A program made the position numbers and the translations under genes. The notes beneath the pieces are model-generated. The model saw nothing but the letters and a program-made list of their open reading frames with translations. It did no database searches and had not been told where the DNA came from. Below are positions 1 to 64,000 of a stretch of DNA of 64,000 nucleotides, one piece after another. Source of the DNA: Mytilus trossulus (lineage: Eukaryota). Numbering within the stretch: position 1 is the stretch's first letter; the number at the start of each line of letters is the position of its first letter. The stretch covers positions 65,968,001 through 66,032,000 of the forward strand of contig NC_086378.1 of the NCBI RefSeq assembly GCF_036588685.1, in the 5' to 3' direction.

Positions 1-1296
1 CGAATGAATTGGCCAAGCACAACTTTTACATTTGTCAGTTTCTAAGGCACTGTAAAGATCGGAACACATTAATTTGGTGTACGGGATATTTGTAGAGATC
101 TGTATGGCATGGTTCATCTGACCTTGACTTTTTTTTTTATGAAACATTGATAATCGTAAGCGCATTTGACACTTCTAGTAAAACCCTTTATATTATAGAC
201 GTTCAACAAATATTCTATCACAAGTAAAGCAAACAAGACATTACAGCATTTTGAAATGTGCTGTTTTTGCTATGATTTTTTGTCTGATGGATAACATTTT
301 GGTTTAAACGTTGCATATCCATATTATTGGCTAACTAGTGTCGGTGTGCCTGAAGTGCACTGGACCGATTCACAGAGCTGAATCTTTCACACTTATTAAG
401 ACACGTTATTAGGTGTTTTTTTTTAACTTTTGAGGTAAAGTGTTGAATAGAAAAAAAAAATATAGCTTTAATGTTCATCCTTATCAATATAGTTACAGGC
501 TTCAACCACTTGCAGATTTATTAAATGGTAAAAGAAATACTGATTTCTGATTACTAGTATAAAGTCTGGTCACGCATTTTCTTTCACGATCGAAAAAATA
601 CGTTGCCTGATCTTTCACGATCAAGTTTGATGGAAATTCTAGAAATTCAAGGTTTTCATAAACAAATTAACGCTTTTAATGGAAGAACATTCTTTAATTT
701 TACTGCACTATCAGATACACCAAAGATTAAATTTCAAATATATCATGATATTCTGAAATATGACCATTATAGGTACACAAAGCGTGTTATTTGTAATTAA
801 TTTCATAGACACGCATTGCGCCTTTTGTGTTTTTTCAAAAAGTACATCATATTTTCTTTATCTTCTTTCACAGTTATGTTGAGGAAGTTAAACCATTTTG
901 ACAGACATATTTTTTTGTTCGGATTTGTTCCGCGTTTTGAAAATTTAGCGATTTTTTCAAAGATTCTGAACTAGAATGTACATTAAATGCCTTTCACGAT
1001 CCGTTACCAGAACTTTCACGATCGTCTCTCAATACTTGACCGCCGTTAGATATTCTTTCACGCCCATTTCTCTCGATAAACCGAATGACACCCGTGATAC
1101 CACACTGTGTGGATTTAGTTAATTAGTAACATTACCACAGTTGTTATTATCAAAGTGAATCAATAATGATACCCAGTGTACAATTGGTTGTGTTCTTCTC
1201 ATCCTTGGTCAAAACTCATCATATGCTGTTTTTATTTTATTTTCATCATGTTTTGCAAAAGTAAAATTTGACATCTTCCTCTTCTTTATGATTTAT

Positions 1297-1570
1297 ATAA
1301 ATGCAACCGTAAAATACCGCTGTTGAAAAGTCATAAATCAATTGAGAGAAATAAATCCAGGTTACTAACTCAAACCAAGAGAAACACATCAAATATAAGT
1401 GGAAAACAACGAAATAACAGAACACAAAAGTGCAACAAAAACAAACAACAATGCAATATACATAGAAACGAACTAATATATAACAACTGCCATATTCCTG
1501 ACTTGGTACAGGACATCTTAAGAAAAATGGGGGTTGAACCTGGTTTTGTGGCTAGCCAATCCTCTACGCT
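1297..1570 (+). repeat. Interspersed repeat (family starting AATAAAGGCAACAGTAGTATACCGCTGTTC), diverged copy
   Basis: Similar to the reverse complements of 10549-10693 and ~28570-28712 and to 29348-29375. Continues into the ACAACTGCCATATTCCTGACTTGGTACAGG motif, which recurs at ~2075, ~47776 and ~50722. Confidence 0.6.
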
Positions 1571-4035
1571 TTATGGCAATGTTGTATACTGCTAAAGTGA
1601 CATAATTACATGACGAGAATGCAGTAAAAATAAATGTTAGAACACCAATGACAGATAAATACATAAATAAATGATATAATAGAACATGTCTACATTCTAA
1701 CCAAAGAATAACCAGAATTAATTAGGAAAGTACACACAAACAACTTAAAGCTTAGTGTTGGTTTTTTTTCCGGATTCTTAAATGATTTTTGTCTACTTTG
1801 ACTGGTATCGTAGTTATATAATTAATGTTCGAAAATGGGTTTAAACACCATTTCTTTTCAAACCGAGTTCAATGAAAATTATTGCATGGGGGAAATGTAT
1901 GTTATTGTCACACAGAAAGAGCGAATATTATTCACCATATAAAGAAAATAACGTCAACAAATTATGTAACAAAATAACTAAAAGGGTAAATTCAAAATGA
2001 GGGAAGTCAGAAAAAAATTGACCAAAAAAACCCCAACAAACGTTAGACTTTATTGACAAACAGAACAAATGGATAACAGCTGTCATATTCCTGACTTGGT
2101 ACAGGCAGATTCTGAAGTAATTGAAAGGTTTAACCTAAGTTTATAGCCATCTAGATAAACCTCATACATGATTGGTTAAGGTGTCAAAACTTTGGATCTA
2201 GCAGCCCAATTGTGTTAATAAACATACAAGACATAAAAAAAAAGACTTGAGTACATTTAAAAAAATAAATTCCCGACAATATTAAATATTTTTATTCAGC
2301 CATTTAACCTGATTAAATATAAGAATAACAAGAGACTACATTAATAAAGTACAAATCAATCAAAAGTTTATTTGTACACCTGTTATTTGTATAAGATTTG
2401 GCTGATTAAAGGGGTACTTGTTGTCAAATTCATGTTCACCGATTTTAACTCATATTTGGTTTATAACAATGTAAAACATTTATCCAAACTATCAAAAGTC
2501 TTAAATAAACCATTAACAGAGCACGAGCATGAAATTACGTAGCTTCGTTTCGGGGGTATTTTAGTCTAGACGCCATCTAATTTATTATCGAGTGTTGACC
2601 TCTATAGTCACCCGATGACCATATAAGCGATGTATAAACATAAATATAGATATAAATAGATTAAGCAAGCTCGTGCTGTGAGATTACTAGTATTCTAGGA
2701 CTTTTTTATTTCATATTATAGATGAAAAATAAATGTTAATCTTAGATTTTACCTATATAAGAATGATTTTCTGTGGATCGAATCAGTCAATCAAATGATT
2801 TGCCTTTGTTTCACTTTCAATGTTGACATACCTTTCCTTTAAATAACTTTACACATACAATTCACGTGTTATCCATCCCAAGCTGAGGGGTTAAATTGAA
2901 GTTCATATGACTACGGATTTAATGAGGTCGAAATATTCACTTGCAAGTGAATAATTGATAAACAATGTTTTTTTAAGCTTATTTTGACAAAATCAAACCA
3001 TACTGGCTGCTAAAAGCTAAATCTGTCGTAAAGTTGTCAATTGTTCAGATCTTCTTTTATATATTAAAATATATTTTTTGCACTCTTTTGGTCTATTTGA
3101 AAAATTTGTTTGTGCTGTATTTAGACCCCTCTACAACGAAATTTGTTAGATGCACACGTATAAAAAATGCGGTTTTATCCAACGCAATCAAAGCATAGGT
3201 TTGAACGTTGTGTTCAATTAAGATTTTGTTTCTTTATTTTTATGTTTATATATATAAAACATTAAAATCGCCTGGTATATAAGATTTTACTGCAGTTCAT
3301 TTAATTTTATAATGCAGATTGATAGAAAACATCGAACCGCAAATAATGTAACAAATTTAAATTATTTGTGAATCATCTACTTTGAATATTTTATCCAAAT
3401 GATTCGATGTATAAATGTATTGATAGGTTATAGTAAAATCACAAAAATACTGAACTCCGTGGAAAATTCAAAAGGAAAGTCTCTCATCAAATGGCAAAAT
3501 CAAAAGCTCAACGATTATTTATAGTGGGTTGGAGAACTGTTTTCGTTTGCAGTACCGGTATAAGTGATAATGCTCTTAAAGCATTTAAGGGTTTATGTAC
3601 CATGTGTAACAGGTTATCATCAATAACATATAATTAAATTATTTTGTTGTCACTGTCAGAAAAAAATACGAAGGGCATTGTGTATAATAACATCAAGAGT
3701 AACTGATTTGGTCAGAAATCACGTCTCAGTATGTTCTAATACATTTATCCAGTTATTGTATACAGTATGAACACATTTTTTTATCAACACAAAGTTCATA
3801 ACAGGGCAACACATTATAATCCATTCGTAACGAAGTAATGACTTACACATTTAACGAAGTTGAATAAGATAACTCTTTCAGTCTTGATCAAATGAACAGT
3901 GAAAGGCTCTTAGCTAGATTATACTGGTATATTAGAAAGCATTGAACAATAAATGTAGTAAATGAGTTACTTGTCAATAATGTTTTACAATTCAATTTCA
4001 TACAAGCTTCATTAAAAATTAATTAAATTGAATAT

Positions 4036-4077
4036 TCATCTGATGGGTCGTTTGTAGACGAAACACGGGTCTGGCGT
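4036..4077 (+). ncRNA. Degenerate type I hammerhead ribozyme relic (retrozyme family)
   Basis: CTGATGG-GTC-GTTTGTA-GAC-GAAAC-ACGG-GTC-TGGCGT has the same layout as 15125-15168, but the core (CUGAUGG) and the palindromic stem III are mutated. Confidence 0.55.
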
Positions 4078-4340
4078 ACAAAACTATTAGCCTGGTATAT
4101 TTGGTGAGTGTAAGCACAGTCAAATCAACAGACGTGAATGTATTGTCAAAAAATTAACAATAATAATATGTAATTGCTACTTGTATAAAATCGCGCAGTG
4201 AGTACAAAAATGCACATACAATCTTGTGTATCAGTTTTTAAATAGTATCACATTGTATTTGATTAACACTTAGAAATCAAATATTAAGACAGGAAAATAT
4301 TTAATACAAAAGAAATCAAGTCATTTGATTTATATAACTA

Positions 4341-4824
4341 TAATAAAATTGAGAATGGAAATGGGGAATGTATCAAAGAGACTATAACCCGACCATAGAA
4401 AAAACAACAGCGGAAGGTCACCAACAGGTCTTCAATGTAACGAAAAATTCCCGCAGCCGGAGGTGTCCATCGGCTGGCCCCTAAACAAATATATACTAGT
4501 TCAGTGATGATGAACGCCATACTTATTTCCAAATTGTACACCAGAAATTAAATTAAAATGATACAAGACTAACAAAGACCAGAGGCTCCTGACTTGGGAC
4601 AGGCACAAAAATGCGGCGGGGTTAAACATGTTTATGAGATCTCAAACCGCTCCCTATACCTCTAGCCAATGTAGGAAAGTAAACGCATAACAATACGTAC
4701 ATTTAAAATTCAATTCAAGAGAAGTCCGAGTCTGATGTCAGAAGATGTAACCAAAAAAAATAAAAAAAATGACAATTATACATAAATAACAACAGACTAC
4801 TAGCAGTTAACTGACATGCCAGCT
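4341..4824 (+). repeat. Interspersed repeat starting AATAAAATTGAGAATGGAAATGGGGAATG
   Basis: The same head sequence recurs at ~48827 (+) and ~59660-59691 (-). No coding potential. Confidence 0.6.
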
Positions 4825-4863
4825 ATACATGTCTAAAAATATAATTCATCATATATGGTATCT

Positions 4864-5613
4864 ATGTTCCAGACCGTATGAGTATTTGGATCGTACGCGT
4901 ACGGTCTGGACCGTATGCGTACTTTTTTTTTAAAGTACGCGTACGGTCTGATTAATATTAAGAAGTTTGTCAAGTTTATTAGATACACATGTATATAACA
5001 GATCAACATATCTTATATCTCAAATTAATATAAAAAGTTTAATAGTAATTGAAATCAAAACGTAATATTTTAACTATTTGAAAACAAAATTACACTGATT
5101 TAATCTGTTAATCTCCTGTATTTAACATGTCAGTATGTTTCAATAATTGCTGCCCATTATGCTCCTTGTAATTGAAGTTATCAGAAGAAAATATAATGTT
5201 GGAGAACAATTGTTTTAGAATATTTAGGAACTTTACAAAAAATGCATATGCATAGGAACATGCATGATCAAAACTTGTTAATGTAAAACAAATATTTGGA
5301 AGCAATTCTTTGTCACCTTGGGCCAGAGTGACAAAATAAGATTCACGGATATAAAAATATTTAATTTCAATTGTTCGCTTATTTACTGAATCCATCTAAT
5401 TGTAATAATAAGAATTTGTGTAACTAAAAATACAGATTATGATAAATATTTGTTTAAATTTAACCCATAAGATCCCAAAACATGTATGATCAGCTGGACC
5501 GTACACGTATACTCATACGGTCCGACCGTACGCATATGGTAGGACCGTACGAGTATACGTATACGGTCCGGACCGTACGCGTACGGTTCAAATACTCATA
5601 TGGTCTGGAACAT
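4864..5613. mobile_element. MITE (~750 bp) with palindrome-rich TIRs
   Basis: The left end ATGTTCCAGACCGTATGAGTATTTGGATCGTACGCGTACGGTC is the near reverse complement of the right end GACCGTACGCGTACGGTTCAAATACTCATATGGTCTGGAACAT. AT-rich non-coding interior. Confidence 0.85.
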
Positions 5614-6070
5614 CTATATAGAGTTAGTGTTCCTTGTATTATTAAATATTTAAACTTTTTCATTTGTCACGTGATTTTATTTTATTTGCCTGTATATGCA
5701 TATGTTATCAGGTTAATAGTGATTGATTGTAAAGAAATTATCGATTTCAAAGGTAAACTGTTTTAATTTTTGAAGTAAAGCTATAGCAAATAGTTGTTTA
5801 GAAGATTAATAGAATACTTTTATGAAATTGTAAAGGAAAAATATCACATTCAGTGCGTTTCAAACGCTTTTACACTTACTTCCTGGTTTACATTGAAGTT
5901 TGTTTAAAGAAACTACTTTTTTATTATTGAGTATCATATTAAGACGTCCGTTCGATTGAATCAAATTTTGCCCTATAGCACGTAATGAAATTCATAAATA
6001 CCTGACGCCTTCAATTTGGTTAACATGTCCGTTCCAAAAAAAAATATAGTATAGTGCATCGTATATTCTG

Positions 6071-7090
6071 TATATGTTCCGGACCATATGAGTATCTGGA
6101 CCATACGCGTATGGTCATGACCATATGGGTATATACTCATATAGTCCGACCATACGCGTATGGTCGGACCGTACGCGTATGGTCGGGGTAATCAACACGT
6201 TTACTTTTAAACTCTTCATTAGGTGTGACCCTTCTGATTGTTACGTCACTAAAATGTCATTTTATGTATATTAAAAAAAAATTATTTAAAAAAACAGTTT
6301 CGCACAGTTAATATTTCTTACTATTTGTAAGTACAATTATAAAAAGATGCCAAAATTAAATGAACATATTGTACAAGGAATTTTATTGTTTAAAGTAGGT
6401 GACATCACCGGCAAGGATCATGATATTTTTTAAGACATTTTAAAATTAAAATATTAAAAGTGTATGTTTCTTTATTTTTTCTATTCCTTTTTTCTATACT
6501 TCTATTTAATCTAAATTATAAGACGGTAAAATAGCATTTAAGAGCCATGAAATAGCCACTGTCTTTATCTAAATTGATCTGTGAAATTCATTTTATGATA
6601 TTGGAGATCTAGAGTTTCTCAAAAACACCGTAGACACATCGGAATTGTCCGAGTCGATATCACTGCACGCAGCCAAAACAAGCAATCTCAGAAAAATGAC
6701 ATGTATGGTACCGTGTGAATTTCATTTTAAGTGTACAAAAGCATACACGAATACAATTAGCGATGAAAACTAAGATCAACTGACTGTGGCATCAATATTC
6801 AATGTTAATGTAGCTTTTGACATGTAAAATTAATACATTTTTTTGTAAACACATTTGTTTTTAAGATAAAGTTTATTGTATTATTTCTATTGTAAATTTG
6901 AAAAAATACCTATATGGTCCAAATACTCATATGGTCCGGCCCGTTCATAACCAAACGAGTATAATACTCATATGGTCCGACCATACGCGTACGGTCGGAC
7001 CATACGCGTATGGTCGGACCATATGAGTATACGCATATGGTCATGACCATACGCGTATGGTCCAAATACTCATATGGTCCGGAACATATA
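6071..7090. mobile_element. MITE (~1.0 kb), TIRs related to those of 4864-5613
   Basis: TATATGTTCCGGACCATATGAGTAT... / ...ATACTCATATGGTCCGGAACATATA. About 115-bp TIRs built from ACGCGT-centred palindromes, in a TA/TATA flanking context. Confidence 0.9.
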
Positions 7091-7280
7091 TACTGTTCCG
7101 TTAATATCAAATTGAAATACACCTTCACACTATCGGGATTTTTCATGTAGATAAATTTGACCATATTGTCCAATACATTGTTAAAGTATAAGTCAATGGG
7201 AAGAAATGACATCTTTGAAATAGAACTCATATATTGAAATACCATGATCATTATCTAATGTTTTATTTAGCAGGAATAGT

Positions 7281-8975
7281 ATGGCAGAGAGTATTGCAGT
7301 TAATTGTGAACCTTGTGGGTATGATGGTTTATCAAAGTCTGCTCATTTATGGTGTAATGACTGTGGAGAAGGCTTCTGTGAAGAATGTGTCAAAGACCAT
7401 AAAAGGACAAAATTACTACGATCCCACCACTTGATTTCAATAACTGACTACATGAACAACACAGAGCTGGTCAATGATGACAACTGTGAGAGTCACAAAG
7501 AGCCATTTGAATTTTTCTGCTCACAACATGACTCAATACTTTGCCTAAAATGTTTCCAAGACCATCACAGTAATTGCAAAATATCTAAGCTGTCAGAAGT
7601 TACAAAAGGATCCAAAACTTCTACTGCACTAGCAGATCTTGAAAACGAGATTCAAAGTACGAGTCAAAACTTTGATGAATGTCAAGAGAAGGAAGACAAA
7701 TATACTACTGATTTGAAAGACCAAGAACAAAGTATCCGAGATGAAGTTATTGATATACGTCGCAAAATAAACAACCACTTAGACCAGTTACAGAAAACTC
7801 TTCTAAGAGATCTTGGTTTGAAATATAACAATTGCTCTACAAATGTAACCGAGTATTTTTCTGCTGTTAAGGTAAAAAATGCCGACATAAAAGCGCTACA
7901 CATTCGTATTTCTAACATGAAGAAGTATGCATCTGAGAAACAAGTCTTCATTGGAATACGGCAAATAGGAAATCTATTTAATAAACATAAACAAGACATT
8001 GAGAAAAACTTACAGAGAGAGACAAAGTTCGATTTAGAATTAACAACGAATGATGTTGAAAAGTCTTTACTTTCAGACCTCAAATCATTTGGTGATATTG
8101 TCGTCCGCGAAAGTTCTGACACGTTTAAGTTCGTCGATCGTTCAAAGAAACAAGCACAACTCAACATTCTGAAACATGACTCAATCGATAGAATCAATCT
8201 GCATCTTCATCAATCGATAGAGATAACACGTCTACCAGGTCAGGCAATGTCTCTGACTCCTTGTGTTATTCTTCCTACAAAGCAGCTTGCATTTGCTGAT
8301 GAAATGTATAACAGACTCGTATTTTATAACGGCGACGGGAGTTTCAGTGGTAAGATTGAAGTCGGTGAAATACTTGATCTTACGCCTATTGATAGTAATC
8401 ACATAGCTGTTCTTGTCGATGGACATATTAAGATAGTGGATATCAATACAAAGAAGATAGAAAGGACTATTAATGAATGCAATGAAGCTGAATGGGGAAT
8501 ATACTATGGAAACGGAAAGCTGTACGTTGCGGGGGAAAGACGCATAAAGATGATTTATTTGGATGGAACTGGTTTGCAATATGTTCCTGTAAAATTGGAT
8601 GGGGTTTATAATGTAGCAGTACACAATGATCAGATATTTTGTGTAAGCTTGAATACTGAAACTATTTATGCTATTGACCATGCTGGTAATCAATTATGGA
8701 CATTTCATGACAATCGTTTACATAGTCAAACAATCTTTAGGTATTGTGTTTCTACTTCATTAGATGTGGATAAGCATGGTAACGTTTTCATTGTTCTACC
8801 AGACTATGATCAGGTTCTAGTAGTATCTAGTGACGGAAAACATCACCGTGATATTCTGGACAAATCAAATAATCTTAATGGTCCAAACGGGATTTCTTAT
8901 TGTCGAGAAACTGACCAACTGTTAGTTTGTAACATAAGCAACGAAGTTGCGTCAATTTATGACAACATAATTTGA
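7281..8975 (+). CDS. RING-less TRIM-like protein: B-box1, B-box2, coiled coil, C-terminal NHL-like beta-propeller (564 aa, single coding exon)
   Basis: B-box1 CEPC..CNDC.EGFCEECVKDH..H; B-box2 CESH..FFCSQHDSILCLKCFQDHH..C; heptad region ~aa 115-250; propeller motifs LDVDKHGNVFI and NGPNGISY. Splice acceptor TTTTATTTAGCAG just upstream of the ATG. Confidence 0.92.
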   Translation: MAESIAVNCEPCGYDGLSKSAHLWCNDCGEGFCEECVKDHKRTKLLRSHHLISITDYMNNTELVNDDNCESHKEPFEFFCSQHDSILCLKCFQDHHSNCKISKLSEVTKGSKTSTALADLENEIQSTSQNFDECQEKEDKYTTDLKDQEQSIRDEVIDIRRKINNHLDQLQKTLLRDLGLKYNNCSTNVTEYFSAVKVKNADIKALHIRISNMKKYASEKQVFIGIRQIGNLFNKHKQDIEKNLQRETKFDLELTTNDVEKSLLSDLKSFGDIVVRESSDTFKFVDRSKKQAQLNILKHDSIDRINLHLHQSIEITRLPGQAMSLTPCVILPTKQLAFADEMYNRLVFYNGDGSFSGKIEVGEILDLTPIDSNHIAVLVDGHIKIVDINTKKIERTINECNEAEWGIYYGNGKLYVAGERRIKMIYLDGTGLQYVPVKLDGVYNVAVHNDQIFCVSLNTETIYAIDHAGNQLWTFHDNRLHSQTIFRYCVSTSLDVDKHGNVFIVLPDYDQVLVVSSDGKHHRDILDKSNNLNGPNGISYCRETDQLLVCNISNEVASIYDNII

Positions 8976-10548
8976 TTGCATTTAAAGTGATTACATCTAT
9001 TTATGTAATCTTTTGTTATCGTCACAGTCAACTGCAACAATCTGTAGGGACACAATTGTTTTTGAGTCTACCGCAAATTCATGTTATGAAATATCTAAGT
9101 GCAAATTTCTGGACAAAAAATACTTTATACGACTTCCTCTCGTATCATTTAAACAGAATGATTTGTATTTTAAATTATTAACCATACATGTAAGGGAATT
9201 TTCTTAAATTTAGAAAGTTTTTTTTTAGTTCCTTATTTAGTTTAGGGTAAAAGGCCATGAGACAGCAATCCTACAATAAGAATAACAAAAAATAGTGGAA
9301 GGGAAATATAGTCCACAACACTACACAATTGTAATTAAAACTTGTCAATTAAAAAAAACCCATCAGAACAATTAACTTTTAAAATAAGACATAACATTAT
9401 AAATGCTATGGGTTATGACACACACCAACGTTGTTCATTTGGATTTCATTCTAAGAGATATGGTACGTGAAGGAAAAAGATACCCAATCAGCCTTACCTT
9501 TATAAATTCATTTTTTTCCCAATAAAATAGTTGACTGTAATGTGAAGATGTTCTTACAGACACAAATGTAAAAACAGCAAAATATAATGTTTTATTACAG
9601 TATAAGAGGTATACGAGAGAGAATACTTTATATGTAGAAAAAAATACAACAATAAATATTTGAGATAAGAATTTACTTTAATGTAACAAATGAATATTCA
9701 AACAAATCCAATAATTTTACATTTGTACCTACGAAATTTGAGAAGATGTTTCGAACTGATTTAGTTAGGACGTTATTTTATTTAACTTGATTATAGGTAA
9801 TACAGGAGGCAAATTGACTCATGTTATTTTGTGGTTTAGGTTGTAAGTAGCTGTGTATTTGGAAATAAAGCAAGTCAAATTAATCAGTCATATGTTTTAT
9901 AATTTTTTTTTATTTTCAAACAAATCTTTGGATATTTTCCAAATAAACTGGCCAAAGAGAGACAATTTTAATCACATCTAATCCAGCTTATTTGAAAAAC
10001 GCATTAATTCATTTCTTGTCAGTATAATTTTATTACACCAATACAAAAGGACCTGGAAGGTTAAAATTAACAGACTTATAACCTTTTCTACATAATTGAA
10101 AACGCATTTGCATTTTTAGAAGTATAAAATATGAATATGTGTAATGTCATGCATCCCAAAATTTTCGATTCAAACTGAAAAATAAGGCTTGTATTTATTT
10201 CCTATCAATGTTTCGTTGATGGAGTTATGATGCGTATACGGAAGATTTGTTATAGGATTATACACCGTGTAGAACGCCACATACGGAGTGCCAGCTATGT
10301 TTGACACGGGTTTACAATTTCGAAGCGAAGTAAGTAAGTATCAAAATTTCTTTTTTTAGAATTCTTAGTACCATATAATGTATTGCACGAAAGAAACGGA
10401 AACCCAATCTATTACCTGCATGCAGAAGCAGTCGTTTTCAGTGCTCTGTTTCCTCAAACACCTCTCCCTAGTTTTCAATGTTGCAAATGTTGAGGCTTCA
10501 TATGCAAATTTCTGGACAAAAAATACTTTATTCGACTTCTTTTTGTCC

Positions 10549-10693
10549 GTTTCTGTGTGTGTTGCGCTTCGGTGTTGTGTCATTGTTCTCCTTATATTTA
10601 ATGCATTTCCCTCGGTTTTGTTTGTTACCCCGATTTTGTTTTTTGTCCATGGATTTATGAGTTTTGAACATCGTATACTACTATTGCCTTTAT
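10549..10693 (-). repeat. Interspersed repeat fragment inserted into the left TIR
   Basis: Absent from the right TIR and from the TIR fragment at 9100-9159. Same family as 1297-1570. Confidence 0.8.
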
Positions 10694-11116
10694 TCCTCTC
10701 GTATCATTTAAATAGAATTGAATTCCTATCATGGAATTTAACCAAGTACCAACTTCTTACTTAGAATTAATTGGTTTTAAACTAGTTTTTCATCAAAATA
10801 TAAAGTGTCGCTCGGGATGTCAGATTTTGCGTCCCAAGGGGTACAGGCTTTATCTGATACTTTTTAGTTCAAACACATCTATTTTATTGTGATAACACAT
10901 TACAAACTGAAGGTACTTAATTCCAGACATGGTATCGGGAAACAAGCATGATTTCTTTGATACGAGGTGTTATAGGTTATGCCAAGAGCCCGCCAAACGC
11001 CAGAAATTGGGTCTGCAGGTGACAATTGGCGTTATCGAAAGTTGTGTTTGTGATTAGTGGATGACAGGCGCAATTGTTTCAGCTAACGGAATAAAATTAA
11101 CGGTACCAATTTTCTT

Positions 11117-11160
11117 GCGCCAGATGCGCATTTCGACAATACATGTCTCTTCAGTGATGC
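11117..11160 (-). ncRNA. Type I hammerhead ribozyme, second variant (CUGAAGA core, AUC cleavage triplet)
   Basis: Minus strand GCATCA-CTGAAGA-GAC-ATGTATT-GTC-GAAA-TGCGCA-TC-TGGCGC. Stem II and the palindromic stem III show compensatory changes relative to 15125-15168. Confidence 0.8.
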
Positions 11161-11379
11161 TCGTGGTCAAAATATTTTGAACTTGTGGGAAATGGCCTTT
11201 CTTGTATAAACTCGTTTCTCTCTAGTTCGAGTGATATATTTGGAACACAATCACAGTATTTGAATGAACGCACAGTAGACATCTGGTATCAAGGAAACCA
11301 TGTCAGCCTCATAGAACATAATACAATGAGTCAACGTTAAAACCAAGATACCTAAAGCAGAGGTCAGAATTTGGGATAT

Positions 11380-11610
11380 CAAGGTCCATGGCGATGAAGT
11401 CTGATAGTATCTTTTGGCTTTGAACTGGAAAAATAGTTCCTGCGTCTTGGGAATCGACCATTCCGCGTTCACACAAGTTTTCTGTAATGTGTCCAATACG
11501 TTTTGGTCCTTCCATAAAATATAAAAATTTACCATGAAAAAAATCTGTAGCCAGTTTTCCAAAACCTCGAATTTGTATTCTTCTTGACATATATCTGAAC
11601 GCCTTCAGGC
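11380..11610 (-). pseudogene. Degenerate coding fragment inside the TIR element (possible transposase remnant)
   Basis: Follows an acceptor-like TTTTTCTAG. Removing one base from the 7-nt run at 11537-11543 gives RFWKTGYRFFHGKFLYFMEGPKRIGHITENLCERG. Family not identified. Confidence 0.45.
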
Positions 11611-13985
11611 TAGAAAAAAAGAAAAATGCATAAAGGATATTCCTCTTCTTTTACCAATTACATAAAAGATAGAAAATCAGCAGCCAGATTAAGTTTTTAA
11701 AGATTTTGAATCTCTGTTAAGGAATTGTTAAGAATAGAAGTGTCATTGTCTTCATGTATCCTTGAAGCTGTATTGTCATTCTGTGTTAAAGATGCCGCTG
11801 AATGTTTCATTGGAGAGGGTTATCGAGTTCGTTTTTGAATGAGTGCTTTTTGCGGCATGCACGAGAGATTTTGAGAGGAACTGTGTGATGAACTTTGATG
11901 GAGTTTGACTGTTGGTGGTTTCTGGCAAATCTTTATGGAGGTATTGTCTGTGATTCTCCTCCATGTTTCGGTGCATTGCGCCACAGCCTTGACTTTGTCC
12001 GACCATGATGGTAACTGAAAAGGAAAAGAAATCATTTTCCAGCTTCAAAACAAAATATTTGTAGTAATTTTTTACTTTTTATGAAATAAAAAGCACATGT
12101 CTTATAACACTAAAAAAGGCAAAATGAAGTACCTTCAGTATGTAATGTGTTATAACAATAAAGTGGAAATATTTGAACTAAAAAGTATCAGATAAAGACC
12201 GATTTATATGCAAATTTATTCAATTTTCTATTCAAAGCCCCTACCCCTTGAGACGCAAAATCTGACACCCCGAGCGAAAATTTATATTTTGATGAAAAAC
12301 AAGTTTAAAACCAATTAATTTTTAGTAAGAAGTTGGTACTTGGTAAAATTACATGATATAAATTAAATTCTATTTAAATGATCCGGGAGGTAGTCGTATA
12401 AAGTATTTTTTTTATCAAGAAATTTGCATATGAAGCCTCAAAATCTGCAACACGGAAATCTAGGGAGAGGTATTTGAGGAAACAGAGCACTGAAAACGAC
12501 TGCTTCTGCTTGCAGGAAATAAATTATGTTCCGTTTCTTCCGTGCAATACATTATATGGTACTAAGAATTCTAAAAAAAACCTTTTCTTCCGTGCAATAC
12601 ATTATATGGTACTAAGAATTCTAAAAAAAAACAATTTTGGTACTTGAACTTACTTTGATAGTCTTTCTCCGCTTCGAAATTGCCATACCCTGTCAAACAC
12701 TCTGCAGGTTGCGTTCTACACGGTGTTTTAAGTGATTAAATTAAACTCATTTCTTCAAATATTGTACAGAACACTGGTGGTTTTCGTGGAATTTCTATTT
12801 CACAGTTGATCTTGGATTTGCACCTTTTCTCGGTACCGCAAACCCGTCTCATTTCATCGATTAGAACATTATGACGGGAGCAAAATGCGGCGATAAAACT
12901 ACCTACTACGCCGTAGCATTGGATTTCATTTAAGTTCTTGGTTTGATTCGTTTTGTATAATTTTTATAACGGAACGTCTTGTTATGTGTTTGTCTGTTCG
13001 TCGTGTTTATATGTGGGTATGGTGTCGTCAGTTTTTATTGAACGTTAGATGTTCGAATTGTCTCCTTTGTATTTTTCTCTTTCTATAAACGCTATGTCAA
13101 TACTTTCTCAAAATTAACTGAAATCTTTTATTTCTACAATAAATCTACAAAAAGTAATACTATTACCTTAAAGAAATCACCCAAAAAGATATACTGAAAG
13201 ACACTTAGAACAGAAAAAACTTGATAAGAATGCAGTCAATTACATTGTATTAAAACACACAAAGTGACACACAAAAAACCCACACACATGATATATTTTG
13301 AAAAGAAACACAAAAATGGACACTCGTATCACAGAAACATGTGAAAAAAGTATATCATGTGGAAATGATTTTTTTCTAGTTTTCCTGGACTTACCTATTA
13401 CAGAAATTTTCTCGCTGTTCTTGCAGCTGTTAATATTTATGTCTAAAACTGAGCCAATAGTTCTCAGTGCTTATTACTGTAAACCACAACTAATTAGGTT
13501 ATGTTTTACCAATTATATTACAGGTTTTGTATGCCCCATGACAGTGAAATCATTCTTAATAAAATCGAAATCAGCTTGGACTTTAGTAGACACGAAGGAC
13601 TTAAATCTATTTGAAGGCATTGCGTATTTTCTTTTTTACTGTGAATGGAAATGTTAATAACATTTATTTGTCTAGTAAAATTAAACAATTAGAATGATCA
13701 AGACAGGCCCCAGTGTGATCTTATTAGTGAGTTAATGGTACCATAAGTGAACAACTTTATTATTAATGATCGATAAATACCTTAATCAGACGGACCATCA
13801 AATTTAACCAATTCGTGGCCTCAAAAGTTTAAATACTTATTTCAACTTCTGTCATTATATGGTTCAAATGTATATACAGTTGTTCTTCGACAATAATGTT
13901 AAAGATTTAAATCTATAATTAAAATATACATATCCACAAAAAAATAAATGATAATATCAAAGCAAGACGAATCATACAGATACTT

Positions 13986-13993
13986 TATAAATA
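13986..13993 (+). promoter_or_regulatory. Candidate TATA box of PPxY membrane gene A
   Basis: TATAAATA ~80 bp upstream of ATG 14069. The paralogous position in copy B reads TCTAAATA. The AT-rich background lowers confidence. Confidence 0.35.
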
Positions 13994-14068
13994 TATGACA
14001 TTTGTAAAGAAGTCGTGATTCAATATGGAAGACTCTAAATAACTGGTACCTTTTCTACATATTGTAAT

Positions 14069-17000
14069 ATGTTATATATTTTTTTAGGATGGTTATTTCT
14101 ATTTCATTTAGGTATGTATACAGGTTTTAAGTGATTTTTTCTGTGTATTGTAAGTGAAGGAGGTTAGGGAAAGACCATTTCATTTTCTTAGTAGAAAGAG
14201 GGAGACAAGACATGAACAAGTGGATATCATGGGCCTATTCAGAACTAAAACGACATAATCTTGCCTAGAAAGTATACGTATCAATATTCTGAAAAATTAT
14301 AATAGTAGGACATTATTGTGCATAAGTGTGAAAAGGAATAAGCCGTCATAACAACAGATGAAAATGCACACTTCGCCCAAAAAACGTCTCATGTTTTCGG
14401 CGAGAAGAAAAACACTTATCATCGCCTTAGTGTATTCACGGTGATGTATAGTAAAAATATAAGAACTTCAATTAAACTAATAAAAAATAAACAAGATCTA
14501 TAAAAGAAGCATCTGATTAACAATACTTTTCCTAATGATAATACAAATTTGTTTGTTTATTTTAGTTAGTAGATAGAAATAGGAAGATGTGGTGTGATAG
14601 TTAGTGCAGGACATGACGGCCTTTAAGATTTTTACTTTTGGTTGCTGTCTCATTTTAACTTACTGCTTCTTTTGTCCATAGCACAGTCATTGTAATTAAA
14701 TAAAAAAAAATCAGTTTGCGGGTTTGTACAGATGTGGTAGATACGTCTGTGTGAATATTAAGTAAAGGGAAGGTATTGTTAGAATACTGTCTCATTGATT
14801 TAGTCTAGCTTTATTTATTTGATAAAAAGGAAAATAATCTTAAGTCGAATTAGAAAGCAATAAAAGAAGGCCACATCTTTGGCAACTAGTTTGGCATTTA
14901 TAGACATTAAAAGAAGGTTAACTGTAAAATCCTTAGTGTTTCGAAAAATTCAAAGTTTTGTAAACAGGAAATTTAAAAAAAAATTACCACATTATTGATA
15001 TTCATGTCAACCCCAATGTGTTGACTACTGGGCTAGTGATACCCTCGGGGACGAAACGTCCACTAGCAGTGGCATCGACCCAGTGGTGTAAAAGTTATCA
15101 AAGGTACCAGGATTATAATTTAGTACAGCAGACGCGCGTTTCGTCTACATGAGACTCATCAGTGACGCTCATATCAAAATATTTATAAAGCCAAATAAGT
15201 AAAAAGTTGGATAGCATTGAGGACCCAAAAGTTCCAAAAAGTTGTGCCAAATACGGCTAAGTTAATCTATGCCTGGGATAAGAAAATCCTTAGTGTTTCG
15301 AAAAATTCAAAGTTTTGTAAACAGGAAATTTGAAAAAATGACCACAATATTGATATTCCTGTCAACACTGGAGTGTTGACTACTGGGCTGGTGATACCCG
15401 CGGGGACGAAACGTCCACCAGCAGTGGCATCAACCCAGTGGTGTAAAAGTTATCAAAGGTACCATGATTATAATTTAGTACGCCAGACGCGCGTTTCGTC
15501 TACATAAGACTCATCAGCGATGCCCATATCAAAATATTTATAAAGCCAAATAAGTAAAAAGTTGGAGAGCATAATTGATAGAAAGTGATGAAAAAGATTA
15601 ACCAATTTTGAAGAATTTATTTAATATTTATAAAAAAGAAAAGACAAGAGACATTGAATACCAATTGAAAAATTTACCGACTTGAGTTAATATATACACA
15701 TGTGTTGATATTTGATTTCCTTTGCATTTCATTGAAGTTAGCTTACACATTTCAGGTAGTACAGGTGTGAAGGCAGCCTCTTCAACTGCTCAACAAGATG
15801 TCGATTATGTGTAAGTTACTTATAAAAATACCAAATGAGAAAGACTATCTAAAAGTTCCCAATTTAAGTCATTTTTAATCACGTGTTAAATAATTAAACT
15901 TCAAAACATGAGACATGCAAGTGATTGTATAGTAGTTCAATAAAAAAATGTTTTTCAAATTGTCCAGTGAATTTGTATATAAAATTGGCTACCTTAATAA
16001 TGTTTCTACCGCTATTGATATCCAAACTTTATTCAGTATATATATAATTTATGTAAGCGGTTATAATCAAGACAATTCTCAAATATCTTTCTTTCTATTT
16101 TCGTCCAAACGCACCATTAAGCAACATCTTATGACATGATAACATGTTGTTAATAATACATTATATCACTTACATTTACATCAAGGTAATAATAAATCTA
16201 ATTGTCAGGACCTATTTTAAAAGCGGAAATACACTGAAGCTTGAAAACATGTCGTGGATAAGGACAGAAATTATGCCTTGTAAAGTATCTTTAATATGCA
16301 GAGAGCGTCCGACTCTTCGTATTCGAGAAATAGGATTTTAGGTCTTAATTTAGTCCGGACGTAATTGCGTATTTAAACATCTGGCACATCCTTTCCATAA
16401 GCATTGGTTTAATCAGCAATCGGGTAAGAAAATTCCAGGACTGTCTTAATTTTTATACCTCCGAAAAACCGAGTCAATATCAAGGGATAACATATGATTT
16501 ATTATGTATAAAAAAAAAAAATTTAGTTAAATTAATTGGAAGGTATGGTTTCATATTGACCATGTGTGATGCGAATCGAGTTATTGGAAACATATTGTAA
16601 TGGACAACAGGAAGGCGATTAGAGTTCATACTATCCCTTTGCACAAAAAGGCGTCTGGGGACTTGTTAACCTTGTATTAAGTGGAATAGAATAAATTTAA
16701 ACAAAACACATGAATATCTTTTGTTTTTAGATTTGTATATGTGACAAAGATTGTTATTAACAGACTCGCAAAATACATTCAACTATCAATAATTACATCT
16801 GGCATAATGCCTGCATGATACGTCATGATCTTTTTAGTGTATTATCTGATAACTTAAAGGGTGATTGCATATAGATATACATACACGTCAAACGAAAGAA
16901 GTACTATTGGCAATACTTACTTTTAATGAATTTAAATATTATCTTGATTACACAGTCAAGATTTAGTCTGTTAATTACCTTGCTCTTCAATGTTACATAT

Positions 17001-20000
17001 GTTTTTTGCTTATAATAATTGAATGTGATTATATTTTTATTCATTTCACTGTGTAATTCTGTTTCTTGAATATTCTTTTTGAGAATGTAGTCAGTATTGT
17101 TTTGTTTAGTGATTAAGATTATAACACAATGTATCCTTAATTTTGACATTTACCTATCAAGTCTATTTATTTTATTTACAAATTGTTGACAATTTAATAG
17201 AATCTTATACGACTGCCAAACAAGTGAGAGATTTAGTTAGCCATTAAACGAGGTTTAAGGTAGATAAGGTGTCTTTCTCTCTCTTTGATTTGGAAATATC
17301 ATAAAGTAAGTTCTAGATCTTTATTAGAATGTGCAAATTTTTAGAGTAGTAGGTAATTCATGCGTAAGAACTTCCCCTTTGATATAGAAAATGACATGTT
17401 CTTATGGTTGTATTTTACAAAAAAACAGAAAACTTTTCTTTGATCAATTTCCCCCCCCCCCCCCCCACTTTTCCACATAAGGAAAGGCAACTCAAATGCA
17501 AGGGCAGATAATTCAGATTAAGGTTCTTTTTAAAACAGAATGTGTTAGGAATTTACCTATTTTATCAGCAAGAAAACGGGTCCGGTGACCCCATTGTTTC
17601 TTTTTCTTAACTGAAAACATACTATTAAAGCAATCTTCTCATATGTTATCTCCAAATTCTATGGTGTAGATTACGCGTTATTGCAGAAAATTGGGCTTTC
17701 AATGCATAATCTATACAACATTTGTCAATTTTGATCACCGTATATCGTAAAAGACAAATTCGTTGTAATATTGTATTTAAAAAGCATGATATAAACTACT
17801 TTTTTTGTAAATTATTAAAATTTCTATGGATTATAATTTAGACACCCCTTCTACCTTAATCCGTCTCTTTCTACATCAGAGATTGCCTGTATACATTAAA
17901 ACAAATATAGCAGTTGTTACCAATTTGTTTGATGAATTCAGCTTTTGATTTTGTCATTTGATTAGGGTCTCAATTTCTATACCTCCGAAAAACCGAGTCA
18001 ATAGCAAGGGATAAGAAATGTTTGGTTCTGTATAAATAAAAATAAAATTGAGTTAAATTAATTGGAAAGTATGGTTTCATATTGACCATGTGTGATGCGA
18101 ATCGAGTTATTGAAAGCATATTGTAATGGACACAGGAAGGCGATAAGAGTTCATACTAGCCCTGTGCACAAAAAGGCGTCTGTGGACTTGTTAACCTTGT
18201 ATTAAGTAGAATAGAATAAATTTAAACAAAACACATGTATATCTTTTGATTTTAGATTTGTATATGTGACAAAAGATTGTAATAACCAGACTCGCAAAAT
18301 ACATTCAACTATCAATAATTACATCTGGCATAATGCCTGTATGATACGTCATGATCTTTTTAGTGTATTATCTGATAACGTAAAGGGTGATTGCATTCCG
18401 TAAAATAAATTATTTAAATTTTTAAATTTGTCAATTTGTCAAACGAGGTTATACTAGATATGCATACATGTCAAACGAAGGAAGTAATATTGGCAATACT
18501 TACTTTAATGAATTTAAATATAATCTTGATTACACAGTCAAGATTTAGTCTGTTAATTACCTTGCTCTTCAATGTTACATATGTTTTTTGCTTATAATAA
18601 TTGAATGTGATTACATTTTTATTCATTTCACTGTGTAATTTGTTTTTCATGAATATTCTTTTTGAGAATGTAGTCAGTATTGTTTTCTTTAGTGATTAAG
18701 ATTAAAACACAATGTGCCCTTAATTTTGACATTTTTACCTATCAAGTCTGTTTATTTTATTCACAAATTGTTGTCAATTTAATAGAATCTTATACGACTG
18801 TCAAACTAGTGAGAGGTTTAGTTAGCCAATAAACGAGGTTTTAGGTAGATAAGGTGTCTTCCTCTATCTTTGATTTGGAAATACCACAAAGCAAGTTCTA
18901 GATCTTTAATAGAATGTGCAAATTTTTAGAGTAGTAGGTAATTCATGTGTAAGATTTTCCCCTTTGATATATAAAATGACATGTTCTTATGGTTGTATTT
19001 TACAAAAAAACAGAAAACTTTTGTTTGATCAATTTTTTTCCCAACTTTGCCACATCAGGGGAGGCAACTCAAATGCAAAGGCAAATAATTCAGATTAAGG
19101 TACTAATTATAACAGAATGTGTTAGGAATTTACCTATTTTATCAGCAAGAAAACGGGTCCGGTGACCCCATTGTTTCTTTTTCTTAACTGAAAACATACT
19201 ATTAAAGCAATCTTCTCATATGTTATCTCAAAATTCTATGGTGTAGATTACGCGTTATTGCAGAAAATTGGGTTTTCAATGCATAATCTATACAACATTT
19301 GTCAATTTCGATCACCGTATATCGTAATAGACCCTTGCGTTGTATTATTGTATTTAAAAGCATGATATAAACTACGTTTTTGCAAATTATTAAAATTTCT
19401 ATGGATTATAATTTAGACACCCCATCTACCTTAATCCGTCTTTTTCTACATCAGAGATTGCCTGTATACGTTAAAAAAAATGGCAGTTGTTTCCCATTTG
19501 TTTGATGAGTTCAGCTTTTGATTTTGTCATTTGATTAGGGTCTTTCCGATATGAACGTTCCTCGGAGTTCGATCTTTTTGTTATATTACTTTTCTTCTTA
19601 TCCAATGTACATGTATCAAGTATTTGTATTGTAAATCCTAGCATGTATCAGAAAAATACAAAACGATGTAATTTGTCTTTAAAATATCAAATAGCTGTAT
19701 CTTATGTTGTACTAAACACATCTGAAGTGTATGACGTAGTATAAAGTTCTTAACCCAAATAAATAAGATATAATGAATAAAGCATGCGAAATTGGAAAAA
19801 AAAATACAAAATATTTATTTAGGCCCGTCTTGGATTCAGTTGTTCGAGTTGATTACAATTTTGTTTCACAAACCACAAAGGTTTCATTTCACAAGTTGCG
19901 AACTTATACTTTGAGCTTAAATGTGGCTGTTTTTACTGCACATTATTCGTTTATAAAGAAAACTAATAAGGATGTCCTTAAAATTATCTTTGTTTCATTG

Positions 20001-22390
20001 TTTATTACAATAACATTAAAAACTATTGTCCACAACATATTTTGATAACAAAATAAATATAGTGTATAAGGCTTTCTAAAAGTTGTGTTCTTCTTAAAAA
20101 GAGCGACATATGGTATGTTATTCGTGTAATATTTTGTAGATATTGAAATAAGTTGTTATGTTTTAAGATTTAAATTATTTTACTCTTTATTCCTCATTTT
20201 TCTTGTTTATTTTTTTTGCTGATCAAATTTTACCAATACAATATGAATAGTTAAAAATATCTTCCACAGAACAATTGATCAGAAGTTTTGTTTCAGAAAT
20301 GCGCGTGTAGATACTTTACATGACGACTTCTTTATTTTTTTTTTAAAGTGAATCAACCATACTGGTATTTATCCCTTTTACTATTGTATTAGATCAGAAA
20401 TTTTAATTGTCTATACAAGAAGTGGTAAGCATTTTTAGAAATTATTGATACAAGGCATTCATCTCTTTGAAAGATTTTGAAGAGGGATTTTTATTTTTCA
20501 GGGTTACAATTATTATTGCCTCCATAGCAGGTGGAATGGTTCTCATGGTGATTGTTATTTTAATTGTACGATGTGTATGTTTGAAGTGTAAAAAGACACC
20601 TGTCCGAAATATACGAGCACGTGGTCCGCCATCATGTACGTATTTTCAGAATTGCCGCAAAAATGTATTTATCTACTTTTACTTATTAAATGATTTCATT
20701 CGTATAATTCGCATGTTTGACAAAAGGGACAAGAACTAATACTAATATCCAAACAATTGAAATTGCAGGAAGGATAATGTGTTCAAATAAAACTAAATTG
20801 AAATATACAATCCAAACAATAAAGGCATCGCATCATTTGCTTGCAAGTATTCCTTTGTGTATTTTGAACAACGCCATGGGAAAATACGAAAAACAACTAA
20901 AGGACAAACAACAATACACATAATCTAAATAAGAAAACTTAAGACTGAGCGTTAACAATCCCACTATAACTGGGGTGATATCATGTGCTCTGGAAAGGTA
21001 ATTAGATCCTGCTCCATATGGTATCGTATAGATTTTTATGTAAATAAAAACACGTTTATAAGTCGTATTTGGTAGGCTTCATTCGAGGACAAACAGGACT
21101 GAGAAGTAAAGACTGATAAAACATAAATGTTGTCATCTGAAATATTCTATAACGATCATCCAATTCGTGATAGCGTCCGTAAAGTTTTGGAAGTGATGAT
21201 TTTAATTCTTCGCTTGAAATTGTTGGTTAACTAGCAAATGTTCAATACTATTGACAGAGAAAATATACTTAGAGTGTATGTTCTATAAAAGATCTTATGG
21301 TGGGCGAGATGATAATTTTAAAATTAAATTCGTCTCGTTTGACATAGATTCTGATAATTAATTAGGTGACCGTGTATGTACAATTCGAGGTATACGTTTG
21401 GAAATGAGGCAGAGGAAGCCGTGCCTGTTGGTTTGCTCTCTAAAATACACCTGTATGCTATGTTAGAATTTACTTTACATATGCAATATCTGTGTAAATT
21501 TTAGTCTAACTCAACGCCAAGCATTCTCATATCAAATATGATCGCTTCGACAAAAAAGTTACTTTAACAACGTCTCATAAAAAAAGCAAAACGCAAATAA
21601 ATCATCTAGTAGAAAGCAGTAGCTTAAAAATAAAAAGTCTACACATCAAACAAACGGAATCCATACATTTTTGTTAGAAAACACACATTACAAAGTTATT
21701 ATTATTACAAAAAAAGTATATAGCACAATACTGCAATCGTGGCTTATCCATTTATGTTAAATTCTTAGTATAACATGAAAGGATATATGTTGCTTTTCGT
21801 TTCATGTACAATGTGTTTTTTGAATAATTTTACAAACACTTTATCGTTTTTTCCATCTATGGAGTAAAATCATACGAAAAGCAGAGGCAAAAGTAAAAGT
21901 AAAAGATACAACAATCAATCCTTTTAAGTAAAGATAATAAAAATAGACAAAAAGCTGAAAACAACAATTTAATGCAACACTATAAAAACTGTTGTACATA
22001 TCCGTTTGAAAAGTAATTATTAAATAGAAAAGATGTGGTATGATTGCCAATGAGACAACTCTCTATAAGAGACCAAATGAGACAGAAATTAACAACTATA
22101 GGTCAAAGTACAGCCTTCAACAATCCGCAAAGCCCATACCACATAGTCATCTATAAAAGGCCCAAAAATGATAATGTAAAACAATTCAAACGAGAAAGCT
22201 AACGGTCTAATTTATGTACACAAAATGAACACGGTAATGTTAATCTTATTTATACATTACAGATGACGACACCAGACGTCCTTACAGACTTCCTGATCCA
22301 CCGGCGTATTCACCTCGAAACTATAACTATCCATCTCATCCGCCACCAGCATACGAAACACATATATCTCTTCCGGGAGTAACGGAATAG
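14069..22390 (+). CDS. Small type-I membrane protein A with two PPAY motifs (119 aa, 4 exons)
   Basis: Exons 14069-14111, 15756-15810, 20502-20635, 22263-22390 have GT-AG borders and consistent phases (1,2,1). Protein: MLYIFLGWLFLFHLGSTGVKA-ASSTAQQDVDYV-VTIIIASIAGGMVLMVIVILIV-RCVCLKCKKTPVRNIRARGPPSYDDTRRPYRLPDPPAYSPRNYNYPSHPPPAYETHISLPGVTE. All exons are conserved in the paralog. Confidence 0.85.
15125..15168 (-). ncRNA. Type I hammerhead ribozyme (minimal palindromic stem III)
   Basis: GCGTCA-CTGATGA-GTC-TCATGTA-GAC-GAAA-CGCGCG-TC-TGCTGT. Predicted GUC cleavage between 15131 and 15130. Confidence 0.85.
15480..15523 (-). ncRNA. Type I hammerhead ribozyme (second tandem copy)
   Basis: GCATCG-CTGATGA-GTC-TTATGTA-GAC-GAAA-CGCGCG-TC-TGGCGT. 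Predicted cleavage between 15486 and 15485. Confidence 0.85.
17259..17855. mobile_element. TTAA-target MITE (Kolobok-type GG...CC ends)
   Basis: TIRs GGTAGATAAGGTGTCT / AGACACCCCTTCTACC, TTAA on both sides. Absent from the paralog at ~34485. Confidence 0.82.
18844..19430. mobile_element. Second copy of the TTAA MITE (copied by the tandem duplication)
   Basis: Same TIRs and same flanks as 17259-17855. Confidence 0.8.
22030..22230 (+). repeat. Interspersed repeat starting AAGATGTGGTATGATTGCCAATGAGACAACTCTC
   Basis: A longer copy is at 56811-57480, with fragments at ~14583 and ~58452. Confidence 0.7.
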
Positions 22391-23203
22391 TCGATACAGT
22401 AACTTATTAACACAATGTTGTCGTTGATTACAGTTTACAGAGACATTTCCATGTTGGTTAAGTCTTAATAGAACATTCAGTTGCATTGAAGTAACGTACT
22501 AGAAATTGTAAACTCTCTGCATATTTTTGTTTGTTGTCATTAAAAAAACCCAAAGAATTTAGAAAAACTAATACAATGTCTATGTACAGATGAAAAGCAC
22601 TACAAAAAATGTCATTCGATACTGATTACAAACAGAAAAAAGACCGTATAGAATTTGTTTCTAAATCAGAAATTGCATATACCATGTCAGGAATATGACA
22701 GTTGTTATACTATCGTTTGATATATTTGAGATTTTGATTTTGTCATTTAATAACAGACTTTCTGTTTAGAATTTTCCTCGGAATTCGGTATTTTTGTGAT
22801 TTTTTTTTTTTTTGGCGAAAAGATACACGTTCTTCCGTTATTCTTTATATAATTACAAATAACACTTTACTTGTCTTTTCCGATGTGAAATATATAAATA
22901 AAAAAACGTAAAACGATTAATTTTTTATCAAAAATTCAAAGACATAATTTTTAACTTACATTTAGTTGTGTATGAAATATTGCAACAGTTTATACTTAAT
23001 TATTTCAAACATAAATCACTACTGAAAAACTATTAACATTGTCATAACCATTATCTAAAGAAACAGCAGTTGCTTTGTCTTTGAAATTGTATTGTTAGTT
23101 TAAAAAACTAAATAAAATGATAACATTGTTTTCCCTTATCATATCTGTCCAACAGATATGTAAAATGATGTCAGGATATAAAGTCAATCATTAAAAATAA
23201 CAC

Positions 23204-23300
23204 TTATATTATAATTCGCCAACTCAAACGAATATAAATTATTTAATAAATAAAACAACACATAAATAGGATAAGTGTGCCTACAGCTGTAGCAGCCTTT
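23204..23300 (-). repeat. Split direct repeat B2 (3' terminus)
   Basis: Matches 23798-23894; identical over 23212-23300. Confidence 0.92.
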
Positions 23301-23529
23301 AATATTACATTACATTCAATTTCATTCTCAAAACTAAAGTCCTTCACTTTAAATTCAGGCACACTACCATCAGTCCAATCATACAATAGCACAGTTATAT
23401 ACAGTAACAGTAACACAATCAAAAACTATCTACAAAAGAGGAAAAATTCATATTAATATAATGTACTAATGCATATACTCCTATTAACGATAACCATCTC
23501 ATAAAAGGGGTGGGTGGGTGGGTAAACAT

Positions 23530-23894
23530 AATAACGAATGCTGCTACGTCGTACTATAGGCAAACTTCGAATAACTTAATTTTCTCAAGCTACCCCCTTA
23601 AGTAATACTTAATCATGCTTTTCACGAAAATCATGAGGGCATATACCCGTAAAACCGGCAGTACGGGTATATGCCATCCAATCAAATAGAACGTAAACAC
23701 ACACCATGTGCTTGATATAAACACACACACGTGTTTATAGTAAACAATCACTTGACCGTTACAACGTCATGTGACTTAATACCTTTAATAAATATATTTA
23801 TATTCTAATTCGCCAACTCAAACGAATATAAATTATTTAATAAATAAAACAACACATAAATAGGATAAGTGTGCCTACAGCTGTAGCAGCCTTT
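23530..23894 (-). repeat. Internal B1-A2 repeat junction
   Basis: B1 (23798-23894) directly abuts A2 (23530-23797), reproducing the expected circle junction of the element ends. Confidence 0.92.
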
Positions 23895-23984
23895 CGAAAG
23901 ACAAAGAAAGCAAAAAATGCAAGTAGATGTGAGATGTGAACATAGAGTGATACATATACAATGTATAAAGTATATTTATGAAAA

Positions 23985-25001
23985 TTATATTCCCAAACTT
24001 TTAGACACTGTCAGTTTTTCTTTTATATTTTCTCTTACATAGCCATCTTTGGCTTTATCTGAAGCCCATCTACCATGCTTCTTGAATAATCTATCCTGAA
24101 TGCCAGCTGATGCAGCTGCAGTAGCTCCACCTGATCTCAAGCTATGTAATCCAAATTTGGACTTATCTAAACCGATAGATTCAAGAGCTGATAATATAAT
24201 TTCTCTTACTCTAGTATATGATAAAGGTTTAAGACCTCTCAGTTTATAAGACTTAGATTTTTTACATAAATACATTGATCTAAATATATAATCTGAAGAT
24301 AAAGCGTCAATATTAGATAATAATAAATATTTCTCCAACATACTAACAGGACATGTTTGTGTATCTGTTCTAGCAATTAAAACCTGTGTGCCTTCTCTAT
24401 AATGATCAGTTTTGCTTTTCGTTATGAGCAAAGAGACATGTGAATCACTAAATTTTATATCAGATCTTTTTAAATTTACCATTTCAGAAAACCTTAAGAA
24501 CCCTGCATAGCTTATAAGACACATACAACAAATTCTAATTTCTATAAGATTGTTACATTCTTGACCATATTTAATAACAATTTTCTTTAAAATATCTGGT
24601 GTAATTGGTTCTTTTTTTATTTACAATAGCATGTCCGATCTTTCTATGAGCTCCTTCTTTAACCGATATACACAACTGTGAATAACACGGGTTTGGATAG
24701 CCTGCTAGTTTATGAGCCCAGCTTATGGAATAATATGCTTCTTCAACCTTAGCATACGAATTAAATGTCTTTGACAGGTGTATTAAGTACAATGAAACAT
24801 AAAAATCTGAAGCTGGTAAAGGTTTAACATTTAAATAGTTATTACACCACTTACAGAAATTGTTAAATGCATATGAATATTTTCTTTTGGTATTCTCGGC
24901 CTTCGAACGCAGACAGAACTCAGGTAGGCAATTAGATAAAGATGTCAAATCTTGGTCGACTGGCTTAGGCAAGGATTTCCATATTCCACATGAAAAAATA
25001 T
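23985..25001 (-). CDS. Tyrosine recombinase of the retrotransposon (interrupted by a 1-nt frameshift in an A7 run)
   Basis: N-terminal core-binding part (RSKAENTKRKY..F..WC) and catalytic part (GFLRFSE, SKTD, HSLRSGGAT, HGRW.S...Y). Deleting one base of 24612-24618 restores NKKEPITPDILKKIVIKYGQECNNLIEIRICCMCLISYAGFLR. Confidence 0.9.
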
Positions 25002-25213
25002 CTGAAAAACGTGCATATGAAATAGAAATATAATCTACTATACAACAAGCTTACAATATAATTAAATGACCTTGCCATATTTATTTTTCATACTGGCCAT
25101 GTCAATGAGACCTTGCCTATTAAATTTGGCCTTGTCATCAACAAACGACCTTGCCAATAAATTTGGCCTTGTCTTTACTATGCGACCTTGCTCAACAGCC
25201 TTGTCGTCAATTC

Positions 25214-27964
25214 TTACGTGAACTCAGCGTTCAATCTAATAGCTAAAACACTAGAAACGAATTCAGAAGATCCCAACAAGGACTTATTATTCATACCATG
25301 AATAAAAATGTTCTGATTTGGTTGAAATTCTAAAACATCAATTACATATGGTTGCAAATGCGAACCTCTTTTAAAAATCATTGTCCAAAATGACGAGGAA
25401 GGCCACTTTGGAACGATCAAAGTGCCTCTAGCTTTACATAAAATCAAATGTTTAATTGCTCTACAGACAACAGAAATTGGAGGAACAATCCAATTAACTT
25501 CATTGTTCCAATTTTGCGTGAACGCATCAACTGCTTCAACACCTGGATTCCAGAACTTAGAATTAAACCTGGGTAATTTTTTATTTAAATTACTCGCAAA
25601 TCTGTCCACAGTATGCGGACCCCACATATCATCTATAAATTTAAAAAATTCTATGCTTGTTCCCCAGTCTTCTATATCAATCATTTTTGAAATATAATCA
25701 GCTTTAGTATTTTCAGATCTTGGGATCCAAACAACTTCTAACGTAATATTCAATTCAGAACACAACTTAAAAATATTCATAGCTATCTCTTGTAAATGTA
25801 CTTTTGAACTTCCTTTCTGAACAATGAAAACACAGTTATTGTTATCTGTATGCCATTTAACACATTTATTTCTTAAACGGTTTTTAAAAGACATCAATGC
25901 TAACAAAATAGCTTGAAGTTCTCTCCAAGTAGAACTCTGTATAGACTCTTGTAAAGTCCACATCTGATGAAAAATATTAGAGTCAATATCTATCGAGTAA
26001 GCACCAGCAGCTACATTACTTGCATCAGAGTATACAACCACGTGGGGAAAAGAATAACCTGCTAAATGTTTTCTGTTCAATCTTAGAATGTTATTCAGCC
26101 AAAATGTGAGCTCATTGAATACACAATCGGGACATTCCAATTTTAAATTTAAATCCCACTTTACCCTGCTTTCAATAGCCCAGTGTAAATAACGGGTCAT
26201 TAAACTAGTTATGTTACCCATGACTGGACACATAGAAATTACCTTTCCAGTTACCTGAGCCAATTTACGTGCTGTGAAATAAGGAAAGTTATTCAAAACA
26301 TCAACCAATGATGCTAGTGTATTTTCAATCCGTCTATCTGATATACTAATTGAAAAATCAGACGAATTCCAAACTAAACCTAACCACTCTAAACATTGGA
26401 CTGGTTCAAAAATAGATTTTTCCCTGTTAATAAGAAACCCTGCTTCTAACAAAGACGTTTTTACAAAAGATGAACATTCGGAAGCTTCTTGTTTATTTTT
26501 ACCCATTCCAAGTCCATCATCTAAGTAAAGCACAATATCTACGCCGTTTTCTCGCCAGTATTTTACGATTGGACGTAAACATTTAGTGAATAGATATGGA
26601 GCAGACGAAAGACCAAAGGCTAAAACTGTAAAACAGTAAAATTTATTGTTCCAGCAAAGTCCTAAATATGTTTGTTGTTTAGTACATACGTCATAATGAA
26701 AATAACCAGACTTAAGATCAAACTTAAATAGATAGCAATCTTTTGTGAAATAGTTTAAAGCCACTTTCCAGTCTTCAAATTTAATTCTTTCTTTTTTAAT
26801 AAAAACATTCAGTTCACTCAAATCCAAAATCAGACGTTTTTTGCCCGAACTTTGAACTGCAACACTAAGCGGATTTACAACAAAAGGTTGAAATGGAGTT
26901 TCAATAACACATCCGATATCAAGTAATTCTGAAATTGCTTCATTTACAAATTTAGAATGGACATTAGCAGATTTGTTATTCTTAAATGACATAGATATAG
27001 GAGTCTGCAAAAAAGGAATAACATACCCATTTTTGATAGTATTTAAAACAAACTCATTAGCACCTATATGTTTCCAAAATTGTATATGCTTGCGTAAGCT
27101 ATATTTCACCCCTTTAGCAACAGATGAAATATCAATATTATCAAAATATTTTGCATGTGACATAAACAGTTCAAACTGTCCGTAAAGATTACGTTCATCT
27201 AAAAAAGTAGTATAAAAATACTTATCATTAATTCTGTTGCCTTGTTGTCCCTGAGACACCTGGTTTTGTACTGAATAAGAGGGGGCACTGAGTTCGCCAG
27301 TGACCAAGCTGGTTGCAGTTGTAACAGATGTCCTGAGATGACGGTTCCCTCCGTCTGCCGGTCCGAAAGGGCGGCTGTTGGTAGTTGTTTTGTCTAGCGT
27401 TATGTTGATTAGGCATAGGTGCAGAAGGAGCAGAAGCAGTAGCTGTAGCGGTTCTATAAGGATGAGGTCTTTTCTTTTCCTTGATACTCCTGATGGCACG
27501 GGTTTCTGCAGAACGAATGCGCTTCTCGTCTTCTGAGTCGGAGGCAAGGTCGTCGCTTTCATATTCACGGACGGTTTTCCATCCTGCAGGAGATTTGTCT
27601 GCAATGCGGATGAGTTTATTTCGCTTCTTAACCTTAAGGATAGCTCCAGATACCAATTTAAGACAAGCTGCATCTTCATCAGGAATACGCTTCTGGAGCT
27701 TAACGAGGTCGGCCATGATTTCACAATTAAAGATGAATTGTATCTGGTTGCCCTCACCTTTGAGTTTAACTGAAACTTCCTGCTTGAGTTTGGTAGCAAA
27801 ATTCTCGTTGCCAACTGCCAAATCTTTGTGTAGAGTAGCGATCTTCCCATCAAGATAGGTTTTAAACAGAGAGAAAGTATCCACCAAGTCGTTATTCCCA
27901 GTATTATGTGCAGAAATACCATCACGCAACGAATGTACACTAGTACCAGCTGGCAAAGATTCAT
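25214..27964 (-). CDS. pol: Pol: reverse transcriptase, RNase H and methyltransferase-like domain
   Basis: RT motifs FDLKSGY, FGLSSAP, YLDD; RNase H YSDAS, WRELQAI, HTDN, ADYISK; DIRS MT-like DRFAS..FNS..DAF...W..NWIVPP. Overlaps gag in another frame; the true start is uncertain. Confidence 0.95.
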   Translation of the reverse strand: MNLCQLVLVYIRCVMVFLHIILGITTWWILSLCLKPILMGRSLLYTKIWQLATRILLPNSSRKFQLNSKVRATRYNSSLIVKSWPTSLSSRSVFLMKMQLVLNWYLELSLRLRSEINSSALQTNLLQDGKPSVNMKATTLPPTQKTRSAFVLQKPVPSGVSRKRKDLILIEPLQLLLLLLLHLCLINITLDKTTTNSRPFGPADGGNRHLRTSVTTATSLVTGELSAPSYSVQNQVSQGQQGNRINDKYFYTTFLDERNLYGQFELFMSHAKYFDNIDISSVAKGVKYSLRKHIQFWKHIGANEFVLNTIKNGYVIPFLQTPISMSFKNNKSANVHSKFVNEAISELLDIGCVIETPFQPFVVNPLSVAVQSSGKKRLILDLSELNVFIKKERIKFEDWKVALNYFTKDCYLFKFDLKSGYFHYDVCTKQQTYLGLCWNNKFYCFTVLAFGLSSAPYLFTKCLRPIVKYWRENGVDIVLYLDDGLGMGKNKQEASECSSFVKTSLLEAGFLINREKSIFEPVQCLEWLGLVWNSSDFSISISDRRIENTLASLVDVLNNFPYFTARKLAQVTGKVISMCPVMGNITSLMTRYLHWAIESRVKWDLNLKLECPDCVFNELTFWLNNILRLNRKHLAGYSFPHVVVYSDASNVAAGAYSIDIDSNIFHQMWTLQESIQSSTWRELQAILLALMSFKNRLRNKCVKWHTDNNNCVFIVQKGSSKVHLQEIAMNIFKLCSELNITLEVVWIPRSENTKADYISKMIDIEDWGTSIEFFKFIDDMWGPHTVDRFASNLNKKLPRFNSKFWNPGVEAVDAFTQNWNNEVNWIVPPISVVCRAIKHLILCKARGTLIVPKWPSSSFWTMIFKRGSHLQPYVIDVLEFQPNQNIFIHGMNNKSLLGSSEFVSSVLAIRLNAEFT

Positions 27965-27998
27965 GGTCGGAATCTAGAAGTTTCTCGGAGTCAGACAT
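27228..27998 (-). CDS. gag: Gag-like ORF1 with CCHC zinc knuckle
   Basis: First ATG at 27998. RNKLIRIADKSPAGWKTVREYESDDLASDSEDEKRI segment and CYNCNQLGHWRTQC knuckle. Confidence 0.9.
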   Translation of the reverse strand: MSDSEKLLDSDHESLPAGTSVHSLRDGISAHNTGNNDLVDTFSLFKTYLDGKIATLHKDLAVGNENFATKLKQEVSVKLKGEGNQIQFIFNCEIMADLVKLQKRIPDEDAACLKLVSGAILKVKKRNKLIRIADKSPAGWKTVREYESDDLASDSEDEKRIRSAETRAIRSIKEKKRPHPYRTATATASAPSAPMPNQHNARQNNYQQPPFRTGRRREPSSQDICYNCNQLGHWRTQCPLLFSTKPGVSGTTRQQN

Positions 27999-28003
27999 AC
28001 CAC

Positions 28004-28271
28004 AATAACGAATGCTGCTACGTCGTACTATAGGCAAACTTCGAATAACTTAATTTTCTCAAGCTACCCCCTTAAGTAATACTTAATCATGCTTTTCACG
28101 AAAATCATGAGGGCATATAACCGTAAAACCGGCAGTACGGGTATATGCCATCCAATCAAATAGAACGTAAACACACACCATGTGCTTGATATAAACACAC
28201 ACACGTGTTTATAGTAAACAATCACTTGACCGTTACAACGTCATGTGACTTAATACCTTTAATAAATATAT
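28004..28271 (-). repeat. Split direct repeat A1 (5' terminus)
   Basis: 268 bp, 1 mismatch to 23530-23797. Confidence 0.93.
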
Positions 28272-29829
28272 CTATTCAATATATAAAAATGAATACTTTT
28301 ATCGATTTCATGTTTTAAGTACAACATGATTTAAATCTGAAAAAGGACATTTTACTTACAAGAGAGGAATAGTATAGAAAATACACTAGCTATTATCAGA
28401 TCATTTACTTTTCTTGGGTCTGTCTTCTGCATACATTTACCCTTCCAATTGTCTTGTCATTGTGCTGCAGAGTAGAAGTACGATGGCATGCATTTAGACT
28501 AAAGGGCACATCAGCATAGACATTATCGGGGTCGTTTCTGCATTTCATGTTACTTATTTGTAAACCGCGCCATTTGTTGCACTTAAGTGTTTTTGTTGTT
28601 TCATTTGTTTCCTCTTATAGTTGATGTGTTTCCCTCGGTTTTAGTTTGTAACCCGGATTTGTTTTTTTCTCAATCGATTTTCGAACAGCGATATACTATT
28701 GTTGCCTTTATTTGGATACAACACAATACGATACTTCGATACCCATCTTAATCAAACATATTCAAAGTGGTCAGTTTATTTATGATGACGTCTACAAAAA
28801 TTTTAAACTTAAGAGAAAAATTTACACTTTTACAAATAACATCACTTGGTTCACCAACTTCATATTTCGTAGTAGCCCTATATATATTTGATCCCATACT
28901 TCCAAGAATAAAATTATTATGAGGACGAACTCTCAAAATCTAATTTTTAATCACAGTATGAGAGATGTATAAGATAGCAATATCGATATATCAGTCATAT
29001 GTTTGTATTTTATCTTTATCAACAATAAGAAACATGTTCGAATAAAAAACGTGTTCACAGGATTTTTATATCTATTTTATTTTGCATTAAACATTAAAAT
29101 ACATGAAATTTGAAAGAAGCGTCAACGTAGTCGTCCATCGTAGGCCAATTACACATGTAAATAAACTCATCATAGATACCAGGACTAAATTTTTTATAGA
29201 CGCCAGACGCAAGACGTTGTCCAGCAGTCCTAATATGAAATGACTTTAGACAGATCACAACATTTAGAGTATTTTTGACCGGTTAGATTTTCTCTTTTTG
29301 AAACAGTTTTCAGGTATAGTGACAAAACTAGAAGGTTATCCTTATATAAAGGCAACAGTAGTATACCGCTGTTCAAGTTATGCTATCCATTTAGCCGTGT
29401 CGGTCGTATTAGTTGACGGATTATCGGCATTTTTTAAAAACTAGATACAACCAGAGTGTGGCCAGTTGTAGTCTCATATTGGCCAAGTAGTTGCAGGGGA
29501 GAAGGTCATTGTAACGGACGACAGATACGACGGATGATGGCGTAATAAGAATAGCTCATATTATCCTTAGCGTTATGTTGGCTAATAGAAAGGAGGAGAA
29601 AAAAAGACATCTGCTCATGAAATAATATATATGAAAAAACATAATCTTTCTTGTATTCATGTCGAAAGACGATTGTCAGAAAAAAAGTGACCGCTGAGTT
29701 AATTAATGCTTATCAACGTAGAGTGATTAATGAACAAACGACGAACTTAATTCTATTTTAAGATTTTTGTACTTTAAGGAAACAGAAACCTGATAAGCCT
29801 GATTTTGAGTAATCCGTTTTTTTAGTAAA

Positions 29830-32800
29830 AAAGTTTACTGTGATTTGAAGATGCTGTTACAGATGAAAACGTAAAAACGAAAACAATCTAAGTTTCAAGT
29901 CCAATGTTGGCCCAATCGTTGGATATTTTCCCGATAAACTGGCCAAAGAGGGACAATTCTTATCACATCAAAACCAGTTTATTGGAAAGACGCATTGATT
30001 CATTTCTTGTCAGTATTTATTGACACACAAAAAAGATCTGGAAGATCAAAATAAGCAGACCTGTAACCTTTCCTATAAATTATAGATATAATGTGTAAGT
30101 CATGCATTCTTAACTTTTCGATTAAAACTTGAAAATTGAGGCTTGCATTTATTCTCTATCAAGGTTTCGTTGAAAGAGATTTGTAATGCGTACACTAAAT
30201 ATTTGTAAGAGGTTTATAAATGATTAAATTAAACTCATTTCTTCAAATTTTGTACGGAACCCTGTTGATTGTTGTGGAAATTCTGTTTCACCAAGGATTT
30301 GCACCATTTCTCGGTACCACAAAACCGACTTATTTCCTGGATTGAAACATTATGAGGGGCTCAACATATGCGGCGATGGAACTGCCTACGTTGTCGTAAC
30401 ATCTAAGTGATTGGTTGAATTCGTTTAGTATAATCTTTTTTGTGAAACGCTTTGATTTATGTGTTTGTTTGTTCGTCGTGTTTATATTTAGTATAGTGTC
30501 GTCAGTTTTCGTTGAACGTAAGATTTTCGAATTGTTTGTATCTTCTCTCTTTCTATAAACGCTGTGCCAATACTATCTGTCAATACTATCGCCAGACCAA
30601 ATCATGTATTTCAATAATCCCACAAAAACAATATTAGTACCTTAAATAAATCAATCAAAAAGATATACTGGTAGACACTAAAATATAAAAAAATGTGATA
30701 AGACAACAGCCAATAACATTATATTAAAAACACACAAAGAGAAAAATAGTCCCCAAACGAGATATATTTCGAGAATAAACACAGAAAAAGACACTGTTAT
30801 TACAGAAACGTGTGTTCAAAGTAAAGGTTATTTTGATCATGTGGGAATGCTGTTTTTTCTGGTTTTTTGGGACTTTCACTCTGGCGGAAAGTTCTTGCAG
30901 CTGTTAATATTTATTTTTAAAACTCAGTCAATAGTTCTCAGTGCTTATTACTGTAAACCACAACTAATTAGGTTATGTTTTACCAATTATATTACAGTTT
31001 GTGTATGCCTCATGACAGTATTTATTAACTTTTAACGGAAATGTTAATTACATTTACCTGTTTAGTAAAATGAAACAATTAGATTAAACAAGACAGGCCC
31101 CAGTGTGATCTTATGAAGTTCTGTTATTAGTTTATGGTACCATAAGTGAACAACTTTATTATTCGTGGCCTCAAAAGTTTTAATACTTATTTCAACTTCT
31201 GTCATTATATGGTTCAAATGTATATACAGCTGTTCTTCGACAATACTGTTAAAGATTTAAGTTTATAATTAAAATATACGTATCCACAAAAAATAAAATG
31301 ATAATATCAAAGCAAGAAGATTCATACAGACACTTTCTAAATATATGACATTTGTAAAGAAGTCGTGATTCAATATGGAAAACTCTAAATAACTGGAACC
31401 TATATTACATGTTGTAATATGGTACATTTTTTTTAGGATGGTTATTTCTATTTCATGTAGGTATGTATAATGTAGTTTATGATTTGTCTGTTTATTTTGA
31501 GTATCGAAGTTAAGGGAAGACCATTTGATTTTGGTTGGAAAGAGGGGGACAATGCATGAACAAGAGGATATCATGGCCTGTTCAGAAGTAACACAATATG
31601 CTCTTTCCTTGACAGTATATATTTGAATATTCGGAATCTATTGTGTATCGTCATGACAATAGGTGAAAAAGCACATATCGCCCGCTAGAAAATATAATGT
31701 CCTCCTGTACATACGAAAAGAAAAAAATGTCATCGCCCTAGTCTGTTTACGGTGAAGTATAGTGATGATATAAGATCAGCAATAAAAAGAAAACGATATT
31801 TTAAAAGGGAACAACTGCTGAACAATAGTTTTCCGTCTTATTTCGAATACTAGTACTTATGATAATACACAAATTTTAGTTATTCTAGTTAGATGACAAA
31901 CTCTTTTATATTGATTTCGAGTCTAAACTCTTAGATTGACACTTCAAAAAGTTTGACTACAAAGTTTAAACTGTTCTTTGAGAGTCAGTGCAATCGATTT
32001 TGATTTTGTAGTAATTCGGTGTTCAAGTAGGATTTCCATAGGGTTCAAGTGATCGTTCATCGTCAATTGCAGGACATGACGACCTTTTACTTTTGTTTCC
32101 TTTCTCGTTGCATTTTATTTTACTGCTCCTTTCGTCCATAGCACAGTAATCATTATAGTTAAATAAACATAATTTTGCGGGTTTGTACAGATTTGGTAGA
32201 TACATGTGCATCTGTTTTAATATGAGGTAGAGGGTATATATTGTTATAGTGCTGTCTCATTGATTAAGTTTAGCTTTCTTGAATTTGAAAAATAATTTTA
32301 CGCCGAATAAGTAACTAATAAAAGAAACATCTTTCGCATCTAGTTTGGCATTTATAGACACCAAAGAGGGTTTACTGTAATTGATAGAAAGGGATAGGAA
32401 AAAAAACCAACTGAATTTGAAGACCATTTTCAATATTTATATAAAAAAAAAAAACGAACAGAGAAGTTGAGTGACAATTGAATAATTTACCGACTTGAGT
32501 TATAGTTTACATAAATATATACTGTGTTGATATTGATCCCCTTTGCATGTTATTAAAGTTAGTTAACACACGTATTTGTATTATTTCAGGTAGTAAATGT
32601 GTAGAGGCAGCCTTTTCAAATGCTCAACACGATGTTGATTACGTGTTAGTTGTTTGAGCAAATACCAAATGAGAAAACCATATAAAAATTAGCGGTTTTG
32701 TCATTTTTTTTACGAGTAAAAGTAACTAGACTTCAAAATGTAGTCTATAAGTCACCAAATCGGACCTTCAATTTGACATCTTTTTATTTGAATAAATAAA

Positions 32801-35800
32801 GAAATAAATAAATGCTATATCAATTTTCTATTCAAATTGTTCAGTACACTCGTATATCAAATTAACCACATTACCAATGTGTTTAAATGCACCATTAGGC
32901 AATGTGAAATGAAAGGATAACATGCTTTTATTTTGTTAGTGAGGTCGATTTAACTATAATCACAATCTCCAAAAAAACTTGTTGTTTAAAAAATCGTTTC
33001 AAGATATCGAATTACAAATTGGTTGATTGTGTTTGATGATCAGCGGCAAATATTTCACCCACGTAAAGATCAAGTAAACAATAAATGTAATAAAAGGTAG
33101 GACCTATAAAGTGGATTTATACTACTAAAAAAGATGTGTTTGATGAGGAAAATAATGATGAAAGGTATATATCAACGAAATGACCTTAGAGAACAAAATA
33201 ACTTCATCAGAGAGTTAAAAACTCAAAAACAAGCTCCCAACACTCTCAATGAAAAAAAAGTATAGTTTGTTTGTGTCCGAGACTTAAGAATGCCCTAGCT
33301 ACCATTAAAAAGAGACAAAAAACTGACTTAAAGATTTTCATATAAAACTCAGATTTTGTATTTCCGAAATTTAATATAGACTTTTATCAGATATTTCAGT
33401 AATTTAAGTTAATCTTCTTTAAATCTGAACTCGAAATTTAACCATAACACCTATTTGTTTTGTTGACTTGTCGCTATTTCTCAACTGTCAACACCATGGT
33501 CAAATTCATGTTCTGTTTTTAGTGGATAGACTGTTTTTGTTATTTCTCCTATTGTCTCCTATACATTGAACTCAAATGTTAGGTTTGGTAGTATTATGTC
33601 TCTTACTTAATTGTCTACTCATGATTTGTAATTTTGAAGACGATGTCCGAAGACATCAGAAAATATCATTCGAATGACATAACCAGGTGAAAAGTATGGT
33701 ATCATTTTGGCCATATGGGATGAGAATCGAGATGTTTGAGATATTTGAAATACAAATAACAGACAGCGAGTACACGATTATAGTTCATATTAGCTTTTTG
33801 GGCAAAACGACTTCTTGGTAATCTGCTATAAAGTAGAATAGAATGAATTAAAACAAAAAATAGAATAGCTTTTGTTTTTAGATTTGTATAAGTTTGAACT
33901 ATACAGACTCGGAAAATACATTCAACAATCAATAATTATATTCTGGCGTTATGCCTGCAAGAAACGTCACGACCATTTTCTGTTTATTACCTGGTAACTT
34001 AAAGGGTCATTGTATTCCATAACATAAATTATGTTAATTTTCAAATTTGTCAATTTGTCAAACGGGGTTATATTAGATATACATTCATGTCAAAAGAAGG
34101 TAAAAAAAAAGTACTAATGACAAACACTAAATACAACTAATTAAATACTATAGATACTATCTTAGCTATACAGTTAAGATTTAGACTGTTAATTACCTTG
34201 CTCTGCATTGTTACATATGTTTTATGCTCAATAAGAAATAACTGTGATTATATTGTTATTCATTTCACTATGAGTTCTATGCTTTATGATTATTCTTTTT
34301 TCAGAATTTAATTGGTAATTTTGTTTATAGTGATTATGATTTTAACACAATGATAACTGTTGTATACTTAATTTAGACAGTTTAATCTGTCATGTCTGTT
34401 TGTTTTATTCACACATTGTTGCCAATATAATGGAATCTTATACGACTGTCATACTAGTGAGAGGTTTAGCTATAGCTATTAAACCAGGTCTTATCCCTCA
34501 TTTTCTAAACCAGAAAATATCTGTATAAAATAAGGAATATGTCAGTGGTTATCCATTCGTGTGATGTGTTTGAGCTTTAATTTGCCTTTGATTAGGGACT
34601 TTTTGATTTGATTGTACTCGGTATTTTTGTTATTTTACTTATTTTGTTATACATGCAACAGGCTACATGTAACAAGTATTTGTATGGTAAATCCTCGCAT
34701 GTATTAGGCAAATAAAAACACTTTTTGTATAATATCAAATAACTGTATCTTTTGTGGTACTGTACACATCTGAAGTATATCACGTAGTATATAGTTCTTA
34801 ACTAAATAAATAAACCATAACGAATAACAGATGCAAAATTGAGAATAGTACAAAATTTTTATTTAGGTCCAACTCGAATTCAGTTGCTCAATTTGATTAA
34901 TATTGATATGTCGACGAGCATATATTCGAGCATATACATTGAGCTGAAATGAAATTGGTATTGGTTGACATCTAAATTTTTTTTTTAAAAGGACGTCTTT
35001 CCAATGATGTTTTATTTCTTTATTACAATAATGTTTAAAGTGTATTCAAAAGCAAATTATTGTTACAAAATGAATATAGTAAATAGCTTACCCAAACGTT
35101 TTGTTCTATGTCAAAAGAGCGACATATCGTATGTTATTCGTGTTATATTCTGTAGATATTGAAATAAATGGTAAATTTTAAGATTTAATTTATTTTTCCC
35201 TCTTATATCCCTCACTATATATTATTAAACTTTTTGTTTTTGCTGATAAAATTTTACCAATACTCTAAGAAAAGTTAAAAAAACATCTTTTACAGAAAAA
35301 CTGAACAGAAGTATTTCTGAAACTGAATTCAGTAATGCGCATTTGGTGCTACTTTATTTTCAATCTATAAGTGTGTCTGTCCCTCTGGTATCTTCCACCT
35401 CTCCTTTACACGACAACCTTCCTTTTTAGAGTGATTTAACTATTTTTTATTACTTTTACTGTTGTGTTCGATCGGCATTTAAAATTGTGCATACAAGAAT
35501 TAATTAAGTGGTAAGCATTTTTTTAAATTGTTATTAAAAGGCATTCTTCAATATCAATGTTTTTCAAGTGGGATTTTTTTTCAGGGTTATAATTATTATT
35601 GCCTTGAGCTCCATAGCAGGTGGAATGGTTCTTGTGGTGATTGTTATTTTAATTGTACGATGTGTATGTTTGAAGTGTAAAGAGACACCTGTCCGAAATA
35701 TACGAGCACGTGGTCCGCCATCATGTATGTATTTTTAGAATAACCGCAAAAATATATTTAGCTACTTTTATTTATCAAAATGATTGCATTCATATAATTC

Positions 35801-37900
35801 TTATATGCTTTACAAGAAGGTCGAGAACTAATACTCATACTTAAACAATTGAGAGTTCCGGAAGTGTAACGTCTTTCATATAAAAACTAAATATAAATGT
35901 ACAATCATAAATGCAAAACGAAACAAAACTACGATAGGTTGAACGGCATCGTATTATTTATGTACAAGTTGTCCTATGTAAACAAATAACAGATGCAAAA
36001 TTGAAAATAATACAAAATGTTGATTTAGGACAAACTTTGAAGCAGTTTTTTGAGTTGATTAATATAATGTTTCACAAACCACAAAGGTTTCATTTTACAT
36101 TTCTGCAATTATATATGCAGGCTTATATTTTGGGCTTATATGTTGTTGGTATTGGTTCACATAATTCGCTATACGTCATTTGAATTTACCATTTACTTAG
36201 GGAATTTCTGTTTTGAATTTTTCTCGGAGTTCAGTATTTGTTAGTCTTATTCCACGCCAAAACATTTTGATATCAAAGATGATTACTTCACTAAAACAAG
36301 AAGCTTTAACGATGTTTTATAAAATAATTAAAAAAGACAGCAAAAACTCTAATGAATCCTCTGGTGGAAAGCACTAGCTGTTAATAACAAGTCTACGCAT
36401 AGAAAACACGGATCCATACATTTTAGATAGTAAACTAACGCTGAAAGTAAAGTTCTTACAAATAAAAATGTGTATAGCAGATAACGGCAATCGTTTCTTT
36501 CTCATACATGTAAAATTCTCTGAATAACATGAAATGTTTTATTTTCCCTCTTTGTTTAATCTCTAAACCATTTTTGTTTTGCACTTTTTTTGATTTTTTA
36601 GTTAATTTTATTCCCATTTATAGAGTTAAATCATTATATTAAAAAAGAGGCAAATGTAAACGTTAATGAAACAGTAATCAGGTAAAAATTAAAAAAAAAC
36701 GGACAAAAGGAATTAAACATACTATGATCTTAGGATTTATGCGTTCTCATGGGTGTAGTCAAGTTTAACACATTAAATTAGGACGACGGTTTTAAAATTG
36801 AGGTACATTTCCATTTGTTGAAAAGTAATGTTTATTTCATTTCTATATTGCAGATGAAGACACCAGACGACCTTACAGACTTCCTGCTCCACCAGCGTAT
36901 TTACCTCGAAACTATAGTTATCCATCTCATCCCCCACCAGCCTACAAAACACATATATCCCTGCCCGGAGTAACGGAATAGTGGACACAATAACTTATCA
37001 ACACATTTTTGTTGCTATTGACAATTTACAAATACATTTCAATGATGGTAGTACATTCAGTTGAAGCAACGTACTAGTAATTGTACACTCTCTGCATGTT
37101 TTTGTTTTGTTGTTGTTAAAAAATAAAAATAAATGTTTAGACATCAATATACCAAGTCTATGTAAAAACGAATAGCACTACAAAACAAAACACATTAGAT
37201 ACAGTTCATTAACAGAAAAAGACCGTAAGAAGAAAGCCATAAAATATTAATGATTTGTTGATGGCGAAAACATACATGTTCTTACCGTGCTGTTGATGTA
37301 ATGACCACGGACAATTGGCTTTTTTTGTTTTGATTTTAGAAATAAGTAGACAATCATGTTAGCAATTCATTTAGGATCAAATAAAAGAAAATATTTTAAA
37401 AACATAGTTCATCCTAAAATTTAGTTGCGTATGAAATATTTCAACGATTTAATACTTCTTAATATTTTTAAAATTTAATCTCCAGTGAAAAAATATTTAC
37501 ATTGTCATACCCATTATATAACAGGGACAAAAGTTCTTTATCCTTGGAACTGTTTTGCTAGTTTAAAATAATTGAATAAAATGATAACAATGTGTTTCCT
37601 TTATCATATCTCTTCAACGAAGTTGTCAAATGGTATCGGGATGTTAAGCCAATCATATCACAATGACTATTTTTCTATCTGTTTCAACAGTTTTTAAATC
37701 TTCGCAATTAAAATATTCATTTAAAGAATTCAAGTACAAAGTTCTCATAACAGTATAGAAAATAAATGTACTAGTGACTATGAAATCGGTAACTTTCTTT
37801 TTTCTGTCTCTCGCATACAATAACCCTTACGATTTGTTTGTCAACGAGTTGCATAGTAAAAGTAAGATGGCAAACATTCAAACAAAAAGCACATCAGCAT
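29830..37900 (+). repeat. Segmental duplication unit B
   Basis: Colinear with unit A but lacks the TIR element, retrozyme, TTAA MITE, 1.5-kb duplication and YR retrotransposon. Confidence 0.85.
31419..36981 (+). CDS. Paralog B of the small PPAY membrane protein (~121 aa); exon 1 carries a 1-nt homopolymer frameshift (error or recent pseudogene)
   Basis: Exons 31419-31460, 32590-32644, 35585-35724, 36854-36981. As given, exon 1 reads ATG GTA CAT TTT TTT TAG. The other exons are intact with both PPAY motifs, an in-frame 6-nt indel and many synonymous changes. Confidence 0.75.
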
Positions 37901-38026
37901 GGGCTTGTTGGTTGCATTTCAAGACCATTTTGCAAACCGGGCAAGCTCCAATCACGAAGTCAAATATATGGATAATTTGCAAAAAATAACAAAAAAAAAA
38001 CAAAAAAAAGAAACTGATATTTAGTA

Positions 38027-38265
38027 GATAGTTACAAAGGTTCCAGGTTTATAATTTAATACGCCAGACGCGCGTTTCGTCTTCACTAAAACTCATCAGT
38101 GATGCTTAGATAAAAACAGTTAGAAAGTCAAACAAATATAAAATTAAAGATCATTAAGACCAAACATTTTAAAAAGCTGTGCCAAATACGGCTACGGTAA
38201 TCTTTGCCTGGGATAAGAAAATCCTAAGTATTTCGATTAATTCTTACTGTTGCAAACAGTAAACT
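38027..38265 (-). mobile_element. Retrozyme monomer fragment with hammerhead at 38061-38105
   Basis: Minus strand GCATCA-CTGATGA-GTT..GAC-GAAA-CGCGCG-TC-TGGCGT. Flanks are homologous to the 14926-15572 unit. Confidence 0.8.
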
Positions 38266-38503
38266 CTAGACACTGTGTTAACTCTTTCATATACTAAATT
38301 GAGTACAAAACACTATTTCTCCATATGACCTTATTAAACTAACAAGGTTTGTTAAGACTTTGACAAAACACAAAACATATACTTTTAAGTGTAGAATTAA
38401 TACGCAAGTGAGTTTATTAGAAATTTCGTTGAGAAAAGCAAGCCAATCTATATTGTTGGTTAAAACAATTAGCATAGTATTTTTTTCTTTTCTTTATTTT
38501 TAA

Positions 38504-38731
38504 GGTGGAACCTAACACTACAGGGAGATAACTCTGTAAAATCAGCTTAACGTTTTAATTACGTTGTGTTGTTATGGGAATATTAAGCTTCTCAATGATC
38601 AAAACTAATGTTTGTCAAACTGCTGTATAACCGATGTAATTTTTGTCTAATGGTTAATAGTAAATACTTTGTTTTATTTCATGAAAATTAAACGAGCTAA
38701 ATTCTTTTTAGTGAAGGTGTTGGGTACCACC
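38504..38731. mobile_element. TTAA-target MITE (228 bp, Kolobok-type ends)
   Basis: TIRs GGTGGAACCTAACAC / GTGTTGGGTACCACC flanked by TTAA on both sides. Confidence 0.82.
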
Positions 38732-41700
38732 TTAACGAGAGATCGCTTTGAAATTCAATTTTCTAAAGTCTGTGTCTCAAAAAAATATATCATCACGAGT
38801 TTTTGTTTTTTGTAATCTCTAAGACTATATTTCTATTATTCTAATAGCACAAAAATATATTTTAATCAAACAAGTAATCTTCAGTGGATGTCTATAAAGT
38901 TATTGAAGTTATGACATATCATTAATGGACTAATAGGCGAGTGTAACATTTAAAAAAAAACCGTCTAGTTAAAGACTTCATTGCACCCACCTAATATACG
39001 GCTAATTCTTTTAAGATGAAAGAATAATGATTTAACTTTGATTTTTGCCCGGTCGAGACAAAATCGTACGGTGTAGTTTTTTTAAAATTGACGCTTATTT
39101 CAGAAATTACTTGAAAATTAAGACATTTATTCAAGCAAAATAAATTAGTCGTACCTCTTCTTTTAGGCAGATTAATTAAATGAATTAGATTCTTAAAATA
39201 GTGAAAACAATATTTACAACTGTAAGTCCGCATGCTTTTGCATTCCGTCTTAATACTGGACATTATGTACGAAAATTTCATAATTCTGAACTTTTTGGAT
39301 CTACTATTTAATTTCTATTGACAACCGAGATATTTAGAAAGTACAGTTAGCACACATTCTAAGCTTTTCAGTGATATATAATTTAGCCGTATGTTAAATA
39401 GGTGCATTAAAAAGGTAAATGTGTTTCTCATATCACTCGCCTATAATGAATGATCGATTTAGTTTGTACATGTCTCTATTATGCTGTTAATGCAGGTGGT
39501 TAATAAATATTGGATTATCTCCCCTATTCCAATTATAACTCTCATTAAAAAAAATGCAAATCCATTATATGTATGCAAGGTACGTCTATATCCAAATTTG
39601 ATATGATTTAGTCACCTCGTCCTTCTTATATATCATTTAATGTTAATGAAAGGATAGCTATGTCACCATCACATCATGACATTATCAATATACCGGCTAT
39701 ATAGAATAGACCTCTAAGCTATGCACCGCTTAATATGAACAGTAAAAAATGTAAAAAAAATACTATCAGAAATTTCATCATCCTATTTTTCTTGCTTTAT
39801 AATATATGTGCATAAGTTTGTTATCAGTATTTTCCATAGCTTTGATATCAAGTAGTTAAAATGGTAAAATATATTTTTTTTGGCGTATCAATGGTAACCA
39901 TTTGTATATATATTTGCTATCAATATGTGACATATTTCCCAAAATTTGTCCACCAAAAGAAGTTCAACCCTTTGGAGTGATACCTTTTCTGAAACTGCTT
40001 ACATATGTCTTAAAAGAAATATAAAAAATCATATGTTTTTTTTTTAGGTAGAATTGCGTAAAAAACTTTCTTAAGAAAAGAAACAAAGAAGTGAATGTGA
40101 AGATTGCTTTCATATCTGAACCTACGGCAGATCTACCTTTAAAAAAACGGACAATCAATCAGAAAATAGCCCATAAAACATGTAAAAGATACCCTTATTG
40201 CGCTAAAACACACTAGCGAAATCGAGGCATGTAGAGCGTGGTTGAAATTATGTCAACTATTATAGGATAAATTTTTGTTAAACGATTTTATGACGAGAAT
40301 TTCTGGAAAGGTATCAAACGTCATAGGTACCGATGGACAGGACAATTATATTAGGCTTCCCCTTTTTCGTTTTCAATTGAATTTAATAATTTATAGCGTT
40401 TTGCTGTATACAATGACCATTTATATACATATACGACTCATATACGCCCGCCGTTGATAGTAAAATTTGAATTGATAGTCAATAGCAAATACACTTTATT
40501 CATAGTATATTATGTATAATCACAGTATACAGAAAAAGCGAAAATATCTATCCTGTCCCACTACCTATATAAATTATTTGTTATTTAAAAAAATCCTAAA
40601 CGGAAGTATTGTCTATGACTTAAAATAGTCCGCCGATGACTAAATAATATCCGGACAACTTTATTTTCGTTTCCCTCCCAAAATAACAGTTTTCATTAAA
40701 AGCTAGCAGGCAGTTAATATCTTTCATTTGAAACCATTGTCTTGAACTTGTATTTCCCTTGTAGATTGTTTCTACTTTCAGAGAGAGAATTGTAAAATAT
40801 TGTTTATAACTTTTGTTGATATTATAACATATGACTTCGAGTATTTTCCATCTGGCGTACCGTGATTCCAGTCTTTTTTCTGTATTAATACCGACCAAGA
40901 AACAAACTGTTCAATTTATAGTCGGATATATTTTTTCAAAACTAGAGAGAGCAAAAAACAAAGCAAACCATGGCTGAAAATTCTACAAACAAGAATGTGT
41001 CCATAGTACACGAATGCCCCATCCAAACTACTTTGATTCCTGATTGTCATATCACTTTATATTTGTAAAATACATATACAATATTAGGACAATGAAAGAA
41101 AAATATAAACTTTTTTGTATGAGGCTGAGAAACTGTGGAAGAGCGAGGTTCTACCGATCTCTCCCCAGTTTTGCGCCGAGTACAAAAAAGTTTATATTCC
41201 TATGACATTCACATAAAATTGTTTTTATACCGTAACTCAGACTTATTCATTGATAGCTTTTTAAATCGGAACACAAGTGAAAAACTTATTGTGGAGAAAG
41301 AGTTCCACGATGAAATTGACATTATACAAAATATAGCTGTGTTACTATATTTGGAAGAAAAAAACACAACTAGTTGCAGTATAAATCTTTTTACGAATAA
41401 AAAAAGTGGAAGTAATCAATTATGAATAAAATCAAAATGACATGTATATGAGTCGTGTATGTATCATGATTTGTATGTAAACATGTTGACGTAATAGTCC
41501 CTTTTGAGGTGTATATCGTAACTCTTTATTAAACTTGACTTTATCTTTAAATCAATTTAATTTATTCTTGATACATTCAACAACAAAACCTTTTGTCAAA
41601 CTGTAAAATCTGTATTTGCTTTGAATTCATTTCACTTCTATAACATTCAAATGTATAAAGACATGGGTGAGGGTAAAAAGAAATTATAAATTTGTATGTA

Positions 41701-41922
41701 GTTTTGAAAATGAATTCAAAACATACTTCATAAATAGTACAAACTTTTACGGTGTCTTGGAGCACTATATGTTTAACGTTCTCGCTTCGTTTGACCTATT
41801 GTTTTAACTCACGATTATTCTTAGGTAGATTAACCAAACAAAAAGTGTACATACTTTTAAAAGTCGTGTTGGATTTTTTATTTATTTTTTTACAGATTTA
41901 TATTATATAATGGATGCATATT

Positions 41923-44900
41923 ATGACTAATTCATATAGATTCTACAATATTTTGGAAATACTATTTTGTTTTCTCTTGTTATTTACAGGTATGTTTTTA
42001 TCATTTCATTTGTTCATTATAACTTGAAAATGCATTAAAGAAAGCAAAAACAAAATATCAAATTTCATGTCTGCTGTCTGACAAAAAAAAGACAGATACT
42101 AGTATCTTATTGTCGAGGTATTCAACAATGTCTACTGATTTGGAATGAATTTAATTAAGATATATGGTAAAGAATAGTAAATGTATATTTCTTGTCATCA
42201 AATGTGAAGCATATGAAAATAAAGTTCTAATAAGATATTAACAGTACTTGATAACAGATGTTGTCTTGCTGATCCTTTTTATTATAACAGGGGTTTAAGG
42301 TTTCATTGTTAACATGATAATTCGAAGAAAAAATGACTAAAGTCGACAAATAGATTATGCATTGTTTTATAATTATTCCATTGATAAGATATGATCACTA
42401 CACAACAGTAAATGTTATAAGCGCATACCCTTTGGAATGAAGGATGAAATAGAGATATACAATATATTGCATGCTATTTTAAAGGATGCTAATTTAGTTT
42501 ATATAATTAACATGGTACTTAATACGATTCATTCTTACGGAGAACTTTTATAGTTTTAGCTATAGCAGAAATGCTCAAATAAAAAATTGTAATACCATGG
42601 AGAATAAATCTTAAATATTTGGTTTTCTGCCCATTGATATTGTAAAATATACGAAGCGAGCCACAATGTTTTCACATCTTTCAAGTGGATGATATTTTAC
42701 TTGGAACAGACGGTAATTTGTGTGTCGTTCTATTAATGTTTTTTTTACCAGGGCGATAATTGCTTGTAAATACTGTAAACGCCAAGATGTATAACCAAAC
42801 GAGTCCGAAGCAAAATTACCATATATTAATCTCAGGTCTCTATCCACATAGGACTTGGAACTTTATAAACAATTCTTAAATTCAAAGCCCTAAAAGAAAA
42901 AAGAGTATGATGTAAATCGTGCAAGTACAGAAATATGTTCGCCTGCGATAGAATACAACGCGTGTTTGCGGAATATAAAGTATGTGGTATGCTAAATATA
43001 AAAGTCAACCAACATAAGATCTTCCAAAGAAAGAAAATATAAAAAAGTATAAATCTCGTTAGGTAACTATATGCCCCATGGATTTTTTTTAGATAATCAG
43101 ATATGACTCGATTGGTTCATTTGATGATACCAGACTTCTATAAATAGTCTTGAACTTTTCTAATGTCATTACAAAGAGAGCTTCTATAAATATTAAGGTT
43201 CAATATTTAAAAAAAAGCCAACAGTAGTATCCTTATTTTAAGTAACAGGACAAGAGGGTAGGTGGAAACAAAATGTTTGTTTGTGGACAAGTACAAAGCA
43301 CGCGTGAAAACATGGAAAACGCACAAAAGCAGTTTCAGTGGTTATATGGAGATCTAAATTGATAATACGGAGCAGGCTAAATCAACTCCCTCCAACATAT
43401 TCAAAACGAATGCGACTGTATAAATATTTTTAAACACACGAGACTATAACAAATAACAGATGCTGTCTTCAACAATGAAACCTAAAAAGTGACACAGATA
43501 TCAAGAGGGCAATATGTCTGTTCTTTAATATTTTTTAAATTACAATTAATTTTACGTTCATTTCCAAATAAATATTGTAGGTTTTTGCTTCAGTAAAGAA
43601 TGTAGTGGTGCATTAAATGGCCACTATGATACAGAATCATGTGCTGTCGGAGGCTGCTGCATACCAAGTGATGGTACAGGTGACACACGCTGTTGTATAC
43701 CAACATTGACACTTATATTGGTATCTGTCTTTATTGGAGGTACTATCTTTACTATCATAGTGGTCATTTTATGTTGTGTAATATGTCGGTACCGAAAGAA
43801 AAAGAAACTTCGTCAGAGACTAGAGGAAAGGCGTCGTCGTCAGCGGGAGAGAGACCAAGAAAGACAGAGAAGACTTATGATGGATCCGTTTGTGAATGGG
43901 GATCCTTTTCAAGCCACAGGACAAGAAGGTAGGTGATAAAGTTTACCATATTTACATTTGTCAAAAAACGAAGATGTGACTAACAAGGAGACAACTTTAC
44001 AACAGAAACCAAATAATGTTTATGGGTTTGAAATAAAAAAGTTAAAGAAAAAAAAGATGATATAAAAACCAAAGAAACGAAATGTACGCATTGAAAGACA
44101 AAATCAATTTAATCAGAATTGTAAAATTATGTCACACAAAATGATCAAAACATGAATATTCCGTTTTAAAAGAAACTCATTTAGTTCTAATATAAAAGTG
44201 TCTGTCTACTATTTTAAACGTGAGATCGCCGTAAGTTTTTGGTAGGGTTCATGTTGCTCAGTTTGTTGTGTTTGGTATATTGTTTGTCTTTTGGTCGTTT
44301 TAGTGTTTTGCCATTGCATTGCCAGTTCGTTTTCGACTTATAGGTTTGGCATCTCAAATCTCTCTTTGGTTAAAAAGTGTAAGGTATTGATACGATGATC
44401 TTGAATGTTTATTGTACTAGTGTTTAGTTTCCCAAACTATTGATCTCTATATGCCTGACAATGCTTATTCAAGAATCACGAGAACCAAGCACCGAAATCA
44501 GTATCACACTAAACCACATTTGAGAAATAACAAGGCAAATCAACTATCGGGGCACTTGGTTAACGTTTATTTTAATATATTGAATAATGCGTTTGAATGT
44601 CATCAAATATACCAAGTTTATAATGATGTTCACAAGACGTGCGTTTCGTCTACTTATAACTCATCAGATACGCTAGAATAAAAAAGTTTAACGGTCAAGA
44701 AAATTACAAAGTTGAAGAGCATTGATGATATTCCTAAAGGTTTTGCCAAATACAGCCGAGGTAAATCATGAAGGTGATTATGACAAATGATCTCGTGGAC
44801 ATTGGTCGACAATCGACAGGTTCTTATATACGATAACCATAGAACTAAATGTTATACAAAACAAGAAATTAAGTTAATAATGACTTATTTTAATTATTTT

Positions 44901-45883
44901 AAGTTGAAGGTACATCACAGCCGCCACACTACCATGGCCAGGAAACGGATACAAATATACCACAGCAGACACAGCCACATACACAGACACCAACACACGC
45001 TCCAACACAGGGACCTACACAACAAAACAGATATGTTCCACCACCATATCCGAATTCTCCACCACCAGCATATTTCTCAAGAATAGGTACACGTCACGAG
45101 GACAGACAAACAAGTAGGACACGAAATTCTACAATAGAAAGTCGCAGTTCTTTTCATACAGACGACATACAACCGGAAGTGACAATCGTTGAAAGTCCTT
45201 CACCTTCTATTCCACCTCCTGCACCGGCACCAGTTATACAGCAATCTCATTCCAGAAGTAGTAATTCTGTTTCAACAACAAATATAAATGTTCCACTAGG
45301 ATTAGTGGAAATTAACAATGCAAATAATAGGAATAACAGTCGTATTCACAATGAACAACGTATTCTCACGATTCAGGACCTTGAATCAGAAGAAAAAGAA
45401 GATACAATGGGAGAAATTTCAAAACCGGAATCTAGAATGTCAACCAAATTTTCATTTTACCCAAACAATGCAAGTAGACTGTCAGTGCATCCTGAGGAAA
45501 AAAGTCCTTCGATGCAAAACTCAAGGACAAGCACTAAAACGGACAAGGAAAGTCGAACTAAACACGAATCAAGAATGTCAACTATAAGTGATACAAGAAA
45601 TGTGACAAATAAGAATTCCAGAAATTCAATCAAATCCGAAACAAGGAATTCTGTAAACAATGAATCTCGTGTGTCTTCACACATAATGCCTTCAGTATCA
45701 AATAATGAACGAACAAAGATACCGAATGATAATAGAGGTATGTTTATCAAGAGTAGGGTATCAGTGGTTCCTGAGGACTTAGGAAGGGATGACATCACTA
45801 CACGTAACAGTTCACATGGTCGTAGCTATGTCAGATCGGTTGATCCCGACGAACGTGTAGTCAGTAACTTAGATTATGTATAG
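41923..45883 (+). CDS. Shisa-like (six-cysteine C*C*CC*CC) single-pass membrane protein with PY motifs (464 aa, 3 coding exons)
   Basis: Exons 41923-41989, 43581-43928, 44904-45883 (phases 1,1; alternative ATG at 41914). Signal peptide; ectodomain C-x12-C-x4-CC-x10-CC; TM followed by CCVIC and RYRKKKK; PPHY, PPPY and PPAY motifs; ends SNLDYV. Confidence 0.88.
44630..44765 (-). repeat. Degenerate retrozyme fragment with hammerhead core, in intron 2 of the Shisa-like gene
   Basis: Plus strand AGACGTGCGTTTCGTCTACTTATAACTCATCAG followed by AAAGTTGAAGAGCATTGA, as in the retrozyme unit. Confidence 0.65.
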
Positions 45884-47320
45884 AGCTATTTTCATGTCAT
45901 CGATTTAGGTGTAAATAGAAACCGTAAACAATAAGTTAAATTGTACAACCATTTCAGAATTATGTCAATTCTATTCATATTTGAATAGACGAACTAACTC
46001 TGGACACTCCAATGCTGAAATGTTTTTTATGAATCACTATCGACAAATTTCACAGTTTTTGTTATATTTTCAGTATTAGTTAGGATGTATTCACAATTTT
46101 CTTTGGAAGATGTCTGTAAGCAATATATCAGTTGTTTTCCATTAGATTTGTTGATTGATATAGTCTTAAAACAAATTCAGGTTTGATGAACCCGCTGTTT
46201 GAATCTACCTTACTTGATGTTTTGAACATTCATTTATTGAATTCGTGCTTTACGTTTAAAACTACAAAATATCAAACGCAACTTAGTTTGTATTGTTTTT
46301 ACTGTTCATTGTGTCATTTGGAGTGAGGTAAGGGAGGTAAGTCAAAATATTTTGACCTTTAAGTTTGAATAACACAAAACGGAATAGTATGATTGTATGT
46401 CTCCACAATGTTGCATATGACGTGAGATATATAATTTGAACCTTCAATATGGATATTAATATCACACAATACGATATGACGTACATTTTTTTCAATAGTT
46501 TTTAGAATAACATACAGCTTTATTGCCTTACAAGTAACTTAATATTCAAACTACAATAAAGAAGATCATGCAAGACCGTTAATAATGACACAGTTGATCG
46601 CTTCCTTTGAGCCTGTATATAATTAACATAGAACTTTAAAAAAGACATGTTGACTAAATTTAAATCTAATCTGGAAACTTATTTTTTTATTTTTTGTCTG
46701 AAAGGATATTTTTATTAACATACAATACATGCTATATTCGAATATGAAATTAAAGATAAACATCTAAGCCAAATCGTCGACACAAGAAACCTCGAAGATG
46801 TGATCAATTAATAACACTTTAAACGGTCGCTTCAAAAACCAAAATTGAGAGCTTAAGATAAAGACGTTTATCAAAATGTCACATTAATTTTAGTATAGTA
46901 GTTGTTCCCCTTTACCCAACAAGCATAATTGGTTATTTTCAAATAATGGGAATAAATAAACAGTTAATGAAAAAAAAACAAAAAAACTCTTTTATATAGA
47001 GAAAAACTTATTAGTTTGTAAGGATATGAGTCTGACTTTAACCTTTAAGTAAACATGCACACGAAGGATAAGTTGGCATAGTGTAATTGTTGATGAAGTT
47101 TATTGTTTAACGTATTAAACTGTATTTTGTTCTGTTAATTCATTTCTAATAAATTGTTGAATTATTTAAAACGTTCACATTTTTCAATAACCAGGCAGGT
47201 ATATCATTAACGATGTTTGGAACAATTTTTCATACGAAAGCATACTAATTCTTGTATCTTTGATGAGGTTTTACAGTTACAATCTTATTATTAAAACTGT
47301 TCCGGCAACAGTTCTGAGCA

Positions 47321-47545
47321 TGTGGAGCAGGATCTGCTTACCCTTCCGGAGCACCTGAGACTCAGACCTGAGATCAGGTCTAGTTTTTAGTGGGTTTCGT
47401 GTTGTTTATTCTTTAGTTTTCTATGTTGTATCATGTGTACTATTGTTTGTCTGTTTGTCTTTTTCATGTTTAGCCATGGCGTTGTCAGTTTATTTTAGAT
47501 TTATGAGTTTGACTGTCCCATTGGTATCTTTCGTCCCTCTTTTTT
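47321..47545 (+). repeat. Interspersed repeat (TGTGGAGCAGGATCTGCTTACCCTTCCGGAGCACCTGAG family)
   Basis: Related copies at ~49953-50125, ~44230-44370, ~51730-51860 and ~20870-21020 (minus). Confidence 0.7.
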
Positions 47546-49319
47546 TCTGTTTGTTTATCTCCTTTTTGTGGGCCTGCTACCCGAGTATATATATATATTT
47601 CAATTACTCAGTTTTAGGTTCTGAGTGACCCTCACTAAAAATTGAGTTTAGTCTTGAATTGCCATTTTGGTTATAACGTCATCATAAAAAGTAAAATAAC
47701 AAAACATACCGGATAATTTAAATCGAAAAGTTAAATGGCAAACTCAAAAGCTCAAAAACATTAAACGATTGGTAAACAACTGCCATGTTCCTGACTTGGT
47801 ACATACATCTCTAAATGTAGAAGAAGGTGGATTAGACATAGTTTCATAGTAAGCTTAATCTTTCACATTACTTCATCTTACTAGATACTTTAACCCATTT
47901 TGACTCTTACAAAAAACACATGTGAAGTAAGTATACGAGTGCATTCATCCTTGATTTCATACAACTGGGTTGATACCAAAACTAGTGTCTGACAGTTACA
48001 CATTTAGCAAGTATTCTTATGAGGGCATTCGCTCGGTTTTGGCAATGGTCGTGATTTCGTATTTTAATTTTTTCTCAATATTTCTTTTAAAGCTTGAATG
48101 TTTTTTAACACGTTAAAAGTATCTCCCAAGAAAATTTGAGTAAAAGATAAGATGGTTTTGGCTATTCTTTTAGTCCCCTTTTGGTTATTATTGTTTCTTG
48201 TATAATTGTATTGCAAAGTTTGGTGCTTATGTTTTACGATGAAATTTAATTCAGATATGCGTATCAATTCAGTCTTGCATGTTCCTAGCAATTACTTAGG
48301 TAGGCAGTTTGTAATGTCTCCTTTTGCCATCGATTAATAAATATTTTGATAAATACTTGCTTGGTAAATATTGAGGACTTTATAATTAAGTCAAAAGAAG
48401 AGAAGCAACTTATTTATCTTACGCTAATCTAAGATGCTTTCTGCTATGTTTTACGCTGCTTTTATTCTTCTGTACTTACTTGTGTGATTCTACGTCTTTT
48501 GTGTTTCTCCGTGCTTTGATGCTATCAAAACCGTTATGAGATTCCGTGTAACAGGAGTTTCAACAATGAAATTGGTTTATATAAAAAAACAAAACAAAAA
48601 AACAGAAAACACTTTGGCCAAAAAGGAAAACGAAAAAGCTAACATAGCTAACAGTCCACAAAACGTGACAAACAATTGAACATAGTGCGCTACAAATCCA
48701 CTTGTAACTGGTATACGACATTTAATTATGATAAACTCCCAGTATATTCATGTTAAAAAACTACCATTAAAGATATGACAAAAATTGGAACAATTCTAAT
48801 ACATTAAGATCACATGACTAGTATATAAAATTGAGAAGGGAAATGGGGAATGTATATAGAATGACATTCAACCTAACACACTTAGGAAGCAAGAAAAAAC
48901 AATCGATAATATTTCAAACGTTTGTCACAAATGCCAGTGCAAAAAATACGTGTAACTGGCAAAAACATTTAGTACACTGGCTAAAGAACAAGTGTTTAAA
49001 ATATAAAATCACTTTTAATGCATGTCTGTTTAAAAACCAAAAGTATGACGAGATTCATTGTTTTTCAAAACTGAAAATGAATCAATCTTTTAAATAATAT
49101 GTTGATTTCCTTTAATATTAGACACGCAATGGGAAATCATTATGATGTCATATACATGTTGCAATTGCATGTTATCTTTCAAATATTCAGATAAGAATTA
49201 GCAACAGTTTTACACTTTAAGATTTCTTACTTAAATTTACATCTTAGTAAATAAAATTGGAATGGGGTGGGGTTGGGATGGTGTTAAGCTTTGAAAGTTT
49301 ATTATTTGTAAATCATAAG

Positions 49320-49894
49320 AGGAGTGGGTCCGGTAAGAGCCCTTTATGGCCCCAAAATATAGCAGTTTTACAAAATTGATAAAATGTAATCTTTTAGTTA
49401 TTTATTGAACAGTAGAGTGCTTCTGCTACATAAATATGGGCTATTTTTGACTATACAATGAACATATTTCGGGTACTGGCACCTTAAAGTCATGCTAAAT
49501 TACTGAAGTCTTCACAGTTCTAGCATTTTAGTTTTAGACGGTTTTCGTGTAAAACGAAAAGGGCCGCATTCGTGTTCATCCATAATATTGAAATGAAAGT
49601 TGTATTTTATGATAATACATAACATAAAGAAAGGTTGGGGATGAACACGGATGCGGCCACTTTCATTTTTGACAATAAACATCCGAAAAGTGACATTCTT
49701 CGCCATATTTGGTTGATTTTTCATATTTGAGTTTGAATCGGATCATTTTTAATGACTTAATTAGTTCCAATCTTTCACATAAATTAATTGATTCAAATGA
49801 AATAGACACTTAAGTGTTTAAAAAGTGGTCAAAATCATTTGTCAGATGAACCTGAAATTTGAGGCCAAAATCGACCCTTACCGGACCTACTCCT
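49320..49894. mobile_element. MITE (~575 bp) with TIRs AGGAGTGGGTCCGGTAAG / CTTACCGGACCTACTCCT
   Basis: About 18-bp TIR, extended imperfectly to ~40 bp. TTAA-like context only partly preserved. Confidence 0.75.
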
Positions 49895-50334
49895 TTTAAA
49901 GTGAAACTACTTGACATTTTTTTAAGGTTTGCATCAATTGAAAGAAGGCCATGAGCACCTGAGATCACCCCCAGTTTAGCGGGGTTAGTGTTGCTTAGTC
50001 TTTAGTTTTCTATGCTATGTCTTCTGTTCTATTATTTGTCTTTTTTTTCCTTTTTGCATTGACGTTGTCAGTTTGTTTTCAATCTATGATTCTGACTGTC
50101 CATCTTGTGTCTTTCGTCCCTCTTTAATGAACTTCCTTACTTCAGTTGGTTTCTATGTAATGTTTGAATTGGCTGCTGTTTGTCACTCTGATTGCCTTTT
50201 GTTGATAAAGTTTTACAATAAGTTTTATTCGCGTTTGACAAACAATGTTATCATAGATTTAAGAAGATGTTGTATGCGTGCCAATGAGGCAACTCTCCAG
50301 TCAAGCCTGATATCCTTGATGAATTTTACAGCCA

Positions 50335-50790
50335 CTAGGCCGCTAGCTGCCACTTCTAGTTGATGTTGCGTGTTCCGAGGGTTTTCCCAGCCAAGTAGTC
50401 ATAACGTTTGTGTTGCTATCAATATCATCGGTGGATACATTTTACTGTAAATTTACGCTTTATAAAATGTTCTAAACGCTGTTCAACCTGAAAGTTCAAA
50501 TTGCCACAACTATATTCGAAATTTTTAGGAAACGAATGTTTTTCAACTTCGTATTTGAGTTAGCCTTCCATCTGGTTTTTTTTTCAAGCATCACTGACGA
50601 GCCGTGTGCTGACGAAAAAGTCAAATAACAAAAAATTCCGAACTCAGAGGAAAATTGAAAACGGAAAGTCCATTTTGAAGTAGCAAAATTAAAAGTTTAA
50701 ACACATCAAACGAATGGATCGCAACTGTTATATACCTGACTGAGTACATGTATTTTCTTATGTAGAAAAAGAAACGCGCTTTGTAGTACA
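50335..50790 (+). repeat. Degenerate retrozyme copy whose hammerhead is split by another repeat (~50617-50770)
   Basis: GCATCA-CTGACGA-GCC..GAC-GAAA at 50588-50617, resuming as GAAACGCGC at 50771. The intervening sequence belongs to the AAAATACCGAACTCCGAGGAAAATTC family. Confidence 0.55.
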
Positions 50791-53700
50791 AAATAATTGG
50801 TCTGTTATTCTTTGATGGGCTTTTACAACAAACTTTTCGACGCCACTTACCCTGATCGTATCACCAAAATTGCTGTCAGCATTTGTGTTATCATGAAATG
50901 AAGTTTATAACTTACTTTTTCTGTAAGTTAACTGTTTACAAAATGTTGGATCATTCAAAACACTAAGATTTTTTCTACCCTAGTTTCTTGGTATTGTTTA
51001 AATGTATTGCTGTAAGGAATTATAGTCATTTTGTACCCCAAACTTAATGTACCCTGGCAATAGACATTTCGTACCTTGGCAAAAACCATTTCGTACCTCA
51101 TGGAATATGACGAAACGCGAATATGCCGGACAAAATTATAACCCTGATATCGTTGATAGAGTATTTACAACGACTGGATCGACACCAATGCTGATGGACG
51201 TGTCATCCATAGAAGTATTACCTAATATCAATTTACGAACATTTTGAATTATTCGAAACACTAAGGTTGTTTTCTGTCCTCATGTATAGATTTTTGTTTA
51301 CAAAGTTATACGCCTGTTATCCTTGATGAGTCTTTGTGCCTTTAATCGGCGTAAAATAAAAAAGAATATAAATGAATAGATTATCATCATTCTGATTATA
51401 ACAATGATTAGTCCAAAAGACATCAAGATTACAGTGATAATAGATTTTTATTTTCTTATCTATTTTCAACTTACATTTAAAATAAAACCACATACATATA
51501 GCTTCTGTTTGAAATATTATTGATATACTGTTGATTTTATTTATCAATAATGGGACGCTGCAAAAAAAAAAGAAATGCATCATACATTTTGCAGCAACGC
51601 TTTGAAATGATACGACAGGATACGATGCACTGTTATCATTAAAACAAGTACAACTGTATAAAAGCACTCTTGATAACAGCAATTCTAAACATATAAAAAT
51701 AGGGGGGAATATAAATAGAATGTCCTGAGTCTTGTTTTCTATGTTGTGTATGGTGTACTGTTGTTTGTCTTTTTATCTTTTCCCCTTTTTTGCCCTGACT
51801 TTGTGAGTTTATTTTTGATTTATGAGTTTGAATGTTCCTTTGGTTTTGGTTCTCTTTATCAGGGAAAAAAGTGTGCCAAGCTCTAAAGTGTATCGAGTCT
51901 ATTAAGCTTTAAATAAATTTAAAAATCTCAGCTAATTTCTTCAAACAAAACAATTCTAAGGAACAGAATTTTGATAAAATAATACACTTTATTATAAATA
52001 AAGAGATAAAGATAAGGATATAACTTATTCTTAACAGTATGACTTCCTATTTTTAATTTTTATCAAGAAAACATAAGGATGTTTCATTCATATTCATATT
52101 TGATAGGGTTTCGCAATAAAAGTACTCATGGAGCTTTCAATATTTCAACCGCAGGAAAACCGTCAGAAAGTAAAAAAAAAGCATATCAGAAAAGATATAG
52201 TAAAAACGAACAGATCTGTACGTGTAAATTTTAAAATGTCCTCCTTTTTATATGGGAGCCATCACGAAGGAGAAAAATCGTTGTCGCTGTAAAATTAACC
52301 GTCATTTACCATTATCCTTGTAGTTATTCTATGTAGACCATCACTTCTTTTCTAAAATTTTACAGATTCATATACTATCTCTGGTGTTGAGAAATGTATA
52401 TCTAGCACCTAGGTCGCTTACAAGTTTTATTTCATCATCGAATATCATACACCTCATTCACCCCTATAGTTTTATTTAGAGAGAGGTTTTGCTTTTGATT
52501 AGTTTTTCAGTGTTGTAATATATTTTAATGAATTAAAAATCAATTTTTAATATATGTGTTGTTTTCCTCAGCAAATTGTGTTTATCTATTCTCTTTTTTA
52601 ATTCAAACTTTCACTTTCGTAACGTTTTAGAGTGGAATGAACTACGAACTATTTGTATCGACAAAAACAACTGGCAGTAACATTTCATGCATTGTAACAT
52701 GTACCGTTGTTGACATCTATGACCAATAATTGAATCATAACACTCTAATATGTAAAATATAATAGAATCATCATTTTACCATAGATAACCTTATTGATAC
52801 GAATGTTTGACATCTATTATGCTAATCGTTTTGTCTTTTGTGAAAATGATACACATGGGAAAATAGGTGGGTACATATCGTGTAGATTTAATCTCAAGAA
52901 TTCAATAAAGTGATTATGTCGAGAAATTATTTACAACTAGGCGCAGGTAGAGATCTTATTGTTAATAATTTCAACGACTAAATTGGAAAATAACAAAATA
53001 ACCTTTAATCAAATAGAGATGACAAACTCCTCTATTTACACTTCAGTGGATAAACAGAATGAGTGTCTGTACAAGATTGTTAAAACAGCTTATCACCACA
53101 CTTGAAATGGACATCGCACGCTATGACAGTCGTCTGCCACGCGACCGCCATTACTCCGGCACGTGGCTATTTTGAAATGTCCTCTTTTTCACTAAGGGAG
53201 CCATCACGAAGGAGAAAATCGCTGTGAAATTCAAATCTGCAGAACTTTGGAACATTATTCTTTTTAAAATCAATCCTTTTAATGCTATTTTTACATATAA
53301 ATGACTTCATGTGGTTATCGGTTGACTGGACATAGGTTTTGACCGCTGAGTATTATGAAAGGTTTGAAATTTTTCTTCGTCTTGCTTATTCCCACTTAGT
53401 TAAGCTTTATTCATTCAATTTCACTTAAGCTTGAAATTCCGTTTTAACTTTAATAAATCCACTTTATAAAAACAATATATCATTTCAAATGAAAATCCAA
53501 CACGTAGGACATTGTTATTTACGGATTGTTGTTTTCACCTCATGCATTTATGGTAAAAAATGGAAACTGTTAACCGTTATTTATTATTTTAAAAAAACAA
53601 AAAACATGCGAAACGTGATGTCATATTTTTTTCTACATTCGAAAATTCATTGGAATTTAAAAATTTGATCTAAATACGAAATTGCCTGAAAAAAGTCTAT

Positions 53701-56700
53701 ACATCAAAAAAAAAAAAAATCCGTATCAAACTCAAAATCAATTATCACTTCAAAAGGATGTTTCAATTGAATTATGAGCTTTTGTTTTGAGTCGATTATT
53801 TAACGGAGCATTCTAAATCACAAGCACTTTCACAACATCGTACACTTAGAGTAACTAGCATGTGTATTGCATTTTTTTTATTGAATCGACTATAAATGAG
53901 TGCATTATTGCAACAGATTTAAGTAGAGAATATATATAAAAATCTCCGTAAACAATGACCTACCACGCAAAAAAAGGACATTAAATGATTTATAATTGGA
54001 ATTGCGTTTGGTCTTCACGAATAATGTCCAATCATTTCATTTTTTGTTAAGAATGTCCATACATGTAAGAGTAATAAGAACTCAAACATGTAAGTGATAA
54101 AATAAAACACTAAGTTACGTAATAAAATTGAAACTGTTCTTCGTGACTTTGGTATGACGTTATCAATAAAATTATTAACAGTAAGTGTCCTTTATGTACA
54201 TATGTTCGGAATCAAGAAACTCCTTATATTTCATTTCTCGCAGTTTATATGGGGAAATATATGTGTGTATTCGTGTGTGAAGTCAATGCATTGACTCTTT
54301 ATACATTTACCATTACATATTGCAAAAGAGCGTGAATATGTAAAAAATGGCACTAAACAATGGTCCGAAGTAGAATGCTATTCCATTTTAGTGGTACATG
54401 AAAACTTTGTAGTCGTTTCATTTTAAAACTGTTCTTTTCTGATGTCTAAGTTCCGTTGGCTCGTTCTTATATATGTATTTATTTGAATATTCTTCAATTG
54501 GTTCGATGTGCGCGTGTTTGCAGACAAGTTTGGGATTTTAAATGAATGTCATTTTTTTCATTACTGAAAAAGACTTTTTAATTAGGGACACCGTATAGAT
54601 ATCGTAAATTGGTCAAACCCTATGGATATGAAATACGATTTGTCAAACAGACACTTGGTTAGTTTAAACATATTTTATTTGCTGAATTAAAGCAAAATGG
54701 ATTAGACACAAGTAAATCATACTTATGAAGTCTTTTCCATAATACAATATCAAGTTACAATAACAGTATAATATAATGGACATGCATATAAAACAAACAG
54801 TTTATACAATATAAAACTAGCTTTCATAGGTGAACAAAGAGGAGACAAAGTAAAAAAGGAAAAAGAAAGTTTGAAAAATCGTATACTTCTGTGACGATGA
54901 CTTGTGGATTGATGACAACGATGACGTCCTGTGACAGCAATAATAATAACGCTCTATCTAGACACTTGGTTATGAAACAAGGGGCAACTAAACCCATAAT
55001 TGAATACAAAATAGATTTTTTTTATTTACCAAATTAGGGCCCAGGAGGGCATATAGCATACAAACAGTATTTTTATAAAAAAAAAAAAAAAAACCCAATA
55101 TACAATACACAGACAATAGATATTTAAGTAATAACATGTGTATTGAAATAAAATAAAATGAAATATAATAAAACTACAGACAAACATACACAGACAACAT
55201 CATTTTATAAACAGTTAAAGACGATCAGAATAATAAGCATTATATTGGAGGTGATGTGATCTTATGCTTTATTGAAATTGTATTCCTTATGTACCAGGTC
55301 AACATGAAAGGATATGATTCTAGGACTGGTCTAATAAAATAAAAAAATGAATAGGGGCACGTCTAATGATATAAAATACGCCATGTCTGGCATACCACTA
55401 AACCCGTATACCTGGTATAAATCTGTCCTGTATTATGCAAAATCTCCAGCTCGACATTATAAAGTTACGAGAAATATCTGACAAATAAAAAAAGGTATGA
55501 ATTCATTAGAACTTTAATCATAAATAAAAATTCCATTAATTGAATTTTCTGACAGAAAATTTTCATTTATAATCATTCACCTATTACTTGTTAATATAAA
55601 TTATAATTTCTACACATTCGCAGCCGCGGTGACCCGTAAATCAGTTAGAACGAAGTGTGGCGGTCACAATAAAATCTTATTTATTAGAAGTATCATTTAT
55701 TATCAAAATTAAAACTGTTCATATTACAATTATTTATATTAGAGTTCGTATTCACTTACAAAATAATTCTGCACCTTGCACTTCTGTGTTCTTTTTCATT
55801 TCAGTGTCAATAGCCTCGTCTTAGAAACGGCACGCGCCATTGCGTGACCTATGACTTATCATTTGTGATTCTGCGTCCATGTCACATGTCAGAACTATAC
55901 AGTGGTATAATTACCACCGAGTCCATTATATTGTGATCACAACTCTTCATGGCACTCGATTCCTAATAAGACAGATAGCAACTGAGGCGAAAACGTCATA
56001 ATTCCAAACGATATATTTATTCCTTGACCAGACTCTAATCACCCATTAAACGCTAACTTTGTAAACCAAATGAAATAACAAAACTAAGTAAATGATACAC
56101 GCGAATGTATAATTTGTTTGACAATTAAGCAACTTTAACAAATTCGATTTAATGGCCTTGTTACGATAATTATAAATGCGTATAAACATATGTTCTAAAA
56201 TAATTGACAAATAGAGTCTATAAAATTCATTTTGAGTAAATTTTGTGCATTTATAAGTTAATGTTTACGAATTTATTATATTTTGTTTTGAAATAAGGAA
56301 AAATTACTTGTCGTTTTATGTCGAATATTAAAAATACTTCAAAAACTGTGTCGTTCTTTTTCCTGTATAAATGTTTTACATTTTGTTATATCAGTGTCTT
56401 TTATAGCTCGCTATCGGTGCTTTGCTTTTGCGCCAATAGGCCTTTCATTTTCGCAAAACAAACCTTTCATTTGCCCCACAAACCATATTTCATTTGCGCT
56501 AATACAGGTATTTTAAATACCATTTTTGTTTTTAGAAAAACACTTTATCGCTATACGGTATGGGTTGTCCTCGTTGAGAAAGGTCGTATGCAGTCCATAA
56601 TAGAAAATAACAACTCCACCAATGGTGGCGGATTGATATATGGAAAATCGGATATTAATCTATACTATGGTTGAAAGCAGCTTTATATTTTACGAATAAT

Positions 56701-56810
56701 TTGAATGATGAGAGACAACTGTCATAATGTTAACAAAATTCTTTCAGTTGAACTATGAAATGTAAAGAACCAAAACTGATTATTTTAGCCAGTTTATGTC
56801 GTATAAGATA

Positions 56811-57480
56811 GAAGATGTGGTATGAATGCCAATGAGACAACTCTCCACAAGAGACCAAATAACACAAAAAATATCAACTAAAGGTCACCGTATGGCCTGC
56901 AACAATGAACAAAGGCCATAGTCAGCTATAAAAGGCCCCGAAATGACAAATGTAAAACAATTCAAACGAGAAAACTAACTGCCTAACTCATGTACAAAAA
57001 AAAATGAACGAAAAAAAAATATGTAACACTCAAACAAACGACAACCACTGAATGACATGCTCCTGACATGGGACAGACACAAACATACAGAATGTGACAG
57101 GGTTAAACATGTTAGTGGGATCCCAACCCTCCTCTTACCCTGAGACAGTGGTGTTCCAGTACAACATAATAACGAACAATTAAAATCGGTTGAAAAAGGC
57201 TTAACTCATCAAATAGATACAAATAGAAATTCATCTAACAAGAAATACATCTAACATAAACTCAGAGTGGACGTGGCCGGGTACTTGTATATCCCAACAA
57301 CAAAACGACACTAAGAACAGCTATTTCAAAGCCACAAACAACCAATTAAAAAATCATGCATCTAAGACTAAATCATCAATCAGTACACACCCAACATCCA
57401 ATGGATTTAGCGTAAGGACGTCATGAACAATAAGAGAAAAAACATGACTTTTGCAATCCAAGATACAGCTATCGACAGAT
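56811..57480 (+). repeat. Long copy of the AAGATGTGGTATG...GAGACAACTCTC interspersed repeat
   Basis: The first ~200 bp match 22030-22230. Confidence 0.7.
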
Positions 57481-60400
57481 TATATATATTTTAAAGTGAT
57501 TTTTTACTGTATAGATTTATAGATTCTGATTCAGACGTTGCCATATTGTGTAACAAACGGTTCAATGTTTTTTTTTTATTTTGTTGTTAGGTTGCTGTAT
57601 CATTGTTGTAAATACTCACATGTCTCTCAATTATGCGGTACGTCATGTTTGATTACTTATGTTGTAAAACTCTAATATCACGCATACTTACATGTTGTTA
57701 TTTATTTCCTAAAATAAATAGTTTTAATTGAATTTCAAGTCTAAAATATTGAGATGCTTTATGCTTACCCATGAACAACTTTTGACCAAAGACCCAAGAA
57801 CACAAATATGCACAACAATAAGTCACCGTACTACATACCGTGAATTATGAGTAAAACCCATACAGTATCACGGTGGGTATGGTTGTCCTGCGAAGAACGT
57901 TCCGTGCTGGTGATTTGGTCCTGTCAGGTGCTGGTGGGTTTGTTTACATTGTAGCAGAACTGCAATAAAACGACTGTTTCGTTGCTTAATTTTTTTCTGA
58001 TGCGTCATAAGTACCATGAAAAGTATATTTCAACAATATTATATTGCAAAAGTCGTGTAAGTTCGTTAAACGGAATTGTCCTGACACTGTGCTGGTGATT
58101 AGAAAAACGGTCCTGGTTCTGTGCTCCGATGTCCTGGTTCTGTGCCTTTATATTTAAGTTAAAAGTGGCATATATTCAAGATCATTGTTGCTGTACTGTT
58201 ATTGACTAATTAACTGTTGTCTGCTTTCTTGAAATTGACATTGTTGTGAATCTGTTTACTATTATTATGAGAGAAAAAATACCCCTATTTTTTTTTTTAA
58301 ATTAACTGTAATCTTATTTATTGGCCTGTTAATGGAACCCTTTTTGCCCCCTTTTTAGATAAAAAAAATATGTCTACGATTTGCGGGATAACGATCATTT
58401 TGCAAGATCACCAAAATACGTTGTAATTTATACAATACTTATATAAAGTAGATGATGTGGTATGTTTGTTGTCAATGAACACATTTCCATATTAAGAAAC
58501 CAAAGGAAGTATGTGTTAACAACCATACGTCATCGTACGACCTTCAACAATAACCCATAAAATAAAAATGTAAAAGGTTTTGAATAAAAATGGAGAGGAA
58601 AAATATAGAACATAGGACTTTCTGAGCGTTTGATTCATATGTCTTAAGCAGCTTAAAACACATGTGTTTGTGAACAATTGAGTGTTGACTATAAGAATGA
58701 CAATAGTATTGCGGGTTTGTTTGTTTGGGGTTGTTTTTTTTTTGTTTTTTTTTTTTTGGGGGGGGGGGGTAGTTAGAGAGGTGAACAGTGAAAGTTTTAA
58801 GCTTGGAATAGTTACCCGTAAGACTTAAATCTTATAGCTATTAAGAATCACTTAATTTTTTTTGTCTGAACGGTTATCAGGTATTTTTTTTTCGAAAGTT
58901 CGATTGAACACTAAAAAAAAAAATCACTATTTTATGAAAGGGCAGACTAGAATATGTCAGAAAATGAAGACGAGATAACCTAGAGAACACTAGCAAAACT
59001 AAGATTTCTTAGCTTTTTAACATCAAAATTCCAAAATAAATAAATATTTTTGATAAAAAATTACAGGGGAGGAAGTGAACAATGTGTCCTACTTTTCTAT
59101 ATTTAAATATTTTTATGAATAAAAATCAAAAGTGTCTTAATTATAATTGAAAATGAGTAAATTGAAAAAACACACTTTTATTTAAATATTGGTAATATCA
59201 CTAAGCTTTTAAGTTTTGTGTGTGTCAAACACACCATCTCTGTAGTAATGACTCCTTTCTAATATATTTCACTTCATCCATTTTTTTTCCTGCATTTTAT
59301 TATATTATTGTGAATTCTTAGTATTATTATATTAAAATGTAGCCTTAATTTATATTTTAAAAAGCTGAATCTAAAGCCAGATATATCATATGAATCCATC
59401 TATCCGTTTTCAGGACTGGCACAATCAACGTAAACACGCCTGGAAAGTAAAATGCGTACTCGGCTGCCTGTAATCGACCATCTTTCGACACCCTCCTAAA
59501 AAAGCCGGGGTGGGGGTTTCAGAGATGCAAATTAAGTACTTAGATCAATATTTTATCTTTTCGTGTATGGTTTATGACCCCTTCTGTGGCCTGTCAATTA
59601 CGAAATGTGCAAACTGCAATTGTATCAAAACAGCACAGACAATGAGTAATGTTGTCTCTTTGACACATTTCCCATTTCCATTCTCAATTTTATATAATTT
59701 TGTACATATCAAGGGGAAACTTCTTGCAAAGCATTATTATTTATAGTTCATTATTGTATTTAGTAGAAAAAGAGAATTTAGTGAAAAATTCACAGACCTT
59801 TGTACAGAGATGTTTGTTATGTTTAGCATGGGATCAACACAAAGGGTACATTATCATTAAAAATCTATTTAAAAGTATTTGAAACTAACGTTTGCTTTGT
59901 TAATTGTGCCTTCAATTTCAAAAATAAAAATATCTCGTAGCTTCATACTACCAATTGAGTTTAAAACAAGTATATAAGTTTAAAAAAGAAATTTTTAGAT
60001 TAAACACTTACATTTTACGTAAAAAGGTCATAACAGTTTAAAACAATACAAATCTACACACACACAAAAACTGGCTTAATTTCAACTTGTTATCAACCCG
60101 AATTGCTATAAGATCATATATAAGCTCACCTGTGTCGAGGGGTCGTGTGAGGTTCATTTATTGTCTTGGCGTCCGCAATTACAAAAAGATCTTTTCTGAA
60201 ATTACTTGACCAAACGTTACCAAATGATTTTTCAAGATTTAATCTAAGGAAAACAATATTCATCAACAAACATGACCACTGTCTGTTAAAATGTATTCGA
60301 GCTTTTAGTTACAGCCGATTCCATTGAGTATGTAGGCAAATGTAATATATTTGGTTAGCTTGTTTCTTAGCTAAACTGTGAAGTCATTGTTTGGTAAGGT

Positions 60401-62054
60401 TTACTACCCTCCTTTCGAAGTAGCCTGGTCCTACAGACAGAAAGATGTGTCATTTGTCGAACTAGTCTACTCTTAAAGTAGGGTAGCTTACATAACCTAA
60501 CAACGACTTTTCTGTTCAGCAAGCAAGATAACCAAAGATATTCCCTTTGTCTACATACTCATTAAAATCGGTTTTAATATTGCAAAAGTACAAGCAATTA
60601 GGGCAAAACTTACCGAGTAAAAAAAATCAAAATGTGTATCTACCTTGCACATTTCAGAAAATTCAGATCAGATAACGAAACTGGGTCCAAAAATACCAGT
60701 TGCAGCCTTTTGTTTATCTATTAATATATGTATACGGATAAAGTTATGAAAGGCAGCAGGGTCACCAGGGTGAGGAGTCCATGTCATCTGAAATACATTT
60801 TTTTTTTGTAAATGCTAAGCATAGATCTAGAAAGCGACAGATAATCATGACATTAAAAAAACTCTCTTCTTTTCGACTTTATTCGAAAAATTGACACATA
60901 AAATGAATTATATAGTATTGTGGATTTTTTAACTTGTGTTCAATTCATTGGTTACACCATTTACTAGGATAACAATCCTGTCAAGTATGAGCTGGGTAAA
61001 ATATTTCAGAAAAGAAGATGGAAATGTGAAAGTTTCCGTGCGTCAGGTACAACAGCATACGAACAGCTAACACGCCTCGTCAGGGTGGAAGCTAAAAAGT
61101 CCACCGATAATTTGATTTAAACCTTTATTCGTTCCAACAAAGTTATTGAGATTTTGTTGAGGATTTAACCATCTACGACAACAATTTTTTTTTTTTAGAA
61201 TTTACAGCTCTTCTATAAATATATGCAAAGCAAACCATTGATTAAATTGCTTTCTATGATTGTTTGGATGTTTGTAAACGACAGGTAAGTAGTCTGTTTA
61301 CTATATATACTAGAATTTGTTTGGACAATAAACATTAACTTCAATTCCTGTCAGTTTGTATTTGTCCAATCAAATCCCAGTATCTATTAGTTGAGAATGC
61401 GGTTTTGAACTAGATTTCAGTACCTGCGAGCATTCGTTGTTCAATAATGTGCGTCTTTGTGTTATTATTTTATGTGATAAATTGTTGTGTTTGTACACCA
61501 CTGTAACAATGAAAGAGGAAATGAGGAGGGTTGGTTGGGTGGAAGTGGGGAGGGGTATGTAGCATATTGGACTGATGATATCTGGAGCATAATTTGAACC
61601 ATGATACTTGTAGCATATTGGACTGATGATATTGCATATTCAGTTGTCAAACTAGTCAGTGATAGATGGCATTAGATAAACCCTTAGCTGAATTTGGTTA
61701 AAACTCTTTTTGTCCCTTTGGTTATTTAGATCATAACGTGTCTACGTATTCGTATATTCCTGACTTTAACATGTGAGAGTTAGATTGTTGCCGATGTATG
61801 TAAATCGAAATAAGCGCTTCCTGATAAAACATGAACTGTACCAAAGTGACCAAACCACCAGTTGAGGTTTTGAAGACAATAAAGCCAATCGACTGGTGCA
61901 CCATGAGCTATTTAACGACGTAAACCGAGCCGATGACAGCACTTGATTGCAGTTCTAACGAGTAATATTTGTTCTTGTATTTCTGTGTTTCCTTCGTTAT
62001 TATGTTATATGACTCAATCACTTTATTTATGTTTCTTTATCTTTAAATTGATTA

Positions 62055-62285
62055 ATGATTGGTTGTTTGTGGATAGTTCCACATTTATCAGTTTTTATTG
62101 GTAGAGGAAACCGGAGTTCATATTTATACAAAACGGGCTTTGGCATGAAAACTGGAAAACTAAGTCAATCAAGATTGAAGTTCAACGAATCTGCCACGAG
62201 CGGGGTTCGAACTCACAACATCAGTGTTGACAGGCTATCGACCACTTTAGAGAAACTTCTTACATTATTCGATCACGCACGCCCT
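62055..62285 (-). mobile_element. Degenerate tRNA-derived SINE
   Basis: B-box-like GAGTTCGAACCCCG on the minus strand (~62202-62215), followed by a body containing CTCCGGTTTCCTCTACCAATAAAAACTG. Confidence 0.55.
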
Positions 62286-62740
62286 AGAATCGTCTTTAAA
62301 AGGTGTGCTATGTAACTTTCTCAGACTATACAAGTCAGTACAGTGTAAAACATTACGGTACTAATGTAACTTTTCCAAACGAGCATTTAGACAATAAATA
62401 ACTGTTCAATGATTCACAAAGCCAAAAGAAAAAAACCCAAACTAGTAATCAATCATAAAGTAAAATATAAAAACAAACGTAACTTTTTTTGATTTTTTGT
62501 TCTTGGGACTGCCCGATTAAAAGGCAACTAAATAAGATAAGAGATATTCTGAGGACTAGTTTTTTTGCTAGAATGGAAGGAATTTTATTTATTATGTACT
62601 TTTATAATTCGCTAATTAACGCTATTAACTATTTACATTTCCATTGGCTTTAATCGAGGAACTTTAAAAGAAAAAAACGTTTTGTGCGAATTAAGTTTTT
62701 TGTTTAAAACACAAACGAATGCTGGCCGAGCTATGTAATA

Positions 62741-62980
62741 CAGGTGTACAGTTATTCATGATGTACACAGGTGCACGGTTATACATCATGTACACGGTGT
62801 ACGGTTATACATGATGTCCACAGGTGTACAGTTATTCATGATGTACACAGGTGCACGGTTATACATCATGTACACGGTGTACGGTTATACATGATGTTCA
62901 CAGGTGCACGGTTATACATGATGTACACATTTGTGCGGTTATACAAAATGTACACAGGTGCACGGTTATTCACGATGTAA
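62741..62980 (+). repeat. Minisatellite, ~9 units of 26-27 bp (CAGGTGYACRGTTATWCATGATGTACA)
   Basis: Direct tandem units, with an 80-bp higher-order repeat (62741-62820 / 62821-62900). Confidence 0.9.
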
Positions 62981-63449
62981 ATAGGTCTCAAACAACCATT
63001 ATAACCTACGTGCTTCTTATTCCACTGAAGTAAAACCTAGTATATAAAACCGATCTTGAAACATGGAAACACATTTAGTTTATCCTTTAAATGCAAACGA
63101 TTCAATTTTGACTTTTACATGTAATGAAAGATTTCCGGACGAGAAGACAAGAAATGCAAATATTTTTCATGTAAGTCTTCTACCGTCTAAATAACTTGTA
63201 ATTCTTAAATATATTAACTTCGCATTAAAATTTATTATGTTCGCCGGTAAACATCACTTTACTGCAGACATATCATCAGGAGTTTAACTGGTTCCGTTGT
63301 TTTAAGTTTTAATTTCTTTTTGTACATCATTCTATCTCCCAAACGCCAATTATATGTCGCTTACCTTATTTCTTTGACGGTAAAATTACTCTTACTTCTT
63401 ATCTATAAACAAGACGAGGAAAACGTCGCGGATATTTTAATGGCCGGTG

Positions 63450-63712
63450 ATGACAGGAAGTTCCCTGTGTGTCCGGAAGTTGCGCTGATTACGTTTGAAA
63501 ACCTTAATGTAGCTAATGGCTTGTGATGTTATATGACAGGCAGTTCGAAAATAATCAATCATAGCTTTACGTCCTTTTGTAGACACGTGTATCCGCCATT
63601 TCCTTTCTAACAAGTTCAGTACACGCAAGTTTACCATTATATAGGATTTTCTTAGAAAATATGAATATTCTTTATGTTTTGGGATGAAAGCACATCATAA
63701 AACCGCCATTAA
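63450..63712. promoter_or_regulatory. Possible promoter region (ETS- and YY1-like motifs)
   Basis: CAGGAAGT and CCGGAAGT at ~63454-63479; CCGCCATT at ~63593 and ~63703; locally higher CpG. No gene could be assigned. Confidence 0.25.
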
Positions 63713-64000
63713 AAGACTAATGACCACTTACTTTGAAGCTAATAAAGTACAACACAGTCTCTAAAAAAATAGTTCATCTACTGCAACAGGTCACAACGTG
63801 ATGTGCCCGTCATTCTTCAGTTATTAATTTATCAAATCTTAGGTCTATTAATAAATCAACTATCAAGTCTACATTGTGACTTGGATGGCGAATTGTTTTA
63901 TTAACACTCATTCCACATTCCCTTATTTCTTTGTAAGGTAAAACATTATAATATCGGTATAAGACAGAATTTATAACCTCACAAGGATTCGTTTTACACA

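Follow-up and report, generated by a model that had tools for sequence, protein, structure and literature searches.

A decaying retrozyme copy in a mussel intron, and a stem-loop that its family shares with Naiad elements

The window analysed here is a stretch of 64,000 nucleotides of the Mytilus trossulus genome (NC_086378.1, positions 65,968,001 to 66,032,000). It includes a plus-strand gene that is predicted to encode a small single-pass membrane protein, and an intron of this gene holds a 647-bp insertion in antisense orientation (Table 1). Contigs from runs that we guess to be RNA leave exon 1 at position 14114 and continue with exon-2 sequence in 4/4 aligned runs, and one run has 30 letters identical to exon 2 of the window. 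The contigs are about 90% alike, and are therefore evidence for an intron in the host gene or an orthologue, not for expression of this allele. None of these contigs aligns to the insertion itself. The antisense intronic position proposed in the initial annotation is supported by splicing in every aligned run.

The region has been tandemly duplicated, and a paralog of 72-79% identity lies ~17.4 kb downstream. On that paralog, contigs connect the first exon to the third through 70 intervening letters. Both paralogs (14069-20635 and 31419-35726, plus strand) are predicted to encode a Cys- and basic-rich juxtamembrane stretch, and their Pfam matches are weak and below the cut-off (Orthoreo_P10, E 0.009; EphA2_TM, E 0.09). 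Exon 1 of the downstream paralog is out of frame in a T-run, reflecting either a pseudogene or an assembly error. The second intron of the host gene contains a further tandem duplication of 1.5 kb and ~93% identity (16443-19543).

Near position 32378 the paralog lacks the 647 bp, as expected of the clean insertion described previously. The accompanying statement that there is no target-site duplication (TSD) needs qualification. The junction is indeed clean, but TAA flanks the element on both sides and occurs once in the empty site. The TAA at the left junction allows two readings, host duplication and AA microhomology shared with the element, and because its letters are possibly element-derived, TSDs of 0 to 3 bp are indistinguishable. 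Among 47 rows of the family, the longest TSD-like matches range from 0 to 8 bp and are no better than those of 400 random pairings, so that an absent TSD is ordinary for this family.

Table 1. Features of the insertion, its host gene and the empty site (window coordinates)
Feature	Position	Strand	Remarks
Host exon 1, coding part	14069..14111	+	predicted start and signal-peptide-like stretch; contigs cover from ~13950
Host intron holding the insertion	14112..15755	+	GT..AG
Host exon 2	15756..15810	+	
Further host exon	20502-20635	+	
Whole insertion	14926..15572	-	647 bp, ~1.8 units of a 355-bp non-LTR retrozyme
Left junction (element 3' end)	14925..14927	+	TAA; +203 from predicted cut, atypical
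Right junction (element 5' end)	15572..15574	+	second TAA
Hammerhead B (upstream in the RNA)	15480..15523	-	5' arm 15523-15518, mutated; core 15517-15511; palindrome 15494-15487; predicted cut between 15486 and 15485; 3' arm 15485-15480, family norm
Hammerhead A (downstream in the RNA)	15125..15168	-	5' arm 15168-15163, family norm; core 15162-15156; palindrome 15139-15132; predicted cut between 15131 and 15130; 3' arm 15130-15125, mutated
Unit between predicted cuts	15131..15485	-	355 nt; both undamaged arms inside, both damaged arms outside
Bulged stem-loop, copy B	15382..15439	-	shared with Naiad 5' start; usual family 3' end ~6 nt before, near 15446
Bulged stem-loop, copy A	15027..15084	-	same stem-loop
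Empty site in tandem paralog	32378..32380	+	single TAA; flanks ~75% identical

In the insertion, the minus strand encodes a pair of type I hammerheads with a spacing of 355 nt, as the initial annotation had recognized, and each includes CUGAUGA, a 4-bp stem II, GAAA, the palindrome ACGCGCGU and GUC. The Rfam model Hammerhead_1 matches both copies under its gathering score (E 1.3e-4 and 4.2e-4), and at the gathering threshold Rfam has no match in the window. These hammerheads had been called minimal, a term that does not fit them: with a 6-bp stem I and a 2-bp stem III closed by a tetraloop, they are canonical in the terms of PMC4209133. Minimal hammerheads of Penelope-like elements (PLEs) lack helix III, have a short helix I and are located in the pLTR of an RT-encoding PLE, whereas here helix III has 2 bp and a tetraloop, helix I has 6 bp, and no RT frame lies beside the insertion among the ORFs of the window. 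The insertion itself has a GC content of 38.5% and contains no ORF of at least 70 amino acids.

Exact copies of the hammerhead core number 18,660 in the 1.3-Gb genome, compared with 0 in a reversed control, so the motif is not due to chance. The family is dispersed and multi-copy, with long arrays on C1. As judged by eye, the hammerhead (arms, core and palindrome) and the stem-loop downstream of it are identical to those of a published 375-nt retrozyme of Mytilus galloprovincialis (PMC4918200, Additional file 11). The family also shares with the Mytilus retrozyme of PMC7229834 tandem, low-GC units of 350-390 bp and two hammerhead subfamilies whose stems covary. We took non-LTR retrozymes to be non-coding units of 150-450 bp with a GC content below 50%, without PBS or PPT and with TSDs, if any, longer than 4 bp. 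The retrozyme reading of the initial annotation is well founded, given a type I hammerhead in each unit, a non-coding, low-GC tandem unit of 355 bp, an abundant family and the by-eye match to a published Mytilus element. The insertion is a new copy of an already published family, and the locus is unremarkable, a worn copy in a family of tens of thousands. It differs from the published unit in belonging to a 355-bp subfamily, in ~4% private changes per unit and in an off-register 3' end.

The biochemistry of this family has been studied previously. A cloned genomic repeat of the mussel retrozyme cleaves at ~0.1 per min, its circles are abundant in tissues, RtcB circularizes ~30% in vitro, and the RNAs comprise full-unit circles and linear forms of ~350-400 nt (PMC7229834). 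Invertebrate retrozyme hammerheads are reported to cleave mostly as monomers (PMC7761336), as is the mussel motif (PMC7229834). The available part of the latter description reports neither a fixed 3' end nor a motif shared with Naiads.

Further retrozyme fragments are present in the window at 4040-4103, 11090-11177, 38028-38263, 44591-44764 and 50303-51292. The fragment at 11090-11177 is of the second subfamily, in which stems II and III covary and the palindrome differs. Elsewhere, telomere-like GGGTTA repeats precede each of three retrozyme pieces spaced at ~1055 bp (L091:4491-7066; G000:C1, ~162-165 kb).

The two units of the insertion differ in 23/292 columns of their alignment. Relative to 67-68 distinct genomic copies, they carry rare letters at 14/292 and 11/290 positions, only one of which is common to both. 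Each unit thus appears to have gathered ~4% independent changes after insertion, including two in one stem I arm of each. The stem I arms have changed more than the background (4/24 versus 3.8%, P ~0.01 in a post hoc comparison), an excess for which plain neutral decay accounts only through CpG mutability.

Copies of the family tend to end at a particular place. In the sense of the hammerhead, 3' ends concentrate ~40 nt past the cut and 5' ends show scatter, in a set that mixes selected and random loci. Across 60 stretches of 10 kb taken at even spacing, together with the window, 15/43 of the 3' ends fall within -7 to +1 of the stem-loop and 28/43 within -21 to +1, and 5' ends range from -330 to +221. 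The 15/43 ends that lie beyond -21 to +1, about a third, do so partly because subfamilies diverge from the reference sequences. Within the 60 stretches alone, 12/17 cores stop before the stem-loop (a pattern gave 14, two of which continue by eye). The preference is also seen in selected young insertions (the 47 rows less 7 matches to Naiads), 34/40 of which end within -13 to 0. Since most copies include the hammerhead upstream of their 3' end, the template must presumably span the cut, as a circle or an uncut multimer would. The copy studied here ends at +203 rather than at ~+40, that is, ~160 nt beyond the usual end and directly after another U-run. A minority of young copies have such off-register 3' ends.

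The stem-loop that marks the usual end is ~58 nt long, and it also opens two hammerhead-free families of Naiads, where it stands directly before the ORF and its ATG. A search of the genome for GIY-YIG domains yielded 149 matches, and one family with the endonuclease before the RT, which we call Naiad-1, has a version of the stem-loop. Its 1056-amino-acid protein, encoded intact at L185:1544-4711, has GIY-YIG at residues 183-273 and RT motifs that were read from the sequence, with no RVT_1 match. The second family, Naiad-2, was found by a metagenome pattern scan whose 120 loci were mostly chance matches; 4/120 resembled the element, and two of these led to Naiad-2 and to a possible third family. 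Naiad-2 has an intact frame of 995 amino acids at L403:1406-4390, with GIY-YIG at 130-167 and RVT_1 at 640-849, both below the cut-off, in a tandem unit of 3370 nt, and its protein is 55.5% identical to that of Naiad-1. Both families were assigned by motifs and domain order, namely GIY-YIG N-terminal to the RT, CxC, GxKF/Y, DKA and tandem units. These features, together with abundant truncated 3' ends and the absence of a hammerhead, are those of the Naiad clade (PMC8557442). No hammerhead-like core occurs in the 4 Naiad units scanned; other PLE families were sampled in part.

Several comparisons support the resemblance. The retrozyme and the Naiad-2 unit have a single segment in common, of 82 nt at 81.7% identity (E 9e-16); unlike Naiads, the retrozyme has no ORF. 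A covariance model built from retrozymes only gives 74-83 bits for Naiad-2 and 20-25 bits for Naiad-1. In local alignments, 0/200 shuffles reach the score of Naiad-1, compared with 11 to 45 of 200 for three control PLEs with a C-terminal endonuclease. Within the two helices, 99% of alignment cells pair (25-55% in slid controls) and 4/12 base pairs show compensatory changes, which come from few lineages, as 3 of the 4 separate Naiad-1 from the rest.

Naiad copies also tend to end just before this structure. Ends within -7 to -2 of the stem-loop account for 21/48 in Naiad-1, and ends within -8 to -2 for 22/48 in Naiad-2, although 7 of these latter rows are matches to the retrozyme stem-loop. Genome-wide, ~9,218 exact 3'-end motifs of Naiad-1 and ~10,784 of Naiad-2 were found, of which 43 and 101, respectively, continue into the stem-loop. 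Approximately 99% therefore stop in both families, a figure that is approximate because the exact-match patterns are not strictly nested. The end of a Naiad may be just the head-to-tail joint of its own unit.

Other interpretations of these sequences were considered and rejected. The plus strand of the stem-loop as a second hammerhead fails because its GAAA-like loop is not conserved across subfamilies, and a UGGU/ACCA pseudoknot is broken in Naiad-2 and some retrozyme subfamilies. A twister, twister-sister or HDV-like fold has no Rfam support at E values up to 10. A 29-bp retrozyme match upstream of some Naiad-1 copies is not shared ancestry, but a short retrozyme 3' end inserted into a Naiad repeat, with an empty copy alongside. 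Apart from these, one metagenome contig (L318:787-855) carries the stem-loop between a 3' end of a third kind and an ATG, and possibly represents a third Naiad family. Many truncated Naiad-1 3' ends occur in the window itself (for example 3432-3506, 19433-19593, 22658-22810, 34333-34643 and 50615-50769), several of them stopping at the family end point, and repeat family D11 (35324, 47460, 50043, 51779) resembles Naiad-2 3' ends.

We consider it likely that the insertion represents 1.8 decaying units of the known mussel retrozyme, inert in its antisense intronic position, and that the family is copied by a Naiad reverse transcriptase. Tandem units would be transcribed, cut by their hammerheads and circularized, as reported for the family (with RtcB in vitro). 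The shared stem-loop and the offset of the ends suggest that a Naiad protein might bind the stem-loop and prime just 5' of it on nicked, AT-rich DNA. With circular or uncut multimeric RNA as its template, the RT could then proceed back through the hammerhead, and this would give 5'-truncated and tandem copies. The copy studied here probably began off-register at another U-run, with 2-3 nt of microhomology. On balance, we also favour a broader reading in which mussel retrozymes are parasites of hammerhead-free Naiads: they would have captured a 5' stem-loop that positions a telomerase-like RT ~6 nt upstream, and gained a circle-making hammerhead.

Related systems offer partial precedents. Poseidon_Ac, a PLE of the anole, initiates reverse transcription in vitro at an internal, structure-linked position downstream of its hammerhead (PMC11167929). 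As in the case proposed for the retrozyme, the start is internal and past the hammerhead, genomic ends coincide with the start site, and targets are AT-rich. Poseidon_Ac differs in belonging to another clade and in using two start sites that leave a 30-40-bp tail, compared with one cluster here, and the study, in its available part, includes no non-autonomous partner (PMC11167929). A general link between retrozymes and PLEs was proposed in 2020 and is supported in Xenopus by a 2026 preprint (bioRxiv 10.64898/2026.07.22.740005). That work likewise proposes that retrozymes are PLE-derived and non-autonomous, on the basis of pLTR homology, and finds 42-44% of copies in introns. In the available part of the preprint, however, molluscs are not sampled, ends are not mapped, the matches are to pLTRs of Repbase PLEs, and Naiads are detected only in coral. 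Similarly, the description of the Naiad clade, as far as available, does not describe the 5' stem-loop and ties retrozymes to PLEs only in general (PMC8557442). The stem-loop link between Naiads and retrozymes was not found in published open-access text; relevant material may exist in the supplements of PMC7229834 and the 2026 preprint.

The stem-loop might instead be a promoter, a translation signal or an undescribed self-cleaving site that sets the RNA end, inherited from the 5' end of a Naiad, in which case the copying RT may differ. Its place immediately before the Naiad ATG would suit such a role, and ribozymes are known at the 5' ends of R2, RTE and other LINEs (PMC7761336). The absence of hammerheads from Naiads (PMC8557442, in its available part, and the 4 units scanned) makes another processing signal plausible as well. 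We nonetheless regard this explanation as unlikely. No Rfam ribozyme family matches the stem-loop at E up to 10, the compensatory pairs favour an RNA structure over a DNA promoter, and the T-runs preceding the end either lack the length or are too frequent for terminators. Moreover, the published mussel RNAs are full units of ~350-400 nt (PMC7229834), so that +40 lies within the RNA. A separate question is whether the copy studied here arose by a normal target-primed event, or by patching of a double-strand break or template copying from another array or cDNA. Both of its ends are off-register, the element overlaps by 1-2 nt at both junctions, comparison with the paralog shows no loss of host bases, and off-register 3' ends are on the rare side among young copies, all of which is compatible with patching. 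On the other hand, its 3' end directly follows a U-run in the manner of canonical ends, the family normally shows short ambiguous overlaps, and small losses could be hidden because the paralog is only ~75% identical. We hold break patching or such template copying to be possible but doubtful for this copy, and prefer off-register priming by the Naiad RT.

The initial annotation had also claimed that the two hammerhead cores complement each other as a dimer. Stem I of a double hammerhead does form across copies, so the logic of this pairing is right, as is the observation that each copy has one stem I mismatch and that the 5' arm of A (GCGUCA) pairs fully with the 3' arm of B (UGGCGU). The reciprocal hybrid between the 5' arm of B and the 3' arm of A, however, retains a U-C mismatch, and pairing thus restores only one of the two sites. 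The special dimer is also unsupported by the clean hybrid, which is simply the ordinary stem I of the family: both family-norm arms occur in one monomer 14,746 times genome-wide. The mutated arms are near-private, occurring 8 times (3' arm of A) and 2 times (5' arm of B) in the genome, and with one damaged arm per copy, one clean hybrid would be expected half the time. Newt and axolotl dimer-dependent hammerheads, and the minimal ones of PLEs, resemble these copies in a palindromic loop III that permits a double hammerhead (PMC4209133, PMC7229834). In contrast to them, the copies here combine a 2-bp stem III with a 6-bp stem I, and the mussel motif reportedly acts as a monomer (kobs ~0.1 per min; PMC7229834). 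In a dimer-dependent motif both hybrid cores should be fully paired and the monomers inactive, whereas here the reciprocal core is mismatched and monomer activity is reported for the family (PMC7229834).

Mutual rescue of two crippled hammerheads, by which this locus would give off a 355-nt monomer or circle, is in our judgement very improbable. Amphibian and PLE hammerheads are known to cleave as dimers (PMC4209133, PMC7229834), and the unit between the cuts retains both intact arms, so that a circle formed from it would carry a normal stem I if both cuts occurred. Release requires both cuts, yet the reciprocal core mispairs. In energy models, which ignore the catalytic core, the B+A double hammerhead is predicted at -18.7 kcal/mol, better than the homodimers (-12.5 and -12.7) but short of a normal pair (-24.9), and the best alternative B+A fold reaches -30.2 kcal/mol. 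The modelled probability of cross-pairing across the whole insert is 0.00-0.01, a weak indication since the normal monomer fold is also ~0 in the model. Finally, the host transcript runs antisense to the hammerheads, and the host pre-mRNA, carrying the other strand, would not self-cleave.

If copying by Naiad RT is correct, it identifies the enzyme behind the retrotransposition of an animal retrozyme, together with the RNA signal and the start site, and provides the first defined cis-acting RNA element for Naiads. According to the available part of a 2020 review, animal retrozymes lack a conserved motif that would point to an autonomous partner (PMC7761336). The shared stem-loop and the end offset make the question of the partner testable with one purified protein and one RNA.

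The window contains several additional features. A young-looking tyrosine-recombinase retrotransposon, which we take to be DIRS/PAT-like, occupies 23191-28275 on the minus strand. Its 919-amino-acid frame matches RVT_1 and, weakly, Dam; it also has a 211-amino-acid Phage_integrase frame and split direct repeats at 23527-23801/28001-28275 (99%) and 23191-23300/23785-23894 (95%). A single-exon frame of 575 amino acids at 7248-8975 (plus strand) has two B-box matches and is TRIM-like. Two elements at 4859-7093 and 10343-12637, which have long inverted ends, resemble MITEs or DNA transposons, and positions 62740-62986 consist of ~9 copies of a 27-bp minisatellite with a higher-order period of 80 bp.

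Follow-up and report, generated by a model that had tools for sequence, protein, structure and literature searches.

A PAT-like retrotransposon of Mytilus trossulus in which pol is probably bounded by AT–AC splice ends and the recombinase is likely reached by a +1 slip in gag

The stretch of the Mytilus trossulus genome analysed here (64,000 nucleotides, hereafter the window) carries on its minus strand a split-direct-repeat tyrosine-recombinase (YR) retrotransposon with gag, pol and YR genes. We consider it quite probable that AT–AC splice ends, found joined in assembled contigs, delimit the pol gene of this element, that this joining puts the recombinase in the frame of pol, and that the frame is likely reached by a +1 slip in gag. 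A broader reading, which we favour with more reserve, is that throughout a widespread mollusc lineage pol serves as a deliberately weak intron, wherein one PA-X-type +1 frameshift in gag is the shared entry and splicing alone chooses between Gag-RT and Gag-recombinase. The weak site would have been rebuilt several ways (AT–AC, AT–AA, GTTRAGT–AG and GTACA–AG), each time with a joint change of phase and of both ends, and the conserved AG within the exon would be where U2AF lands, enabling use of the AC upstream.

Repeat comparison places the split direct repeats A1 at the 5′ end of the element (28001..28275; 275 nucleotides, 99% identity to A2), B1 at 23795..23894, A2 at 23527..23801 and B2 at the 3′ end (23200..23300). 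The gag ORF (27228..27998) encodes 256 amino acids with a CCHC knuckle at residues 224-239 (PF00098, E 1.7e-6). The body of the pol ORF (25214..27226) lies in the +1 frame relative to gag, encodes 670 amino acids counted from the donor codon described below, and includes reverse transcriptase (RVT_1, E 7e-15), RNase H (E 5e-3) and a Dam-like methyltransferase (residues 520-595, E 3.3e-4), the latter two Pfam matches being weaker than their curated cut-offs. The YR ORF (23985..25010; PF00589, Phage_integrase, E 2.8e-12) has no AUG of its own, as the first-pass annotation of this DNA had stated; its frame is free of methionine from 25050 to 24571. Roughly 200 nucleotides separate pol from YR, and the two do not overlap. 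The window copy also has a frameshift in YR near 24618, which that annotation overlooked.

PAT-like elements contain gag, RT/RH/MT and YR genes and split direct repeats in the order A1 ... B1 A2 B2, according to the portions of PMC3266345 and PMC6681497 available to us, and the window element has the same genes and layout. A Pfam search of its proteins matched zf-CCHC, RVT_1, RNase H (weakly) and Phage_integrase and no integrase family, so that a tyrosine recombinase accompanies gag and RT/RNase H with no DDE integrase; the A and B repeat pairs are present in 25/25 family representatives, and the Dam match, under its curated cut-off, places a methyltransferase after RNase H. Ngaro elements are without a methyltransferase domain, and membership of that group was rejected because a Dam-like domain is present here. 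A DIRS1-like identity was likewise set aside, as direct repeats bound the element and no terminal inverted pair was found. Judged by gene content and repeat layout, the element is thus a PAT-like tyrosine-recombinase retrotransposon of the order DIRS, an assignment made apart from our phylogenetic trees, which took in only the loci of the present analysis.

The joint 27226^25010 occurs in contigs from all four public runs searched, which come from four studies. It skips 2215 nucleotides (intron 1, 25011..27225) that hold nearly the whole pol ORF, begin with ATAAGT and finish with CAC, which is the signature of a U2-type AT–AC intron. The donor, G|ATAAGTAT (27218..27226), lies two nucleotides past the gag stop codon, has a U2-like consensus with A at position +1, and matches the complement of U1 at 8/11 positions. 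The acceptor (25002..25014) is GCAC|, ending at 25011, and is followed in the exon by GTTTTTCAG. Placement of the joint is unambiguous in runs X2, X3 and X15, and run X1 has two indel variants. Removal of intron 1 leaves gag whole and brings YR into the pol frame, which is +1 to gag. Two RefSeq models from Mytilus californianus (P0011 and P0027), whose family shares 57% identity in YR, carry VIVN-G-FSDIF, as expected from use of the AC but not of the AG. PMC1557818 reports that an AC end can rescue a G1A donor.

The contig runs are classed 'RNA?' or '?', with none recorded as RNA, and the joints in them probably arise through splicing. A run search listed no run recorded as RNA that contains the element, which counts neither for nor against. 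Four raw RNA runs (X21-X24) yielded 49, 26, 20 and 17 reads and zero joints, and are too shallow to count. No contig in the four runs extends from the joint into the YR body, and contig depths for YR body versus pol (21 versus 9 in X2; 36 versus 68 in X3) are of a kind that cannot rank these parts. An RNA from which intron 1 is removed and intron 2, described below, is kept probably exists and would be the YR message. A joint that runs backwards in the contigs (28275/23810) was put aside as B1-A2 sequence merged with A1 by assembly.

There are 23 diverged families in the Mytilus trossulus genome that can be compared at these sites, together with two outgroup families whose gag and pol share one frame. 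Each of the 23 has a donor after the gag stop, which is A-type in 13 and GT-type in 10. A phase-1 G|ATRAGTAT is found 5-44 nucleotides from the gag stop in all 13 A-type families, which form two clades, against an expectation of 0.003 per interval searched, and its middle codon is always AAG or GAG (about 0.25 in pol). Of these 13, 12 have a phase-matched (phase 1) YAC at the corresponding position; phase-matched YAG accompanies 9/10 GT-type donors, although the GT-type patterns were picked after the data had been seen and no background test stands behind their counts. In the second A-type clade only the AC fits, since the AG close by is phase 0. Across the 13 A-type families, a conserved AG lies inside the exon 9 or 14 nucleotides downstream of the AC. 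Among 42 database YR ORFs that read across the acceptor, 35 have R, H or Q, whose codons begin with C, at this position (background 0.017), and the preceding residue permits NYA in 39 (background 0.49).

Exceptions to the donor-acceptor rule are the L098 family, with YAA in 4/4 copies, the L083 family, where the corresponding position has no phase-0 AG, and the decayed copy L127, which pairs ATTGAGT with TAG. The four donor types are also four clades, and the covariation consequently rests on two to three independent changes. Within the window family the AC is kept in 9 of 16 copies, and all seven losses are in decayed copies.

A second joint, 24855^23429, defines intron 2 (23430..24854), which is 1425 nucleotides long, has GT–AG ends (T|GTAAGT ... 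TTTTGTAG|A) and takes out the YR body, B1 and A2. Contigs leave the element at 24855 in runs X1, X2, X3 and X15, and the loose end in X1 and X15 is window sequence from 23429 onward. One contig record from X2 spans exactly 24855-25010, which corresponds to the 156-nucleotide second exon of a doubly spliced RNA (24855..25010, the first 52 YR codons). An equal joint appears in RefSeq model P0041, from another family, and maps to the A2-B2 spacer of locus L069. The intron 2 donor is not general, with TGT AAG TGG in 6/29 clusters, and a strong acceptor in the A2-B2 spacer is found in only part of the families.

Both pol and the joined YR lie in the +1 frame, and the candidate for reaching that frame is CCC_TTT_CGG at 27363..27371, where TTT is Gag codon 211. 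An in-frame TTT_C is present in gag in 23/23 families, where TTT supplies a 0.57 share of Gag phenylalanine codons, and is absent from both outgroup families with in-frame gag and pol. The motif extends to TTT_CG in 21/23 families; the arginine codon is CGN in 21/21 (share 0.49), and the codon 5′ of TTT is mostly CCC. Downstream of the motif the +1 frame has 0 stops versus 7.1 expected. No stable RNA structure was found around it (z 0.60). The conserved in-frame UUU_CGN and the open +1 frame downstream are what characterizes PA-X-type sites, among which UCC_UUU_CGU is a proven +1 site with about 1% efficiency in the available portion of PMC3498833. A PA-X-type +1 slip at CCC_UUU_CGG is thus the likely source of fusions of Gag to Pol and to YR. 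Restart of Pol or YR at the TAATG that overlaps the gag stop was rejected, because the ATG in it is out of frame for them.

One alternative keeps the splice as described and has Pol and YR initiate by leaky scanning at a +1-frame AUG in gag, with no Gag fusion. In the window family the +1 frame does stay open over 172 codons before the slip motif (p 0.002 against synonymous shuffles) with 4 AUGs, L071 likewise has 155 open codons (p 0.004) with AUGs, and RefSeq model P0011 begins at such an AUG. However, upstream stops show no overall depletion (194 versus 203 expected) while downstream depletion is full, neither L093 nor L099 has a +1 AUG where the frame is open ahead of the motif, and the universal TTT_C and its absence where gag and pol share a frame would be left unexplained. 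We regard this start as unlikely. It would be more surprising still if the AT–AC intron were removed by the minor (U12) spliceosome, to which very little weight can be given even though AT–AC introns are mostly U12-type (169 versus 15 in human, in the part of PMC1557818 available). The donor is ATAAGTA and not ATATCCT, no U12 branch motif (≤2 mismatches) occurs in the last 45 nucleotides of intron 1, and in sister clades this position has a U2 donor of GT type. Because of the donor sequence and the missing branch motif, the major (U2) spliceosome is the one that probably acts on intron 1.

The first-pass annotation had proposed that one of two GT donors (28000, 27757) is spliced to the AG at 25003-25002, 9 nucleotides downstream of the AC, giving a YR-only RNA or an in-frame fusion of about 80 Gag residues to YR. 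The motifs it named exist: GTTTTTCAG|AT opens an exon at 25001 in phase 1 of the YR frame, the donor G|GTATGT (28000) shares bases with the gag ATG (27998) and lies right where A1 ends (28001), and AAAG|GTGAGG at 27757 is in phase 1 after 80 Gag codons, so that 27758^25001 reads in frame. The acceptor region is not chance, because its YAG is kept in 9/9 families of the window's clade; its AG is kept in 16/16 family copies. RefSeq models of related families join GT donors that lie within pol to the corresponding AG (P0014, from Mytilus californianus, is one), and this AG may be used as an acceptor too. The donors (27752..28001) fare differently, since a GT[AG][AT]GT near the A1 end is found in 3/23 families, at the exact boundary only in the window family, and a GT at the 27757-donor codon in 2 of the 19 families in which that gag motif could be located; both look like chance occurrences. 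The 28000 donor also leaves no in-frame AUG, and neither 27758^25001 nor 28001^25001 is listed in the four contig sets that show 27226^25010, although contigs drop rare forms. A gag deletion in a subfamily (~27768-27524; L054, L056, L057, L058 and L065) was considered as a splice from 27757, and its ends are not at the donor. Splicing into the start of YR therefore holds with a different junction, and use of the proposed pairs is very improbable. We give an equally small chance to the joints being DNA deletions, carried by a non-autonomous element with internal losses that is frequent in other mussels and missing from the assembly. The contig runs are not recorded as RNA, and deleted subfamilies do exist in the Mytilus trossulus genome. 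Against this, both joints coincide with splice consensus sequences conserved across families, and the same pair appears in transcript models that RefSeq gives for another family; of 18 genomic matches none starts at 25010 and none has its end at 24855, of 22 none ends at 27226, and no genomic copy has either joint. DNA copied from spliced RNA would itself mean splicing.

With splicing at 27226^25010 and a slip in gag, Gag would be made from either RNA, together with Gag-Pol from the unspliced and with Gag-recombinase from the singly spliced form. Because Gag is whole on the spliced RNA and YR is in the +1 frame, a Gag-YR fusion, itself a likely product as had been suggested, requires a frameshift and carries about 211 Gag residues, not 80. 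The slip at CCC_UUU_CGG would produce a Gag-Pol of ~927 amino acids and a Gag-YR of ~598, both minus the Gag zinc knuckle. Perhaps, because the A+1 donor is weak, some RNA escapes splicing and serves as genome and as the message for pol, and the RNA that is spliced twice, without B1 and A2, may serve mainly for Gag synthesis.

A literature search found no description of such an element with pol as an AT–AC intron. The accessible portions of PMC3266345 and PMC6681497 mention neither splicing nor a defined frameshift site for PAT-like elements, whereas the window element has both as candidates. For Ngaro, Poulter and Butler suppose that YR overlaps RT/RH and is entered from it by a frameshift (as quoted in an excerpt of PMC13003380); here pol and YR are apart and would be swapped by splicing. 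U2-type AT–AC (type II) introns, such as those of SCN4A, SCN5A and TAF2, have the same AT...AC ends and U2-type donor, and about 15 are known in human and 3 in fly (PMC1557818, in part). Those are in host genes, whereas here a retained, protein-coding intron containing the pol gene occurs in transposons. The +1 sites of PA-X (UCC_UUU_CGU) and amalgaviruses (UUU_CGN) share the in-frame UUU_CGN at the start of the +1 overlap (PMC3498833, in part). They are reported for RNA viruses, whereas our predicted site is in a retrotransposon, differs in its 5′ codon, and would serve two enzymes, with splicing choosing. In the Ty1/Copia element EVD, one gag-pol frame is spliced to give only a short Gag-dedicated RNA that holds Gag in excess, according to the part of PMC5580714 available; here, we propose, one splice gives a recombinase message and a second a Gag-only RNA.

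For annotation, bivalve RefSeq models named 'xerD homolog' are transcripts of these transposons, and aligners restricted to GT–AG would miss the 27226^25010 joint. The 13 families of one genome add a class to the U2-type AT–AC introns, for which about two dozen cases, all in host genes, are otherwise known from five model genomes, and form a natural series of pairs of first and last intron nucleotides. The PA-X-type +1 motif would be extended from RNA viruses to retrotransposons. In the literature examined, portions of which were available, expression of a recombinase ORF lacking a start codon in the order DIRS is guessed at rather than shown, and exact, testable sites are now given for all three proteins.

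The minus strand carries a 5.1-kb retrotransposon (about 28275-23200) with the repeats A1 (28001-28275), B1 (23795-23894), A2 (23527-23801) and B2 (about 23200-23300). Its gag ORF (27998-27228) encodes a CCHC motif, the pol ORF (ending at 25214, in the +1 frame relative to gag) encodes RT, RNase H and a Dam-like domain, and the tyrosine recombinase (YR) ORF ends at 23985, its frame being broken near 24618 in this copy. The element, with its split direct repeats and methyltransferase domain, fits the PAT-like group as described in PMC3266345 and PMC6681497. Homologues with a named source are found in Mytilus and in other molluscs, and four other copies are 98-99% identical across nearly the full length. 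An imperfect palindrome within repeat A (28109-28152 and 23635-23678) could form a hairpin. There are also short elements of ~600 nt that consist of A, spacer and B alone (L037, L045, L047 and L048); recombination of A1 with A2 would be expected to produce such forms, which are comparable to solo LTRs. A subfamily with two common gag deletions, at about 27977-27936 and 27768-27524 (L054, L056, L057, L058 and L065), has spread without intact gag. On the plus strand, the element is flanked by a repeated exon-like block bordered by AG and GT (15749-15842 and 32583-32676); the element may lie antisense within an intron of a host gene.

Four of 20 element-bearing public contig runs were examined (X1, X2, X3 and X15, from four studies; three are guessed to be RNA and one is unknown). 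Contigs from X2, X3 and X15 join 27226 to 25010, skipping 2215 nt with a placement that cannot shift, and two variants in X1 appear to represent this joint too, each with a small indel alongside. Read along the minus strand, the segment removed (intron 1, 27225-25011) begins ATAAGTAT, 2 nt past the gag stop, and ends TATGCAC. The frame across the joint is N-G-F-S-D-I-F, and thus YR takes the place of pol from the donor codon onward. First-joint contigs have depths of 85 (X2) and 691 (X3) versus 9 and 68 for pol contigs, which is only a hint as such depths do not rank parts. No joint was seen in four raw RNA runs, which are too shallow at 17-49 reads each. We have little doubt that the AT-AC joint itself is real. 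In addition, contigs break off at 24855 in all four runs, and in X1 and X15 the loose end matches 23429 onward, which together indicate a 1425-nt GT-AG intron (intron 2, 24854-23430).

The first-pass annotation had proposed that YR, which indeed lacks an AUG of its own, is reached by splicing from donors at 28000 or 27757 to an acceptor AG at 25003-25002. These sites are present, the donors have the phases claimed, and the RNA is apparently spliced to the start of YR. However, the joint observed is 27226^25010, at an AC located 9 nt before the proposed AG. Neither 27758^25001 nor 28001^25001 is listed in the four contig runs, although contigs lose rare forms, and the donors are not conserved: only 3 of 23 families have a donor-like word near the A1 end, and only 2 of 19 have GT at the codon of the second donor. 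The observation is confirmed and its interpretation is partly supported. Three copies on one contig (L062, L063 and L064) are all truncated on the 5' side at about 25062, a short distance upstream of the acceptor, and are joined there to another repeat.

Deletions in genomic copies could mimic splicing. Among 18 genomic matches, none has its start at 25010 or its end at 24855 (18/18 candidates scored), and none of 22 ends at 27226 (21/21 candidates scored). RefSeq gene models from a Mytilus californianus family (locus L069, 57% YR identity to the window element) annotate both joints. Models P0011 and P0027 have the same first joint, VIVN-G-FSDIF, which fits AC and not AG, and P0041 has the same second joint, with a tail that maps to the A2-B2 spacer. 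In model P0014 of this family, the AG is paired with a GT donor that lies within pol, suggesting that the AG can serve as an acceptor. Oyster and mussel models (P0113, P0115, P0116, P0123 and P0014) splice from donors within pol to the region where YR begins, which suggests further minor splice forms.

A genome search gave at least 119 YR matches, based on scoring 117 of 1459 candidates. Forty loci sampled across score classes, L049 and six metagenome loci yielded 29 clusters at <85% YR DNA identity (L114 dropped). Counts cover the 23 clusters having gag, pol and YR with a +1 overlap, excluding L097 and L103, whose gag and pol are in frame, and L110-L113, for which the contig lacks gag and the pol start. 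A phase-1 G/ATRAGTAT donor lies 5-44 nt from the gag stop in 13 families from two clades, whereas the background is 2 in 15702 pol codons, an expectation of 0.003 per search interval. Phase-1 YAC is found at the YR start in 12 of these, and the thirteenth carries YAA in 4/4 copies (L098, L115, L116 and L117), for which an AT-AA intron is predicted. All 13 keep a YAG downstream, at 9 nt in phase 1 (nine families) or at 14 nt in phase 0 (four families), and in the latter four the donor phase is matched only by AC or AA. The other 10 families have phase-0 GT donors, AG/GTACA in five and /GTTRAGT in five, by patterns picked after seeing the data; in nine, the homologous position carries a phase-0 YAG. 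Exceptions to the donor-acceptor match are L083 and one decayed extra copy, L127. GTTRAGT resembles the atypical shifted-register donors reportedly described by Roca and Krainer in 2009. PMC4856993 confirms the existence of a shifted register.

Each donor type forms one clade in both pol and YR trees. The two AT-AC clades are non-sister under a midpoint root, which implies two to three independent changes, and under this root AT-AC may be ancestral. In the family to which the window element belongs, 8/11 copies retain an intact donor, AC is present in 9/16 with losses only in decayed copies, and AG is kept in 16/16. Of 118 database proteins screened, 47 have the anchor motif and 42 read straight across the acceptor, with R/H/Q (35), N/S (6, compatible with AA) or I (1) at its position; the preceding residue allows NYA in 39 of the 42. 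PFV and VNDKY both occur in an oyster model, as do LFR and HFSAIF in a pearl-oyster model (P0123, P0150).

Apart from an A at +1, the intron 1 donor follows the U2 consensus; it does not match the U12 consensus, and no U12 branch motif within 2 mismatches occurs in the last 45 nt of the intron. Judging from these signals, intron 1 is very likely of the U2 type. The conserved AG just inside the exon may be a U2AF site, by analogy with Drosophila Sxl exon 3, where an AG inside the exon reportedly has this role. U2-type AT-AC introns are rare (15 human, 6 mouse and 3 fly), and a +1 G-to-A change is rescued, less efficiently, by a last-base G-to-C change (PMC1557818).

The splice leaves gag intact and places YR in the +1 frame, as pol is. 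An in-frame TTT followed by C is found in 23/23 families, 14-49 codons ahead of the zinc knuckle within a linker that otherwise aligns poorly; the motif is TTT_CGN in 21 and is preceded by CCC in 17. Gag-wide shares of 0.57 (TTT) and 0.49 (CGN) give naive products of 3e-6 and 3e-7, with families that are not fully independent. Relative to synonymous shuffles, +1-frame stops number 0 versus 7.1 expected downstream of the motif, and 194 versus 203 upstream. No in-frame TTT_C occurs in the 80 codons scanned in the two outgroup families whose gag and pol share a frame (loci L097, L129, L130 and L103); near the start of YR, these have an AG with a pyrimidine tract. UCC_UUU_CGU in influenza PA-X directs +1 slippage at about 1%, and related sites exist in other RNA viruses (PMC3498833). 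Arguing against slippage, the open +1 frame extends unusually far upstream and contains AUGs in the window's family and L071, and the region around the motif shows no stable RNA structure. Nevertheless, a +1 frameshift in gag is predicted with good confidence; the predicted products would be Gag (256 aa), Gag-Pol (about 927) and Gag-YR (about 598).

For DIRS-order elements, our literature search turned up no account of natural splicing, of an AT-AC intron or of a defined frameshift site, although older literature or Repbase Reports could contain one; Poulter and Butler 2015, as quoted in PMC13003380, supposed a frameshift into YR for Ngaro. Taken as a whole, the combination of an AT-AC splice of U2 type with +1 frameshift entry is likely the best explanation. 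Perhaps inefficient splicing would be advantageous here, since the element also requires RNA that is left unspliced.

Follow-up and report, generated by a model that had tools for sequence, protein, structure and literature searches.

A conserved array of covarying hairpins within an AT-AC intron of a PAT-like retrotransposon: candidate Gag sites on unspliced RNA

The spacer between the pol and tyrosine recombinase (YR) genes of a PAT-like retrotransposon holds an array of short hairpins that is real, selected and structured, and that lies within a conserved AT-AC intron. The element was analysed in a stretch of 64,000 nucleotides from Mytilus trossulus, referred to as the window. Judging from the sequence comparisons, there is about an even chance that the array provides multivalent sites for the element's own Gag, which would mark unspliced RNA as the template to be copied. 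In order of likelihood, a packaging-like Gag site is followed by a Rev-response-like element, a loading site for Pol, and a CTE.

The hairpin array and its conservation

Eight 9-nt motifs (NNC-AWG-GNN) were located on the minus strand between positions 25205 and 25068 (25205-25197, 25192-25184, 25173-25165, 25155-25147, 25136-25128, 25117-25109, 25103-25095 and 25076-25068), about 3070 nt from the 5' end of the element; motif-pair matches, the folds of single hairpins, covariation and selection all delimit the same array. The 9-mers pair two by two and form stems around a two-fold symmetric 3x3 internal loop, C-AWG-G/C-AWG-G. The original prediction of four hairpins at 25205-25184, 25173-25147, 25136-25109 and 25103-25068 (hairpins 1 to 4) was correct in position: the motif-pair pattern matched four times in the window, always in the array, and in none of 100 shuffles. 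The compensatory change GCU/AGC in hairpin 1, an AUG variant, which lies in hairpin 4, and a gap of 8 nt between the pol stop (TAA, 25216-25214) and the array were present as described. The apical loops, said to vary from 4 to 18 nt, measured 4 (hairpin 1), 9, 10 and 18 nt.

Each isolated hairpin was predicted to fold as stem, 3x3 loop and stem with -7.1 to -10.2 kcal/mol. For hairpins 1 to 4 alone, 12, 0, 9 and 1 of 200 shuffles folded as well, and for the whole array region (folding z -3.35) none of 200 did. As the loop is two-fold symmetric, a shifted register is also possible (motif 4 with 5, 6 with 7), and the minimum free energy structure in context preferred the pairings 1-2, 4-5 and 7-8 (P 0.99, 0.87 and 0.81 at 37°C), while at 15°C the pairing 3-4 was predicted at 0.75. 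Hairpin 1 had the highest predicted stability in context (P 0.99), hairpin 2 competed with the shifted pairing of motifs 4 and 5, hairpin 3 was the weakest (-7.1 kcal/mol) and was predicted to form rarely in context, and some folds of hairpin 4, with its AUG/AAG loop, enclosed a hairpin of motifs 6 and 7. Four side-by-side hairpins are one of several predicted folds, every one of which presents the same loop.

Relatives were collected from the best 150 pol-end matches listed, of which 110 were fetched and grouped into 22 families at 80% DNA identity. Two to six such hairpins were present in the pol-YR spacer of each of eight families (F0-F5, F8 and F11), whose pol ends are 52-63% identical to that of the window. 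These eight families form one clade (SH-aLRT 99) in a quick tree that was calculated with SH-aLRT only and a midpoint root from 53 of 59 rows, six short rows being left out. Conservation and covariation in relatives, on which the original prediction had staked itself, were found, the fold being kept with covarying stems in all eight families. Over 26 hairpins, the two variable stem positions gave 88 of 104 Watson-Crick pairs between neighbouring motifs (mean of permutations 51; none of 20,000 reached this), and with one hairpin per family 29 of 32 (permutation mean 15). When 23 of the 26 hairpins, from the eight families, were aligned, 95.7% of the cells paired, 19 cells had changed on both sides, and four of the six stem pairs showed such a change. 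None of 500 shuffles reached the paired fraction or the covariation score of this alignment, the rows of which are related to each other, so that shuffle fractions are not probabilities; slid controls were 9-44% paired. Two of five covariation measures did not exceed the shuffles, the number of pairs with double change being reached by 89 of 500 and another measure by 404 of 500. RNAalifold returned the same consensus structure. Pairing of each motif with itself as a triloop hairpin was ruled out by the first stem position, where pairing between neighbours was Watson-Crick in 47 of 52 cases versus 8 of 52 for self-pairing; only F8 is compatible with either fold.

In F3 the duplex halves occur in reversed order, so that the fold is kept and not the linear order. 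Several hairpins of F4 and F11 had a low predicted probability in context. The loop sequence AAG is not invariant: AUG was counted 23 times, AAG 19, GAG 5, ACG 4 and AGG once, and what stays constant in the motif is the C, the G and the closing base pairs. When one full locus of each family was scanned with a descriptor, the duplex was clustered in 8 of the 22 families, only in the pol-YR spacer and on the sense strand, apart from two single matches and six antisense matches in F15. Of 269 metagenome loci, 80 were examined, and the duplex array occurred in one of them only, a near-identical F4 copy (L183), so that no 3x3 form was found outside this host lineage; a scan of viral contigs gave 17 pattern matches and no relative.

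Within the family of the window, 13 copies had shared variants in 1 of 72 motif columns versus 12 of 66 linker columns (Fisher p 0.0008), and the motif columns are under selection there. This selection, and the persistence of the array at 52-63% pol identity with differing stems and linkers, argue against tandem duplication of a short near-palindrome as a neutral origin of the array. Such an origin would agree with units 2 and 3 of the array, which are 82% alike, and with the obvious tandem expansion in F4, F9, F11 and F15, and it is the least probable of the readings weighed here.

Both 9-mers also fit RCAWGGY, a sequence close to nuclear-receptor and p53 half-sites (consensus YCAAGGYCR for NR5A and RRRCWWGYYY for p53). 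The array might on this reading consist of tandem sites in double-stranded DNA to which a transcription factor of the NR5A/FTZ-F1 or p53-like kind binds, perhaps as an internal enhancer. YCAAGGYCR had no match in the array and one in the window, which is the chance level, and a single p53 half-site in locus L031 was also at chance level. The stems covary and the loops are fixed, the loop is a direct repeat whose symmetry consequently exists only in a folded single strand, and YR is made by splicing and not from an internal start. An NR5A or p53 response element is largely refuted by the consensus matches, and DNA sites of this kind are highly improbable.

The position of the array and its purine-rich loops point to sense RNA as the strand in which the structure forms. 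The ratios of G-U to A-C were 8:1 and 24:7, not significant against a compositional 2:1, and because the antisense strand folds too (z -3.11 as RNA and -2.77 as DNA), we infer the active strand. Action on single-stranded minus-strand cDNA, with CWT/CWT loops, in replication or recombinase loading would draw on this antisense folding, on the linear single-stranded cDNA through which DIRS-1 amplifies (PMC7192593, in extract), and on the sense loop CUU of F15, which is the reverse complement of AAG. The antisense DNA fold is weaker, however (-17 versus about -44 kcal/mol for sense), the loops would be pyrimidine mismatches, and the position just inside the 3' end of the intron would be left unexplained; this reading appears very unlikely.

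The surrounding element and its introns

By its sequence, the host element is a PAT-like tyrosine-recombinase retrotransposon of the DIRS order, a group defined by gag-CCHC, RT-RNase H-MT, YR and the split direct repeats A1-B1A2-B2 (PMC4157794, in extract). All features lie on the minus strand. The gag gene (27228-27998) encodes 256 amino acids with long helices, an RRE[PA] motif and one CCHC zinc knuckle. ORF2, or pol (25214-27973), overlaps gag in the +1 frame and contains RT, RNase H and a Dam-like methyltransferase (MT) domain (Pfam RVT_1 1e-14, RT_RNaseH 0.009 and Dam 5.5e-4, the latter two below the curated cut-offs). The MT domain has VPP and lacks NPPY/F, the canonical methyltransferase motif. 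The YR exon (23985-25010; Pfam Phage_integrase 2.8e-12) has no start codon of its own, and the window copy is frameshifted near 24610. The split repeats are A1 (28001-28275), B1 (23894-23785) with A2 (23801-23527), together 23527-23894, and B2 (23191-23300), which ends the element; the A repeats comprise 275 nt with 99% identity and the B repeats 110 nt with 95%.

In all 18 loci in which both frames were read, ORF2 lay in the +1 frame relative to the overlapping gag; in F20, gag and pol are fused in frame. A candidate +1 ribosomal frameshift site in gag, CCC-UUU-CGG at 27363-27371, may lead into ORF2. The sequence (CCC/TTT)-TTT-CGN is codon-invariant in 15 of 17 families and presumably resembles the PA-X +1 frameshift motif.

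Several further observations were made on the element and its copies. Each A repeat contains a strong 44-nt inverted repeat (28152-28109 and 23678-23635), possibly a replication or recombination signal, with a weak Rfam match to mir-10 (E 0.01, below the cut-off). A donor-like GTATGT covers the gag start codon at the A1 boundary (28001-27995, minus strand), where no joint was present in the run contigs. Three related fragments of the window family (L269, L271 and L274; G000:C8, about 50.4-51.2 Mb) start a few bases 3' of the array, at about window position 25064, and two F8 copies form an inverted facing pair at G000:C6:71674262-71677095.

An intron of 2215 nt with AT-AC ends extends from 27225 to 25011, and its excision removes nearly all of pol together with the array. 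Contigs of X1 and X2 (two runs, two studies, two organisms; RNA status guessed) join 27226 to 25010; the skipped 2215 nt start with ATAAGT and end with AC, and the joint is in frame with ORF2. The donor is of the U2 type, with no U12-type ATATCC. ATAAGT or ATGAGT (G/ATRAGT) was present at the same place in 11 of the 22 families (F0-F5, F8, F9, F11, F12 and F21; F20, an unclear case, is not counted), and G/ATRAGT was also found near the gag end in several further families. The acceptor AC, followed by a sequence like RTTT(T/A)(T/G/A)CAG, is kept in all eight families of the clade, 56-157 nt past the last motif. A genomic F11 copy (L315/L362; G000:C8:19406500-19412500), about 97-99% identical to its unspliced sister, is joined exactly at the ends of the AT-AC intron and is a complete processed copy with both split repeats present. 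The gag gene of this copy carries a 440-nt insertion flanked by a 95-nt duplication.

Since the array lies inside the intron, it is absent from spliced RNA, and the contig joints and the spliced genomic copy bear out its predicted confinement to unspliced RNA. The distance to the acceptor had to be corrected. The array had been placed about 65 nt before an AG acceptor at 25003-25002, but the transcript-like contigs use the AC at 25012-25011, 57 nt past the array. The AG, 9 nt downstream of the AC and in the same frame, is a possible alternative acceptor, and the joint of an older, F12-like processed copy (L333/L363; G000:C12:31252000-31257800) fits it.

A second, canonical GT-AG intron from 24854 to 23430 is suggested by the loose end of one X1 contig at 24855, which matches 23429 onward (by eye), and by a joint from 24855 to the B repeat in X2. 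Its removal takes out most of YR, B1 and A2, and would yield a gag-only RNA that could not be copied whole. The raw RNA runs X21 and X24, in whose data the library strand is unstated, contributed no more than 47 and 16 reads, and no splice joint passed the threshold.

The array might also take part in a feedback like that of Rev or CERV. A product of the spliced RNA, Gag or Gag-YR, might bind the array in the nucleus and block the AC acceptor or export intron-containing RNA, thereby turning expression towards pol and genome RNA. The end of the array is always found 56-157 nt short of the acceptor of a weak AT-AC intron, the spliced forms look dominant in X2, the motif is family-specific, and Cer1 CERV provides a precedent (PMC10309623, in extract). 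On the other hand, the array never overlaps the last 55 nt with the branch and pyrimidine signals, and array-less families keep the same AT donor. Feedback of this kind is possible, though we rate its probability as rather low; it is compatible with a template mark read by Gag. A role as a shield against NMD was set aside by reasoning, since gag, 2 kb upstream, is where most ribosomes would terminate.

Loop types, candidate partner and template choice

Hairpin arrays were not confined to the 3x3 clade. A scan of 21 families found nine others with at least three same-loop hairpins in the spacer and three with two. The tetraloop C(ACUG)G was present in F6, F7, F10, F12, F13, F14 and F16 and in the metagenome loci L184, L188, L189 and L199, with covarying stems (Watson-Crick pairs in 91 of 114 cases; mean of permutations 49). 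GCUU, CUU, GUGAU, UCGGU, CAGGUU and GUUU were further loops at the same spot, and 6 of 22 metagenome spacers contained at least three hairpins. The type of loop tracks the pol tree and not the host, several loops occurring in one genome and C(ACUG)G both here and in other hosts. The ACUG families flank the 3x3 clade on the midpoint-rooted tree, which makes the 3x3 loop likely to be derived; AAG/AAG is the form that a more widespread type of hairpin array takes in one clade. In at least five families the spacer is short and no array was detected in it. For four array-less families, a scan outside the spacer, blind to 3x3 duplexes and degenerate loops, gave no set of at least three identical-loop hairpins in 400 nt.

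Some spacers were unusual. That of L167 (F12) contained about 30 ACUG tetraloop hairpins, spaced by 23-24 nt over about 1.3 kb, and that of L172/L101 (F15) at least eight TGCAC-CTT-GTGCA units, the centre of which is the reverse complement of the AAG loop. Inspection by eye of the metagenome loci L186/L238, of a sister clade, showed repeats from which an asymmetric internal loop, ACG/CG, could arise; this loop may be related to the 3x3 loop.

Within one host the loop varies from family to family, yet loops are shared across hosts; this suggests a partner encoded by the element, and Gag is the candidate favoured here. The predicted Gag model consisted of long helices (pTM 0.39) plus the knuckle. 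A fold search gave no PDB match at E<=0.001 and no capsid fold, so that packaging may here mean the formation of an RNP. RRE[PA] stands just before the knuckle in all eight Gags of the clade and in none of nine others; as it has a single origin, it provides a lead and not evidence of co-evolution. Gag-like sequences in the Atlas fell only into unnamed zf-CCHC clusters, with Mollusca as the commonest phylum. The knuckles of retroviruses recognise short motifs that contain G, UCUG and GGAG among them (PMC7599994, in extract).

The course of events that we propose would begin with the folding of the eight repeats in sense RNA, which is predicted to produce the symmetric internal loop C-AWG-G in several copies. 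The weak AT-AC ends would leave a fraction of the RNA unspliced, and this RNA would give rise to Gag and Gag-Pol and also serve as the template. Singly spliced RNA would yield Gag and, through the likely +1 frameshift, Gag-YR, and doubly spliced RNA would yield Gag. Gag would bind the array through its zinc knuckle and RRE[PA] arm and thereby raise the chance of the RNA being bundled and reverse-transcribed.

The genomic copies give an estimation of which RNA is copied. Among 146 merged YR loci from the best 150 matches, 133 had pol upstream and seven more keep the array or the 3' end of the intron, which makes 140 of 146 that keep the intron or its 3' end; four were uninformative fragments and two were spliced. 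The spliced copies, one of F11 (L315/L362) and one F12-like (L333), both belong to array-bearing lineages. For the window's family, an exact junction probe found no genomic copy, and inspection of 16 YR-exon and 12 gag-end loci gave no spliced copy. The contig depth in X2, a poor measure of expression, was 84.6 for gag, 20.8 for YR and 9.3 for pol. No terminal repeat is lost from singly spliced RNA, and L362 shows that such RNA can be copied; that this happens rarely suggests that something in the intron favours copying. No spliced copy was found in the array-less families either (at least five families, about 19 fetched copies), so the preference for unspliced RNA does not need the array, and the two spliced copies from array-bearing lineages indicate that the array is not essential for copying. 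The array is not singled out by these counts, for which cis-preference of Pol is an equally good explanation.

Newly made Pol could exert such a cis-preference if its RT or Dam-like domain bound the hairpins right behind its own stop codon. In five of eight families the first motif starts within -11 to +10 nt of the pol stop, Pol is made from unspliced RNA only, and the MT domain has VPP and lacks the canonical motif. This domain has no known function (PMC6681497, in extract). In F1, F2 and F3, however, 41-107 nt separate the start of the array from the pol stop, and two to six hairpins, or up to 30 tetraloops in one F12 copy, fit an abundant oligomeric protein better than scarce Pol. A loading site for Pol is improbable. 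The RT of DIRS-1 acts in trans (PMC7192593, in extract), which would call for a mark on the RNA and weakly favours such a mark.

Extended to animal PAT-like elements in general, Gag recognition leads to a tentative picture of the array as a family-specific RNA barcode. The AT-AC intron would be weak by design and carry at its 3' end a hairpin array that is read by the Gag of the same family. In the clade of the window, an ancestral C(ACUG)G tetraloop would have been rebuilt as the 3x3 loop while Gag gained its RRE[PA] arm; the loop could also form between two RNAs as a dimer linkage. Such a barcode, if true, would couple intron retention to template choice and keep dozens of co-resident families from cross-mobilising each other. 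Natural loop variants matched to natural Gag variants make RNA-protein specificity testable by simple swaps.

Comparison with known systems

The expression of a recombinase without a start codon, the selection of RNA and priming are largely open questions for DIRS-order elements, whose primer is unknown (PMC7192593, in extract). The locus provides a testable plan of expression with a likely +1 frameshift, a conserved AT-AC intron and a second GT-AG intron. PAT-like elements share gag-CCHC, RT-RNase H-MT, YR and the A1-B1A2-B2 repeats with the element, and the extracts of PMC3266345, PMC4157794, PMC6681497 and PMC7192593 describe no hairpin array, splicing signal or packaging signal for them. 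No earlier description of such an array or of AT-AC introns was found in the literature on DIRS-order elements that was covered, outside of which stand subscription reviews (e.g. Goodwin and Poulter), Repbase notes and supplements.

The intron corresponds to the U2-type AT-AC (AT-AC II) introns, for example those of SCN4A and SCN5A, in its AT...AC ends and its U2-type donor ATRAGT, which is not ATATCC. AT-AC II introns are very rare in hosts, with 15 in human, 6 in mouse and 3 in fly (PMC1557818, in extract), whereas here one is kept over many retrotransposon families and spans pol. Its conservation in a mobile element is worth noting because such introns are vanishingly rare in host genes, and it is arguably as surprising as the array itself.

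Packaging, CTE-like export and regulation of splicing had been offered as roles of the array. A conserved, covarying structure present only in the spliced-out RNA agrees with this set of options, of which the CTE is the weakest. Like the CTEs of MPMV and NXF1 intron 10, the array has internal loops in a retained intron; these are purine-rich and symmetric, and non-homologous CTE-like elements are known in retroelements (PMC4338338, in extract). The NXF1-binding inner loop of the CTE has 6+6 nt and is invariant from fish to mammals (PMC4338338, in extract), whereas the loop here has 3+3 nt, differs in sequence and is family-specific. An Rfam search at E<=10 over positions 22000-30500 gave 11 weak matches, none of which overlapped the array. 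The change of loop between families inside one host, with several unrelated loops, weakens the CTE analogy and indicates a partner encoded by the element, and binding by a host factor for export or splicing, for instance NXF1, is accordingly unlikely. The array is not a member of the CTE family, nor is it a canonical retroviral psi.

Rev/RRE and the CERV of Cer1 resemble the array as structured elements in a retained intron with a possible partner from spliced RNA (PMC10309623, in extract). They differ from it in that no dedicated accessory gene was seen here and the array consists of small repeats, and its export role is putative.

The proposed Gag sites may be compared with the packaging signals of retroviruses that zinc-knuckle NC binds, such as UCUG of MoMuLV and the GGAG loop of HIV-1. 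Those signals are located in the 5' leader. The array, in contrast, is found behind pol, some 3 kb into the element, and has a symmetric 3x3 loop, and the Gag that is its putative ligand has no capsid match. Short, repeated, structured motifs confined to unspliced RNA are common to both, a Gag with a single knuckle is available here, and unspliced RNA is preferentially copied (PMC7599994, in extract).
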